Assembly (NCBI RefSeq): GCF_052425735.1
Contig: NC_135761.1
Coordinates: 2,108,001-2,172,000, forward strand
Direction: 5' to 3'
Length of the DNA: 64,000 nucleotides
Source: Oculina patagonica
Lineage: Eukaryota
In this document: positions 1 to 64,000 of the stretch, in pieces
How the letters are laid out: each line of letters starts with the position of its first letter
Numbering within the stretch: position 1 is the first letter of the stretch
Translations under genes and position numbers: made by a program
Notes under the pieces: generated by a model
Database searches by the model: none
What the model saw: only the letters and a program-made list of their open reading frames with translations
Told to the model about the DNA's origin: nothing

Positions 1-3000
1 TGTAGGGCTATGTAGGGCTATGTACGGTTATGTAGGGATATGTACGGCTATGTAGGGCTATGTAGGGCTATGTAGGGCTATGTACGGTTATGTAGGGCTA
101 TGTACGGCTATGTAGGGCTATGTAGGGCTATGTAGGGCTATGTAGGGCTATGTACGGTTATGTAGGGCTATGTAGGGCTATGTAGGGCTATGTAGGGCTA
201 TGTAGGGCTATGTACGGTTATGTAGGGCTATGTACGGTTATGTAGGGCTATGTAGGGCTATGTAGGGCTATGTACGGCTATGTAGGGCTATGTACGGCTA
301 TGTAGGGCTATGTAGGGCTATGTACGGTTATGTACGGTTATGTAGGGCTATGTAGGGCTATGTAGGGCTAAGTAGGGCTATGTAGGGCTATGTAGGGCTA
401 TGTACGGCTATGTAGGGCTATGTACGGTTATGTAGGGCTATGTAGGGCTATGTAGGGCTATGTAGGACTATGTACGGCTATGTAGGGCTATGTAGGGCTA
501 TGTAGGGCTATGTACGGTTATGTACGGTTATGTAGGGCTATGTAGGGCTATGTAGGGCTAAGTAGGGCTATGTAGGGCTATGTAGGGCTATGTACGGCTA
601 TGTAGGGCTATGTAGGGCTATGTAGGGCTATGTACGGTTATGTAGGGCTATGTAGGGCTATGTAGGGCTATGTACGGTTATGTAGGGCTATGTACGGCTA
701 TGTACGGATATGTAGGGCTATGTAGGGCTATGTAGGGCTATGTACGGTTATTTAGGGCTTTGTAGGGCTATGTAGGGCTATGTAGGGCTATGTACGGTTA
801 TGTAGGGCTATGTAGGACTATGTACGGCTATGTAGGGCTATGTAGGGCTATGTAGGGCTAAGTAGAGCTATGTAGGGCTATGTACGGCTATGTACGGCTA
901 TGTAGGGCTATGTACGGTTATGTAGGGCTATGTACGGTTATGTAGGGCTATGTAGGGCTATGTAGGGCTATGTAGGGCTATGTAGGGCTATGTAGGGCTA
1001 TGTACGGTTATGTAGGGCTATGTAGGGCTATGTAGGGCTATGTACGGCTATGTACGGTTATGTAGGGCTATGTAGGGCTATGTAGGGCTATGTAGGACTA
1101 TGTAGGGCTATGTAGGGCTATGTAGGGCTATGTAGGGCTATGTAGGGCTATGTAGGGCTATGTACGGTTATGTACGGTTATGTAGGGCTATGTAGGGCTA
1201 TGTAGGGCTATGTAGGGCTAAGTAGGGCTATGTAGGGCTATGTACGGCTATGTACGGCTATGTACGGCTATGTAGGGCTATGTAGGGCTATGTAGGGCTA
1301 TGTACGGTTATGTAGGGCTATGTAGGGCTATGTACGGTTATGTACGGTTATGTAGGGCTATGTAGGGCTATGTAGGGCTAAGTAGGGCTATGTAGGGCTA
1401 TGTACGGCTATGTACGGCTATGTAGGGCTATGTACGGTTATGTAGGGCTATGTAGGGCTATGTAGGGCTATGTAGGACTATGTACGGCTATGTAGGGCTA
1501 TGTACGGCTATGTAGGGCTATGTACGGTTATGTACGGTTATGTAGGGCTATGTAGGGCTATGTAGGGCTATGTAGGGCTATGTAGGGCTATGTAGGGCTA
1601 TGTACGGTTATGTACGGTTATGTAGGGCTATGTAGGGCTATGTAGGGCTATGTAGGGCTAAGTAGGGCTATGTAGGGCTATGTACGGCTATGTACGGCTA
1701 TGTACGGCTATGTAGGGCTATGTAGGGCTATGTAGGGCTATGTACGGTTATGTAGGGCTATGTAGGGCTATGTACGGTTATGTACGGTTATGTAGGGCTA
1801 TGTAGGGCTATGTAGGGCTAAGTAGGGCTATGTAGGGCTATGTACGGCTATGTACGGCTATGTAGGGCTATGTACGGTTATGTAGGGCTATGTAGGGCTA
1901 TGTAGGGCTATGTAGGACTATGTACGGCTATGTAGGGCTATGTACGGCTATGTAGGGCTATGTACGGTTATGTACGGTTATGTAGGGCTATGTAGGGCTA
2001 TGTAGGGCTAAGTAGGGCTATGTAGGGCTATGTAGGGCTATGTACGGCTATGTAGGGCTATGTAGGGCTATGTAGGGCTATGTACGGTTATGTAGGGCTA
2101 TGTAGGGCTATGTAGGGCTATGTACGGTTATGTAGGGCTATGTACGGCTATGTACGGATATGTAGGGCTATGTAGGGCTATGTAGGGCTATGTACGGTTA
2201 TGTAGGGCTATGTACGGCTATGTACGGTTATGTAGGGCTATGTAGGGCTATGTAGGGCTATGTAGGGCTATGTACGGTTATGTAGGGCTATGTAGGACTA
2301 TGTACGGCTATGTAGGGCTATGTAGGGCTATGTAGGGTTAAGTAGGGCTATGTAGGGCTATGTACGGCTATGTAGGGCTATGTAGGGCTATGTACGGCTA
2401 TGTAGGGCTATGTAGGGCTATGTAGGGCTATGTAGGGTTATGTAGGGCTATGTACGGCTATGTACGTCTATGTAGGGCTATGTAGGGCTATGTACGGCTA
2501 TGTACGGCTATGTAGGGCTATGTAGGGCTATGTACGGTTATGTAGGGCTATGTACGGCTATGTACGGCTATGTACGGCTATGTAGGGCTATGTAGGACTA
2601 TGTAGGGCTATGTACGGTTATATAGGGCTATGTACGGCTATGTAGGGCTATGTACGGCTATGTACGGCTATGTACGGTTATGTAGGGCTATGTAGGGCTA
2701 TGTAGGGCTATGTAGGGCTAAGTAGGGCTATGTAGGGCTATGTAGGGCTATGTAGGGCTATGTAGGGCTATGTAGGGCTATGTAGGGCTATGTACGGTTA
2801 TGTAGGGCTATGTAGGACTATGTACGGCTATGTAGGGCTATGTACGGCTATGTAGGGCTATGTAGGGCTATTTACGGCTATGTAGGGCTATGTAGGGCTA
2901 TGTAGGGCTATGTACGGTTATGTAGGGCTATGTACGGCTATGTACGGATATGTAGGGCTATGTAGGGCTATGTAGGGCTATGTACGGTTATGTAGGGCTA

Positions 3001-3830
3001 TGTACGGCTATGTACGGTTATGTAGGGCTATGTAGGGCTATGTAGGGCTATGTAGGGCTATGTACGGTTATGTAGGGCTATGTAGGACTATGTACGGCTA
3101 TGTAGGGCTATGTAGGGCTATGTAGGGTTAAGTAGGGCTATGTAGGGCTATGTACGGCTATGTAGGGCTATGTAGGGCTATGTACGGCTATGTAGGGCTA
3201 TGTAGGGCTATGTAGGGCTATGTAGGGTTATGTAGGGCTATGTACGGCTATGTACGTCTATGTAGGGCTATGTAGGGCTATGTACGGCTATGTACGGCTA
3301 TGTAGGGCTATGTAGGGCTATGTACGGTTATGTAGGGCTATGTACGGCTATGTACGGCTATGTACGGCTATGTAGGGCTATGTAGGACTATGTAGGGCTA
3401 TGTACGGTTATATAGGGCTATGTACGGCTATGTAGGGCTATGTACGGCTATGTACGGCTATGTACGGTTATGTAGGGCTATGTAGGGCTATGTAGGGCTA
3501 TGTAGGGCTAAGTAGGGCTATGTAGGGCTATGTAGGGCTATGTAGGGCTATGTAGGGCTATGTAGGGCTATGTAGGGCTATGTACGGTTATGTAGGGCTA
3601 TGTAGGACTATGTACGGCTATGTAGGGCTATGTACGGCTATGTAGGGCTATGTAGGGCTATTTACGGCTATGTAGGGCTATGTAGGGCTATGTAGGGCTA
3701 TGTACGGTTATGTAGGGCTATGTACGGCTATGTAGGGCTATGTACGGTTATGTAGGGCTATGTACGGCTATGTAGGGCTATTTATAGCCGTATATAGCTA
3801 TGTATAGCCGTGTATAGCTACGTAGGGCTC
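1..3830. repeat. 10-bp tandem satellite (TGTAGGGCTA)n, about 378 units, runs off the window start
   Basis: Strict 10-bp register to 3780 with variants TGTACGGCTA, TGTACGGTTA, AGTAGGGCTA and TGTAGGACTA; decays over 3781-3830; stop codons recur on both strands. Confidence 0.99.
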
Positions 3831-4648
3831 TGTATCCCCTCTATTAATATCCCTATATAGAATTTAGTCAAACCACTATATGATGACTACACTACGTACT
3901 TACCGAATATTTGGCCAAACTCGATTCTCCTTCACATCTGATTGGCTGGAGAAACAAAACAAAACAAAAAACAAGAAAAAGACAAGAATAAACGAGTACT
4001 CTGTTCGAGATCAAATACCGACAATGGGGTATCAAAGGTCGCGATTCTGGATGCTGACTAAAATGATCTGGCCAGCCTCCAGGTATTTCCGCCAATGCGC
4101 TACTGAGAACGTTGCCCAGGCTAGAATCTTCAGTTCAGTACAAGTAATTTGCGATGCATTCATGAGTAAGCCAGAAGATCGAACAATCGACTGAATTGCT
4201 AAATATATTTTCACTTTTAGATTTCTAAGTGTTCCGCTTTGGTCTCATCCTCAACAGGATGTGATCATTATTTCCTTTTGACGCGGAAATCAACAGTTAA
4301 GTTCAACTAGGACTACACTAGGACTACACATCAAGAAACCACATCATTTCCTCGCTGCCTCTGATCATTCTTTTGAAGTAAAACGCAGCACATATGAATA
4401 GCGCTCGACGCTTCCCAAGTTGAAATGCCTGAGTGTGTACATGTTCTAAATTTAAAATCTCCGTATTAGTCATCCAACAATAAAGGAAAACAATTGTATT
4501 GGACACTGCATGGCCAGAAACAATATATTTGCGATATTTTCAATCAGTTCTTCTTTTATTATTGTGGCAACGTTCTTGACAAAATTTCTTAAACGTAATT
4601 TAATCCGATAGTCGTTGCTAAGAGAGTGAAGTTATTCGAAGCGATTTC

Positions 4649-5236
4649 TTAAAGGGCGCCATAACTTTTCTTCGAATGCCGGGCAATCAAAGCTGCGTTC
4701 AACCTCTTGTATTTCAGTTTATATTCATCCCTTTCTCTGGCGACTTTTCTCAATTCTTCTTTCGCCTTGAATATTTCCAACTCAAGACTCGCATTTTCTT
4801 CCGTAATATTACCAGTCTTCTCTGAGTCTTTCTTTCGACATTTCAGAGCGTATTTACGATTCTTGAGGATTCGTCTTCGCTTTCTGAGCTTTCGCATCAG
4901 CGCTTCGGGAAGTTGACGAATTTGTTTGTTGAAGGCTTGGATAGACATCTTTTCAAGCTTCTCATCGCTTATTTGTGTGATTGTTTCGCAAGGAAGATGA
5001 TTTCGGTGCTTTTGTTGTCGTTTTGCATCATGATCATGCCCCGTCGTATTCTCGGGTACCAGACCAAAGTCTTCATGCGTGTCACCGTTAAAAAGATCCT
5101 CCGTATTCGATTCATTGTTGTTCATCGTTTCCATTGCATGTAAAGGATTCCAGTTTTCCTCAGATGAACAATCTGGTTTTAAGGAATATCGAGGAATCGC
5201 GTAATCCAAAAGAAAATCCTCTTCGCTTGACTCCAT
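4649..5236 (-). CDS. Maf: Maf-family bZIP transcription factor, copy 1 (divergent subfamily C), single exon
   Basis: Extended homology region ISDEKLEKMSIQAFNKQIRQLP, basic region KRRRILKNRKYALKCRKK, large-Maf-like zipper end RERDEYKLKYKRL. Likely ATG 5236 (MESSEEDFLL); the in-frame ATG at 5290 lies next to the promoter motifs. Confidence 0.88.
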   Translation of the reverse strand: MESSEEDFLLDYAIPRYSLKPDCSSEENWNPLHAMETMNNNESNTEDLFNGDTHEDFGLVPENTTGHDHDAKRQQKHRNHLPCETITQISDEKLEKMSIQAFNKQIRQLPEALMRKLRKRRRILKNRKYALKCRKKDSEKTGNITEENASLELEIFKAKEELRKVARERDEYKLKYKRLNAALIARHSKKSYGAL

Positions 5237-5297
5237 GTCTGAAACGTAATAACCTTTAGTTGTGTATTTGCAGTCATAACACGAAAGCATCTGTCAT

Positions 5298-5337
5298 CAA
5301 ATCAGATCGCACTTTGATGATGTAAAGGGGATTCCCC
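5298..5337 (-). promoter_or_regulatory. Maf copy 1 promoter: CCAAT-like box and palindromic kB site
   Basis: CAAATCAGAT at 5298-5307 and GGGGATTCCCC at 5327-5337; same order as in the other Maf promoters. Confidence 0.7.
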
Positions 5338-5454
5338 GTTTTGTCGCTATTTATAAGAAAAAGAGGAAGAAAACAACGTAAAATGATATATTTAAAATCG
5401 TTTTTGTTCACCATCGTGTTTCAGTGAAATTTGTGTTCTGGAACGAACATTTAA

Positions 5455-5663
5455 GGCCTGGTTTTCACTAGCGACGCAAGCACAAGCGCGATCGCGCAAA
5501 CAGGACACATTTTGATCCTTGTGCTTGTGCTTGCGCACAAGGATCAAAATGCAATGTGCTTGCGCTTTCGCTTGAGTCGAAGCCTTTTTCACTGAGCAAT
5601 AAGAGCTGTTGTCCTTGCGCTGGTGATTGCGCTTGTGCTTGCGTCGCTAGTCAAAACCAGGCC
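5455..5663. mobile_element. MITE / non-autonomous DNA transposon with TTAA flanks
   Basis: About 35-bp TIRs GGCCTGGTTTT(C/G)ACTAGCGACGCAAGCACAAGCGC with 1 mismatch; TTAA at 5451-5454 and 5664-5667. Confidence 0.85.
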
Positions 5664-5859
5664 TTAAGTGTGAAAATGTTCTTTAAACTGTACCACAAGT
5701 CACTCACTGCTAGGTTTTCAATGTTGGCTCCAGGTCGTATTTCGAGAATAGGTTGACTAAATCATAAGGCGCATTTTTTGTTACAATGTCTTGAACAAAA
5801 TATCATACCTGAATTTCAGCTTTGAATGTATTCTAAGAATGTTTTGTAATTGTGTATGG

Positions 5860-6180
5860 CCTCCCAGATACCGGTTGGGCGCTCTAACCAACGGACCTAC
5901 GAGAGACTCGTGGTAAGCTGGGCCATTTTTACTAGGTTGATATGTGACACGCGTCCTGCATACTGCTAGGATCAGCAATGTCGAATTCATCAATTGTGTA
6001 GTAAATAATTAAGATGGTAAATTTTGAGCTCGGTGATAAATAGTAAAAATGTATTTTTCAACAATGACACGAGCATGGGACAAAGAACCCATGCCCCCCC
6101 CCCCCCCCCCAGATACCAGTTGGGCGCTCTAACCAACTGAGCTACGAGAGACTCATGGTGAGTTGGACTCGTACGTGGTG
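5860..6180 (-). repeat. Two copies of a tRNA-like (A-box) SINE/tandem repeat unit
   Basis: AGATACC(G/A)GTTGGGCGCTCTAACCAAC...CTACGAGAGACTC at about 5866 and 6111; the reverse complement TAGCTCAGTTGGTTAGAGC resembles a tRNA D-arm/A-box; no complete cloverleaf. Confidence 0.6.
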
Positions 6181-8073
6181 AGCTAGTCGGGAACCTTTAA
6201 AAATATCATCTGCCTAAAATATCATCGTATAACTGCCTAACGATGACATCGATATTGAAAACGATAGTTTACTCCTTTGCTGCCTTAATTTGATATGGTA
6301 GGGAAACGGTAACGTGTCTCTTCTTCCATTTCTTTATTCTTTCTCTCCCCCCCCCCCCCCCACCTCCTTCCATACTCTGTCCTTACCACCCTCCTTTCTC
6401 TCTCTTCACCTGACTTTCTCCTTCCGTCCCCTTTCACGCCTCCCCCCCCCCCCCCCCCTAACCCCCACTTCGCACCACGAGGCACTAGCCGAAACTTTTC
6501 CTTCCCGAGCAAATTCTTGGCGAACAAGCAAGACAGGTATGGCGACCGAACTGGCTTTGTGTACATACTTCGTATGAGAACACACCAAAAGGACTGTAGT
6601 CAGGCTGGTCGCCGATTGGGCAGAATAATACAAAGGGAATACAAAAGATTTTTCTGCCCAATCGGGAGGCAGTATTCAGAGAGGTTTTTGAACTGGTCTG
6701 GTAAGACACTTTCCCCAGGGGCACTTTCAGTCAATACAACTTTTTATATATGCCAATTTTTTGCGCGCAGTTTCGCGCTATTTTTGCCCGCAGTTTCGCG
6801 TTTCTTTCGCCCCCACTAACTGCCCCTGGGTCTCCGAGGATGTGATCAACGTAGCCGATGTTGGGAATGGTTTAGAATCTCCGGCAAAATTAAAAACAAA
6901 ATTAAACAATGAATTGGTAAATTATAAATCACCGGCAGCGCCCGTGGTATGCAGCTTTTTTAGTGGTTACATGCAAGAAATGTTTCACGTTCTGACAATT
7001 TTGAACCATAAATGATAGATAAGGTCTTTAGGTGGCAAAATATACTTACTATTATTATCGCCCACCCGGAAGGCAACGACTTTCAGTTTCGATTGATTAT
7101 ATATTCAGTTTTTAGTTTCGATATAAACATAACAAAACAACAAAACTACAAGATAGGCAGGTTAAGTTGACTGAAAGTAATGCGCATTATCTAACTAAAT
7201 ATTGGTCGTTTGTTAAAATTTTCACGGCGATTGAAGCTGAAACATAAAATTTGGAAATCGAATTCCAAACCTGATAGTCCTGCTTACATACAGACGTGGA
7301 GCGTAATGCGTGTACAACGCGCGAGTTGCGTGTTGCCGATCAGGGTGCATTGAACTCGTTTGGCCTGACGAGGGAGCAGATCACATTTCTCTCACGTTTC
7401 GCGATACTAGTAGTAAAGAGAAAATATTCTGCCATTTTATGGTACGCACCAAGAGCTGAATAGCACACTTTCGCAATTTTTTCCAGCAAATGCAAGCAGC
7501 TGAGTCAGTGTTTTCCTCTGAATGTGTCTCTTGCAATAAGTATTGGGATGAAGAACTTTCCACCACTTACATCTCTGTTTAATTGCCTTCATTTATTCGG
7601 ATTTTTTCCTTGTGGCCTATTTCTTCCATTGTTTAATCACCGATACGTTATTTTAGTGCTTTCAAGGTAACTATGCGTAACACTTCGTTAACCTCATTCA
7701 TTACCACAGTTAGAATGCCACAACAGTTACTTCCAGAACATTGTTTTTACTAGGATAGGTCAGGATAACTTACCAGTTATTAAAGTAATAATCTCATTTA
7801 TTGCTAGAATTATTTTTCGTTTCAGTTCAGCCTCGATTATTAGATACATCAAGCAAGCAACTGCTTAAGATGGAATGAACTATAATATGTACAAATAAAC
7901 TTTTAAAAGATGTACAACGTCAGAAACATCAGACATAAAATGCAAGCACAGGTTTTTGTAACTTTGTTGCACTAACTCAAAGTCTCTTTCAAAGGAACTA
8001 TCAATACTATTTTAAAATCATAGCCCAAACAGACACACCGCTCGGTACATGGGTACAGTTCAAAAGCTGCCAT

Positions 8074-8658
8074 CTAACGACAAGGCAGCGACTCTGAAGC
8101 TTCCGTCCCCTGCTTGTATACAGCAATGGATTGCTGCAACAGCAGATATTTTCTCTTGTATGCCTCCTTCTCTTTCCAAATCTTCAACAATTTCCATTTC
8201 CCGCCTTCCACCTGCTTCTTCAACAAGGTATTCTCATTCATCAGATCTTCCTGCTCTCGTTGTTTTCGCAGTCGACAAGTCAGGGCGTAACCCCGATTTT
8301 TCAGGTTTCTTCGCCGTTTTCTTATCCTTGCTGCCTCGTCCCATGGAATGTTCCGAAGACGTTTGTTCAGCTCTGAAACCCGAAGGTTTGCTATTTCTTC
8401 GTCGGTGATTACCTTTGCATCTCGGGTGCTCGATTCGTCGTCCCATGACACCGAGGATGCGTTGTCATCGTCCTGATCCACTTCTGGGTTTGTTTCACCG
8501 TCGAACAGATCTTGGATGTCGCGGTCATCTTGGTCGTCGGCCATCTTGTTGTTGTCCTCAGACAAAACGCTTTCCTGAATCCATGAAGAATCAAAAAGAG
8601 TGTTCGTCTTTTCACTGGGGAGATACAAATCAAACAGGTCACTGCAGTCTTCTTCCAT
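8074..8658 (-). CDS. Maf: Maf-family bZIP transcription factor, copy 2 (subfamily A), single exon, about 194 aa
   Basis: ITDEEIANLRVSELNKRLRNIP (EHR), RKRRRNLKNRGYALTCRLRK (Maf NRGYA signature), zipper ending EAYKRKYLLL; ATG at 8658 (the ORF track start is non-ATG). Confidence 0.92.
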   Translation of the reverse strand: MEEDCSDLFDLYLPSEKTNTLFDSSWIQESVLSEDNNKMADDQDDRDIQDLFDGETNPEVDQDDDNASSVSWDDESSTRDAKVITDEEIANLRVSELNKRLRNIPWDEAARIRKRRRNLKNRGYALTCRLRKQREQEDLMNENTLLKKQVEGGKWKLLKIWKEKEAYKRKYLLLQQSIAVYKQGTEASESLPCR

Positions 8659-8768
8659 ATTATCAGGTAGTGACAAACTCGAAACTGCAGTATTTTTACG
8701 ATAAACACGGAACGTCGAATGAATGACTCAATACTCTAGCAAGCAGTGATCTGTATGTTACTTTCCAA

Positions 8769-8849
8769 CCAATCAGATATGTTGTTGCTAACGTATGATG
8801 TGGGGAATTCCCTAATATAGAGTTCCAAGAATTTACATCTTTCCAAGAA
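8769..8849 (-). promoter_or_regulatory. Maf copy 2 promoter: CCAAT box, kB site and two GAS motifs
   Basis: CCAATCAGAT 8769-8778; GGGGAATTCCC 8802-8812; TTCCAAGAA 8823-8831 and 8841-8849. Confidence 0.75.
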
Positions 8850-10573
8850 TCTGCATCCACTTTGTATGCTTGGTTTTGCTTTTGTGCGATCTCAAAAAGG
8901 GCTTATTCTGATCCATACCAATAACTATAGAACTTTTTTCAAACGAAACGTCTGATGCCATAAAATTTTGTCATTGAACTTCTTCTCACTTAAAAGTGGC
9001 GAACCATTGTTTTTGTTATGAAATTGTTGATTCTATTTTTTATTAATGCTTCTAGTGTAAATAATGTGAAAACCTATAGATGCAGGTGATGTGAATACTT
9101 AAAACAAAATATCTTAGGCCAGTACCACGAGTTTCAAATAATTGTTTCTGTGTTCAGAAACTGTCTCGCCTGGATAACTATATTAACGACTGACGCTCGG
9201 AAAGAAAAATCTGTGTAAGTGTCGCACATAATTATGGTTCTCTGGTATATCATCATTATGCTCCATCTCTTCACCCCCTCCTCCTTTAGCTCTTCATTTC
9301 TGTTTACTCTCACCACTCCTTTTTCTGCACTTAAATCCCCCCCCCCCCCCCCCCCCTGCTTACCATAGCTAATACCACGACATCTTTAATTTGACAACCA
9401 CTCACTATCCTTCCGCCCACCTCTTGGTACAGGCACATTGGTTACTGCCACTTAATGCATGTAAGAAATATTTCACAACCTGGAAGATTTGAAAATGGAT
9501 TTAAGCTCGTGGTTAGCAAAATATATTCTTATTATCGCTCACATGGTAAACGATGTCTGCTACTTTGACCTACTTTCAGTCTCGATAAACAATTTATTGA
9601 GTTTCAGTTTCGATATCAACAGGCTAAATAAGCCGTAAGTAATGATGGGGTACTGGATGTTTCTAACGGGATCGAAGTCGCAAAAATGGAATTTGAAAAT
9701 CGAAAATAATCATCTGCTTATCTTTCGTGGATCGTGAAAAGTGTACAACGAGCGAGTTGCGTGTGGCCGAGAGGTTTTGGCCTCGCGAGGGAATGGATCC
9801 CACTTCCCGCACATTTTCGGATAATGAACAGGAAATGTTCTGCGTTAACTGGTACCAAAAGCTAAACAGATTACACATATCATAATTTTCACAAACAAAT
9901 GTTATATTTTGCTTTGCCACTTTGTGTATGCGTGCATCTGAGTCAGCGTTTTTTCAAGTTGTTATCTGTTATCATCAAGCATAAAAGAAAATCAAATTAA
10001 CCGAATGCGTCACTAGCGATGATTCCTCAGTTTTATTACCTATATTAAACTCAGTTGATTTGCCTTCACTTGTTGGCCTTTTTGTTTTCGGTCCAATTCA
10101 TGATTTTATCGGTGCAATTTTCGCTTCCAGTAATTACATACTTTAAATACTACGCCCTGAACACATTGTTTGTAGAGTTTAACGGTTTATGCCTTACTAA
10201 ACCTTACAGTTACTTAAGTTGTGCTCTTATTTATTGTTAGAATTGTTTACCATCAGTTCGTTCACGACTATTAATTATAAATACATTACGCTACTGCTTG
10301 ATATGGATTGAACCTTAATATTTACAATTATACTTTTTACACTGAAAAATGTACAACGGTAGATACGATTAAATTACTTATAATTAAAAGCAGGTTCGGA
10401 TTATCGGTTACCTTGGTCTACTAACTTTAAGCAACGTGGTAAATAGATGCAAAGTCTCTTTCAAAGGTACTCTTAAGTATAAACTATTTCAACCTTTGTT
10501 AACATAGCGCAAACTGTTACAGCGCTTGGTACAACTTAAGCTCAAAAGCTGTCATATTAGTCAACACAAAGTT

Positions 10574-11158
10574 CTAGGGACAAGGCAGCGACTCTGAAGC
10601 TTCCATTCCCTGCTTATGCACAGCAAATAATTGCTGCAACAGCAGATATTTTCGCTTGTATGCCTCCTTCTCTTTCCAAATCTTCAACACCTTCAATTTT
10701 CCGTCTCCCACCTGTTTCTTCAACAAGGTATTCTCATTCATCAGATCTTCCTGCTCTCGTTGTTTTCGCAGTCGACAAGTCAGGGCGTAACCCCGATTTT
10801 TCAGGTTTCTTCGCCGTTTTCTTATCCTTGCTGCCTCGTTCCATGGAATGTTCCGAAGATGCTTGTTCAGCTCTGAGACCCGAAGGTTTGCTATTTCTTC
10901 GTCGGTGATTTCCCTTGTATCTCGGGTGCTCGATTCATCGCCCCATGACACAGAGGACTCGTTGTCATCATCCTGGTCCACTTCCGGGTTTGTTTTACCG
11001 TCGAACAGATCTTGGATGTCGCGGTCATCTTGGTCGTAGGCCATCTTGTTGTTGTCCTCAGACAAAACACTTTCCCGAATCCATGAAGAATCAAAAAGAG
11101 TGTTTGTCTCTTCACTGGCGAGATACAAATCCAGCATGTCACAGCGGTCTTCTTCCAT
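10574..11158 (-). CDS. Maf: Maf-family bZIP transcription factor, copy 3 (subfamily A), single exon
   Basis: Close paralog of copy 2; KNRGYALTCR; ATG at 11158. Confidence 0.92.
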   Translation of the reverse strand: MEEDRCDMLDLYLASEETNTLFDSSWIRESVLSEDNNKMAYDQDDRDIQDLFDGKTNPEVDQDDDNESSVSWGDESSTRDTREITDEEIANLRVSELNKHLRNIPWNEAARIRKRRRNLKNRGYALTCRLRKQREQEDLMNENTLLKKQVGDGKLKVLKIWKEKEAYKRKYLLLQQLFAVHKQGMEASESLPCP

Positions 11159-11271
11159 GTTAATATCAGCTGGTGACAAAAATGAAACTGTGCTATTCTT
11201 GCGAGAAACACGGAACGTCGAAGAAATGCCTCAATATTCTAGTAAGCAGTGATCTGTATGTTATTTTCAAA

Positions 11272-11352
11272 CCAATCAGATATCTTGTTGCTAACGTATG
11301 ATGTGGGGAATCCCCCATTATAGAGTTCCAAGAACTCAGATCTTTCCAAGAA
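11272..11352 (-). promoter_or_regulatory. Maf copy 3 promoter: CCAAT box, kB site and two GAS motifs
   Basis: CCAATCAGAT 11272-11281; GGGGAATCCCC 11305-11315; TTCCAAGAA 11326-11334 and 11344-11352. Confidence 0.75.
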
Positions 11353-13055
11353 TCTGCATCTACTTTGTATGCTGGTTTTGCTTTTGTACGATCTTAAAAA
11401 GGGCTTATTTTGATCCATACCAATAACGATTGAACTTTTTTCAAACGAAGCATCTGATGCCATAAACTTTGTCATTGAACATCTTCCCACTTACAGGTGA
11501 CGAACCATTGTTTTTGTTATGAAGTTATTGATCTAATCTATCTTTCATTAATGTTTTTCGTGTAAATAATGTGAAAACCCATAGATACAGGAGATGTGAA
11601 TGCTAAAAGCAAAACAACTTGAGCCAGTACCTGGAGTTTCCAATTAACATTTTTGTGTTAAAAAAAATGTCTAACTTGGATAACTATGTGTACAACTGGC
11701 ACTGGGAAGGAAAAAAACTGTGTTAAGTGTCGCACACAGTGGCTTTTGGTACACCTCCAAAGCACTACATCCCTCAATCCCGTCTCCTTTTATCTCTTCA
11801 TTTCTGTTTACTTTCCTTGCTACCTTTTCTCCACTTATTTCGCCCCTTACCACTGCTAATACCAATATTTTTGACAACCACTCAATATTACTTACGCCCA
11901 CCTCTTGGGACAAACACATAATTTAATACATGCAAGACTTGTTTCACAATCTGGCAGTTTTAACCAATAGACGTGAAGCCTTTTGTTAGCAAAATATATT
12001 CTTATTATCGCCCACATGGAAACCAATGTCTGTTGGCTTTGGCCTACTTTCAGTTTCGATAAACAATTTATTGAATTTCAGTTTCGATATCAATAGGCTA
12101 AATTAGCCGGAAGTCATGATGGGGTATCATCTTAAACAGTACTGGGTGTTTCTAACGCGATTGAAGTCACACAAAGGAAAAAATAACTAATTATCTGCTT
12201 TATCTCGTGGATCGTGAAACGCGTATAACGCGCGAGTTGCGTGTGGCCGAGGGGTTTTGGCCTCGTGATGGAATAGATCCCACTTCTCGCACGTTTTCGG
12301 ATAATGAACAGGAAATGTTCTGCGTTAACTGGTACCAAAAGCTAAACAGACTACATATATCATAATCAGTTCACAAGCAAATGTATATTTTGCTTTGCCA
12401 GTTTGTATATGCGTGCATCTGAGTCAGCGTTTTTTCAAGTTGTTAGCTCTTATCATCAAGCATAAAAGAAAATCAAATTAACCGAATGCGTCACTAGCGA
12501 TCATTCCTCAGTTTTATTACCTATATTAAACTCAGTTAATTTGCCTTCACTTGTTGGACTTTTTTTTCTGGTCCATTTCTTCCATAACTTTATCGCTGTA
12601 ATTTTTGCTTCAAGTAATTACAGCTGTACATACTTCAAATACAACGCCCTGAACACGCTGTTTGTAGAATTTAAGAGTGTATGCCTTACTTATCCTTACA
12701 GTTGCTAATGCTATGATCTCATTTATTGCTAGAATTGTTTTGCAGTTCGGCCTCGACTATAATATAAATACATTGCGCTACTGCTAAATATGGATTGATC
12801 TTGTTATGTACAATTATAATTTTTACACTGAAAAATGTATACAGTAGATATGGTTAAATTTCTTATAATTTAAAGCAGGCACAGATTTTCTGTAACCTTG
12901 GTCCGCTAACCGTAAGCTAATTTACGTGGTAAATAGACGCAAAGTCTCTTTCAAAGGAATTAAGTATATTTCGACCTTTGTAGCATGGCCCAAACAGTCA
13001 CAGCGCTTGGTACAACTACAGTTCAAAAACTGCCATTTTTTTTCAATGCAAAGTT

Positions 13056-13640
13056 CTAGCGAAAAGACAGCGACTCTGTAGCTTCCATTCCTTGCTTGTG
13101 CACAGCAATAGATTGCTGTAACAGCAGATATTTTCTCTTGTATGCCTCCTTCTCCTTCCAAATCTTCAGCACCTTCAATTTTCCGTCTTCCACCTGCTTC
13201 TTCAACAAGGTATTCTCATTCATCAGATCTTCCTGTTCTCGTTGTTTTCGCAGTCGACAAGTCAGGGCGTAACCCCGATTTTTCAGGTTTCTTCGTCGTT
13301 TTCTTATCTTTGCTGCCTCGTCCCACGGAATGTTCTGAAGACGCTTGTTAAGCTCTGAGACCCGAAGGTTTGCGATTTGTTCGTCGGTGATTTCCTTTGC
13401 ATCTCCGGGGCTCGATTCGTCGCCCCATGACACCGAGGATGCGTTGTCATCGTCTTGATTGACTTCCAGGTTTGTTTCACCGTTGAACAGATCTTGGATG
13501 TCGCGGTCATTTTTGTCGTCGGCCATCTTGTTGTTGTCCTCAGACAAAACGCTTTCTTCAGGCCAAGGAGAATAAAAAGCAGTGTTTGTCACCTCACTGG
13601 CGAGATACAAATCAAGCATATCACTGCAATCTTCCTCCAT
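13056..13640 (-). CDS. Maf: Maf-family bZIP transcription factor, copy 4 (subfamily A), single exon
   Basis: Close paralog of copies 2 and 3; KNRGYALTCR; ATG at 13640. Confidence 0.92.
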   Translation of the reverse strand: MEEDCSDMLDLYLASEVTNTAFYSPWPEESVLSEDNNKMADDKNDRDIQDLFNGETNLEVNQDDDNASSVSWGDESSPGDAKEITDEQIANLRVSELNKRLQNIPWDEAAKIRKRRRNLKNRGYALTCRLRKQREQEDLMNENTLLKKQVEDGKLKVLKIWKEKEAYKRKYLLLQQSIAVHKQGMEATESLSFR

Positions 13641-13780
13641 GTTATCAGTTGAAGACAAAATTAAGGTGTTCAGTTTTTTTCGAAACTGCAGTACACGTAA
13701 CGAAGAAATGACTCAGTCGTTTAGCAAATACTTCGTGCATCAATTAAACGCTTCTTGCATCAGAACGATGCCAAATGCCA

Positions 13781-13862
13781 CCAATCAGATTTCTTGTTTA
13801 TAACGTAAAGTGTGGGGAATCCCCTAACTATTGAGTTCCAAGAATTCACACTTTTCCAAGAA
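13781..13862 (-). promoter_or_regulatory. Maf copy 4 promoter: CCAAT box, kB site and two GAS motifs
   Basis: CCAATCAGAT 13781-13790; GGGGAATCCCC 13814-13824; TTCCAAGAA 13836-13844 and 13854-13862; motifs retained although flanks differ from copies 2 and 3. Confidence 0.78.
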
Positions 13863-16212
13863 TCCAGGTTCCACAGCCTTGTATGGTAACAGCTTGCTTT
13901 TTCCCATGTGAAACCTGAAAAGGACCTGTGCTGCGCCATACCAATGACATATCATTGCAAATTTTCCCAAGCCATTTTGATCGATTTCGCTGAATATTTT
14001 TCGTTTCTATGACAACAGCAATAAATACGTAAACTTTTAATAACTTTATAATAAGTAGACTCACTTGGATTACACAATGTGTCGAGGTAGTGGGAGGAGC
14101 TTATCAATGAAAAAGGAGTGAAGTTGGGGCTAGGGGCCTCATGGAGGTTTTACGGCATGTAAGTTAACATGTAAAGTAAAACATGTTTATTTTAAGAGCC
14201 CCGAGGACCCGGAAGTAAACCTGGTCCGCGTGTTATGTTTAAAACTTAATTGCGTCACATCGATGTTTGTTGCCACTCAATCCAATAAATAAAAACAGCC
14301 ATTGTGCATGATATTTACGTTTCAACATAAAAGAGTTTTACTTCAAAAATAATATGATCACTTTAAGTTATCATATTTGGTGATTTTTTTACAGAGAAAT
14401 GAAGTATTTGGGGAGGAGGTTTTGCTGGAAATCGGAGATGAGTGACAAGGGGTATAAAGGGTGTGCGCCTAAATTTGTATGTTCTGTTTATCACGATGTA
14501 GTATGGTGATATTAACTGAGTCAGCCATGCCGGAGTTTGTGTTCATAAAAGCTTTTGGGATGTGGGGAGGGGGGGGCTTTTAACTTTCTAAGGTTTACGG
14601 TTCGATAGTTTTTAGGCAATACAATTGGAAGGGATTTTTCCCTTTCTGGTTTACTTACGTCAAACGAAACGAGAATGTTCAAAGCGGAAAAACAACTTGA
14701 CTAAACTATTTACATGAAGGATTAGACTGTGTCAGCTATAAAACAACGTTGCTTAGCCTGCACATGCCTCAAATGTTTATAGAGTGCGGTAATTTTATCG
14801 TGTCGAAAAGTTTTTAAAAAATTAAATTGAAGTGGTCGAGTAGGCAAAGGTTGCGATTGCTTGGAAATTGAGGCAGGATACAAACGAGACACGCTGAATG
14901 ATTATACCAAATATTTAGTAACATTTTGGTTGTTTCCAGAGAGATTTAATGAATTTTTGCCTACATAAGTATTTACCCTGACTGTTTGGAAAGATGGGAA
15001 GGGAATTACCCTTGCTTTCTCTTTTTGCTGCGAGCATAGTACAATCACGTGACCAGGTGGTCTCAGATTTGCTTTGATTGTGTTCCTTGCAGTAATCTAC
15101 AGCTAACAGTAATCCTGTCCGACAACTTTTATTGCTCCTCAAAATTAACAGGCAGTCTTCGGTAAGGGATCTAGATGTACCAAGATCAGAAATAAGGCAT
15201 TCGCAATGTGCAGTGTTTAGCCAATCAATAAAGGGTTCTTGTGATACAGGGAAACGGGATAAATTGTTTTAAGATCACGAAATATGTATTTTTATTTAGT
15301 AAGGTCACTGTATAACGGTAGATCCAATTTAATGCCTGACTTAAACATGTTACGTATACTACGGACCTCAAAGCCGCTCGCGTGACAGTCAATGATCGAT
15401 TGTTAATTCATGATGACTGTTCAATTCAACTCGTGATAAACACTTATCATTACAGGTCATTACAGATCAGATATCAATATTTCGTCACGAGGTAAAACAT
15501 TGTTTCTTCCTTAAAACAACCTCATCAACATTTGCAGCAATGAAAGGGTATTTTTCCTTCTTCGATGCGAATGGTGCAAGACTTCATCGACCTAACCAGA
15601 TGAATAGATTCCGTACTTACAAAATTAAGGAGTCCGCAAGGGATTGCGTTATTCACTATTTATTATTGAGGCGATCACTTTAGTAAACCCTATTCTATTT
15701 ATTTTGTTCATCTAAATAAAAATATTTTTACAACAATAGGCTCCTGGCTTTTTTCTGTATGTTAGTAATGCTGGTAAGCAAGTCTTTGTTACTTGTGACT
15801 TGACCTGACTTTGATATTTCTCAATGCAAATCCAGTAAATCCAGTGTAAACAACAAGATTGCGTGACCTTCATTCAAAATGCAAATATCCGTAATGTTTA
15901 TTGAATTGTGTCAAAGATCGTAGTTATTCACTCGATAGGGAACGAAGACCCCAGAGACTGTTTGGGGAAATCGAGCCTAAATCATGCTTTGACAAAATGT
16001 GCCTTTATTCCCTACTCGAAAATCTATGGAGGTATATGCTTAATTTTATATGATTATTTGGAAGGAATAAGTAGGCTGTTTAGCATGCATGAATTCCCCG
16101 AAATTGGTTCGGGTTCTCTGAAAACCTCGTGCTCTCGGGCTTTAAGGAGTGGCGCGCCTGTTGCTTCAAATTGTCTCAAATGCGGCCTTGAAAACGACTG
16201 GTTTTTCAGCTA

Positions 16213-16391
16213 TAGTTGAATCCCGATTATTCAAACCTTCAAGGGAAATCGAAAAAGGTTCAAGTTATCGGGGGTTCGAGTTATGGAGGGCAAAATTAGT
16301 AAGAATATGGCCCGAATGGAATCGAAAACGGTTCGAGTAAACGGGACTGAGGTGCGAGTTATTGGGGGTTCGAGTTCTCGGGATTTAACTG
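16213..16391. mobile_element. Tc1/mariner(pogo)-like MITE
   Basis: Imperfect TIRs TAGTTGAATCCCGA...TCGGGATTTAACTG with TA on both sides; internal GTTCGAG repeats. Confidence 0.7.
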
Positions 16392-17522
16392 TAATTATGT
16401 CAGTGGAAACCGTTTAAAGGCATAAATAAAACACATGAAAATCAAGCTTTCAACTGTCTTTCAAGGGTCTGCTTTCAACTGGCTTTCAAGAAACTGTGAA
16501 TGAGTCGTCTTCACTTAAACCCGTATACATCCTGTAGCATACCTTACAAGCAGTCTTTATCTTCCATCACAAAACGATTGACTACTGTACAAATTGAAGT
16601 GATCATTCACCAAGATTATACAAATCCTATGAGGTTTTTTGGGTTAATAAACTTTACGAAACTTCTGGATTGATCAGGTTAACAGCACACGGGTGCAATT
16701 TCGTCATAACTGAAACGAACATTCGCAAGCCGTCCAAAACAACACCCACAACATTTCAACAACATATTTATTCTCAAAAATGGTGGGGTTTTTTTAATAT
16801 ATACTTATTTCCATCTCTTTGGCGTAATATTTTGTACAATTTCGCTCATAAATTTAAAGTAATAGCAATTAATTTAAATAACTTTGTCGTGTTGCTCTGA
16901 GACAAACGGTTTCAGTGTCAGAACATAATAATTTTAACCACAATTCGTGAAAATATGAACTATCGATTACAACGCGGAAAAAATACATCTCTATATTTAC
17001 GTATTCGTTTAAGTAGCGTATGAAAATGTTGTACATTTTAAAGTCAAAACTACTGTGGCGCTGTACAACAAATTTCACAGAAAAATAATTCGAATTAAGT
17101 TAAGAGCTTGATATCGTTCGAGTTATATATGAAATCGATACAGAAACTCCGAATTGACAAATCTTAAAATTATCCACAGCGAAATACGACTGATGGAAAT
17201 AACTTAATTAAGCGAGGTATATATACAAGTTGTACACATCACGGACGCTACTCAGGAAAGTAACTTTCCTTGGTCGCTACTCGACACTATAAACTACAAG
17301 ACTCACTTGCTACAATGAAGAAATACATGTATGTTAATCCGAGAGCCAATTACGGAGAAATAATTATAAATCAACAGTCACCCTGCAACTTGGACCTTAC
17401 ATCACTTTTGAGCTTAACAGTTTACGTTCGGTCTTTCACCCTGAATCAACGCAATCCGATAAATCCCTGGACGGAAGAAATTGTAAGACTCCAACACGCA
17501 GTCAAAATAAGCTTACTGTTTC

Positions 17523-18098
17523 TCAGCCTTTAGACGTAGGTAGCGTATAAGCAATAAAAGTCTTGTGCAATTGTTGTTCTAAATGTTCTAATTTCCTCTT
17601 GTACATGTCCCTGTCCTTCGCTGCATTACAAAGGTTTTCTTTTGCCTCGCGTAGCTGTGCTTTCAAGCGTTGGTTTTGTACTTCGAGGCTTTCCTTCATC
17701 GCTGTTCGCCTCTGTCGACAACTCGTGGCATAACCTCGGTTCTTCAAACTTCGCCTCCTCTTTCGGATCCTATGGGCCTCCACTTTCGGCAAACTTTTCA
17801 GCCGCTTGTTAAGATCTCGTATTGACATCTTAATCAAGTCCTCGTCGGAAAACAGTTCGCTATAAGCTTGCAAATTCTGTGGGCTTTGAGGCTCGCTGCT
17901 AATAGTGGACGCCGAGTCATCGAAGCCGTCGAGATTTAGTCGCGTCTGCAACAGAAGGTTCTCCAGGTTGTCTTCGCCAACAAGGTCTCCCAAACGGTGG
18001 CTCTGCGACCAGTTAGAACTGCAAACATCATTAGTATATTCCCTTTCCAGAATTTCGTCCATCGGCGAAATATCAGAGAAGAGTTCGTCGTAATCCAT
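17523..18098 (-). CDS. Maf: Maf-family bZIP transcription factor, copy 5 (subfamily B), single exon
   Basis: FSDEDLIKMSIRDLNKRLKSLP followed by RKRRRSLKNRGYATSCRQRR; ATG at 18098 (MDYDELFSD). Confidence 0.93.
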   Translation of the reverse strand: MDYDELFSDISPMDEILEREYTNDVCSSNWSQSHRLGDLVGEDNLENLLLQTRLNLDGFDDSASTISSEPQSPQNLQAYSELFSDEDLIKMSIRDLNKRLKSLPKVEAHRIRKRRRSLKNRGYATSCRQRRTAMKESLEVQNQRLKAQLREAKENLCNAAKDRDMYKRKLEHLEQQLHKTFIAYTLPTSKG

Positions 18099-18201
18099 GT
18101 TAACTAACTTGCGATCAAACCCGAAATGAAACACCTGATTGTACAAAGTCGAGCGTTATTTGATTAAAATCGGTTAACCGCTGGGGGTCGCTTGTATTCA
18201 T

Positions 18202-18349
18202 CCAATCAGATCTCAGGATTTTGACAGGTTCCCAACCCTCGCGGAGTTGTGAAACGGGGAATCCCCTAAATCGCTCGCTAGCTTTTCAGCATTTCAGCAG
18301 ACTCTCGGAGCACGTAACAGTAAAGGCCGAAGAAAAATCGTTCTAGGAA
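18202..18349 (-). promoter_or_regulatory. Maf copy 5 promoter: CCAAT box, kB site and GAS motif
   Basis: CCAATCAGAT 18202-18211; GGGGAATCCCC 18256-18266; TTCTAGGAA 18341-18349. Confidence 0.72.
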
Positions 18350-18635
18350 CTTTAAATATTGAGTATTGTTTTCTTCCCGATGAAAAAAGACCTCAACTTC
18401 ATAGCCCTTGTTCAGAAAACGGAAATTCAAACAAGTATTTTGTCGGCGATTTGCGATTACGTCATCTGTAGATTAATATATTTTTAGGCATTTTAACAGT
18501 GTTGAAGATTCAAAAATATATAACTCGAACGATCTAACTTCTAACCGAGGAGTTTGTTTTTCTTTTCGGATACCATCTGATTGTACCGTTCGAGTTATTT
18601 TCCACAGGGAGGGTAAATCGCACCAAAAACACGAC

Positions 18636-19999
18636 GGGAAAGTCCCTTTCAAGCTGCAGGCCAACACAAATAATTAAACAATGCGAAATATGTGAATATC
18701 GAATAGCTCGCCGCTCTGAAAACATTAAATCGCTAAATTCAAAAATGTAGTGAAAAAAAGGAGTGTTTTTATAGCGTAAGAAAAATTTACAAGCAAATAA
18801 TATATTTTTTATTGTGTAAAGCAATGGAATATGCCAAAACGCTTTTCATTCCAAATTTCAAGTGTCACAAACAAGGCAAAAGGGAAAAACCCCTTCGGAA
18901 GGAAAACAATGAAAGCATCTAATTTCAGATGCAAATTTCACTTTCGAAACCGATAATCGTCATTCCTAAAATAAAATTAACAATTTAATTAATTCTCTCT
19001 CGGCAGTTTTTGCCGTTTTGCCGTTAAAGTTTGTATTTTTCTTCATTGTTTTCGCTTCTTACCTTTCAACTTTAATTCTGTACTTTCATTTTGCGCTTAA
19101 TTTCATTCCAACCTCCATGGCGCATGGCTAGACTTTTGAGTAATTTGCAAAAAGGGAAAATTCCCTTAACCTTTGGGGGCCAAGAATAAATATCACTCTT
19201 CGCACGTATATTCTCCATGTTTCCTTAACAGTTTGGTTGTCAATGTCAAAACGTCAAATTTTCATTTGCGAAATATGTCAAGTAGCTGAAGCAGTCCGAG
19301 CGAGAATGCGAAATTTTTAATATAACCAGTTGTGCCTGACTGAAACGGGGGGTGCTTTCCAGCATCTTCACTGTTTGTGGGGGGAGTGGGTGGGTCGTCA
19401 AACATGGGTGAAAATAAAGTTGACATTGAGCAAACTACAAGAAAAATTCACGAAGTTTAAGTGCCTAGGCTGTTTCTCGTACTGAAACATAAAACTCTTC
19501 TCAAATCTACAACACCCGCGTACAAGGAAACGCGAAGTCCGTGATTTTCAGTTCAGACTGTCGCGTCCCGCATCTATCCCGTCCCGTCGCGTAAAGAGAT
19601 ATGTTTATGCTCGTATACATAGAACATGCATTTGGTAATGAAAACAGGACCAATATACGGCGCGGTATAGGACCAACATTTCAAAATGTTTATATTAATT
19701 TTGAGCGGACAGAGAACTTATTATTAAACACGCGATATTTTGAGGGAAATTCCCTGCCCGTGTTGTATCGATATCTTAGTTTCGATTCCAAGATGTCACG
19801 AAAATTGTTTCTAACTTTATTGAAGAGTGTAGCTAGTTAGCGCATTGCAAATTAAGATACATTTGAGGGAGCGTTGGCACAAGAACTCACTGTTTAACAA
19901 AGCATCATTTGTGCAAACAAACTGTGATGATACTCATTCTGCTGCCAAAACAATTAGGACATTGTTTTATAGAGGTGAAAAGTAATTAAGGGATTCCCC
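18636..19999. promoter_or_regulatory. Cluster of additional kB-like and IRF-like sites in the divergent intergenic region
   Basis: GGGAAAGTCCC 18636-18646; GGGAAAAACCCC 18882-18893; TTTCACTTTC 18936-18945; GGGAAAATTCCC 19154-19165; GGGAAATTCCC 19744-19754; GGGATTCCCC 19990-19999. Confidence 0.6.
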
Positions 20000-20129
20000 A
20001 AAGCTTGTTTTTGTAATACATGGTACTTTCCCTTACCTACAATAAAAACCACGCTTACCCTAATATTCAAAGCCTTTTTAACAATTTTCTCCATCTGTGA
20101 AGTTGACAGAAGAACAATTTCACACAGAA

Positions 20130-20590
20130 ATGGTTGTACCTTCTGTAGATAAATTTGGAGACGAGAGTTTTGCTTGGAATGAAATCCAAGAGATTAATGA
20201 AAATATGCCCAGTACAGGTCTGTTAAATGGCGTTTACACGATTCAAGACTCTCAAGAGTCCGGATTCGCATCAGAAAATACAGCGAGGCGTAGAGAAGCG
20301 ACTGGAAGACATCGACAAACGGATGAACGCCCCGATCCACTCAAACTGATTAGAAAGTTAACTGACGAGTACTGAAAAGATTCGATCCAAGATGAAAGAG
20401 CTTCGACGCCCCAAAAGAGCAGAGAGAAATAGAAGGAGAAGGCGGAAAGAAGAAAGGAAGGCGAGGAGGGAGAGGAAAAAACGAAAAGATGAAGTCTGAG
20501 CTCGAGTTACTCCAAGGAAAGAAGAATGAGGGCGAGGAGAAGAAACCAGAACACATCAAGACAGGACGAACGCGGACAGAGGGATAGCAG
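20130..20590 (+). pseudogene. Frameshifted bZIP-like relic (possible eighth cluster member)
   Basis: Acidic ORF from ATG 20130 to a stop at 20375; other frames give KIRSKMKELRRPKRAERNRRRRRKEE (basic-like) then NEKMKSELELLQGKK (zipper-like); kB site about 130 bp upstream of the ATG. Confidence 0.45.
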
Positions 20591-20864
20591 CGAAACCCCA
20601 GAGCCAGGAGAGGGTATAAACTGCGTGACACAGAACCATCTAAGCGCGCGACTTTTGATCACACAAGTATTTCTCTGACATTGTTGAAATACTTTGTAAT
20701 TGAAGGAACAGTCAAGTCTTTAATTTCAAACTGTATAAAAGGAAGACTTAATTTTAAAGAGCTGGCCTTCATATGCAAAACCTGATACGCCTTGTAGCCA
20801 TTCCATCAAGAATTTCGACTTGCTTTCACTCAAGTTCGAGAACGATCACACTAAACAGACTGTA

Positions 20865-20939
20865 GGGGATTCCCCGTTACGTAACCATAAGTGGGTGTAG
20901 CCAAAAATCAAATCTGTCAAAACTCCGCGCTCTGATTGG
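20865..20939 (+). promoter_or_regulatory. Maf copy 6 promoter: kB site, PAR/NFIL3-type palindrome and CCAAT box
   Basis: GGGGATTCCCC 20865-20875 abutting GTTACGTAAC 20876-20885; CTGTCAAAA...TCTGATTGG (to 20939) is shared with the copy 5 promoter. Confidence 0.75.
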
Positions 20940-21002
20940 ATGCAAGATGGATTTCCATCATGGACCCGGCCATGTGTTCATTTTACTGCTACTGGGCGCA
21001 GG

Positions 21003-21575
21003 ATGGTGAGCGAAGTGCTTTTTGCTGATGTGTCGCCCATGGACGAAATTTTGGAAAGGGATTTCACTGATAATGACTGTACTTCAAGCTGGATTCAAAG
21101 CAATTGTTTACAAGAGCTTTTTAGCGAGAAAGACGATATGGAAAACACTTTGTTGCAGTCGCCACTAAGCCATTTTGATGGCGCTGAGTCCGCCACGAGC
21201 AGCGAGCCTCAAAGCCTGCAAAGTTTGCAAGATTTCAGCCAAGAAATCACCGATGACGAGTTAACGAACTTATCCATACGGGATCTAAACCAACGCTTGA
21301 AAAGTTTACCGAAAGAGGAGGCTCAGAAGATTAGAAGGCGAAGAAGAAGCTTGAAAAACCGTGGCTACGCTACGAGCTGTAGACAGAGGCGCACAGCATT
21401 AAAGGAAAGCCTGCAAACAGAAAACCAGCGCTTGAAAGATCAGATACGCGAGGCAAAAGATCACCTTTGCAAGGCAGTGAGAGATAGGGACTCTTACAAA
21501 ACGAAATTCGACCAGTTAAACAAAGTTTATGCAACGTTAAATACACCTTCTTTTGTTATGAAACATAAACAGTGA
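21003..21575 (+). CDS. Maf: Maf-family bZIP transcription factor, copy 6 (subfamily B), single exon
   Basis: ITDDELTNLSIRDLNQRLKSLP followed by RRRRRSLKNRGYATSCRQRR; the N-terminus aligns with copy 5 from ATG 21003 (ATG 20940 abuts the CCAAT box). Confidence 0.93.
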   Translation: MVSEVLFADVSPMDEILERDFTDNDCTSSWIQSNCLQELFSEKDDMENTLLQSPLSHFDGAESATSSEPQSLQSLQDFSQEITDDELTNLSIRDLNQRLKSLPKEEAQKIRRRRRSLKNRGYATSCRQRRTALKESLQTENQRLKDQIREAKDHLCKAVRDRDSYKTKFDQLNKVYATLNTPSFVMKHKQ

Positions 21576-24375
21576 TGGCAATTGTGAAGACATAAGTATT
21601 ATAGTGGAACGAGGAACTTTATATTATTGAGTTAAGTCATACGTGATTGTGGACTATAAATAACAGAGATTGGAGTTATGCGGGTGAATTGCAGCGATTG
21701 TCCATTTTATAATTCTAACTGTGATATCGGATGAAGGTTAGTCTAAATTCTTATTTCATATGTATTTTGTTCATTCATTGCTGCTGAGTCATCACGATTG
21801 GGAAGCAAGGCGTATTCTCTCCCGGTCACACTTTTCAAAGTAACGTTAAGAGTAAAAATGTTTCGTTTTTTATTTGCATAGCAATGTTGTACGTTTCAAA
21901 CATATAATTGTTTTCCGTGTGTTATTTTGATTGTAAACTGCTGATCCAAACGATTCCGCTTAAGCCCGGGATAAAAACGATGTTGACGAGATGCCATGCC
22001 ATGTGATGCATTTAGATTTTTGTTTACGATAGCAAAGTTATACCAGGCCGTGATATCAAGACAACACTCTTGGGCATTATTTTCTTTAAATAAGATGTAA
22101 ACTTCTTGCGCTTTTGTTTGTGATAAGCCATGTAAATAGCCGTGAAGAGCAAAAATCGTATAAACTTGTATGGGGAATTGTACATAATGTATACTTGAGA
22201 AATGGTCTGAAAACAAGTGTATTGAAACTAAATGATATGTTCTTGAATGAAGCAAAATTTGTCGAAATGTAAGCATTGTAATTCATTTACAAAGTTAACA
22301 GAGACATTACTTTTTTGGTCATTCGAGGGTTTAGTTTTTTTTATATTTGTTTGGCGTAGTGAATATTTAGTTTCTACATCGTTCTACATGTATATAAAAC
22401 TATATTTGTACATTTAAAGTCTTTATTTTTGAACGTCGCAAAACGCAATCCCACTAACTCAGTTGCAATTAAGCTTCCAAGTTTACAAACTGGGCAAATG
22501 AAAGTTAAGATAGTTACAAATAAGAAACGTATAACTACAGTTTTGAACACAAATTGCAACTTTGTTGTTTTGAATGTATTGTGTAAACCACGGGTTGAAA
22601 TTACACTAGGAATAATTTCAGGAGTTCTGTACAAAACTCTTGAGGACTTTTTGTAAATAAACTGAGAGCTCAACACTTGTGTGATGGCAATGTCTAGTAG
22701 CTTCTTAAAATATCGCACCCTAGCCCACTTAATTATAAGATAAGGTTAAGAGGAAATGACTGTGAACTTATAAGCAATGTCATATTAAGGGAAAACCACA
22801 AATTTAGAGTTGCTGGTGTTTACCAGTACTGATGCTGCCCGTTTAAGATATATCACTGCTTTTCGATGTATACATTTTGTGAAAACCGCAGGGGTATTTA
22901 AAACTCGAGGCTGGACTCTGACATGTCTTTCATCGAGCTGTTTACGATGTAACCTTCAAGTTATCCTTCTCTCAGTATTTAATTTGGCTTGCAGCTCTTG
23001 TAAAAAATTTTCTTCACAGCTAGTGCTCAACTTCAAGTTCCTTGACAACATCAAAATATTAGTGTTTAGCAGAGCTGAGTGTGGCAACGGTCAGATAAAC
23101 CGGAAGCTCTGTGATCACGTGGTTGTTTCTGATTTACCCTTTAAGGCCAAGGGCCAACATACACATCCCCCCTCCCCCTCCCCCACTGGCTTTAATATAT
23201 CAGATTGTATTAGTAAGGATAATTGTTTTAATAATTTAACAATTCCTAGTGACGATCTGCTGAATTCTCAACACGTTAAATACAATGAAATTTTTTTGTT
23301 GCTCACCCTTAGGCTTAAAGAGCTTTTGTCAGGTGAAAATATAAACTTAAAGGGCAGCCTTCAAATTTAATTTTTTGTTTTTTCTGTATTTAAAGGTGCT
23401 TACCTCTGTTAAAATAATTATTTATTCTACCTCTATTTCAACTTATAGGAATGTAACTGTAAAGGTGGCCATTCGAAATGCTAATATACTTAATAAATCA
23501 AAACACACATGTTTAGCCTGTCACCATGGACCTCCTCCTTTCTACAGGGCTGTCTTGGACACTTACAAATGTTTTCGAGCATGAATTTTGCTTACACTTG
23601 AAGTGAAGTTAGGGTCATGTATGGTTATTTAAAACCTATGAAGTAATTGATTCAAGGACCTCAACTTTATTTCCGCGTCTCGTGCGAAAGTTAAGCCAGT
23701 GGCAGTCTGTGGTTAGAAACCTATTTCCACTGACCAATCACAGCGTGCGCAGGTTAGACTTTCCACAAGGCCGCCGCAATCGAGCACTTTTTCCCCTTCG
23801 AGAACTTGTGATTTTGGCAATCCAACCGAAGATCCCGAAGAACAAGTGGCGCACGACGTCCGAAGAACGAAGGCCGAACCGAGGAACACGAAGACCTCGG
23901 CCCAAACAACACCGCCAGCGCTCCGATATCTCACGACTCAGTCAAAATCCTGTAGATAAGATGATGCACCCCAAAGGGAAATAGCAGAAGATAGAAGAGC
24001 GTTGGAGGGTGAGCCTATCAGAAGTGGAATGGATCAACTTGAGAACTTTGAGAAATACGGGCAACTTTGGGAAATCTCGAGCACTGTGGAAAGCCCTAGC
24101 GCAGGTGCATGCCAGCGAGGACGAAAGCAAGAACTGAAAAAAAGAAAAAAAAAGAAAAAATAACTGAGCGGCAACGACAATCGACATAAATATTTAAAAC
24201 AAATTACATAGAGGAAGACTTTCGTTTTAAACCTGTCGCTAGACCAATTTATAGAAAGTAACATATTATTTGAGCTTGATCACAAAAAGCCCGCCGATCG
24301 ATTGTCAGTAGGATTTCAAATTGTGGTTATTTTTCTGACAAGGCAGAAAGTTATGATTGCCTCATGGCGGCAGAA

Positions 24376-24499
24376 TTCTTGGAAGGCTTTTCGAAAATTC
24401 TAAGAACTTTATTATTAGGGGATTCCCCCCGAGCAATGAAAATGAAACTTTTCCTCCTGGGAGATTTGATTTGCTGGCAGGAAATTGGGGAAAACTCCC
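24376..24499 (+). promoter_or_regulatory. Maf copy 7 promoter: two GAS motifs, kB site, ISRE and a second kB-like site
   Basis: TTCTTGGAA 24376-24384; TTCTAAGAA 24398-24406; GGGGATTCCCC 24418-24428; GAAAATGAAACT 24438-24449; GGGGAAAACTCCC 24487-24499. Confidence 0.75.
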
Positions 24500-24583
24500 A
24501 CTAAAACACCGAGTCATTGTAGTTTTCGTGAAAAGCAACAGTCATTTGCAACACTGGATATTTTAACCTTTACTGACAATAAT

Positions 24584-25171
24584 ATGGAGGGAAATTTTGA
24601 CGACGTATTTGATTTGTATCTCACTGGCGAGGGGCAGCGCATTTTGGAACCTCCATGGACAGAACGAGCCAGTTTGTTCGAAAGAAACAATTATTGCAAC
24701 ACAGGTGCTATCGGTGAAGATCGCGATATCCAAGACCTTTTCGACGGTGAAACAACCAACAATTTGAAAGCAAATGACTCTTCATCTGAATCTGAAACCG
24801 AGAACTTGCTACCTCCTCGTGATGCTAAAGAAATAAGCGACAAAGAAATACAAGGTCTCCGCGTACAAGATCTTAACAAGCTTCTTCGGGACCTCCCGAG
24901 GGACGAGGCGGCAAAGATAAGAAAGAGGCGACGTAACTTGAAGAACCGAAGCTATGCCCTGACATGTCGCCTTCGGAAACAGCGAGAGCACGAAGATCTG
25001 ATGAACGAGAATACCTCATTGAAAAGACAACTGGAAGATGAAAGAAGAAAGCTGAGGAACGTGTGGAATGAGAAAGAAGAGTACAAAAGAAAATATGTAC
25101 AGTTGCAGAGGGCCTTTACTGTTTACAAGCAAAACAAGAAGACAGGTCTGAAGATGTCACCATGTCGCTAA
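24584..25171 (+). CDS. Maf: Maf-family bZIP transcription factor, copy 7 (subfamily A, diverged), single exon
   Basis: MEGNFDDVFDLYL...DRDIQDLFDGET...ISDKEIQGLRVQDLNKLLRDLP followed by RKRRRNLKNRSYALTCRLRK; ATG at 24584. Confidence 0.92.
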   Translation: MEGNFDDVFDLYLTGEGQRILEPPWTERASLFERNNYCNTGAIGEDRDIQDLFDGETTNNLKANDSSSESETENLLPPRDAKEISDKEIQGLRVQDLNKLLRDLPRDEAAKIRKRRRNLKNRSYALTCRLRKQREHEDLMNENTSLKRQLEDERRKLRNVWNEKEEYKRKYVQLQRAFTVYKQNKKTGLKMSPCR

Positions 25172-27345
25172 AGACTGTCCTGTATTCTGCAATGTATTCT
25201 TTACCTACACATTGACAGCTTACACAAAATTATACAGACTAAATACTTCCTGGTATATTTGCATTGGTAGGCGCTTTGGTTGCTTTACAATATACCAACC
25301 AAAACTTCAAGGTTTTTTAATTAACCGTTTTGCACAAGACTCGTTTATTTTCACGAATCAACTTCGCAAACCGATAGCAACCAGCAAGCAGTAATTAATC
25401 AAACAATTGTGAGCTCGATATAAACAAAAAAACAACGTACGTGTGTAATTTAAAGAAGCATCGTTTTTCTAATCAAAATGACACATTTATAACATAGATA
25501 AAAATATATATTTGTAAGAGAGAGAATGTATGATAATCTCGGTAGTAAGTAAGCAGTGCACAACCATCTCACTACATGTTCAATACTTATTTATTGTTTC
25601 GTACATTTTTAATTGACAGTAAGAGTCACAAAAACAGCAGCTTTAGGTTATGGTGGTTCGTGATGTTTTAACAGAGTGAGGGACGAACGTGAAAAAGGAA
25701 TTTGAATCGCTTTTTCGAACGCGAGCTACGCACACCGCAATATTTCAGGCTGTAAATATACTGTATAACACTCTCTATAAATAGCTCAGGGGATATTCTA
25801 AAAATTACGTAACGAAACCTGCTGCCAAAAATAGCTGTTTTTTAAGCCTGTAAATATCATGTATAAATCTAGAAAATGATGTAAAGCTCTAATATATATC
25901 CCAGTTACACCAAATGGAAGACGTATTAGTTAAAACAAGTTTATAAAAATAAAAATAAAAATAAAATAAAATATAGCCTGGGAAAATCGAAAGGCTGAAT
26001 ATGACGCAAGATCAGAAATAAGTTCCACTTTTTATCTCTCTTTTTATTATATCAAAACGTCTGTTTTAAGCTATTTGAGGCATGTTTAACTGTTCAGTTT
26101 TTAAATTACGGTGTCTTTCCTCGTTCGATATCTACACGACAAAAGCGAAATTATCGAGACATTTTCACTGTCATCTCTCTCAAAAAAAAAAGCGAAATGA
26201 CCAAGACAATTTCTTTTCTTTTTCTTTTCTTTTTGTTTTTTGTTTTTTGGCTTTTGATAATACCCTGGTCCGAGGGGTTTTCGAGTAACTAAAAAAAGAG
26301 AGAAAAAGAATAGAGAAAACCTCTGGAAAAAGAGTATTTTGGTTATTAGTTTACTCATCAAAAGTACTGTTATATAGTGAGCAGCACGCAGCAACGAATC
26401 CCAGGCTGAATTCATTTTAATTTTTCCCACTAGACCGATTTTAACAATTTTTAAAAACCTTTAAAATCAAGTTCTCTTAAGGGTACAGGCAACATTTTCT
26501 CGAAAATTAACGAAGGTCAATAGACAACACCCAACTCTCCCTCCCTCGTTCCCAATTGACACCCGTGTGTTGTCAGTGGTATACAGGTTGTCTAAGGATC
26601 CATATTGTCATGATTAATATTTAATAGTCTTCTTTCATTCTTGTCATCTAAAAATATAACAAAAAATCTATTAGTTGAACTTTAGATTATCCTTGTACAG
26701 TTTTCTGTCCCCTTGATTTGAACTCTCTGTTTCACAAACAAACATAAAGAATTCTCTCGCGCGACCAAACCACGCGAATAACAAGCAAAAGCAAAACGTG
26801 AACTTTTGGACTGAAAAGACGCGAATCAATGAAAGGTAAGATTTGCAGCTTTAAGATCATCTTTTGACTTATTCGAAGATTTGGATTGTTTCTTGTGGTG
26901 ATATATTGGCAATTTTCCATACAAAAAAGAAAACGTTTTTAAGCTCCGAATGTTTCTCGAACTATGAGATAGATTTACATGAAGTGATGACTCTATCGCT
27001 TGAGTGATATTATTTTATTCACCATACCCTTTGCAGTATTCCTCTCTTTTGTTATATAACACTGAAACGTACTTGAAGCAATAAAAATCACAAATTTATT
27101 GGTGAGCTGATCCTACTATACCATTAAAATCTGTAATACGATCACGGATCTTATTAAAAAGAAAACGATCTTGATTAGTTCCATTATCGGATAACTAGAA
27201 CAACTTGTTATGTTTTAGAGCCGTGTATTGGTATTGCCGTGTGGCCCTCGGCTATTACTCAGCCACAGTTTTCGATCACCTCCTTTCTTTATCTTGTTCC
27301 CCAGGAAATTGAAGCGAAGCATAAAACGTGAAGCATTGGATAGCC

Positions 27346-29623
27346 ATGCGAGGCACTGGCATTATTTTACTGGTGATTTTAGCGTCTTGTGTCACCTGTC
27401 AAGGTATTGATTTTGAAACTTGTGTTCAATTTGTGTTTACCGGCGGGTATGTCGACTACCTTCTCCGGGTTACCTTAGTAATCATCGAGCAATGTGCCAA
27501 AGATTAAAAGCCGTGGGAGAAAACCGGCTTTCGGTTTCGTTTTCTGTTTCTTTCGAATGAGAGGGTTCAACCAAAAACGTTTTTATTTTTAGCCCTGCCT
27601 CCGAGCCAATTTATACAGTCAGGTCGCCATGCCAACATGACTCATGGTCCTAACGACAAGCGGACTTCCAACCTGTCCATTGAACTGTCTGTGTCCTGAT
27701 TTTACGGTTGGACAGCAATAAATATTGGAATTTGTCAGTTCTCATGGCCATGAGAATTATTTTGCCAACTGCTTATAATATATCTTACATGTATACGCGG
27801 TAGTTGATTGCTCGCTAGTTTTAAACAGAACAGCTTGCAAGTGAAATTAAGGTTTATTCGCAGTTTATTTCTTAAGGAAGGCAGGAAGATATTTGTTGAC
27901 AAATGTAAATCTACATGTCACGCAAGTAACTTTAAGACGTTACACAATTGTACCGCTGTTAATTTGGACTCCTGGTTCTGTTTAGGGTTTAAACTCTGGT
28001 CGGCGTTTTCGAGTTGTGTTTTGCCTAGGGGAATTAAGTATTCTTCTATGATTTTGATACAATAGAAACAGGAATAGTGAATTGATTTACGCCTATACAA
28101 GCAACTAAGCTCAAACAAAACTGTGTAATAAGATAGAATCACCGTCTGAAAATGTCCCTCCAATTCTTTCTTAGAATATGTAGGATGCTATAAAGATTCC
28201 GACCCTAGGGATCTCCCGCAGCGGGTTCATAATCGGGAGGTGACGGTCAAGACCTGCACCAAGAGCTGTAAGGACCTGTTCTACAGATATGCCGGCCTAC
28301 AATTCTCGTATCTCTGTTTCTGTGGTAACAAGCGAGGAAGATACGGTCAGCTGCCCGACTGGAAGTGCTCGAGCGAGTGTACAAATAAAGAAGACAAGCA
28401 CTGTGGGGGATACTGGAGTAATTCCATCTACAGAACAGGTACAACATTATCAATTAGTATTATAGGCATGCAACGCGTGCAAAGGGTTATAGAGCTGTAC
28501 CCTTGCCTCTTCATACATCAGGTGCTAGTATTTATATAGTTAATACTGATTGTAATTATTATCAATGGTAGAATAATATAACCTACTCGACCATGGCTTG
28601 CCCTCGTAGAATGTACAATGTTTATATTCTATTTGTAATGTTAGTACATTTTTAAGCATACAACTGACTTGAGGCAAGAAAATCATCAACTAAGCAACAT
28701 TGTCTTAATACTGAAGCCGGCATGTACCATGACCATCCCGGCGTGATCCTGAGGGACTAACAAGAAAAAAAAAATTGGAATTTTTTTTTTTTCTTAATAA
28801 CGAGCGGGGGGGGGCCAGAGAGAGAGATTTTTATGTTACAACTTGAAATATTTTAACTGCTTTTAAATTAAAGTGATCGAGATTATTTTATTCGACGAAA
28901 TGTCACGAAAGTACCCAAAGACTTGAAGCGTTGCAATCTCTCTAAGAGAGTTAAAGTTGTTGCATTGTAAGCAAACGGAAGTGCTCTTGTTAGCACAAGA
29001 AGGAAAGATCTATTGTTAATTAGTTTTTATTGTCATTTATACAAAAATACAATTAAATGTTGTATTGCCTTGTTTTATTTGAAGGATATGATCCTCCAGG
29101 AGGCGTGAAGATCACTCCGTTACTAACAAAAGCATTGACTGATCTAAAACCACGAGTTAACGTTACAAAACACAAGGTAAACGGCTTGGAAATCCTATCT
29201 CTACGTGTTAAAGATATAAAAAAGCGCATATGTCGGATATATGCTCGTCATAAGGATAATGACGTAAAAGACAGTGCTTATTTGTCAAGAGCATGCTCGT
29301 GTTTATAATTCTGATTGAACTATAATATGACACGGCCCACACACGGAGCAGGGAGAGGTGGGGGGGGGGAGGGGGTGGGGGTTGGTCGAGGAGGAGGTTA
29401 TTACTCCTATCATCAGTTATAGATTATAATTACGTCGCATTCTAAATTAAATTGGATAAAATATGATAGGTTTGATTGCATTTGAAAATCTAGCGTGGAC
29501 ACAATCTGAAGAAATGTAACGCCAATTTTTAGTTTTCCTGATTTGGATGTATTAACAACATTTGAACTCTTGTTCCCATCTTATGTTTTGCAGGACCACA
29601 AAGCGGCGAAAAGTGATCACTAA
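27346..29623 (+). CDS. Small secreted WSC-domain protein, about 147 aa; exons 27346-27403, 28175-28438, 29085-29176, 29594-29623
   Basis: Signal peptide MRGTGIILLVILASCVTCQ; WSC domain YVGCYKD...[14 protein letters not shown]...CGGYWSNSIY; GT-AG junctions with consistent phases; AATAAA near 29738. The last exon is least certain. Confidence 0.8.
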
Positions 29624-29928
29624 GACTAAGAAGAAACACTTTCCCTCTTTAAAGAGTTTTAACTCTTTTTACTCGCTGGACAAGATTCTCGATTTCTCTT
29701 GATTGAAATCACTTATGTTTTCTCTTTTCCACAGTTTAATAAAAGTTTAATTTTGCAATATGTGTCTATGTGTACGTTTCTTGTGAAGAGGAGGAAAAAG
29801 ATGGAAGAAAACTTTTTACAAAGTTGTGCGTATTTCTTAGGGAATGGGTACCTCGTGATTGTCAGGGAGAATGAGAGAGAGCTTATAACGGTTACTTACT
29901 CATCCCTCCTTGCGAGACGAGGTCCCCT

Positions 29929-30319
29929 GTTTTATGTGTCAAATGAGTTTATGAGTCATGAGTCAATGAGTCAAGTTGATTATTACACAAAAATTAGTTA
30001 TTATCTATTGAACCATGGTTTCCCTTTATACGGAAAGCTTAGCAGCACTCTATTTTGCTTGCGGTTAATTAGCTCTACTTTGGTTTGCTTGCTTTTGGTT
30101 GCTCTCCAGTTTGCTTGCAGTAAGTTCCACTCCGGTTTGCTTGCAGTTAATTTCAATCAGGTTATCTTGCAGCTAATTCCACCCCGGTTTGCTTGCGGTT
30201 AGCTTTTATTTTTAGTAAGGGCAGAACTATTTTCAAATTAATAACTCTAATTTAAGATTTGACTCATTGACACATTGACTCATGACTCATGACTCATTGA
30301 CTCATTTGACTCATAAAAC
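29929..30319. mobile_element. Foldback/MITE-like element with TGAGTCA-rich inverted termini
   Basis: GTTTTATGTGTCAAATGAG...(ATGAGTC)n on the left and (GACTCAT)n...TTTGACTCATAAAAC on the right; internal TTGCTTGC(A/G)GT repeats. Confidence 0.65.
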
Positions 30320-33300
30320 CTTTACTCTATGCGAGAACTTCTAAAAACATATAAACATTCAGCTTTATTTTGTGTGTAGATGCCCAAAGCTGGTGTCACT
30401 GCTACGTAATTAATATTTTAGCAGTCGGAGAAGCTCGAAGCGTACTTTGGATGATTAAAACCCATAAATTAACTCGATTTTTTTGATAACTGAAAGGACC
30501 CATATTCGATTTGCAATATTCAATCTGTGTTATCGTTATTGCGGAAAATTGCGAATTTCATTCACCCTAACTTCACTCATTGGTTCAGTGTCAATCAGAA
30601 ACCTCATGAGTTCTGAGATCCTCGTGTAATGTTCTTATGTCCTTTAATACTACAATCTATTTTTACTGAGCGCAAAATTCATAACATCATTTTTCCCTGA
30701 TAAAAAAAGCGAAATTGGCAACATTTTGAGAATGACGAGCTCTATATTGTTGTAGAATTTTGGTTTCGCTGCATCTAAATGTTAAAGTTATTCGATGTCA
30801 ACCTCAAATTATTATCTAAATACCCAGTTTTATAAGGTATTTAGCCAAATTTGGTGACGAAAACCGCATCCTCAGTTAATTCTTAGAAACGTTATATTAC
30901 GATCCCAGCTGCATGAGTCGACTCCCCCATGAGACTTGTTCCCAGACTGTCAGATCAAAACGGCCCTGTCTTCTCGTTGAATGTCTGAGCCTGTAATTTT
31001 CGGGTACGGCAGGAAGGTTGCTTGGTAACAAGAGTATTGCTCAGGCGCGTAGCTGAAGTTTTTGTATGGGTGTTGTTTTTGAAGGAATTTTTTTTGGGGG
31101 GGGTTTTTTTTTGGCGGGGCGCGTTGGGGGGGGTTTTTTTTTAAAATCCCCCCCCCCTCCCTCTGCTGGTGGTACCTGCTTAAGTGCAAGTACTGGCACT
31201 AATTTCTGTTTGGACAATAAATGTTGCAAAATCGTAGGGAATCTTCCCGCGCTTGTAAACACGAAGATCAGTTATAAACACAAATCTAATACCCAGGGCA
31301 CCAAACAGACTAGACTGCCTTATTCATCCAACAGTAAAACAACCGGTCTAACTCTATTGTGTTATGTCATACAATGTTAATTTACCTTATTGTCTGAGAT
31401 TTACTCTTAAACTAAAACTTGAAAGAAGGGTTTGAGGAATTAACTTTTTTCTTTAATATGGTATTGTTAGACAAGTAACCGTTTTCAAATATATTAAATA
31501 ACCGTTTTTCTCTGGATGTTTTGCGTATTCTAACTTAAAGGTTAAATGGATACACTCGAGCAATTCAAATCAACTTTTCGTCCAGAAAGAGCAAGACTCA
31601 ACAAATATCCCATGACCCTATCACCTATAAAAAAAGGACGGATTTAAAAAGTTCAGCACGGCCATTAAATTCAAGCTAGGTTGTGGTTACAAAACGTGGA
31701 ATTAAGTTATGAAGAGCGAGAAAAAAAATCTGACACAACCAGATCCAGCACACATAAAAATATTCGCGTAAATTCAGTTTATACTACAAGCTTCAACCTA
31801 AGTGTCCTTTTGAGTAAAAAATGAAAACAAATGAACCAAAAGCATACCTAAACTTTTATCTACACGCTTTCTTCTTTTAAAAATACAAGGATCACTGATT
31901 TTATGTTGTTTGTTTTTAAGTGCATGATTTAACGGTTGGTTAACGTGACAATTTATGTGAAATCAAACCGAACGCTTCCTTGACAAGCGAACAATGTAAG
32001 TGTTAACCTCATTCAAACTACAAACAAATTTATTCAACCGTCACATGCAACTGAAGTTCTTTTGAAGCTTGTAGAGATACGGCTTTTGCCCCTTAAGTGG
32101 ATAAAAGGCGTCTTAATTACTTTGATTTTAGTGATAGACTAGCGGAGAAGCTAAAGAGAAGGGTAGACAAATCTTATATGAGTAAACTGTTTTATAACGT
32201 TGATGTGTTTTGAATATTGTCTGATTTCACGGCTCAAGGTTATGTTTGACGTAATATTTCTCAAACGGAAAATTTTAACAATAATAATAATAAAAGCTCA
32301 GAAAAGAAAAATTAGGTAATACTGATTTATATTTTTAAGGTATTGACTTCAACTGTTTTTGTTGATCTTACAGAGATAGTACATATAGTCCGTTAGTTTT
32401 TCAATCTGACATTGATTTGAAATTAAAAAACAAAATATGTCAGTGGAATAGAAAAGGTTTTATTGTTTGCATATTACTTGTGTTATTTCCATTGTTTTTG
32501 TTAACTCCTATACAAAGTCGGTGGAGCAGGTCTTTCTTACATGGTTGTAAAGTTTTCACTGGTCAGGCAAGTGAATGTTTAATTTGGTCCTGCGTAAAAA
32601 TGGCCAGTACGTTCTTCTGAGAGATCATTAATATTGAATTTCTTTTGTTACAAGAAAAAAAATCCATGGAAGCGAAGTCCTCGATGAGGAACAAACCAGG
32701 GAGAAATATAGCTGATTTCAAATGACTTGATTAACGAAATCAGTGGAAAAGTAGCGTTCCAAACCTTTGGATTGTGTTAGATCGAAACTTATGCTTTTCT
32801 GAACAGGGGAGGTAAGTCAAAATTCAGTGTTTATAGTTGCAATCTATTGTCTACTAAGTCAGAATCAAAAAGTTCGATACGGGCAAAAGAAACTGACCTA
32901 TAGATTAACGTAATTCCCGGTTAGCCATAAACTTTCCGATTCAATTAAATGAGAACGAACTGTGAACGAGAATAAAACGTTGTTTCTGAGCAAAAGACCG
33001 ACGTCAACTTATGATTACAACTAGCGTTTGTCAACAATTCTCCAACTGAAGATATTTCGTAAAGTATAAATAACCAGTTAAGGTAAACTCTCGGAAAAGA
33101 GTTAAATTCAAAATTATTATCGAACATTGATCATCGATCATTTTAATTTAATGAAGATATAAAAATTTTCGATAAAATAAAAAAGTCAAAGTTGACTCTG
33201 GGACCCCTTCTTCGACATTTCTCCTTGCTTTTCCACCTGCAGTAGGGTCCGCCATTTTGTTTTTGAGGTTGTAGGATTTATAAGTAGCCTCTATACTTTT

Positions 33301-35044
33301 GGCAGAGATTATGTGGCTTACGATTTATTTTCAAACAAAGAAGTAATGATTTCCACACTCTATATATAATTGGCTTTGTGATTTTAAAACCAAAATTAAC
33401 TTGATCGCAAGGAAATTAATAAACTCAAACGATCCGTGATCCCGTTGCTTAAAGTTATTTGCTATATTTGGCCATAAGTGCGTTTTGCTGAGAAACGTCA
33501 AACGAGATTAGCAATGACTTTTTATTGCACTGTCACAAAATATTGTGGAAGTTTCGACACTCAGATTAGTCAGTTATCGCACTTAAGTTAAAACTGCGGC
33601 TTTCAAATGCCTACTTCGTGTTTTTAATGATCATGCAAATGAAGTGAATTTTACAGAGAGGGATCTGAAAAAATTCGTTAGTCTTTTAAAAAACGTACGG
33701 TTTTACAACTGGAAAAGTCGCGAAAATTGTAATGGCAATAATTTCTGACACACTGATGTCTGCTAGATTCAAATCAGTATCATTTCTACAAGTGAGAGAG
33801 GGAAGGAAGACGTTTATTTAGGAACAGGTAGCACCAAGAATATGCAACCAGTTGTGTGTGTTCTCTTGCATGTCATTAATTCGTAACGAGTTTCAAGATC
33901 ATTGTATAGCGGCGTACGATTCGAAGCCTTTATGTTTCTAAGCTGTTCAAATTACAAAATGTCGTTGAAAAAGTGAGCTTGGACGCTTGAGATTCCTGGA
34001 GAGTAGCTTAGAATACGCACGTTTGTCAAGGTTTGTATGGTATTTTGTTTTTGTCTACAAGCATTTGGCTGATCGGCGGAAAACGTCCGAAAAATGAAAT
34101 TTTATGGCCTTTGTTACAACGTATATTATTTCGCGATTACGCAAACGTAGCTAAAAATTCTGTATTTTAGAGAATTAGCTCGACTGCAAGTGTGTTTTAA
34201 CATAAGCGCAGTCTTTGCTAAGCCTCTTGCAGCCCTTCAACGTATCACAGCCCTGTAATCCAACTAAGTTAGTATAGCGATTGACGTTATCCCACCCGCA
34301 TAAAAGACGACTTAAATTTAATAACTGCTGCAACAATCAGAATAGAAGTCCCTTGATCTCGGCGAAGCATTTATATATTACTGTTTTGCTCTGCGTTCAG
34401 CTTGAGGTGTCGTTTAAGGTTAAACATTTCAGCAAAGGAATGCACCATTTTGTATTTAAAATTTACCTAGTCCCGATCAAATCACAGTCAAAAAGATCAG
34501 TTAAAAGCATTCCTGCAGTTCAAAACTTTATTAAATAGTCTTCTAACTTTAGTATCTGAGATATGTTCTATAGTCTGGTGTGGAGATGTCTGGATAGTTG
34601 TTTATTCGCGGACGAGTGATTTTCGCTGTTCTTGTTTGAACCGCTTCAGTTGTCACTATTCAAACATGAATGGACTCCTCGGGCGAGACGTCTAAGTACG
34701 GAATGTGATCTGAATTCGGCCCTAATCCGCCCATCTTTGAAAAGTTATCCCATCCGTCCATTAACATTTTTCAATTTTTGTTTTAAATAAAGAAAATTAA
34801 CTGACACAGGGCTTTCACACCTCGTGAAAAAAACATTTTCTTTTAGTACCAATTAGCTATAGTGAATCAAAGTTACGGCGGATTGAGGTGAAGTGTGTGA
34901 TCGCTGAAAGAGTTCAGGCAATGAATGGTTTGTATTATACACCAGATTTGATATTAGTTAAACTAATTTAAACTAACTTACTACTTTACGTGAACAGAAA
35001 ATAAAGGTGTTAGAGAACGAAAGCAGAGGACTGAGTAAAAGATA

Positions 35045-36193
35045 ATGGGCCTCGCGTGGGTCCTACTACTGTTGACAATTTTACCATGGATCGCCAGAAC
35101 AAAAGGTAAAATACAACTAAAATAACTTCACAGAATCGATCGTATTTTATATTTCTTCGGCCAAGGCAATGTGTGAGTCCTTTCATCTTTTATTTCAAGG
35201 TCTGTTACAAGCAATAACATTTTTTCTTTCTTTTTCGCTTGCTTTCTTTGACAGAGTTACACAAAGTGCCAGAGTTACACCACATAGGATGTTATAAAGA
35301 TAGCTTTCCGCGGGATCTCCCGCAACGGGTCCATGCGCGGGAATTAAACGCTAACGTATGCGTCCAAAAGTGCAAAGAACTAGAATTTAAATACGCTGGA
35401 CTACAATTTTCTTATCTTTGTTTTTGTGGAAACACTTACGGAAGATACGGCGAACTTCCAGATGCCTTGTGCTCCAGCAAGTGTACGAACAAAAGAGATT
35501 CATTTTGTGGCGGCCACTGGAGTAATTCAATTTACCAGACGGGTGAGTATAGATGGATTTTAAAAGCTCTAGGTCTATAATTATACGCTATCTGTACAAT
35601 ATGTAATCAGCGAGCAGTGTGTGAAACGCGAATTGAAAAATATGTGCAACGAAGAAAGGATTTCGTACTCCTTACAAATGTAATTTGTGGGAGGCGCGAT
35701 GGCCTAATCAAAAGCGCGCGTCGTTGGGCCGCCAGAGAAACTCAATGGGAGCTAGCCGATTTTAAATGCTTACCAGGGCCATCGGTAGCAATGTATTTCA
35801 AGCTGCTTCATTTGAAATTCGGGAATATGCTCCGATAGCGATCCAGCGGTAGCTAGGCCCAACTGTAGTCACGGTCTTTACCAACAAATTGAATCCCAAC
35901 AAATTGAATCCCGTTGAAGCCCTGAATTTTTTTTTCAGGCTTCTTTATTTCAATTGCTTAAATTGGAAATTCACTGCGATGATCATTTATCACTTTCATA
36001 TCCATCCGCAGTTCATATATGAATTATTTCATATACATTACATCAAATATGGTTCAGTTTGAATTTACCACTGTTTTTTGTTATGCAGGATACAACCCGG
36101 AATCAAATAAAGGGACGGGCAAATCCCACAAACAAGTCAAACGAGATGAAGTGGTTTTGTTTGATAATGTTAAAGAGTACAGTCGTAAACCAG
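35045..36193 (+). CDS. Mosaic gene exons 1-3: signal peptide (35045-35105), WSC domain (35255-35542), linker (36089-36193)
   Basis: [14 protein letters not shown]...[14 protein letters not shown]...[10 protein letters not shown]; linker contains VKR-D. Confidence 0.88.
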
Positions 36194-39100
36194 GTAATAG
36201 TTATTATACTAGAATGACATATCTATCCTAACACCTTTTGCAAAGCCAACATGTGTTCGATGAAGATGAGCCAACAAACAGTCAGGCAGAGCAATTCAAT
36301 TAAATTTCGCGCGGCGGTTCATCAGTTGTCTGGAATCTTTTGCTTTTCCTTGACGACAACAAAGTTGACAAAGAAGGAATCGTTACCCTAAGATGACTGA
36401 ACCCCTTTAATACAGACTACAAATACAAGTTGATTTGAAAATGTAATGCGTAAATTTTTATAAAGATCTAATATACATGAAATTGTAACGAACATAATGT
36501 TTGCTTTTTTTTAAAAATGCACCTAATGGTAACGTTTGTTAATATTGATTCATCTGCAGAAGATCGAACACTCACCATAGACGTTAATCCAGCGGAATAT
36601 TCGTACATCCCGCATCCACAGAAGGAAGCGAACAAAAGGACAGAAAGATCAGCGGTGTACGATACGAACTCTTATTACAACTATCCCGAGAGGGACAATC
36701 ACTACGGGTCAAATCCCGAGAGTTCGAGCACCAGCCCATCTTACGGGACAGCGAACACAGGGTCAAACGGACAAGAGCAACTAGCAAACGCTTATGGTCA
36801 AGATAACTATGACAAGACAAGCGCTAATACAAACAGTTATTATTATAGTTCAACTCCACAAACAGCGGATAACAATACAACATCAAACAGTACCGCTTAC
36901 AATCCATATGATTCATCGCAGCGTGATAATTCATCAACATCTTCGTATAACACTCCTGATGTGTCTCCGTCGACAGAAAGCCAGTCTCAATATGGAGCGC
37001 AATATACAGCCAGTGCTTACTCGGATGCAATTAATGCGACACAAGACACTGCTTATACGGCGCAAAATATACAGAATCAAACCAATTCGTCTAATGTTTC
37101 ATCTGAGTACAGTACATCTCAAATGAATAGCACGGATAATTCATCCAGCTATCTGTCAAATGATACACAGCTTTCCGATCAACAGTCAGCGGGATACACG
37201 TACTCAGAGCAGGCGCTGGCGCCAGCTCAGACGCCTTCTTCAGCCCCAGTACCATATCCAGCTTACGCACCATACCAGGCACCTTATCCGTCACCTTACC
37301 CGGCACCTTATCCGTCACCGTACCCAGCACCTTCTTATGCACCATATCCTGCTCCATACCCGGCCTATGCACCATATTCGTATCCATCTCCTGCACCCTA
37401 TTCCCCTTACCCAGCCCCTGCTCCTGCACCTGCCGTAGAGGAAAACAAAAATAGTAAGTAAAAAGAAAGATTTTTTACACGTTTTTTTTACACGCAGAAG
37501 CACCTACTTAAATTTTTTTCACCTGCATGTATTCCATAGGCCATATGCAAGTTGCCCAAAGTTAACCCCCGAGCTTCGTATTCACGACATTTTCCTTAAT
37601 CCTCTAGTAACTTCATACTCTTTTCGAATGGGTATTATTTTTATCTTCGCTGCTTTGGGAATTCGTTCATTATAAAATTAACTAGTTTGCATTTCGGGAA
37701 GCGAAGCTTGGGAGGAGGGGGGTGGGGATAAGCTCTCTGACGTAGCTATGCATAAGGCCTATTATTAGGCCTATTATTAGACCTAATTCTCGAAATTCTT
37801 GATTGGCTATTTTATTGAATTGTATACAATTCTCTTCTTTTCTTTGAAACATTAATAAGCTCGTCTCGATATTTTTAGTCCCTACTACTCATGTCAAACG
37901 GTGTTAAAATTAAAGAAGACATAATATACCTAACATTTGAAAAAAATGGAATAACTGCCACTATAGGTTTTATAATAAACTTTACCTTTACGAATTCTTG
38001 CAGAAACATCATGTGAACTAGAGCGACAAATGGCAAAGACAATGGATGATGCTTTTGTCCCTGAATGCAAACAAGATGGCAGCTATACCGATGTGCAATG
38101 CTTTGAGCACGAATCATTTGCCAAGCAATGTTGGTGTGTGACCAGCGATGGCCAGGAAATACAAGGAACCCGGATGTCAGACGGACAGACACCCAACTGT
38201 ACCGCGATTGTCAGTGACAAGGAGAAACATCACAAGGAACCAGTTAAACCGGAACATCAGGATAAACCAGTTGAACCGGAACATCACGATGAACCAGTTG
38301 AACAGGCGAAACCACAAGAGGAATCGCCGGCTCAGAATCAGACAACGATGGAAGTTGAATTGCAAATATTTAAAAATGACACAGGTAGGCTTGTGAAAAG
38401 ATGGATTACATTTTTTCTAACTGACGAAGTATTGAACGTAGGCGAGTTATCTAGACCAACTGACTGCGTTATGAACAATTACATTTCTCATTTTTGGTTT
38501 CTAACGAATTTTAGAGTTTTTCGCCCAACTATCAACCCGTTACTTTGAGCTTGTAGTATAAATAATTGTTAAATAGCTACAAATAGATCGTGTTAAGGAG
38601 GTTTAACAGAGAAAAAGTGCAGTCAGCGTGGTATGTCATACTTTTTTTTTCTTGAATTACCACTACAGAAAAGCCGAAAACCCAATGTCAAAAAGAAAGA
38701 GACATTGCTCTTTCTCCATTTATCACGGACATCTTTGTGCCCTTGTGCGACGCGGAGGGAAAGTTTGTTCCTCTTCAGTGTTTTGAACATGACGTTTACG
38801 GCAAACAATGCTGGTGCGTGGATTCATCAGGCCAGGAAATCAAAGGAACAAGATTGGACAATGGTACAACCCCAGAATGTGGTGAGTGTAGCATGCCGGT
38901 AATAATTGTCCAGCTTTCTGCACACATTGCAGACCTATGATGCGTGATGTTCTTACTAGCTACAATTCTACACTAACGTTAATGACTCTTAACTTTCACC
39001 AAAGATAATATCATTTCAGCCGTTTTTAATTTAGTTGCATATCGTTGCCAACACCGTGAAATTCAGCCACGATTGCATAGTCATAAATGGTTCTTCAGGT

Positions 39101-42100
39101 ATTTCTTTGTACAATAGAGAATGTGTTGGCATTTTCAAGACAGATTTCTTTAGAAAGATTTGATCTGGTATCTGCATTCCTTCAAGAAGATTGCGTTAAG
39201 CATTTTGAATGGTGGGTTTAACGTTAGCAAACAGCTTTTTGGCTAGAGGTCAAAATGAACCGAATAAACTTATAAATTAACAATTTGCAAGTAGCTCGGT
39301 TCTTCTGAAATACTCTAAAGTTAGTCCAACAGAATGCGTTATCGCTAATATTGTTACTGTGTTTACCACTATCATCTTGGTGTTTTTTTTTTTACAGGTG
39401 TAGTTCACGCAGACGCCACAAATGTGCCAAGCTGCAATCTGGGTCCTTATGGCTGTTGCCATGACAATGCAACTTTCGCTAAGGGGCCGGATATGGAGGG
39501 CTGCCCTCCACGGGACAACCAGCATCCAGTACCTTTAGCTTCCGCCGTGGCACCACAGGCGCTAACTCAGTGCCAAAGAGATCAGAAGCAAGCGAAAAGT
39601 TCCGGAGCAGCGGACATATTTGTACCCGAGTGTGAACCATCTGGTCTTTATAAAGAGGTGCAGTGTTATAACTACCCAGCCAGTGGAAAAACAGACTGCT
39701 GGTGTGTCAATCAAAACAATGGCAGCGAGATTACTGGAACGAGGGTCAATACACTGACACCGAACTGTAGAGGTACATATGTTTGTATTTTAATTTATTG
39801 CTTGTTTGTTTCTTTGTTTTCGACCTTGAAATATACCGCCACCCTTATTGATTTTAGCAGTTCAGTGGAACTAAATAACTGTCCGTCTGCGAATTTGTAG
39901 AGCTTTATAGCTTAGGTAGATCTCTTTTATTTGATAGCCGATTTTATAACACTAATCCGTAATTAAAAGTACATGTAGGCCAACCCATAGTAACATTACA
40001 TATGAATACCATCAATTCTACCCGATGTTAATATCCCATGGAAAACGGACAAGCATAAATTAACCATTTCACAAAATGTTAACATCTGTGATTTTCTGTC
40101 AATATCTACAGCAAATGCCACAAGTGCACCATCTCAAACTCCTCCCACCCCACCACCCACCCCTGAAGCTACCACTCAACCTACACCACCACCCATGTAT
40201 CACGTGTACTGTCAAGTTACTTTATATGGATGTTGCCCTGACAACCGAACAGCGGCCGCTGGACCGAACCAACACGGATGTGCACAACCGCAACCACAGC
40301 CGCAACCACAGCCGCAACCTCAGCCTCAACCACAGCCACAGCCAAAACCAACAAAACCAATCACTCCGACGTTTCCTGTGGGTACGTTCAAAGATTTGAT
40401 TATGTGAAACATTTTAAAACTGCCTTTAATTAATTAAATCCATGTTTGTGTGCGCCTTTCAGTGAATCAAGCCACAAGTTTGCGTTAACCAAGCAGAGTT
40501 TTCATCCTTTGAGACTCGTATTTATCACTTTCTCTCACTTGTCGTTTGATTTTTGTGTGTTTTAACTGAAGTAATCGATCTGGAATTTTTTTTATCACAT
40601 GGGGAATTTCTGTGTTATACTTATGAACATTTTCAGGGAACATTAACTTAGTTTAGCAATCGATAAGGAAAGTTTGGTTGAAAAAGACCAGCGTTATTTT
40701 TAAGGGTTCAATGTTCCTTCAGTTTCAATTCCCTTTAATATGAACGTATGGTGTGACTGTTGCGTCTCATTTGTAGTTTTCCCGCACGTGTTTACTCATT
40801 AAATTTCTCCTCAAGTTATTTTTTTACCCAAAAGGCCCTTTGATGCATACACATATCAAATATTGTCCAAGGCATACTCCAATGTTTTATTTATTTTCAC
40901 TGTGCGTTTTGTCCACATGATAGCCTTCACCAAAGACGCTTGTGTCTCATTGTTGCTGGGCCAAGTATGGTACGAGCAGTTAACAGACAAATCATTGCTC
41001 TATCTCAAACAACTCAACAAAGAGATCGTAACAGGGGTAAGACAAAATATATGTTACTTTAATAATGCTTTAGAGAGTTTTTTAGCGACTGAATTAAGTG
41101 ACGCTAGAAACATTCCAAGCAAATAATCACAACACAGAGCTAGTATGAAAAGCGCGGGAATTATTTGCTGAATCAAACCACGATTTGCTCCACGTGATTA
41201 ACATGTGATTGTCTGTTAGAAAAATGTCGATCTTCTTGCTGATTGGTTGGAACATGCCGTATACGGGTTTTCTTCACCAGTCACAAGGCCCGTCACTCGG
41301 CAAACCAAAGCAAATACAATAATATATTTTGAAACTTTCAAAAAGCTGCTATACGAAATAAAGTGACCAAAGAAGGCGTTTACGGCTGAAAATTATGTGG
41401 TGGATTTTCTAGGCAGCTTACGGATAAATATGATACAAAGATGCCGAAAAACTTTGTATCTTCCAAAAGGTATATAAAGATTTTCAAAAGAGTTCTTAAA
41501 ATTAAAATAAGTTGGTGTTACAGTTTTGATTGCTTTAGTTTAATTTCTTATTTATTCGTTCATTTTTAGATTGTAGGAATTTACAAAGGAGTTCACCCCG
41601 ATTTTGTGTCAACTCGACTTACTGGTATCAGGTACGTAAAACTGCTCTTCTTTTCCTAACCGCCGGATTTCCATCCATAACGGTGAAATATTAAAATAGT
41701 TCTAAGATTTTATGTTATTGGCGATCAATTGCATTATCACAACCTGCTTGCTGGAGTTAAATTGCCATTTTAAGAATGAGTTAGATGTTTGATGGTGGTC
41801 AACAACCTCTATTTACGCTGCTCTCCGAAAGATAATACTTTTTTTTGTTTTCAGGAAAACGAAGAATCCCTACATGGCCAATGCCCCTTATATCATTGAA
41901 CTGTTCTTGGTGATATCTTTCCGTAAACCTGTAGCGGATCCACTTGCCACGCTAAGAGATCATCTGGTGTCCAAGAAAACGATAAATAAACGTCAAGTCA
42001 TCCCACAGTCACTGCATATGATAGGTAACTAGTTAAACTTTTTACGAATTTAATTTGTAATTTAACCTTGGAAATATTTAGAACTGCGCGCATCAAGTAA

Positions 42101-45100
42101 AAAGGCGAACAGTTAATCAGGACACTCTATATTTCAAACGGAGGCAGATAGCCCGATTTGGGGTTTGCGGGAGGTCTCAGTATGAACGTGACGGAGGCGC
42201 TTGTCCGAAATTTGAAAAGGAACCTTTAAGGACCAGAAGCCGTAAATTTTGAGCGTGGTTAAAGTTCATTTTCACCCCTAAAACATACCGAAAGGTTAGC
42301 TTGAACACTTTCAGCTTCAGCTACTAATCTTAGCTTAGTTGAACCACTAAGATCATAAACAATAGGCTTGCTAGTAATGGCCTCTACATGTGCCTATAGC
42401 ACCGTGATAAATTTTGAAAGTTGAAGTCGAACATTCTAAGGTGGTAAGATCTCTATACCATAGTCGGTTTTGTTATACAGCCCTTAACCATTTTTCGTTT
42501 GCTTTCAGTTCCTTATGATGCAAAATCCAAGTGTCCACCGAAAGGTTACAAGCCTCGTCCAGTTCCCAAGCCACATCCTGTCCCAGTGAAGCCTGCGCCA
42601 CATCCCGCACCTATCAAGCCATCTGTGAAGCCACCGGCAGTCAAACCAGCTGTGCCGAAACCCTCGCCAGCTCCACAGCCGGTCCACCCACCCGTCCAAC
42701 CTACAAAGCCACAGGTTGGTCCGCCTGTGGCATCTCTCCTAGCTCTGCACATACCTTTTGATCGACACTCGGGCCTTTTCGTTCTGGATACCTCCAACAG
42801 ATCAAACAACGGGAAAATAAACAACGTAGATGTAACGCCATTGCCACAAGCGTGTGGTTTGGTGGGTATATTTTCTAACGGCAACGTGTCCTTCAACGGA
42901 AGGAAATTCTTTCCAAAGCCGAGTGTCGCTGTTACGATCGCTATGTGGGTGAAACTGACCTCGACAGCAGGCAGACAATCGCTTTTCGACGCTATCGCTG
43001 CAGAATCTCCCAAGAAGCAAGGAAATTATCACTTTGAGGTCGTCGATGGAAGAGTGAGGTGGTTAACGCGTGATTTGGACGGCAATGAGGTGTTTAACGT
43101 CATCACAAATCAGGTGGTGGTCCCTCCCAACCAGTGGACGCATCTTGTCGGCACGTATGATAAGCAGCAAGGTCAGTTTAAGTTTTACTTACGGCGCCAG
43201 TCCCAACCTATATAGAGCTATAAACCAATCAGAACCTACAACGTGTTACCCATAGCGAGGGCGGGTAAAGTTGTGTGTATCCAGTTTAGCCCTGAATCTG
43301 ATTGGCAGAAAAGAAAAATACCTTTGATTTTATTAGCTGGATCAAGTCGTATTCTTTCTTTCTTTAAAATCAGTAAAAGCAGTTGTCGACAAACTCAAAA
43401 CCAAAACCCTAAACGAGAAAAAAAGCTGTTCTAATGTAAGGAGAGTGCTATTATTGCTTTTTAAAGGGCTCAGTTCCAAAGCCATTCCTTTACTTACCAA
43501 GGCCTGTTTTTAAACCACATTAAAACACAATAGAAACACTCAACAACTCTGAAATAAAATTTCTAACCTATTGTTTTTTTACTCCAAACAATTGTCTCTA
43601 ATTTAATTTGCCACCTAAGTGAAACAGCAAAGCCTTAGGTACTTCTCCAGTTTACAATGATATATACTACTTATTAACCGAGAGTGAGGTCATTACAGGG
43701 GAACTCAGACCGAGGCCTTGATGTATTGACCGAGCGACAGCGAGGCCTCAAGCCGAGTAGATTCCCTGTATGACCGAAGGACGAGGTTAATAAGTTTTTT
43801 TATATGGCCTTTAAGCACTATTCAAAAGAAGAGTATAATCAAGGGAAAAAACACTGGAGGTAAACTCGCCCGCTCTCTGTGGTTCTCTTCGTCGCTCATA
43901 CTAAAGAAGTATGGTATGTTATATTTTCCAGTTATTGAAAAGATTACGTTATATTTTGTCGGCATTTTTTGTTGTTTTCCCTCTCGCTAGTAGCTTTTAC
44001 TCACAACTCAAAAAACCGTCGAGCCGAGAAAAATTTTCATAATGCCCGGTCATTACAAGAAAATAATGCCCGCTCAGCAGCCAATCAGAGCGCGCGTACT
44101 ATTGTAGCCATATAATAATGTAGAATAATCACCTAACTGGGTAATCTGTCACAATATTGTTCGTTTCTTTATTTTATCATCAACAGGGATTGCCAAAATA
44201 TATGTGAATACACAGCTAGCAGGCCAAGGTAACGGCGCGGGATACCTGGCACAGGACTGGGGCGAGAGAGCGGGCATAGGAAGTCACAAAGGCAAAAGAT
44301 TCCTGGTGGGAGCAGTGGACGAAGTGTATATCTACACATCAGCTTTGACGCAAAGTCAAATCAGGGAACTGGCTTGTGTGTGCGAAGACAGCAAAGGTAA
44401 TTTAATCATTATCCGTTCAGTAACAAGTAACTAAGAGAGGAGTCATCCTTTTCCCGCCAAAAATTATGTGCCCCGTGTCACCACGGCTTGCGGTTTCCCA
44501 AATGAGCAATAACCAAAATGGCGGCAATGGCGACATGGAACGCGAGGTAACATTCAGTTTTATTTCAGTTTTCTTGTCGTTTCTTTGAAAAGTTCTTTTT
44601 GAAATGCGATCGGAAGCTCTTTTAGTGAATAACTTACCAGTCTAAAGGCAAAACAAATCGAATTCTACGAATTGAGACTGGTTTAATCGTGAGTAGCTTT
44701 TAGGCTTAGAAAAAGACGCGATTATTTTTTCTTGATTACATGCACAAATGGAACGTACCTGGAATTGATGTTTCCCTGTGCGATGGCGTTGTCTGACAGC
44801 GTAGAAAGAGAAAATCGAAGAGAACAAGAATTCGAAGCCGATTTAGTCCATCTCATTTACATTTGTTAAAACGCTTTGGGAACGAGGCAACAATAGGCGC
44901 TTTGACAATGAGATGCAAAAGAAAATGATCTCGGTATTTTAATATTTGAAGTTTGAACCTCGGAAATTTGCAGATGACTCTCGGATAATCGTGGAGAGTT
45001 GGTAAGATGCGTTATTGAATTTAGGATTAGTGAAATGTGAGGTTATCTCTTAGGGAAAAGAATACTTAAATTTTGTTTTTTGTTTGTTTGTTTGTTTTTA

Positions 45101-48100
45101 CTGATTGATTGAATTGTTTTTGTTTTTTCTTATTTTAAGGTGTGCACACTCCCAAGCCAGGATCATGGCCAGAATGTATGCGAGGGAATAATGGGACAAT
45201 AGCAACTAGCAAACCAAATCCGCCATGTGTACCTTGTGTTATTCCCCCGCAGTGTCCAGTTCCACAACCATGTCCAGCACAGTGCCCCGCACCATGCCCT
45301 CCTGTGGCACCGACGACACCGCCAACAGCTGCGCCACCGCCTGCTCCTACTCCAGCTACAACAACCACTCAGCCACCTCCCCCCCCCCTGTTACCTCAAA
45401 ACCTCCTCCTCCAGTAACGCAACCAAAGCCGCCTGCTACAACAAAACCCCCAGCACCAACAAAGAAGCCAGTTCCGGTTACCCCTGCTTTGAAAACAACA
45501 AAGAAACCAAAAGTAGTAGTGACGACAAAACCCATCAATACAACTCCCAAGCCTCCTCCAGTGTTTACAAGTGAGTTAAGAAAATTAATGTTTATATTTT
45601 TTTAGCCAATCTGTTCAAGTAAAAATTACTTTTGATCTTTTCATGCCTTATACCGGGTGTATGTTGGGTACATGTTGCATGTCAATTATTATCTATATAA
45701 CTCAAACGAAATCACTTTCTTGGCACTTTGCTAAAAACAGTTTTTATTCGCATGACACTAAACCTGTTTTTACATTTACTCTTTTTCTTCCAGCTCCAAA
45801 GCCACCTGGTAAGTATGTAGTTTAATATCAGTTATCTGATCAGTATCTTCAATGAATGCTTAATGCTTACCAATCCTCTCCCTGCTAATGCTACTAATGC
45901 ATTGCCTTATTTGCAAGAGAATTGACAGAGCCAATTTTAACCTCTTATTAAAAGCCCTCTTTCTTGATAAATTTTATCAAGAAATTGACAAAATCAAAAA
46001 GCCCTTAAAAGCCTTAGTTATCAAAAGGAAAGCAATTTAATCTTTATTTTTAAAAAGCACAATGTTCAAAAATAAGCACACAAGTATTGCAAATAGAACA
46101 GAAACAAAACTATGGAAAACAAAATTATTAAATATTAACTGTTTTAGTTAAAAGCAATCACATTTGATTGGGGTTCTGCATCACAGTCACTATTTGACTT
46201 TTTTTTAAAAAAAGATGGTGTTGTCAGTGATAATTTTTATTCACCATGGTAACTAAAACAATCTAGAAAAAATCCCACCTGTGAAATTGGCGTAAGTATT
46301 AAAGAGATAATATTATGTGATGAAAAATAAAATCAAAATCACTGCAACCTTTGCTATCATAATACTGTCCTTGTATGTACAGTCAAGATGTCTTATCATT
46401 CCTTCGGATGTCCTGCGACTTGTAAAACTTCAATTCTTTTAATGTGTTTATTACTAGTAAACGGGAACTACACCTCCTGGAGTGCATGGAAGGAGTGTTC
46501 AGCTACTTGTGGTGGCGGAATTCAGGAGAGGTCAAGGACCTGTACTAATCCAAAGCCACAGAATGGAGGAAAGGATTGTGCTCTACTAGGCCCAGCTGCC
46601 GAAACACAGAGCTGTAACTCACAACCATGCCCAAGTAAGTTTTCCAGCAATCAAATAAGGAAACACAAATATTAAAAAAAAAAAAAATTTGTACACTGCT
46701 AACACAAAGTCAACTGACAAACCAGTCCAGATATTAACTACCTTATTCTCACTAAATTTTGTGAAAAATCAATAGCCATATTTTGCGAGTATTAAATTTT
46801 GCGATTTTTTCAATTCTTTAATATGTAGCTTTGACCTCTTATATTTCGCGAGTAAATCGCGAAAATCATGAAATTTAGTACTTGCAAAATTAAGTGAGAA
46901 TAAGGTACTGTAGATGTATTATGAAAAAACTTTGTTTGTACTGTGCACTAAAACAACATTTTGGTTCATTGCTACCTTTATTTAAGTGCCTTTGAAGTAA
47001 AAAAAATAATTGCTGCTTATTTTAATAGGCTTTTTAAATTAAAGAAGAATCATGGCATTTTCCTTTTTGAAATATCTTCTTTCGTTTTAGAGATAAAATG
47101 CAAATGAGAAAAGTGATAATGACATTAATTGTTCCACAAAAATGATAGAGCACTGAACCAAGCATTTATTTTTACTTCATAGGCACTTTTTAAAGTACTT
47201 GTACTTAAATGCCATTAATATTGCCTTGGGTCCATCATTATCCATCAAAATTGGCTTTTGATTATTAAGTTTTTTCCTACAGAGTTTTTAAAGTTTGTGA
47301 TTCATAAAAATATTCAATATAAATAAACATGACTGAGTGAAGTTGAATAGCAGAATAGTTAAGCATTTGGCTCCACAATGTTTGGACTGATTATCACGGT
47401 CTGGAACAGCTGTTATATTAACTGCTGTTCTATTAATGTCATTGCATGTAATGGTAGATTGCATACATCCAGAACATTGCTAATGTACCACTGTCAACCT
47501 TTTCTATTTCAGTTGATGGTGGCTTCAACAACTGGGGTGTGTTCACCCCGTGTAGTGCGACCTGTGGGGGAGGAGTTCAGTCCCGGACTAGGATATGTAG
47601 TAACCCTGCACCACAGTACAATGGAAAAGACTGCATAGGGCCAGTTAATGAAACAAGGGCCTGCAATACCTTTTACTGCCCAAGTAAGTTTACACTGCAA
47701 GTTTACAAAGATCGAAAAAAAAAAAAAAAAAAAAAAAGATCGTCATCATCGATCCCTTCTTTCCTCATGGAGAATGACCCCATTGATCCTCCTTCTCCGA
47801 GTCACCTTGTCTCTGGCTGCAACCTCTGCCTCCCTTCATGTCCCAGGGCTGAAAGTAACAGTCCATCCTCCAATATTGGCCTACCAAAATTTGCTCATGT
47901 CCTACAAAATCCCAAGTGTACATGTGGTCGGACATGATATTCGGACAATTTTTTGATCGTAAATCATTTTACAGCAATAATGAATAATAATAAGTAACAG
48001 AAGTGCAAAGAGATTGCTAGGTAAGTGATCAGTTATTTTAAGAAAATAAGATTCAACCTTTTGTTTTTGATGATGTCCAACCACAATTTTATTTTGTCCA

Positions 48101-51100
48101 ACCAAGATGGTGTCTTAGTAGGACATTATGTCCTTTCAAGTGAAAAAAAATTATTTGCAGCCCTGATGTCCTAATCCAAGTTGTTCCCTTTCCTTGTCTA
48201 TTGTTCTTTGCTACGTCTCTCTTAGCCATCCTCTTCTGTGCTTTCCATCAGGTTCCCATGTCAGTGCAATCTTGGAATTTAGGTTTACAAATTTAAATAA
48301 TATACCGGTATAATTTTTTTATGTGGGTCTTATTATTGTAAGTACATGTCTAGGATATGTACTAGTTAGCTGATGTTTGTGCTCTTTTTTGACACCTTTT
48401 CAGTTGATGGAAATTACAGCGAGTGGTCAGAATTCATGCAGTGTAGTGTGACGTGTGGTAAAGGAGTACAGTCACGTTCCAGAAGTTGTATCAACCCACC
48501 CCCTCAACATGGTGGAAAGAACTGCTCAGCATTTGGTCGAGCTGTGGAAACTAAAGAGTGCAATCTAAAGGAATGTCCAAGTAAGAATTACCATAAATAT
48601 GATAATTATTCAGCATACTTATAATTATTTCAGCAATCTTTATGCACAATGTTCAGCCAGCTAGTGTACTGTACATGTACATGTATGTTCATGTATTGTG
48701 TGACCATTTTGGAAGTTGTGAATCCAAATAGTGGAACAACAAGTACATTCAGGTGTATCCGAGTGGGTTGATTTTGTTTTTGCTTTTCTCTTTTTGTTGA
48801 TTTGGGTCTTCGTGAATAACTGTAGACAGCCGTTTAATTCAAAGGCTTAAGTCAAATGAAAGAGTGATTGTAGAGTATCCACTGGGAAAAGTCAGAATTG
48901 AACAAGGCAGTTTAAAATTTGCCACGGCAGTACTTACATAATTTGCGTTTTAATTTTTAACTATAAAAAAATATATAAATAAATGACTAACAAATTCAAT
49001 TTTATCCCTTAATTATAGTTGATGGTGGTTACTCGCCATTCACCAATTGGTCAGACTGCACTGAGACTTGTGGTGGAGGAGAACAGATCAGAACTCGCAC
49101 CTGCACCAACCCTGAACCACAGCTTGGAGGAAAGGACTGCTCCAAGTTTGGGTTAGACTACGAAAAAAAGAAAATGTAACACTCAAAAATGCCCAGGTCA
49201 GTTACAGCACACCACTTTACATTTTATAGACTACCTTTAGTCGTATATTAAGCCCCCTCCAAATAAGACCCCTCCCTCTATTAAGACCCCCCTTCCTCTA
49301 ATAAGCTTTCCTACCTCTCTCTAAATGCCCCCCACCTTTCTGGAGTAAGAAATTCAATATTAAACCCCCATCTCATTCCCCTCTCTCTTTTCTTTTTGCT
49401 TCAGGTATTTTGCCCAAATATGGTTTAAACCTACATGTAATTTTATAATTAAAATTGAAAAGGAAATTAATAGTTAAATAAAAAAAAATTATAAAAGAAC
49501 TTTTCTTGCAACACACAGTCCATGGCTATGCTTTACAAAAATGAAGATAAAAATCTGAGAGAAGTTTCCTGTAAAATGTACACAGAGTTTTTAGCAATGC
49601 ATAAATCATTGGTTTTCCAAATGATAAATGTTGCAACATTTTTTTTGTAACATTTTCCTATCGTTCCCTTTTTTATAGTGGATGGTGCGTTCACACCATA
49701 TTCCAACTACTCGGCTTGTAGCAAGACTTGTGGTAAAGGAGTCCAAACACGCACACGGTCCTGTTCTAATCCTTTACCACAGTTTGGTGGCAAGAATTGC
49801 TCAGGAACTTACGAGGAGTCCCGAGAGTGTAACACACAGCCATGTCCAAGTAAGTACATGCACTGTTAGTAGTACCCGAAATCTTGCGCAATCCTCTAAT
49901 TATTAGCTGTGATCATTTTAGTTGCCATGGTGACTAGAATTTTGGAGCTAGCTGGCAACAGAATTGTCAGAATTGCCAGCCCAGCGACTACAAGAAGACT
50001 GCTCTTTACAGAGCTTGATCAGACTATCACCCAAACTCAAAAAGCAAAACATTATGAATTCTCTTTGAAAAATTAGTTGTTCCACTACACTATTTAATCC
50101 TTCTGCAGACTGAAAGCTGTTTACTGATTGCATTTCTCTTTTCTAGTTGATGGAGGGTTTGATGAATGGGGTAACTATTCTGCCTGTTCTGCTACATGTG
50201 GTGGCGGTAATCAGGTGCGCATGAGAACTTGTACTAATCCTGTGCCGCAAAATGGAGGCAAACCTTGTGCTGGTCCTAACTCTGAGTCCAGGGAATGCAA
50301 CACCCAACCTTGTCCAGGTACAGTTCACATTAAATTTGGTTATAAATGTAATCTTTTATGCCAGTGTGTTACATGTTCATGAGAGGTGCTGTGTCCTAAT
50401 GGTTAGTGCACTGAATCCAGATCCAACGGCCTGGGTTAATTTTTGCCCTGGCTGTGGTCACTGTGTTGTGTTCTAGGAGTATTAATGATTATTGGTGAAT
50501 TGTTCGGGCAACTTGAAAGGAAAAAAAAAGTGCTAAGGAGTTACATGTACAGGGCTGTACATGTATATGTATGAGTTAGTTGTGCTTTAAAGGCTTTGCT
50601 GAATTATGTGTACATGTACAGTATGTGGTCCTTGGTCCGTGAGGTCCTTGGTCCGCGACTTTTTCGAATATGATTTAATATTTCCTCGATATCTAAACTT
50701 CGGCAAAAAATGAATGTTTCCAATGATTCTTTGACTATTCTTCTTTGGTATGTTAAAATTTTCAGCGTTTTTACTGTCAGTTACGATGCGAAATTCACGC
50801 TTGTCAACAGACAAGTAAATTTGCCTTTCTTGAAATTTCAACTTTTCGCGGGTCCGTGAATTACATGGTCGCGTTTACTAAGCTAGTGCATATATAAAAC
50901 GCAACGGGATAACGTGTTTTTTTGGAAAACAGGTTAATAGTTCAATAGATTTCAGAATCTGCGAAGAAATTTTTTGCAGAGTTGCAAATTTTCGGTTTAG
51001 CGACTAATGAAAGTTATAAACAATTTTCGCATATGGGTCCTTGGTCCGTGACCTTCGACTGTGAATTAAAAAAAATGTTCTAAAACAAAGATCATTCAGA

Positions 51101-54100
51101 AAAATATTAAGTACTCGGTGCACACATTGGTGCTACGGCATTTATCCTCGCTTCAAATGTTTCAAAATTAAATTGGAGAGTTATAAAGAGAAGAAATTAA
51201 GACGCGGGTTTCGTTGGAGACTTCGGTCTGAAAGAAATCTGAAGAATATACTGGTTGTTTTATACTCGCACCTAACAACGACTTCCAGCAAGACTGAAGC
51301 TTAAAAATGTCAAAAATAGTAAAGAATAACTTAAATATTGCTAAAACATTGCAACATTTTGAAAATTATTGCGATTTACAGTAATTTTCACTTTGTTTAC
51401 GTGACTCGCGGATAAAGGACCAAATGTGCGGACCAAGGACCTGCGAGCACGGTCACTGTTTTTTTAATTACACGAAAAATATTTTAGTTCAGGCATTGCC
51501 ACTTTGCAATTATAAAGAGAGACATAAAATCTATCTTCAAGAAAAATTTCAGCTCATCGGGCTTTGATTCAGGTAAGATATTCAAGTTTATAACTTTTAC
51601 TCGCGGACCAAGGGCCACATACTGTACATGTGCGTATGTGGACTATAATTATTTTTTTAAGGTGATTCAGTACATTTTGATGTAATTACTATCACTATAA
51701 TTTATAGCTTTATCTAATCTGGGTGACTGTTTGCATTTCAGTTGATGGTGGTTACACTCAGTGGACTGCATATTCACAATGTAGTGCAACATGTGGTGGA
51801 GGCGTGCAGCAAAGGACAAGAGCGTGCACCGCCCCTGCTTCGTCAAATGGCGGCAAAGACTGCAGTATACTTGGGCCAGTCTCGGAATCAAAGAACTGCA
51901 GCACTACACCATGCCCAAGTAAGTTTAGTATTGCATGATGATTGATCATGATGATACTTTTATTAATAAACACTCCCCTTGGGGCTTTTCAGTGACTATT
52001 TACGTGACAAAATTACAAATTAAAAAGAAAACTCTAAAAATTGCATAATTGTGGTTTTATCCAGTTTAACATAATTATGTTAAGTAGCTCAGAGCCTATA
52101 CTGTTATGGTGTGTTACATGCACTTGGAAACACAACATACATGGCATGTAAATGTATCACTGCATAGACTTGACAGGGTTTCAGAACGTTTTTAAGTCAA
52201 GATGTCAACAAGGAATTCATACGGGTCAAATTCCCAGTATTCGCACCAAATCATTAGAAGTTTACTACAAATTTGTCGGGCCAGGGGGGCTGACCTTGTT
52301 GGGCTTTTGACCAGAGAACCCCTTCTAATCTGAAACACTACTAAATCAAAACTTACATTTTCTTTGTTTTTCAAAGACATTTACTAACTCTAAAAATTAA
52401 TTATCACTGATGTGTTGTTGCAGTAAATGGTGGATATACCGAGTGGTCTGCATGGACAGCCTGCAGCGTAACTTGTGGAGGCGGAGTGGTAAAAAGAACA
52501 AGAAACTGTACCAACCCCATGCCCCAGTACGGTGGAAAAGACTGCTCACTGGATGGACCAGAAATCATTACCCAGGCTTGTAATCCACAGCAGTGCCCTG
52601 GTAAGAAAACAGTAACTGCTGCAGAAACAGACATCTTCCATTCTGTACTCAATTTCCCTTCCTTGAAGACATATGTCTGAGATGCGACTCATAAATTTGT
52701 CATACTGTTGACTTTGGTTCTTTAGAGATTCAATGCATGTAGTGTACATCTCTGATTAGTTGTTGCTTATTTTCAATGTTCACACACAAAAAAAAACCAG
52801 TCGCAAGGCAGGGCACAAATCTCTGCTACAAAGAGCACTGTGTCATGAGTATGGAATTTGTGAAGTTGAGTCACGAATACCTAATGAAAGTGGGGGAAGA
52901 ATCTGATCGATGTGTGAAGACTAGAGACATCAATTATTAAAAGACTACACATAACACCCTCTGAGGTTAAATTGGGCCCGATAAAGTGCCATCTGGTCAT
53001 CCAGGACAAATAGATTTTCCTGTCGGGCAAAAAAAAACTTTTTATTCTTGCTTGCCTGATGGGCTAGGGCCCAGGCAAGTCGTCTGATGTCTAAACTGTA
53101 GAAAAGTAAACTACAATGTAAGCATGCAACTGCCCTGGGCAAACAAAATTTGAGAGCTGCAAGCTGGAATTCAACCCCTGTGTTCGATAAAGGAAAAGTA
53201 GTTAGTATTTTAATCAACAACCACTCTCTTTGATGTTGTAGTAAATGGTGGTTACTCTCCCTGGAGCGACTGGACACAGTGTACAGTGACATGTGGCGGT
53301 GGTGAATCCTTGAGGTCACGTCAGTGTACTAATCCAGCACCAGAGTTTGGCGGCAAAGATTGTTCTTCTTTGGGAACATCTACTGAGACAATGAAGTGCA
53401 AGACTGATCCGTGCCCAGGTGAGTGTTGCTTGCACAAAGACACCATGAAATGTTGATGAAAATTGTGATCAATGATAATTTTCAAGATCAGGGCCCTTCC
53501 TTGAACACACAGCTTGTGCACATCAAACTTGCACTTGCGACATTCAGTCTAAAGCGTAATATTACATAATTCAAAACAGTGATGACTGTAAGTTCAGACT
53601 CAATTGTCTATTTTGTATACTATTTGTGTACACACAAGGGCCAAGAGACCGTTATAGGCATCTTTTGAATTAAGACAGTACCTTCAATGCACTAAATACT
53701 TTTAAAACTTGTACACATGCTCATGCAAGTTTCAATGACCAGTTTGAATTCCTAACACTTCCCAGCTTTGAGTCAACTGGTTAAAGTTGTGCTGTACAAA
53801 TGATGCTGGAAATACAGATTTAATTTAGTTAGTTAGTTAGTTCTCTTCGCGTCATGAGGCGCATAAGGCTGTAACTGTCTCTCGCCAACTAGCCCTGTCT
53901 TGCGCTGCACCCCTGACTTCCGACCAGCTGGACCATTTACAGTATCTCTTTTGTCTGGATTCTTTTTTCACCGTCCTTCTCCAAGTGGTTTTAGGTCATC
54001 CCACTTTTCTCTTCCCTTCACGTTGCCACTCTATCGCCACAGATTTAATTTTCATTGTCCTTATTCCATTTCAGTGAATGCTGGCTACTCACCTTGGCAA

Positions 54101-57100
54101 GAGTGGTCAGCTTGCAGTGTAACATGCGGCAATGGACAGCAAAACAGAATAAGGATGTGTAATAACCCTGCACCCAGTTATGGTGGAGCAGATTGTGCCG
54201 CTATTGGTGAACCTACAGAGACTAAAGCTTGTTACCTTAAAGTGTGTCCTCCTGGGCGTAAGTTAAATTCATTTAGATTAATGATGTTCTTGTTTTTTCA
54301 TTGGGATGCTCGGTGGCCTAATGGTTAGTGTGCTGGACTCTGTCTGCATTCGAGCCCTGGCCGGGGCACTGAATTGCGTTCTTGGGCAAGACACTTTACT
54401 CTCATGGTGCTACTCACCGCCCTGGTGTATAAATAGGTACCGGTGAATTCAATGCTGAAGGGGGGGGGGGGGGGGGTGGTAACCGTACAGTTGACTAGCT
54501 TTCTATCGGGGCTGGGGGGCCAGGGTGGGAAGGTAGAAATACTTCTGACTAATAGCTTCATGCTACGGAAACAGAATAAGCCGACTCTTACCTACTTAAA
54601 CCTTGTTTATTAATCATAGCCATGTAATTAACTGTGGGAGTGCAGTTGTTAAACTTGTGTTGTTTTAAATTAATGTATGTGTCTGTCCTTATGCTTATGA
54701 GACCTTTTGAGTTTGCATTTTCATATCCATGTTTTTAAATAATTGCTTGTGGTTTTTTCCTTCTTTAGCTCCAGAAACTGGTTGGTCTGAATGTTCTAAA
54801 ACATGTGGTGGTGGGGAGAAGTTTAAAATGGTTAACAGTGGTGGACAGATGACGAAAAAAGTCATGCCTTGTAACACACTTCCTTGCCCAGGTGTGGCCT
54901 TGGTTAAATTAATTATAATTATTTGATATGATGACAGACCAATTTACCTTATTGTTACTAATTTTCGCGGGACTTCAAAAAATCGTGAAATTAAAGACCC
55001 GCTAAAATTTATTTTAAACGTTTTTTATTGTATTCTTTATGTTTTAAATATATTTTTGGCCAAATCGCGAAAAATTACATCACACAAAATATGCCCGCTC
55101 CATTTTCGTGAAATTAAGTTCCTGCGAAAATAAGTAACAATAAGGTAATAGCTTTCCAATTGAAAGTTATTATTCTCTGTTTAAAGAGTTCCATGTACAC
55201 TTGTGTAACATGGATGACCAATCTGAAGAAATTAAATAGATTTTCATTATTTCGTAATCCATCCCAACCCTCATTAGTTTTCAGCATTTTTGTTCCTGCA
55301 TTCTGCTATTCTACCTTAAAAAGCCTGTATCATGTTGAAGTATTCTCTTTGAATACAAGTTATATTACCATGTCATATGGATCAAAGATACAATATTTAG
55401 GACACTTGTCTAGTAGTTTTAGGTGACTATTTCAATTAAATAGAGTAAACAATTTCTTTTTATTGGGGGTACAGTGATGTACGTGAAAACAGTTGTGGTT
55501 AAAACAGGAAATCTTGTGACATGTCTAAGACTACTGATTTAACTTTATTCTTTAAACACGATTTTAAATAAAATAACTTCTGATTCCTGTTGTTAAAACA
55601 GTTATTAATTAGTTCTAATTTTTGCTAGTAAATGGTGGATTCACCCTCTGGGCCAACTGGACTGAATGTTCACAGTCTTGTGGTGGAGGTGTTACTTCAA
55701 GAACACGGTCTTGTATTAATCCCATGCCAATGTACGGAGGCAAGACATGCCCTGGGTTACCTGTGGAAACTAAAGAATGTAATGTACAGCCCTGTCCTAA
55801 ACCAAAGAGTAAGTACAATGATGTCATCCTTGTGACTTGGGTTTTAAAAATGATTTAATGCTATCAACAAAATAATTCACTAACCAGAGGAGAACATAGC
55901 TGAATTCCTCAGTGTTCCACTGAAGAGAAAATTAACCAGTGGATGGTGTTTTAACAACTGGAGCCACAAGATCAAAATAATTCATTATACAATACAATAG
56001 GGAATAGTTTTATTGCAATCTTAAAATAATTACTTGTACTAACCAATCCAAATGATACAAGTTGAAGGAAGCTGAATTGTTTGTTTAGTGTTTGTTACTA
56101 ATTTCAAAATATTTTAACTGTAAAACTTTAAAGATGTGATAAAAATCATTAGAGCCGGCAATGTGTTAAAAAGGACACAGCTAATGGTGTTGTTGCACTC
56201 AGTGCATGCCTATTTAATGTCCGGCAATAGGTGCAAACTACTATAGCTATTAAATGTAGCTTTGCACGCATTGCATGCCTATAATGCAAGCCCTAAAATA
56301 AATTGAGCCACCTACAGTTACTGTAGATGATATCATTTTCTGGATCATCTACTTTAAATTTGAAACCAGACTAACTAAAAAGGATATCACCCATGTTAGT
56401 TTTTTTCAATGCGCAAGTTATGAAACATTGTAGTATCAAAATAGGACATTGGTACTGAAAGATGCTAACCTATTTTTCTTTAAACCTTTTCAGTTCCTAT
56501 TCGTTCATGTCGTGAGTTTTTGGAACGCTGTCAGAGTAAAACTGATGGTCTTTACACTATCTATCTTCAAAAGCCAAACTCAGCTGAAACAGCCAATGTG
56601 TTCTGTGATATGACACATGACAACGGAGGCTGGACTTTGATGGTTACTAGTGCAACCAACCAGGGTTGGACCAAAGACAATGTCAAAAACAGGTGCGTCC
56701 ATGTACAAACCAAGATTATACATGTATATCTGTGGGAGTATATTTAAATTACAATGTTTTGGAAGCCATGACCTTCCTTTTTCAGGGTCTAAGACCCTGT
56801 GTAAGACCCTGAAGACGGAAGACTGCCTTCTGAAATAATTATTGGAATTTAAATATAATCCCATAATATTATACTGTTTAATCAGCCAAGGTTGCGTAAG
56901 ATTCTCTACAGTGAGAGGATCTCACGCCTGGTACTTATTTTATTTTGCCAAGGTGGTCCTTACAAATTTTTGTTCGTGCACATGTGTGTCCTTGTCCTTT
57001 TTTCTAACTTCCTTTTTTCAACCATTCTCTCATTTGCTTCTTCCTTGTTCATTATAAGGTAATCTTTCTTCCTTCCCCGTATCTCTTGACCATTAGTACT

Positions 57101-60100
57101 GCTATATACATTGTACATATATTTTCTTTTCGGAATACTAGGTAAATGACTTACTGACAAATACAATGTGCCTATGTAAACTACGTACATGTACGTACTT
57201 ACACAACACAAGCACACACTTTCTTCCTTATTGAGCATTGTTTGTGTTCATGTACTAGTACATGCCTGCCTACTGTACCTAGTTCTACTCTAACACTGCA
57301 CCTGCATTAACCAATCTACCCACCCACCCACCTACCTATCTACCTTCCCTGCCTGCCTGTCTACCTGCCTGCCTACAGTGCACCTACCTTCCTGCAGCAA
57401 CATGCCTTGAACCTCTTATACATGTTAGTACAACTCTTCTTTTACCCTCTTTTCTACTTTGACTTCCACATACTTAATTAATTGTTTTTGTTCAATATCA
57501 GAAATGCAGCTGAGCCTTCTGTTACTAAGGATTACTCAGTATTGGATGAAGGCGACACAATCAAATCCATAGCTGTTAGTCCTTATTTCCTTTATCGGCT
57601 GGAAGCACGAGAAAGGGGAACAAATGGTGGAATATTTGTGGCACCACAGAATTACAGGTGAATAGGCGTTAACGTCCAAAATCGAAAAATTTTTACAGTT
57701 CGTTAAAGTTTACTGATAATGACTTTTGTCAAACCGAAACAAAAGTCATGACAAATTTTGACCACTCACTACATGCAAATGCAAAGAGCCATTTATTTTA
57801 AACCAATCAGAATGTGAACCAAGATCATGCTAAAATGGGAAAACAGTCATCCCTAAGCTAGTCACAGCTGTTCTAATTTTGTTTGTTATTGGTTTAAGAA
57901 ACAGCTGAGATTTGCTCTGTTAAAACATGTTGCGCACATTACTGAACTTATTCATTACTGACAGTACATTTCAGTAGATGCCAATAATAGAGCGATTTTC
58001 ACTTGATTGTTAAAAGTAATTCACGTTTGCTTTTGTTTTTGCTTTTGTAACTACGCTTAGTGGTAAACGGCTTGAAAAATCCACCCCAATTTCTCAATCA
58101 GTCAGAAGTAAAACCAAAACCAAGATTTCTTGATTTACTCACACGTTTCTCCATGCTTTATTTCAGCTACATGTACTTGCTTTGAGTTTTGATTGCTCCT
58201 CTGGATTGTCTGCATCCTTTATGTTTGCCTAGAGTGAGATATTTGTTTTAATGACACAAAATCAAAACTCCCTCTCGGTGCAAAACATTAATTTACTTTT
58301 AGTTGCTCATGATTCATTTTATATCTCTTAAGCCTTACAACCTCACAATGCGGACTCACTGGGATACAGTTGCTGAAAAAGTTTGGTACTTGGCCTGAGG
58401 ACCAAACAGGCATCGGCAAACGTATGCCATACATGTCTGCTGATGATGATAAGTCTCTGTTGACGACATCTGAATGTCAAAGCCAAGCCAAGTATGGAAC
58501 CATTGTGTCTAAAACTTCTGATAATCAACCAGCCAAGTGGATCACTGGTGACGCGGAGAACCCTGGGATTATTTGGTACTGGATCAAAGAGTCTTCAACA
58601 ATGCTGCAAGGTGGGTTAACACTCAGGTACAGCTGGATTATATCAGGAACAGGATAAATGGCAGTTAGAAAACATTGCAAACAGTTAGAGCTGACTTTAA
58701 GGGTGAACATCTCAATTCAAGAACCTGGCATGCACAACAATCAGATCATCCTTAATCTATGATTTTTTTTATATACCAGCTGGGGCAAGTGCATTTTTGT
58801 CATTTATGCTGTAGATTGCCATGGCCAGTTCAGTTTGCATTTAATTATGACTTGTGCAAGGAAGTAACGCATTTCATGTTTGTTTGTTTTTTAATAGCTC
58901 CAGCAGGCGGTAAACCAGACCCAATGTGTCCATTCCCAGGTATGTTACACAACATAATACTACTTAACAATCAGACTACGAGCCCGAGTTTTCTATGAGC
59001 AAATAGTCAACGAGGCGCAGCCAAGTTTACTATCGCTCATAGAAAACGAGGGCAAGTAGTCTAATTGTTTTAGTAGAAACTCTAAAGGATTACAGTCCAA
59101 AACCTACAATATTGTGCACTTTGAAGACAATAATCAATAAAATTTACAGCTTAAAGAGCTATGCGCGCGCGCAACTGTTTTCTATTGGCGAATAGAAAAC
59201 AGTGGGAGAACCAATCAGATGAATTCGCAGATTTCAAATAGAACACAGAGTTCAAAATAGAACAATAGAGTTTCTACTAATAAAAGATATTTATATAAAC
59301 TGTTGATAAATAAAAATGGTCAAAGGCAATCCTAGAGACCTTATATCTTTTGATGGAAATTTCTGGCGAGAAACGTGAAAAGTAGTGGCGTACAAAGTTC
59401 AGGTTTCTTGTCAAGTGCCCAAACTTCACGGATACATGATTGGTATACTGTGTACTCTATATAACTTTTTAGATGTCAGCTTTCAAATGTGTACATGTAT
59501 AAGCATAATTACTGAAGGGAAACTAACTGATCAGTGATGAATATGTTTAATGTTATAATAAGACAGGACTCTATAAGTGACTGATTGATGTTTGTATATA
59601 ATTATTTAATATCTCTTTCTAGTTCCCGGTGGATATGATGAATGGACACAGTGGTCTTCCTGCCCAGTCACCTGTGGGGGTGGTAGTCAAGTGAGAACCA
59701 GGAACTGCACCAACCCTGTACCACTCAATGGAGGGGCTGATTGTTCCGCATTGGGAGGGGACGTGGAAACAAGGAAGTGCAATCCTGAGGCATGCCCAGG
59801 GGTCGTAGGTAAAGTATGAAAATGTACAATTCAAATTAAAATGAATCACAAAACAGTATACAATAGAATATGCAAAGAAAAAGTTAGTGGCGGGGAGACC
59901 GAAAAGAACTAGAAAGCTTATGCGTAATTTGACCTCCCCAATTAGCTTAGTTGACTACTACATATAATAATTAGACGTAGTTAGTGTTGTAAAGTCGCTA
60001 CATAAATTAAAGTAATAAGCAAGAAAATGAAACTTATTCATAGTTTGCTATTCTTATGAGGGCTTTCTAAAAAGAACAAATTGAATCAAAATTGACGATT

Positions 60101-63069
60101 TCGCTGTCAAGGGAGTTATAAAATTATACCTTATAGAATTGTAGAATCCTTCATTTTATCATGCTGTTTTGTTGCAGTTAATGGTGCTTACACTCCGTGG
60201 AGCCAGTGGACAGAATGCACAGCGACATGTGGTGGAGGAACGCGCATGCGTAATCGCTCCTGCACCAACCCTCCAGCACAGAACGGCGGGAAGACGTGTT
60301 TGGATCAGGGACTGGGCCCAGAACTAGAAACACAAATGTGCAATGTACAGCCTTGTCCAAGTGAGTCGCTTACATACCTTTGTCACATGTTTTGCAAATC
60401 CAAAATATCCATTCACCTTTTTTGTCCCTAAGTGGCACACTTGACTTTATATTGAAATTATAAGGTTTTTGATGCTGTCCATTCCAGGAAGTAACCACGT
60501 ACTTGAAGTAAAACGATATGAAACGAAAGTTTAGAATAAAAACAGAATGATGATTCAAAAGATTTTATCGTGTTCATGTAAAAAGCATGGTTGTTCATGT
60601 TGTAGTTTAAAATGAATTTCAGGCCAAGAAAATGATTTCAGACTAAGTAATTTGTATTTTCCTTTGTTTCAGGTTTGTTACTAAAATTCATAAACAAAGA
60701 AAATGTTTGGAATTAATTTGACCATAAAATTTATTTTAGACTACAACATGACACATTTTTGCTACACAATGGACAAGGAAACATGCTCAGTACGATACTA
60801 ATATTAAGCCACCCAGGTTCAACGATACTTTTGTGCATTTTAATTCTTGCTGTTGATAAAGTTTCCTTGGAAGTGGTTCATTTACTGTATGTTATTCTGT
60901 TGTAGGTGTTTGTGTTCCGGCGTGTCAAAATGGCGGCGCATGTGTCAATCAAAAATGTCAGTGCAGTCAAGGCCTTTATGAAGGAGTCTATTGCCAAACA
61001 CGTAAGTTATCGGGTTTTAGTAGTTGAAACGCTTCTCTTAGTTGCAAGTGCTATGTACCTACAGCTGTTCATGTGTATAAGGGACATTTTTGCGGCAAAC
61101 ACTGTTGTTGTAGACTCGATGCTTACCATAATGTTTTGCAAAAAAAATGTACAGCGACTTGCCAGCATCATTGTTCTTCGCTAGCTTGTCTGAATTCTTA
61201 GAAGCAAACTTACAATGTTGTCTTACTAATTGCCAATGGCCGCTTAAAAGTTACATGGATTTTACATGTAAGGTCTGGCTCTGAAATAAAAGGCTGACTC
61301 AAACAGCTTTCATTTCATTTTCACTAGATGGGGACAGACGACAGAGCCCGCAGACGAGGAGACGGGGGGCCGGGGAGGGGGCGCGCGCCCGGGGTTGACT
61401 AAAAGGTGACCCTTTAACCAGTTCAGTGCATTATGCTTCTCCACGCACTCTTTGTTAACGTTGTATTGTGCATTTTTCATTTCATCTTCAGCTGTTTGCA
61501 AGGTTCCCTGTCAAAACGGTGGCACATGTGCTAAACCTAATCAGTGTAAATGCCCAAATGGATATAAGACAACAACTTGTGGCACTCGTGAGTATGATTT
61601 ATGCTTGTTCGGATAATTTTTCTTATTCAAGTATACACCAGTTCGAAGAAACGTTGACCCATGAAAAGCATAAACCATAAACGATGTGTCCCAAATGTAC
61701 ATGTATACTGGGAAATCGGAAAAAGTAATCGTTGTCTGTGACAGAATAAACATGATAATAAGACAGATTGCTTAAATCATGTTCTTAAAGCTCTCAAAGA
61801 AAGAAAATATCTTGATTATAAATAAATAGAATATTACTAAGCTTACCAACGATGTCTACCCAGAATCCATTTCGGTGTTACCGTTGCTGGTTTCTGCTTT
61901 TCACAGGGTCAGCGTTTCTTCAATTTGGTATATTAATGTAACGTTCTAGAAGGTGGGAATACATGTATGTTCTAACGTGTCGCTTCCTTTCTGTCTCTCG
62001 TTGCAGCTGTTTGCCAGCGTGTTTGTCAAAACGGTGGAACATGCATTGCTCCAAACAAGTGTCAGTGCCAGCCCGGGTACTCAGGCCAGTGGTGTCAAAC
62101 CTGTATGTATCGATTAAACAAGCGTTTTTCTTGTTAAAGACAGTTTAGTGTGCATGACATGTTACTTTATGCTAGTGTGAGTCATACTGTTTTGGAAAGC
62201 CTGTCCACATACAGGGAGAATCAAAATACATGTACGATGGTTTTACTGAAAGTAAACACTGTGCATGAATAATCTGTATGCGCTAAGCCATATACCCAAT
62301 AACCACTGCTACCTGGGTGTTTTTTCTTTCTTTCTTTCTTTTTTTCTTTTCTTTTTGTTTTTGTTACGCTTAATGTCCCTGGTATCCAATGCAAGTTACA
62401 TAAACTGAAGTAATTTTGTACTTTACAGCTACTTGCAAACCAGACTGCCTCAATGGCGGAACATGTGTCAACAGTAAATGTGTTTGTGCCGGAGGATATT
62501 CAGGCCCTAACTGCAACATAGGTGAGGATAACATTGCTACTGAGATTCAGGGGCCATTTATTTTTTACTAAGTATTTCCCTGAAGGACATTCAAGTCTGC
62601 GCATTTGCTTCCGGTTCCACCATCATGCCAAGGCTCTGATTGGTTAATTATTGTAACTAACCAACAACCATTTAGACACACTACACGGATCCTATAGTAC
62701 TCTAAATGGAACTTTATTTCTATGTAATTGTTTGACTTGCATCTCTGAAAATCCCTGACGTCTTCTGCAAGGAAAGGAAATACTGTAAACGCGTTGAGTG
62801 GCGTTTCAGGTTCACTTACATGTAGCTGTAGTAAATAATTATGTAATATTAATTGCACACGTTTTATTTTCTTCTTTTTACAGTTTCTCCGTGTGATATT
62901 GGCAAACCAGAAGGACCTTGTCAACTCGACATTCAGCAAGAAGTAGGCAAGGCTTCTGTGAATGAACAGAGCTCTCCTTGTATCAGCTTCTTGCAAGAAG
63001 TCTTGACCCATTGTAGTTACAGAAACATGTCTCACTTGTATTCAATGAAGAACTGCGAACAAATGTGTA
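35045..63069 (+). CDS. Giant secreted mosaic extracellular protein (WSC-TY-lagrin-SEA-LamG-TSP1x14-FReD-like-EGFx4-Kunitz-like), 38 coding exons traced, 3' end beyond the window
   Basis: Continuous chain of GT-AG exons with compatible phases (mostly 1-1) from signal peptide [20 protein letters not shown]; no terminal exon seen; two 1-bp homopolymer frameshifts (near 45385 and 49165). Confidence 0.85.
36560..37453 (+). CDS. Mosaic gene exon 4: Ser/Thr/Asn/Tyr-rich low-complexity region ending in (APYP/SPYP)n
   Basis: 894-nt phase 1-1 exon inside ORF 36517-37461. Confidence 0.85.
38004..40381 (+). CDS. Mosaic gene exons 5-8: three thyroglobulin type-1 domains and two lagrin/papilin-type Cys repeats (38004-38384, 38669-38881, 39398-39772, 40112-40381)
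   Basis: FVPxC...QC...CWCV...GxEIxGTR motifs; [24 protein letters not shown] and [24 protein letters not shown]; (QP)n tract. Confidence 0.9.
40924..42024 (+). CDS. Mosaic gene exons 9-11: SEA-like module (40924-41036, 41570-41631, 41855-42024)
   Basis: [31 protein letters not shown]...STRLTGIR pattern resembles SEA; phases 1-0, 0-2 and 2-1 join cleanly. Confidence 0.65.
42509..44396 (+). CDS. Mosaic gene exons 12-13: Pro-rich stalk and LamG/concanavalin-A-like domain (42509-43171, 44187-44396)
   Basis: VTIAMWVK...[10 protein letters not shown]...AKIYVN...[21 protein letters not shown]. Confidence 0.88.
45140..45808 (+). CDS. Mosaic gene exons 14-15: Cys/Pro-rich and mucin-like Thr/Pro/Lys stalk (45140-45570), 15-nt micro-exon (45794-45808)
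   Basis: Exon 14 is 431 nt; one extra C in the run at 45379-45388 restores the frame linking ORFs 45142-45417 and 45225-45605. Confidence 0.75.
46458..55808 (+). CDS. Mosaic gene exons 16-27: twelve TSP1 repeats, one per exon (46458-46634, 47513-47683, 48404-48580, 49019-49196, 49679-49849, 50147-50317, 51742-51918, 52424-52600, 53242-53418, 54075-54257, 54769-54891, 55629-55808)
   Basis: V(D/N)GG..W..W..CSxTCGGG...RxRxCxNPxPxxGGKxC...CNxxPCP; all phase 1-1; the 54769 exon is a shortened repeat; the 49019 exon has an extra A. Confidence 0.93.
46741..46905. mobile_element. MITE with TA flanks (family shared with 54947-55145)
   Basis: TIR CCTTATTCTCACT...AGTGAGAATAAGG flanked by TA. Confidence 0.8.
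47740..48275 (-). mobile_element. RTE-like LINE 3' fragment interrupted by a MITE
   Basis: Minus strand reads [16 protein letters not shown]...[12 protein letters not shown], resembling an RTE ORF C-terminus; split at 47844-48165. Confidence 0.6.
47844..48165. mobile_element. MITE with CAGGGCTG termini
   Basis: CAGGGCTGAAAGTAA...TTATTTGCAGCCCTG; ATGTCC directly repeated on both sides. Confidence 0.7.
50619..51624. mobile_element. About 1-kb non-autonomous DNA transposon (TA flanks, Tc1/mariner-like)
   Basis: TIR CAGTATGTGG(T/C)CCTTGGTCCG(T/C)GA at both ends; TA flanks; internal GGTCCTTGGTCCG repeats; no transposase ORF. Confidence 0.85.
53826..54020 (-). mobile_element. RTE-like LINE 3' fragment with (TAAC)n tail
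   Basis: Minus strand [19 protein letters not shown]...[24 protein letters not shown] followed by a microsatellite tail. Confidence 0.7.
54303..54595 (+). mobile_element. tRNA-derived SINE (partial relative at about 50380-50520)
   Basis: A-box GGTGGCCTAATGGTTAG, B-box-like TTCGAGCCC, central CTTGGGCAAGACACTTTA. Confidence 0.7.
54947..55145. mobile_element. MITE with TA flanks
   Basis: TIR CCTTATTGTTACT...AGTAACAATAAGG flanked by TA. Confidence 0.8.
56494..58939 (+). CDS. Mosaic gene exons 28-31: fibrinogen-related N-terminal-like domain plus extension (56494-56692, 57502-57657, 58333-58610, 58898-58939)
   Basis: RSCREF...DGLYTIY...[15 protein letters not shown] is the FReD/intelectin-type N-terminal motif; phases 1-2, 2-2, 2-1, 1-1. 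Confidence 0.8.
59623..60360 (+). CDS. Mosaic gene exons 32-33: TSP1 repeats 13 and 14 (59623-59808, 60178-60360)
   Basis: [22 protein letters not shown] and [22 protein letters not shown]. Confidence 0.92.
60906..62521 (+). CDS. Mosaic gene exons 34-37: four EGF-like repeats (60906-61001, 61492-61587, 62007-62102, 62429-62521)
   Basis: C...C(Q/L)NGGxC...KCxC..GY....C in 93-96-nt phase 1-1 exons. Confidence 0.9.
62884..63069 (+). CDS. Mosaic gene exon 38: degenerate Kunitz/BPTI-like domain
   Basis: Six Cys spaced C-x8-C-x19-C-x10-C-x13-C-x3-C with GPC before the P1 position; followed by a GTAAGT donor. Confidence 0.6.
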
Positions 63070-63272
63070 GTAAGTTACTTGATTTTTTATCAATACTACT
63101 TATACCATACCATTGAAGAAATAAAAAACTCAAGCATACTTAACAAACGAGGCCCCTTCTTAACAGTCTGTTATGTTAGCTAGTACACACGTGGGCCAGG
63201 AAATCGACAGGTATCTTACCAGTAGTTTTGTGTTTTTTGTTTGTTTCGTTTTCTTTTAGAGGGCAGTCTTAA

Positions 63273-63672
63273 AGGACCCTAGTCGCCACGCCTGTTTTGT
63301 TTACATACAGATTATTATATTTTTCGCGGAGCTTGTCCAAAGCATAGTCGAAAGGAAATAAATCACCGTGAAACTGCTGAAAGTAATTAAACAGACTTCT
63401 GGTGCAAAAGATGTCGCCGCCATACAGTTTCATAATTCGATGGCATCGAAAATGGCGGGGGAATTGGATATTTAAGTTTAACTGATAAATTCCCTAAACA
63501 AACAAAAGAATGATAGATACTAGTCAAAAATAAGCACCGATTTTTAAAAAGAACTTGTGTCAGTTAAGACCTCAGTAAAGCGAACGCACAAGGATGGACG
63601 AGGGTTTCTTTTCAACATGCGAAATGTCCGAATAAGATGGCAGAGAAAATGGCGGAGGCTGACTAGGATCCT
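63273..63672. mobile_element. MITE with TTAA flanks (Kolobok-like AG...CT ends)
   Basis: AGGACCCTAGTC...GACTAGGATCCT flanked by TTAA on both sides. Confidence 0.7.
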
Positions 63673-64000
63673 TTAAGAAGTGTAGGATCTACTTTAATTT
63701 GGAATCTTGCAAATTAGCCTTGGCTGGCAGTTAAATTCCGTTTAGGCTCTTGTCAATAAATTTCCAGTTACATACCTAAGGCTTATTTATACAGACTAGG
63801 GCATGTCTGTCTCCCATCAAAGGGTGCACTTAGCAACCTACAGTTCGCATTTATACTACCACTAACCAAGCATGTAGACATGTAGACCCTCTTGAAATAA
63901 ACACCTTCTTGTATGGTCGAGAGCCTTTAAGAAGGGATGCACTTTTGAATTTGTTACTCAGTGATAAACCAGTAGTGATTGACAAGAGATTTACATGTAT

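Follow-up and report, generated by a model that had tools for sequence, protein, structure and literature searches.

Conserved pairs of GAS-like words beside the kB site in promoters of a coral Maf-type gene subfamily, a likely site of STAT input

The Maf-type gene cluster and its promoter words

The 64-kb window analysed here (the whole stretch of DNA under study) of the stony coral Oculina patagonica contains seven bZIP_Maf genes, all of them intronless, and raises the question whether the paired TTC-N3-GAA words that stand beside the kB site in some of their promoters are regulatory sites, and which factor would occupy them. To our knowledge, the single STAT of cnidarians has no established function or direct target gene, and a canonical JAK is missing from these animals. 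A literature search for MafB-like genes of corals, or for studies of kB/GAS promoters in them, returned nothing specific beyond a study of Exaiptasia, in which a MafB-like transcript falls into one cluster with NF-kB upon Vibrio infection (PMC7654579). Immune cells of Nematostella express Maf-family, NF-kB1 and IRF2 homologues, and poly(I:C) raises a STAT5A homologue in them (PMC13319465).

Four members of the cluster (copies 2, 3, 4 and 7) belong to subfamily A, a supported clade (support 100/95). Copies 2-4 lie on the minus strand within a 2.5-kb tandem repeat with units about 90% identical; copy 7 lies on the opposite, plus strand. Protein searches found no subfamily-A homologue in records carrying the name of a complex-clade coral or a sea anemone.

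8074 to 8658, minus strand: copy 2, intronless bZIP_Maf gene, 194 aa (PF03131, E = 4e-19)
10574 to 11158, minus strand: copy 3, bZIP_Maf gene
13056 to 13640, minus strand: copy 4, bZIP_Maf gene
24584 to 25171, plus strand: copy 7, bZIP_Maf gene, 195 aa

A word search of the window located TTCCAAGAA at 8823, 8841, 11326, 11344, 13836 and 13854, TTCTTGGAA at 24376, TTCTAAGAA at 24398 and TTCTAGGAA at 18341, reproducing exactly the positions that an earlier note on this DNA had given for copies 2, 3, 4, 5 and 7. All four subfamily-A promoters carry paired TTCYNRGAA words 18-22 bp apart (start to start 18 bp in copies 2-4 and 22 bp in copy 7), and the palindromic TTC-N3-GAA core is exact at all eight of these sites as well as at most orthologous ones. 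The nearer word is separated from kB by 10-11 bp and lies on the side of kB facing away from the gene; in the four window genes the proximal word starts 19-21 bp upstream of the 11-bp kB palindrome, and a CCAAT box follows.

8841 to 8849, minus strand: copy 2, distal GAS-like word, TTCTTGGAA in gene orientation, within a conserved column block
8823 to 8831, minus strand: copy 2, proximal GAS-like word, starting 19 bp upstream of kB in gene orientation
8802 to 8812, no strand assigned: copy 2, kB palindrome GGGGAATTCCC
8769 to 8776, minus strand: copy 2, CCAAT box, CTGATTGG in gene orientation
11344 to 11352, minus strand: copy 3, distal GAS-like word (word search)
11326 to 11334, minus strand: copy 3, proximal GAS-like word (word search)
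11305 to 11315, no strand assigned: copy 3, kB palindrome GGGGAATCCCC
13854 to 13862, minus strand: copy 4, distal GAS-like word (word search)
13836 to 13844, minus strand: copy 4, proximal GAS-like word (word search)
13814 to 13824, no strand assigned: copy 4, kB palindrome
13781 to 13788, minus strand: copy 4, CCAAT box CTGATTGG
24376 to 24384, plus strand: copy 7, distal GAS-like word TTCTTGGAA, matching TTCNNNGAA without a mismatch in 6 of 7 copy-7-type assemblies
24398 to 24406, plus strand: copy 7, proximal GAS-like word TTCTAAGAA, which 5 of 7 assemblies match exactly and the other 2 with one mismatch
24418 to 24428, no strand assigned: copy 7, kB palindrome GGGGATTCCCC

Matches to TTCNNNGAA, the STAT5 consensus (PMC4990345), number 36 in the window against 22.3 +/- 4.2 expected, a count reached by none of 100 shuffles. 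The kB pattern (a GGGRNWYYCC-type decamer) has 39 window matches against 5.2 expected, each of the seven promoters having one palindrome, and the CCAAT alignment shows T184 and TGATT (186-190) to be invariant in all seven, the first C and the first G not being so. The single word of copy 5 (18341), which the earlier note had counted as a member of the pattern, does not belong to it: the word lies 75 bp from the copy-5 kB site, is missing in all copy-5 orthologues examined and is probably a chance match.

Conservation and clade restriction

The footprint alignment comprised 21 non-redundant subfamily-A promoters, from assemblies including records named Orbicella faveolata and Desmophyllum pertusum. 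Conservation in this alignment is 95% for the TTC/GAA columns, compared with 79% for the three middle bases, 58% for the inter-word spacer, 63% for the spacer to kB and 40-49% for the flanks; kB reaches 94% and CCAAT 85%. Divergence of the half-sites at the background rate, which the earlier note had named as the outcome that would speak against its reading, is thus not what the alignment contains. The word centres vary (TTG, TTA, TAG, TAA, CTG, CTA, TCG, TCA) while both half-sites are kept, the behaviour expected of a palindromic dimer site.

The geometry is also maintained. Counting exact words, 18 of 24 genes have the start of the proximal word 19-22 bp upstream of kB; with one-mismatch words the number rises to 20. 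The two words are 18-20 bp apart, centre to centre, in copy-2-type genes and 22 bp apart in copy-7-type genes, the latter spacing being found in 7 of 7 assemblies despite turnover of the spacer. At least nine other coral assemblies, and both old gene types, have the same words at unchanged offsets, between spacers that have turned over. The pair is not obligatory, several orthologues having lost one word, and in copy-7-type promoters a block of about 150 bp is conserved almost throughout, which makes the contrast between words and spacers weaker than in the copy-2 type.

Of 25 subfamily-A genes, 24 have a GAS word no more than 50 bp upstream of kB, versus none of 24 genes of the three other Maf clades, all of which keep kB (this comparison counts related genes, so its P value overstates their independence). 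Among the Maf clades of the cluster, only subfamily A, in whose promoters the earlier note had placed them, maintains paired TTC-N3-GAA words beside kB. In the 529-Mb genome the full GAS-GAS-kB pattern is confined to the four subfamily-A promoters (reversed-pattern control, 0), and the simpler GAS-(8-13 bp)-kB arrangement yields 20 matches (about 19 distinct places) versus 4 in the control; an orphan membrane protein downstream of another such GAS-kB pair had no Pfam match. Judged by these comparisons, the paired words are almost certainly real regulatory sites that reflect more than shared ancestry.

Position relative to transcripts

RNA-like contigs, from runs whose type 'RNA' is a guessed assignment, extend over the gene bodies and some 650 nt of the 3' flank. 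For copy 4, two runs gave contigs ending at 13709 and 13724 (the 13724 end runs into adapter letters), which is 69-84 nt upstream of the ATG and short of kB, with zero depth from 13800 on.

13709 to 13724, minus strand: copy 4, most upstream position reached by RNA-like contigs, taken as the approximate transcription start

Because these contigs end before kB, the GAS-GAS-kB module probably lies upstream of the transcription start; relative to the approximate start of copy 4, the distal GAS would be at about -134, the proximal GAS at about -116, kB at about -95 and CCAAT at about -60. One low-depth contig (8836-9005) lies upstream of the copy-2 kB. A TATA-like TTTAAT stands about 22 bp upstream of the copy-4 contig end; copy 2 does not share it, and we do not claim it as a TATA box.

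The coral STAT and the factor that may bind the words

One STAT locus is present in the genome (G000:C7:18.348-18.361 Mb), with N-terminal, coiled-coil, DNA-binding, linker and SH2 exons. Six-frame Pfam searches of the genome for STAT_alpha and STAT_int were blank because the exons are short, and these were then found by direct reading of the locus. The protein is closest to STAT5A/5B, then to STAT6, and its DNA-binding motifs (TFIIEKQPPQVLKIQTKF and VVVTVHGNQ) nearly match those of STAT5. Mammalian STAT5 GAS and tandem sites (beta-casein, CIS, IL2RA PRRIII) have the same TTCYNRGAA core and the same tandem arrangement as the coral promoters, and TTCTTGGAA and TTCTNAGAA are classic STAT5-type words. 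Rel-homology (RHD) exons lie at C4:57.03 Mb and C7:20.84 Mb.

We consider it reasonably likely that the paired TTCYNRGAA words are selectively maintained promoter sites of subfamily A, with the coral STAT as their likeliest binder beside NF-kB, and that the genes are signal-induced; STAT binding, cooperation of STAT with NF-kB and inducibility are what we infer from the promoters. One dimer of the STAT5/6-like coral protein would occupy each word, adjoined by NF-kB on the kB palindrome and an NF-Y-type factor on the CCAAT box, with the proximal word about two helical turns from kB, a distance that stays constant. A combined signal input, probably of immune or stress origin, would then switch the subfamily-A genes on. 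Canonical JAK has been reported in Bilateria only (PMC3670263), so that, in contrast to mammalian STAT5 sites, no such kinase is expected upstream in the coral; its STAT would presumably need activation by another tyrosine kinase. Knock-down of the single Nematostella STAT left cGAMP-induced genes unchanged (PMC8713801), which leaves cnidarian STAT without a demonstrated immune target.

A conserved palindrome implies that a dimeric factor binds and does not by itself name that factor. The sites may be real and bound by something else (a BCL6-like zinc-finger repressor, NFAT/Rel through a GGAA core, or an uncharacterised cnidarian dimer), which we hold to be possible and somewhat doubtful. BCL6 and GAS sites overlap, the TTGGAAA of many distal words resembles an NFAT core, and the genome has a second Rel-homology locus. 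Symmetric conservation of the half-sites around a variable centre nevertheless fits a palindromic dimer better than an asymmetric zinc finger or a monomeric NFAT; copy-7-type genes do not retain the trailing A of TTGGAAA, and the TTCTAAGAA and TTCTCAGAA variants lack the TGGAA core altogether. The YNR centre, moreover, is that of the STAT5-type consensus, in keeping with a STAT5/6-like coral protein.

If STAT is the binder, both words of a pair might form one tetramer site, on which two dimers bridged through their N-domains would give cooperative, switch-like activation; we regard this as unlikely. In its favour, the words stand in tandem with gaps of 9-13 bp (9 and 13 bp in the window, 10-11 bp in other species), and some orthologues pair a strong with a weaker word, as is common in tetramer sites. 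The first exon of the coral STAT aligns to the N-domains of STAT1 and STAT3 (E = 0.12-0.5) and has a tryptophan at each of the two tryptophan positions in the STAT1 WLEKQDW stretch, and an N-terminal sequence has been reported for an anemone STAT (PMC3670263). Against a tetramer, this N-domain match is weak even at E = 0.12, the spacing differs by gene type (18-20 versus 22 bp), and several genes keep only one word. Mammalian STAT tetramer sites have gap peaks at 6-7, 11-12 and 16-17 bp (11-12 bp for STAT5). Models of mammalian STAT5A, furthermore, give near-zero feasibility at centre-to-centre distances of 18 and 22 bp, precisely the spacings of the window, and a peak near 20-21 bp (PMC4990345). 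The earlier note's tetramer argument is therefore weak.

That the words are functionless, copies 2-4 being recent duplicates and copy 7 a chance match, is very improbable: the roughly 90% identity of the repeat units does mean that agreement among copies 2-4 proves little, but the constant offsets across corals and both gene types, and the absence of the words from all 24 sister-clade genes, speak against it. Equally slight is the chance that they are heat-shock elements bound by HSF, whose building blocks are also TTC and GAA and which would suit the strong heat responses of corals; such elements need TTC-N2-GAA in a 5-bp register, every conserved word here has N3, and we rejected them on spacing.

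Comparison with known systems

STAT and kB words also share one short proximal promoter in the vertebrate genes IRF1 and ICAM1, whose composite GAS and kB sites serve signal-induced expression. The coral arrangement resembles theirs, its target being itself a transcription factor; it differs in having two GAS words, a fixed gap of about 10 bp to kB and a lineage-specific Maf-type target. In Drosophila, the Turandot genes (TotA), a clustered stress and immune family, need both STAT92E and Relish, so that the 'vertebrate-cytokine-like' promoter logic in an invertebrate which the earlier note proposed is overstated. The fly, unlike the coral, has a full JAK/STAT pathway, and Turandot products are secreted peptides, not transcription factors; we know of no fixed-phase GAS-GAS-kB module described for them.

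Two STAT-type words locked beside kB in a short, deeply conserved promoter offer a concrete sequence for probing the role of coral STAT and its cooperation with NF-kB, and the sister genes with kB and without GAS form a natural contrast that could separate STAT from NF-kB input, of use in studies of coral immunity, symbiosis or bleaching. A broader reading, which we put forward tentatively, is that JAK-independent STAT and NF-kB (with IRF in the older copy-7-type genes) may act on a fixed-geometry module to drive a tandemly expanding, lineage-specific family of small Maf-type proteins as immediate-early immune or stress regulators. If this is true, the STAT and NF-kB (and IRF) grammar of vertebrate cytokine responses would predate bilaterians, and the subfamily-A genes would be the first to be defined as direct targets of a STAT in cnidarians.

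Two further elements stand in the copy-7 promoter.

24438 to 24449, plus strand: copy 7, ISRE/IRF-like word GAAAATGAAACT, kept in all copy-7 orthologues
24487 to 24499, plus strand: copy 7, second kB-like word GGGGAAAACTCCC, conserved for the most part among orthologues

Eight of the 13 columns of the second kB-like word are invariant, with the kB pattern itself matched in only 3 of 7 assemblies. Copy-7-type promoters thereby carry GAS, GAS, kB, an IRF-like word and a second kB within about 125 bp, reminiscent of interferon-beta enhanceosome-type promoters, although the order of elements and the factors differ, and no cytokine or interferon is known from this animal. The array of about 125 bp is conserved almost base for base among copy-7-type promoters.

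A cluster of Maf genes in stony corals

Seven intronless genes of ~190-210 codons each, all with a bZIP_Maf domain (PF03131), lie between 4 and 26 kb of the window, and copies 2-4 are contained in a 2.5-kb tandem repeat (~90% identical).

bZIP_Maf genes of the window
4649-5290, minus strand, copy 1
8074-8658, minus strand, copy 2
10574-11158, minus strand, copy 3
13056-13640, minus strand, copy 4
17523-18098, minus strand, copy 5
20940-21575, plus strand, copy 6
24584-25171, plus strand, copy 7

Homologues were found solely in stony corals (named records: Orbicella faveolata, 71% identity, and Desmophyllum pertusum), and a literature search found no paper describing the coral Maf cluster or its promoter. 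Homologous clusters were retrieved from other coral assemblies for comparison, and orthologues of each window copy are named after it. Their kept gene order is an opposite-strand copy-5-type gene followed by copy-1-like, copy-6-type and copy-7-type genes. In the window, a short ORF (20097-20375) looks like the N-terminal part of the copy-1-like gene that other corals have between their copy-5 and copy-6 types; it showed no bZIP part, so it may be a decayed gene.

The protein tree contains four supported clades: copy-1-type, copy-5-type, copy-6-type and subfamily A (support 100/95; copies 2, 3, 4 and 7 in the window). Subfamily A divides into copy-7-type genes (one in each of seven assemblies), copy-2-type genes (in several species expanded in tandem) and a single basal gene (locus L024).

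GAS words in the promoters of subfamily A

The earlier note had described STAT-type TTC-N3-GAA (GAS) words beside the NF-kB-type palindrome (kB), paired in subfamily A and single in copy 5, and a motif search of the window reproduced every one of its coordinates for them. TTCNNNGAA has 36 matches in the window (22.3 +/- 4.2 expected), and the kB pattern is strongly enriched (39 observed, 5.2 expected), each of the seven promoters having one palindrome of type GGGGAWTCCCC. In gene orientation, the subfamily-A layout is a GAS word, 9 or 13 bp, a second GAS word, 10-11 bp, kB, ~28 bp and the CCAAT box CTGATTGG, with 150-185 bp from kB to the ATG. In 18 of 24 genes (20 when one-mismatch words are included), the start of the proximal word is 19-22 bp upstream of kB, which places its centre ~21 bp, or two helical turns, from the kB centre. 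The two words of a pair are spaced 22 bp in every one of the seven copy-7-type assemblies, and 18-20 bp in genes of the copy-2 type.

An exact TTCNNNGAA no more than 50 bp upstream of kB is present in 24 of 25 subfamily-A genes versus none of the 24 genes of the other clades, all of which keep kB (Fisher P = 4e-13, overstated because the genes are related by descent). Four genes have lost one of the two words (L001_17033, L001_19301, L003_657 and L004_10001), and the basal gene has a single word, likewise 20 bp from kB. The copy 5 word at 18341 does not belong to this pattern: it lies 75 bp from kB, is missing in copy-5 orthologues and is probably a chance match. A further TTCNNNGAA pair (16094-16122; TTCCCCGAA and TTCTCTGAA, 20 bp apart) occurs between copies 4 and 5 with no adjoining kB site, and its centres, CCC and TCT, are both outside YNR.

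Column conservation was computed from 21 non-redundant subfamily-A modules after alignment. The half-sites stand well clear of the background rate, with 95% conservation in the TTC/GAA columns versus 40-49% in the flanks and 58-63% in the spacers (58% between the GAS words, 63% from GAS word to kB); the kB and CCAAT columns reach 94% and 85%, and the central three bases of the GAS words 79%. These centres differ (TTG, TTA, TAG, TAA, CTG, CTA, TCG, TCA), nearly always within YNR. The TTC-N3-GAA words of subfamily A are, with high confidence, functional elements.

In the 529-Mb genome, the arrangement GAS-(9-13)-GAS-(6-16)-kB matches solely at these four promoters (none in the reversed-pattern control). 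Tandem GAS pairs alone occur at 316 places (79 in the control), many within repeats, and a single GAS word at 8-13 bp from a kB of the 11-mer type has 20 matches at ~19 distinct places (4 in the control). Among these matches, two tandem genes (C4:16710253 and C4:16720106; loci L025 and L026) have a GAS word 13 bp from kB immediately upstream; their product, an orphan multi-pass membrane protein, has no Pfam match. An identical 33-bp GAS-kB-like string occurs seven times (C2:13.13 Mb, C3:3.62 Mb, C14:13.54 Mb and C10:13.95 Mb), six of the seven forming inverted pairs ~14.8-15.0 kb apart, an arrangement that resembles a large mobile element with terminal repeats.

Position relative to the transcript

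Contigs of four public runs, whose type is only guessed by software to be RNA, were mapped to window 8000-13999. They span the three gene bodies and ~650 nt of 3' flank without intergenic DNA. For copy 4, contig ends lie at 13709 and, with adapter letters coming next, at 13724, and no contig of the four runs was found from 13800 onward, on its upstream side. These ends suggest a transcription start ~84 nt upstream of the ATG, which would put CCAAT near -60, kB near -95, and the two GAS words at about -116 and -134. A single contig of low depth (8836-9005), upstream of the copy 2 kB, departs from this pattern. Several subfamily-A genes carry TGAGTCA (AP-1/Maf half-site) 65-75 bp upstream of the ATG (window 13709-13715, the 8586-8592 region and orthologues), which appears to fall just within the transcribed region.

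Candidate binders

One STAT locus was identified (G000:C7, ~18.348-18.361 Mb, plus strand), its exons matching the STAT N-terminus, coiled coil, DNA-binding domain, linker and SH2, and a genome search with the most conserved STAT exon found no second copy. Its nearest solved structures are STAT5A/5B, then STAT6; its motif TFIIEKQPPQVLKIQTKF has a single difference from STAT5B, and VVVTVHGNQ is a motif of the STAT5/6 kind. TTCTTGGAA is a classic STAT5 probe sequence and TTCTNAGAA the STAT5 ChIP-seq motif, so the conserved YNR centre suits a STAT5/6-like coral STAT. Two loci carry Rel-homology exons. STAT is the best candidate for the binder of the GAS words, a reading we favour with some reserve; the main rival is their occupation by another dimeric factor.

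In Nematostella, knock-down of the single STAT left cGAMP-induced genes unchanged (PMC8713801); homologues of the Maf family, of NF-kB1 and of IRF2 are expressed in its immune cells, which raise a STAT5A homologue in response to poly(I:C) (PMC13319465). In Exaiptasia, a MafB-like transcript clusters with NF-kB following Vibrio infection (PMC7654579). Canonical JAK architecture is reported from Bilateria only, and the anemone STAT carries N-terminal sequence (PMC3670263).

The earlier suggestion that the paired words support STAT tetramers fared less well: their spacing is of a suitable size and varies little within a gene type, but the tetramer model is not singled out. Mammalian STAT5 tetramer sites have a gap peak of 11-12 bp (20-21 centre-to-centre), and modelled feasibility is near zero at 18 and 22 (PMC4990345). 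Pair spacing in the window is exactly 18 and 22 (19-20 in other species), and we consider it unlikely that the two words together form a tetramer site.

The subfamily-A Maf genes would be the first concrete candidate targets for cnidarian STAT. Composite STAT/NF-kB promoters are known from vertebrates and flies. As far as we could find, such a putative promoter is new in a cnidarian, as are its phase-locking with kB, its restriction to a single clade within a lineage-specific family of Maf genes and, in the copy-7 type, its joining by conserved IRF-like and second kB words.

Other elements of the cluster

In copy-7-type promoters, a block of ~150 bp is conserved nearly base for base; all seven assemblies have an ISRE/IRF-like word, GAAANNGAAAC (24438-24449), shortly after kB. 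A second kB-like word (24487-24499) is conserved only for the most part. Copy-6-type and some copy-1-type genes have TTACGTAA or TACGTCA directly after the kB palindrome or within a few bases of its end; this bZIP word of PAR/CREB type is conserved between species (window 20865-20886; coral loci L001, L002, L004, L006, L008 and L010). The divergent intergenic region of copies 5 and 6 (18147-20940) holds further kB-type matches at 18637, 19744, 19990 and 20865. A tRNA-like 62-bp repeat in two copies (5860-5921 and 6105-6166, 89% identical), in which ARAGORN predicts no tRNA, may be a tRNA-derived SINE. A 3.8-kb satellite (1-3781; 10-bp unit GTAGGGCTAT, ~90% regular) explains why GC skew is strong where the window begins.

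What the first reader, a model, noticed from the sequence alone, without database searches (positions are those of the whole stretch)
24376..24499. Enhanceosome-like GAS-GAS-kB-ISRE-kB module in 125 bp upstream of Maf copy 7
Seen: two GAS sites, GGGGATTCCCC, then 9 bp later GAAAATGAAACT (exact GAAANNGAAACT ISRE consensus) and a second kB-like GGGGAAAACTCCC. The CCAAT box of the paralogs is degraded here (ATTTGATTTG, about 24463). Inference: this copy replaced a constitutive NF-Y input with IRF input and may be the antiviral/nucleic-acid-responsive member.
Basis: partly seen in the sequence, partly recalled or inferred. Interest (0 to 1): 0.7.

Follow-up and report, generated by a model that had tools for sequence, protein, structure and literature searches.

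The report
Conserved immune-type switch beside coral Maf gene
A 125-base stretch just upstream of one gene in a stony coral's seven-gene Maf cluster carries sites resembling those used by the immune regulators STAT, NF-kB and IRF, and ten coral lineages have kept them almost unchanged, so it is very probably a real control element, though which proteins bind it is untested.

Summary
All the motifs sit at the stated coordinates: GAS 24376-24384 and 24398-24406, the palindromic kB site GGGGATTCCCC 24418-24428, the ISRE GAAAATGAAACT 24438-24449, the degraded CCAAT 24464-24473, and GGGGAAAACTCCC 24487-24499.

The window is a stony coral, probably Oculina patagonica. It holds seven intronless bZIP_Maf genes.

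Copy 7 belongs to a well-supported orthologue clade that also includes Desmophyllum, Pocillopora and Stylophora. In a ten-lineage alignment:
- Motif positions are far better conserved than the rest of the block (54% against 14% invariant, p about 1e-7 to 1e-9).
- The module is more conserved than four-fold degenerate coding sites.
- The IRF core AAnnGAAA is kept in 10/10 lineages.
- The CCAAT pentamer at the position homologous to the paralogues' box is absent in 10/10.
- The spacing between the two GAS sites is exactly 22 bp in 10/10.

The kB site is family-wide (22/22 promoters checked). The GAS pair is shared with subfamily A. Only the IRF-like element is specific to copy 7.

Caveats:
- No binding or expression data exist for this copy.
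- In one coral clade the module lies inside a 5'UTR intron.
- "Enhanceosome" is not supported.
- NF-Y input is not demonstrably lost, and IRF-like motifs also occur distally in the subfamily A units.

This is a new member of a known kind. The scan noted the array-wide kB and GAS features on this same window.

The parts
24376..24384 (.). GAS1, TTCTTGGAA (STAT-type TTCNNNGAA)
   Evidence: Sequence. The pattern is intact in 8/10 orthologues. It is shared with subfamily A copies c2-c4 and with L006.
24398..24406 (.). GAS2, TTCTAAGAA. With the preceding GAAAATTC it also forms an imperfect HSE-like array
   Evidence: Sequence. The pattern is intact in 6/10 orthologues. The start-to-start distance from GAS1 is 22 bp in 10/10.
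24418..24428 (.). Palindromic kB site GGGGATTCCCC (p50-homodimer type)
   Evidence: The outer G and C runs are conserved and the centre is variable across 10 lineages. A kB match lies at the equivalent place in 22/22 family promoters.
24438..24449 (+). ISRE / IRF-E-like GAAAATGAAACT
   Evidence: The six specified positions of AAnnGAAA are invariant in 10/10 lineages. The element is absent from all the paralogue promoters examined.
24464..24473 (.). Degraded inverted CCAAT box (ATTTGATTTG; paralogues have TGATTGG)
   Evidence: The CCAAT pentamer is absent here in 10/10 copy-7 orthologues, but the TGAT core is still conserved.
24487..24499 (.). GGGGAAAACTCCC, a conserved element of unknown factor. 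It is not a canonical kB site and could be an NFAT/Rel half-site. It overlaps a species-specific ATTGG at 24484-24488
   Evidence: Its specified positions average 9.4/10 conservation.
24360..24520 (+). Whole conserved non-coding block that contains the module
   Evidence: Conservation track. Module identity to the orthologues is 70-90%, against 52-73% at four-fold degenerate sites.
24584..25171 (+). Maf-like copy 7, an intronless ORF of 195 aa
   Evidence: PF03131, E = 2.9e-17. It is identical to P0001.
23640..23745 (+). Distal conserved element homologous to the 5'UTR exon and donor region of the group-B corals. It holds a conserved CCAAT at 23734-23738. The donor GT is not intact in this species

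Best explanation
The 124-bp stretch is a cis-regulatory module under purifying selection. It is either a proximal promoter or a promoter-proximal enhancer, and it controls a Maf-like bZIP gene found here only in stony corals.

The whole coral Maf-like family shares a promoter core: a palindromic p50-type kB site followed about 40-70 bp downstream by an inverted CCAAT box. The common ancestor of subfamily A and copy 7 added a tandem pair of STAT-type GAS sites. The copy-7 lineage then gained an IRF-type element 9 bp downstream of the kB site and lost the CCAAT pentamer. Both changes happened before Oculina, Desmophyllum and the pocilloporids diverged.

The most likely function is to make copy 7 an inducible, immediate-early-type transcription factor gene. 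It would integrate NF-kB, STAT-type and IRF-type signals, which is the cGAS-STING / pattern-recognition output known in cnidarians.

Shown: the motifs, their conservation, their fixed spacing and their lineage-specific distribution.
Inferred: which proteins bind, that binding activates transcription, and the inducing stimulus.
For: - Motifs are at the stated coordinates.
- Copy 7 sits in a 19-protein clade with SH-aLRT 99, distinct from subfamily A. Named members are Desmophyllum pertusum, Pocillopora verrucosa and Stylophora pistillata XP_022791102.1.
Invariant columns are 54% against 14% (Mann-Whitney p = 3e-9, Fisher p = 1.4e-7). The motif positions were chosen from the window alone, before any orthologue was seen.
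- Module identity to the orthologues is 70-90%. Four-fold degenerate sites of the same gene give 52-73%, and the distal flank gives about 50%.
- AAnnGAAA is kept in 10/10. GAS1 to GAS2 is 22 bp in 10/10. kB to the IRF half-site is 24-25 bp in 9/10.
- kB is present in 22/22 family promoters. CCAAT is present in 9/9 subfamily A and c5/c6-type promoters but in 0/10 copy-7 orthologues at the homologous position.
- Literature: sea-anemone NF-kB binds GGGAAAGCCCC, GGGAAACCCCC and GGGGAACTCCCC by EMSA and activates a reporter through them. Only 8% of random genes there have a predicted site within 500 bp (PMC10329013).
- Literature: IRF2, STAT5A and NF-kB1 belong to the cnidarian antiviral or immune-cell programme, and Maf-family genes mark Nematostella immune cells (PMC13319465).
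- Literature: a Stylophora paralogue in the same orthogroup, XP_022791093.1, shows log2FC 2.93 (padj 3e-18) after 2'3'-cGAMP.
- Literature: four consecutively numbered (probably adjacent) Maf genes rise together under heat stress in Montipora (PMC8590396).
Against: - There are no binding, chromatin or expression data for this copy in any species.
- The transcription start in the window's species is unknown.
- In the clade of L002, L003, L007 and L012, assembled transcripts (L010, L011) start in a distal exon and splice over the whole module, so there it is intronic.
- The strict ISRE GAAANNGAAAS is intact in only 4/10 lineages, and GAS2 in 6/10.
- These short motifs are also compatible with other factors: BCL6 or HSF for the TTC/GAA repeats, PRDM1 or ETS for the GAAA repeats, and NFAT for GGAAAA.
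- The Nematostella MAFA-like orthologue goes down, not up, in activated cells (supplement rows).
Confidence: 0.6

Rival explanations
1. The block is a real, conserved regulatory module, but the vertebrate-style labels are wrong. The TTC/GAA repeats and the GAAA repeats would be read by other factors (HSF, BCL6-like, PRDM1/Blimp-like, ETS, NFAT). The output would then be a general stress response, such as heat or oxidative stress, and not an antiviral one.
For: - The published coral data on Maf-like genes are mostly from heat stress: Montipora, Stylophora single-cell data, and Porites against Acropora.
- GAAAATTCTAAGAA is HSE-like in the window, L001, L008 and L013.
- GGGGAAAnnnCCC is strongly conserved yet fits no kB consensus.
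- Only 4/10 lineages keep the strict ISRE.
Against: - The HSE-like first GAA is not conserved (GCA in 6/10), whereas TTCnnnGAA is.
- The palindromic GGGGATTCCCC is a textbook p50-type site, and cnidarian NF-kB binds such sites.
- The invariant positions coincide exactly with the IRF core.
- A paralogue in Stylophora is induced by cGAMP.
Confidence: 0.22
2. The module specifies cell type and does not drive induction. It would give constitutive expression in immune-type cells, where NF-kB, IRF and STAT are resident lineage factors.
For: In Nematostella, MAFA-like and MAFG-like genes are markers of the naive immune-cell cluster (log2FC 3.19). The MAFA-like genes are lower in the comparisons shown in supplementary files 11 and 26, which appear to contrast activated with naive cells.
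Against: - A Stylophora family member is induced 7.6-fold in whole animals by cGAMP.
- Intronless, short, tandemly duplicated genes fit an immediate-early design. This point is inference only.
Confidence: 0.12
3. The conservation reflects an RNA-level function (5'UTR or intron element), or simply too little divergence, and not transcription-factor binding.
For: The block is intronic in one clade. The 985-nt contig L017 from a pocilloporid run extends 5' to just upstream of the GGGGAAA element, so part of the block may be transcribed.
Against: - There is no Rfam match.
- Conservation is concentrated in short palindromic or repeat cores with variable centres, as expected for protein-DNA contacts.
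- The module is more conserved than four-fold degenerate sites, and the flank is at background, so the lineages are diverged enough.
- The same kB core recurs in paralogues whose surrounding sequence is unalignable.
Confidence: 0.05

Closest known systems
Composite STAT + NF-kB + IRF promoters of vertebrate immediate-early immune genes (for example IRF1 and CXCL10; from my own knowledge)
   Same: A compact cluster of GAS, kB and ISRE/IRF-E consensus sites lies within about 125 bp next to an inducible transcription-factor gene. The sites are separate and the spacing between them is conserved.
   Different: The host is a cnidarian with no interferon system. The target is a coral Maf-like gene not matched here to a particular bilaterian Maf. 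The factor identities are untested. An extra conserved GGGGAAAnnnCCC element has no assigned factor.
IFN-beta enhanceosome
   Same: It combines NF-kB-type and IRF-type sites, and the kB-to-IRF spacing is nearly fixed (24-25 bp in 9/10 lineages).
   Different: The sites are not contiguous or overlapping. No ATF-2/c-Jun site is present. The module spans 124 bp, not about 55 bp. Tandem GAS sites are not part of the enhanceosome. Cooperative assembly has not been tested.
Nematostella TRAF3 promoter kB sites (PMC10329013)
   Same: It is a cnidarian promoter with GGGRNNYYCC-type sites close to the start site. That paper shows binding by cnidarian NF-kB and site-dependent reporter activation.
   Different: Here a single palindromic site is conserved across a whole tandem gene family and across coral families. 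No binding assay has been done.
Regulatory subfunctionalisation of tandem duplicates (duplication-degeneration-complementation model)
   Same: The paralogues share a kB core but differ by reciprocal presence of CCAAT (subfamily A, c5/c6) or an IRF-like element (copy 7). The difference is stable over long evolutionary time.
   Different: The polarity is only partly resolved. L006, a basal A-type promoter, has TAAAATAACT where copy 7 has GAAAATGAAACT. The element may therefore be older than the copy-7 lineage.

Membership tests
kB site (NF-kB/Rel response element) | Match to GGGRNWYYCC | tested here: met
   GGGGATTCCC and GGGATTCCCC at 24418-24428. 9 of the 10 orthologues match on the forward reading, and the tenth (L002, GGGGTGCCCC) matches on the reverse strand.
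kB site (NF-kB/Rel response element) | Bound by the organism's NF-kB | not testable with these tools
   Only an analogy is available: Nematostella NF-kB binds similar sites by EMSA (PMC10329013).
kB site (second, GGGGAAAACTCCC) | Match to GGGRNWYYCC, or 10-11 bp half-site spacing | tested here: not met
   No GGGRNWYYCC match at 24487-24499. The half-sites are 2 bp further apart than in the EMSA-proven GGGGAACTCCCC. The element is nonetheless conserved.
ISRE / IRF-E | GAAANNGAAA(C/G)(T/C) consensus | tested here: met
   Exact in the window. The strict form is intact in 4/10 lineages, and the core AAnnGAAA is invariant in 10/10.
ISRE / IRF-E | IRF binding and inducibility by virus, poly(I:C) or cGAMP | not testable with these tools
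   No data exist for copy 7 or its orthologues. The paralogue XP_022791093.1 in Stylophora is induced by cGAMP.
GAS (STAT element) | TTCNNNGAA palindrome | tested here: met
   Two sites in the window. GAS1 is intact in 8/10 lineages and GAS2 in 6/10, with at least one intact in 10/10. The spacing is fixed at 22 bp.
CCAAT box / NF-Y input | CCAAT pentamer at the position homologous to the paralogues' box | tested here: not met
   TGATTTG in the window. The pentamer is absent in 10/10 orthologues and present in 9/9 subfamily A and c5/c6-type promoters. Other CCAAT pentamers exist nearby, at 24484 and 23734.
IFN-beta-type enhanceosome | Contiguous, overlapping ATF/Jun, IRF and NF-kB sites with no spacer DNA | tested here: not met
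   Gaps of 9-37 bp separate successive sites, and no ATF/Jun site lies inside the module.
IFN-beta-type enhanceosome | Cooperative assembly | not testable with these tools
   Conserved spacing is compatible with it but does not prove it.
bZIP_Maf (the regulated gene) | Pfam PF03131 above the gathering score | tested here: met
   63.4 bits against a cut-off of 22, E = 2.9e-17.
Proximal promoter | Lies immediately upstream of a mapped transcription start | tested here: inconclusive
   No transcript was found for the window's species. In group-B corals the transcripts start in a distal exon and the module is intronic. The window lacks that donor and acceptor.

The most novel reading that the evidence does not exclude
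A fixed-geometry tandem-GAS / kB / IRF composite element has been maintained beside a coral Maf-like gene at least since the lineages compared here diverged. It would be one arm of a reciprocal regulatory split (IRF element against CCAAT box) among tandem duplicates that all keep NF-kB input. If the sites are bound by coral STAT, NF-kB and IRF, the combinatorial promoter logic of vertebrate interferon-stimulated genes existed in animals that have no interferon. It would also name a Maf-like factor as a conserved early output of cnidarian cGAS-STING signalling.
Probability: 0.3. Interest if true: 0.7.

Novelty: new member of a known kind. Interest (0 to 1): 0.5.

Why it matters
Cnidarians have NF-kB, IRF, STAT and cGAS-STING, but almost nothing is known about the DNA elements through which these factors act. 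In the paper library I searched, only four papers mention ISRE, IRF, Nematostella, motif and promoter together, and none of their titles or abstracts concerns a cnidarian ISRE.

This locus offers a compact, deeply conserved and experimentally tractable test case. Seven neighbouring genes share a kB site, and one differs by an IRF-like element. It also gives a mechanistic handle on why Maf-like genes keep appearing in coral heat-stress and immune transcriptomes.

Tried and rejected
- Transcript evidence for the window's own copy: none found.
- L017, a 985-nt contig from a pocilloporid run, may be an mRNA reaching just upstream of GGGGAAA. It cannot be told apart from a genomic contig, so I did not use it to place the start site.
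- Rfam scan of 23500-26000: no match.
- The cGLR preprint (PMC9980059) does not hold the Stylophora cGAMP RNA-seq table. The response of the true copy-7 orthologue XP_022791102.1 could therefore not be read.
- The second exact ISRE at 60023 sits in AT-rich sequence, and no kB match lies within 24 kb of it. I treated it as chance.
- Too little divergence as the explanation: rejected by the comparison with four-fold degenerate sites and the distal flank.
- A coding or uORF reading of the open frame from 24485: rejected, because the indels among orthologues are not multiples of three and conservation is not 3-periodic.
- Searches of earlier scan notes for NF-kB, IRF and STAT genes in this genome: blank.

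Full report
**What is in the sequence**

The window is eukaryotic DNA with 34-48% G+C. Earlier notes of this scan call the genome a stony coral. One family member on the same 64.4-Mb contig carries the name Oculina patagonica.

Seven intronless ORFs of about 195-213 aa all match Pfam bZIP_Maf:
- c1: 4649-5290 (-)
- c2: 8074-8676 (-)
- c3: 10574-11179 (-)
- c4: 13056-13658 (-)
- c5: 17523-18146 (-)
- c6: 20940-21575 (+)
- c7: ATG at 24584, stop at 25171 (+)

| Element | Sequence | Coordinates |
|---|---|---|
| GAS1 | TTCTTGGAA | 24376-24384 |
| GAS2 | TTCTAAGAA | 24398-24406 |
| kB | GGGGATTCCCC | 24418-24428 |
| ISRE (after nine bases) | GAAAATGAAACT | 24438-24449 |
| degraded CCAAT | ATTTGATTTG | 24464-24473 |
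| second kB-like | GGGGAAAACTCCC | 24487-24499 |

**Chance**
- GGGRNWYYCC matches 35 times in the window against 3.1 expected.
- The exact ISRE pattern matches 3 times against 0.2 expected.
- A 125-bp window with two GAS, one kB and one ISRE occurs once in the real sequence. It occurred in none of 200 Markov simulations.

**What is shared with the paralogues and what is not**

Alignment of the seven upstream regions and a motif scan show three layers.
- kB site: all seven copies have the palindromic site GGGGA(A/T)TCCCC, or GGGAATTCCCC in c2.
- CCAAT box: c2 to c6 have an inverted CCAAT (TGATTGG) about 40-70 bp downstream of the kB site. c1 and c7 have TGATTTG instead.
- GAS pair: this is shared by c2, c3, c4 and c7.
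- ISRE and GGGGAAAACTCCC: these are found only in c7.

The kB site is therefore a family trait and the GAS pair a subfamily trait. Only the IRF-like element and the loss of CCAAT are specific to c7.

**Orthologues**

A protein search returned 105 coral relatives. In a maximum-likelihood tree c7 falls in a 19-member clade (SH-aLRT 99). Its sister is an 86-member clade that holds c2-c4. Named members of the c7 clade are Desmophyllum pertusum (P0009), Pocillopora verrucosa (cluster of P0017) and Stylophora pistillata XP_022791102.1 (cluster of P0016).

I fetched genomic loci for nine further lineages of the clade and aligned their upstream regions with c7.

**Conservation**

- Motif positions average 9.0 of 10 sequences agreeing, against 7.1 for the other positions of the block.
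- 54% of motif positions are invariant, against 14% elsewhere (Mann-Whitney p = 3e-9, Fisher p = 1.4e-7).
- All six specified positions of the IRF core AAnnGAAA are invariant.
- In the kB site the outer G and C runs are kept while the centre varies, as expected for a Rel-type site.
- The module is 70-90% identical to each orthologue. Four-fold degenerate sites of the adjacent coding sequence are 52-73% identical, and the region 460-900 bp upstream is at the roughly 50% background of unrelated sequence. The block therefore evolves more slowly than synonymous sites.
- Spacing is tight. GAS1 to GAS2 is 22 bp in 10/10 lineages. GAS2 to kB is 20-22 bp. kB to the IRF half-site is 24-25 bp in 9/10.

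**The CCAAT / IRF swap**
- At the position homologous to the paralogues' CCAAT box, none of the ten c7-clade promoters has the pentamer. They read TGATTTG, TGATTCG, TGATTAG and similar.
- All nine promoters of subfamily A and c5/c6 type examined keep CCAAT, and none has GAAANNGAAAS. These are the five in the window plus L006, L001_g1014, L003_g909 and L004_g1134.
- L006, a basal A-type promoter, reads TAAAATAACT where c7 reads GAAAATGAAACT. The IRF-like element may therefore predate the split and have decayed in subfamily A. The polarity is not settled.

**Caveats found along the way**

1. The module is intronic in one clade.
 - In four lineages (L002, L003, L007, L012) a polypyrimidine-CAG acceptor lies just before the ATG.
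 - Two assembled transcripts (L010, L011) join it to an exon about 530 bp upstream, whose end has a good AAG|GTATGG donor.
 - There the whole module sits inside a 5'UTR intron.
 - The window has the homologous distal element at about 23640-23745. However, its donor reads CAGTCTGTGG and no AG precedes the ATG. This splice is therefore unlikely in the window's species, and its start site remains unmapped.
2. NF-Y input is not clearly lost. An ATTGG overlaps the GGGGAAA element at 24484-24488 (4/10 lineages have it there). A CCAAT at 23734-23738 in the distal element is conserved in L002, L003, L004 and L007.
3. Each subfamily A repeat unit has GAAACTGAAAC about 0.9-1 kb upstream of the next gene, at 7081, 9602, 12048 and 12076. 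c7 is therefore not the only copy with IRF-like motifs.
4. GGGGAAAACTCCC is not a canonical kB site. It does not match GGGRNWYYCC, and its half-sites are two bases further apart than in the sea-anemone site GGGGAACTCCCC that NF-kB binds. It is strongly conserved, but its factor is unknown.
5. The strict ISRE survives in only 4/10 lineages and GAS2 in 6/10. The TTC/GAA and GAAA repeats could serve other factors.

**Literature**
- NF-kB binding: Nematostella NF-kB binds GGGAAAGCCCC, GGGAAACCCCC and GGGGAACTCCCC in EMSA and activates the TRAF3 promoter through them. Only 8% of random genes there have a predicted site within 500 bp (PMC10329013).
- Antiviral and immune-cell programme: IRF2 and STAT5A belong to the Nematostella antiviral response, and NF-kB1 is an immune-cell marker there. 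IRF2 is also induced in Stylophora. Maf-family genes mark Nematostella immune cells (PMC13319465).
- cGAMP induction: that paper's supplement places the c7 orthologue XP_022791102.1 and the subfamily A member XP_022791098.1 in orthogroup OG0000604. It also lists a third member, XP_022791093.1, with log2FC 2.93 (padj 3e-18) after 2'3'-cGAMP in Stylophora. The value for the c7 orthologue itself is not in the held text.
- Heat stress: four consecutively numbered Maf genes rise together under heat in Montipora (PMC8590396). Maf-like genes also appear in Stylophora and Porites/Acropora heat responses.
- I found no description of this module or of a functional cnidarian ISRE.

**Verdict**

The block is a conserved cis-regulatory module.

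The most likely mechanism is inducible transcription of a Maf-like factor through NF-kB, which is family-wide, together with STAT-type and IRF-type inputs.

Three parts of the interpretation remain unsupported or untested:
- The enhanceosome analogy.
- The claim that NF-Y input was lost.
- The claim that this copy is the antiviral one.

It is a new example of a known kind of element, in a phylum where such elements are scarcely described.

Noticed in passing
L003:3266-3990 (also L002, L007, L012; transcripts L010 and L011): In one coral clade the copy-7 orthologue has a distal 5'UTR exon and an intron of about 520 bp (AAG|GTATGG ... TTCTTACAG|CAATATC) that contains the whole GAS-kB-IRF module. 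The window's species lacks both splice sites.
   Followed up: partly
window 23640-23745: A distal element is conserved with L001, L003 and L004. It is homologous to that 5'UTR exon end and carries a conserved CCAAT at 23734-23738. About 400 bp of extra sequence (about 23760-24136), followed by an A-rich tract at 24137-24160, separates it from the module and is absent in L001. This looks like an insertion.
   Followed up: partly
window 20877-20884; L001:850-857; L003:768-775: A perfect PAR-bZIP/NFIL3-type palindrome TTACGTAA lies 10-12 bp downstream of the kB site in copy 6 and in its relatives in two other corals. This is a second paralogue-specific, conserved add-on to the shared kB core.
   Followed up: no
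window 7081, 9602, 12048, 12076 (- strand): GAAACTGAAAC recurs once or twice in each subfamily A repeat unit, about 0.9-1 kb upstream of the next Maf gene. GAAANNGAAAS occurs 9 times in the window against about 2 expected.
   Followed up: partly
all 22 Maf-family promoters examined (window c1-c7; loci L001-L008, L012, L013): Every one has a GGGRNWYYCC match, usually GGGGATTCCCC, 45-200 bp upstream of the ATG. This includes the divergent c1-type genes that lack CCAAT.
   Followed up: yes
window 24487-24499 and orthologues: GGGGAAAnnnCCC is among the best-conserved elements of the block but fits no consensus I could assign. Its half-sites are spaced 2 bp wider than a kB site.
   Followed up: partly
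window 60023-60034: A second exact GAAAATGAAACT lies in AT-rich sequence, with no kB match within 24 kb. It is probably chance.
   Followed up: partly
window 36517-54328: Downstream of the Maf array lie ORF fragments with thyroglobulin type-1-like (CWCV...G..I.GT) and thrombospondin type-1-like (CS.TCG.G...R.R.C) cysteine patterns, plus a long Ser/Thr/Pro/Tyr-rich ORF. These are multi-exon extracellular protein genes unrelated to the finding.
   Followed up: no
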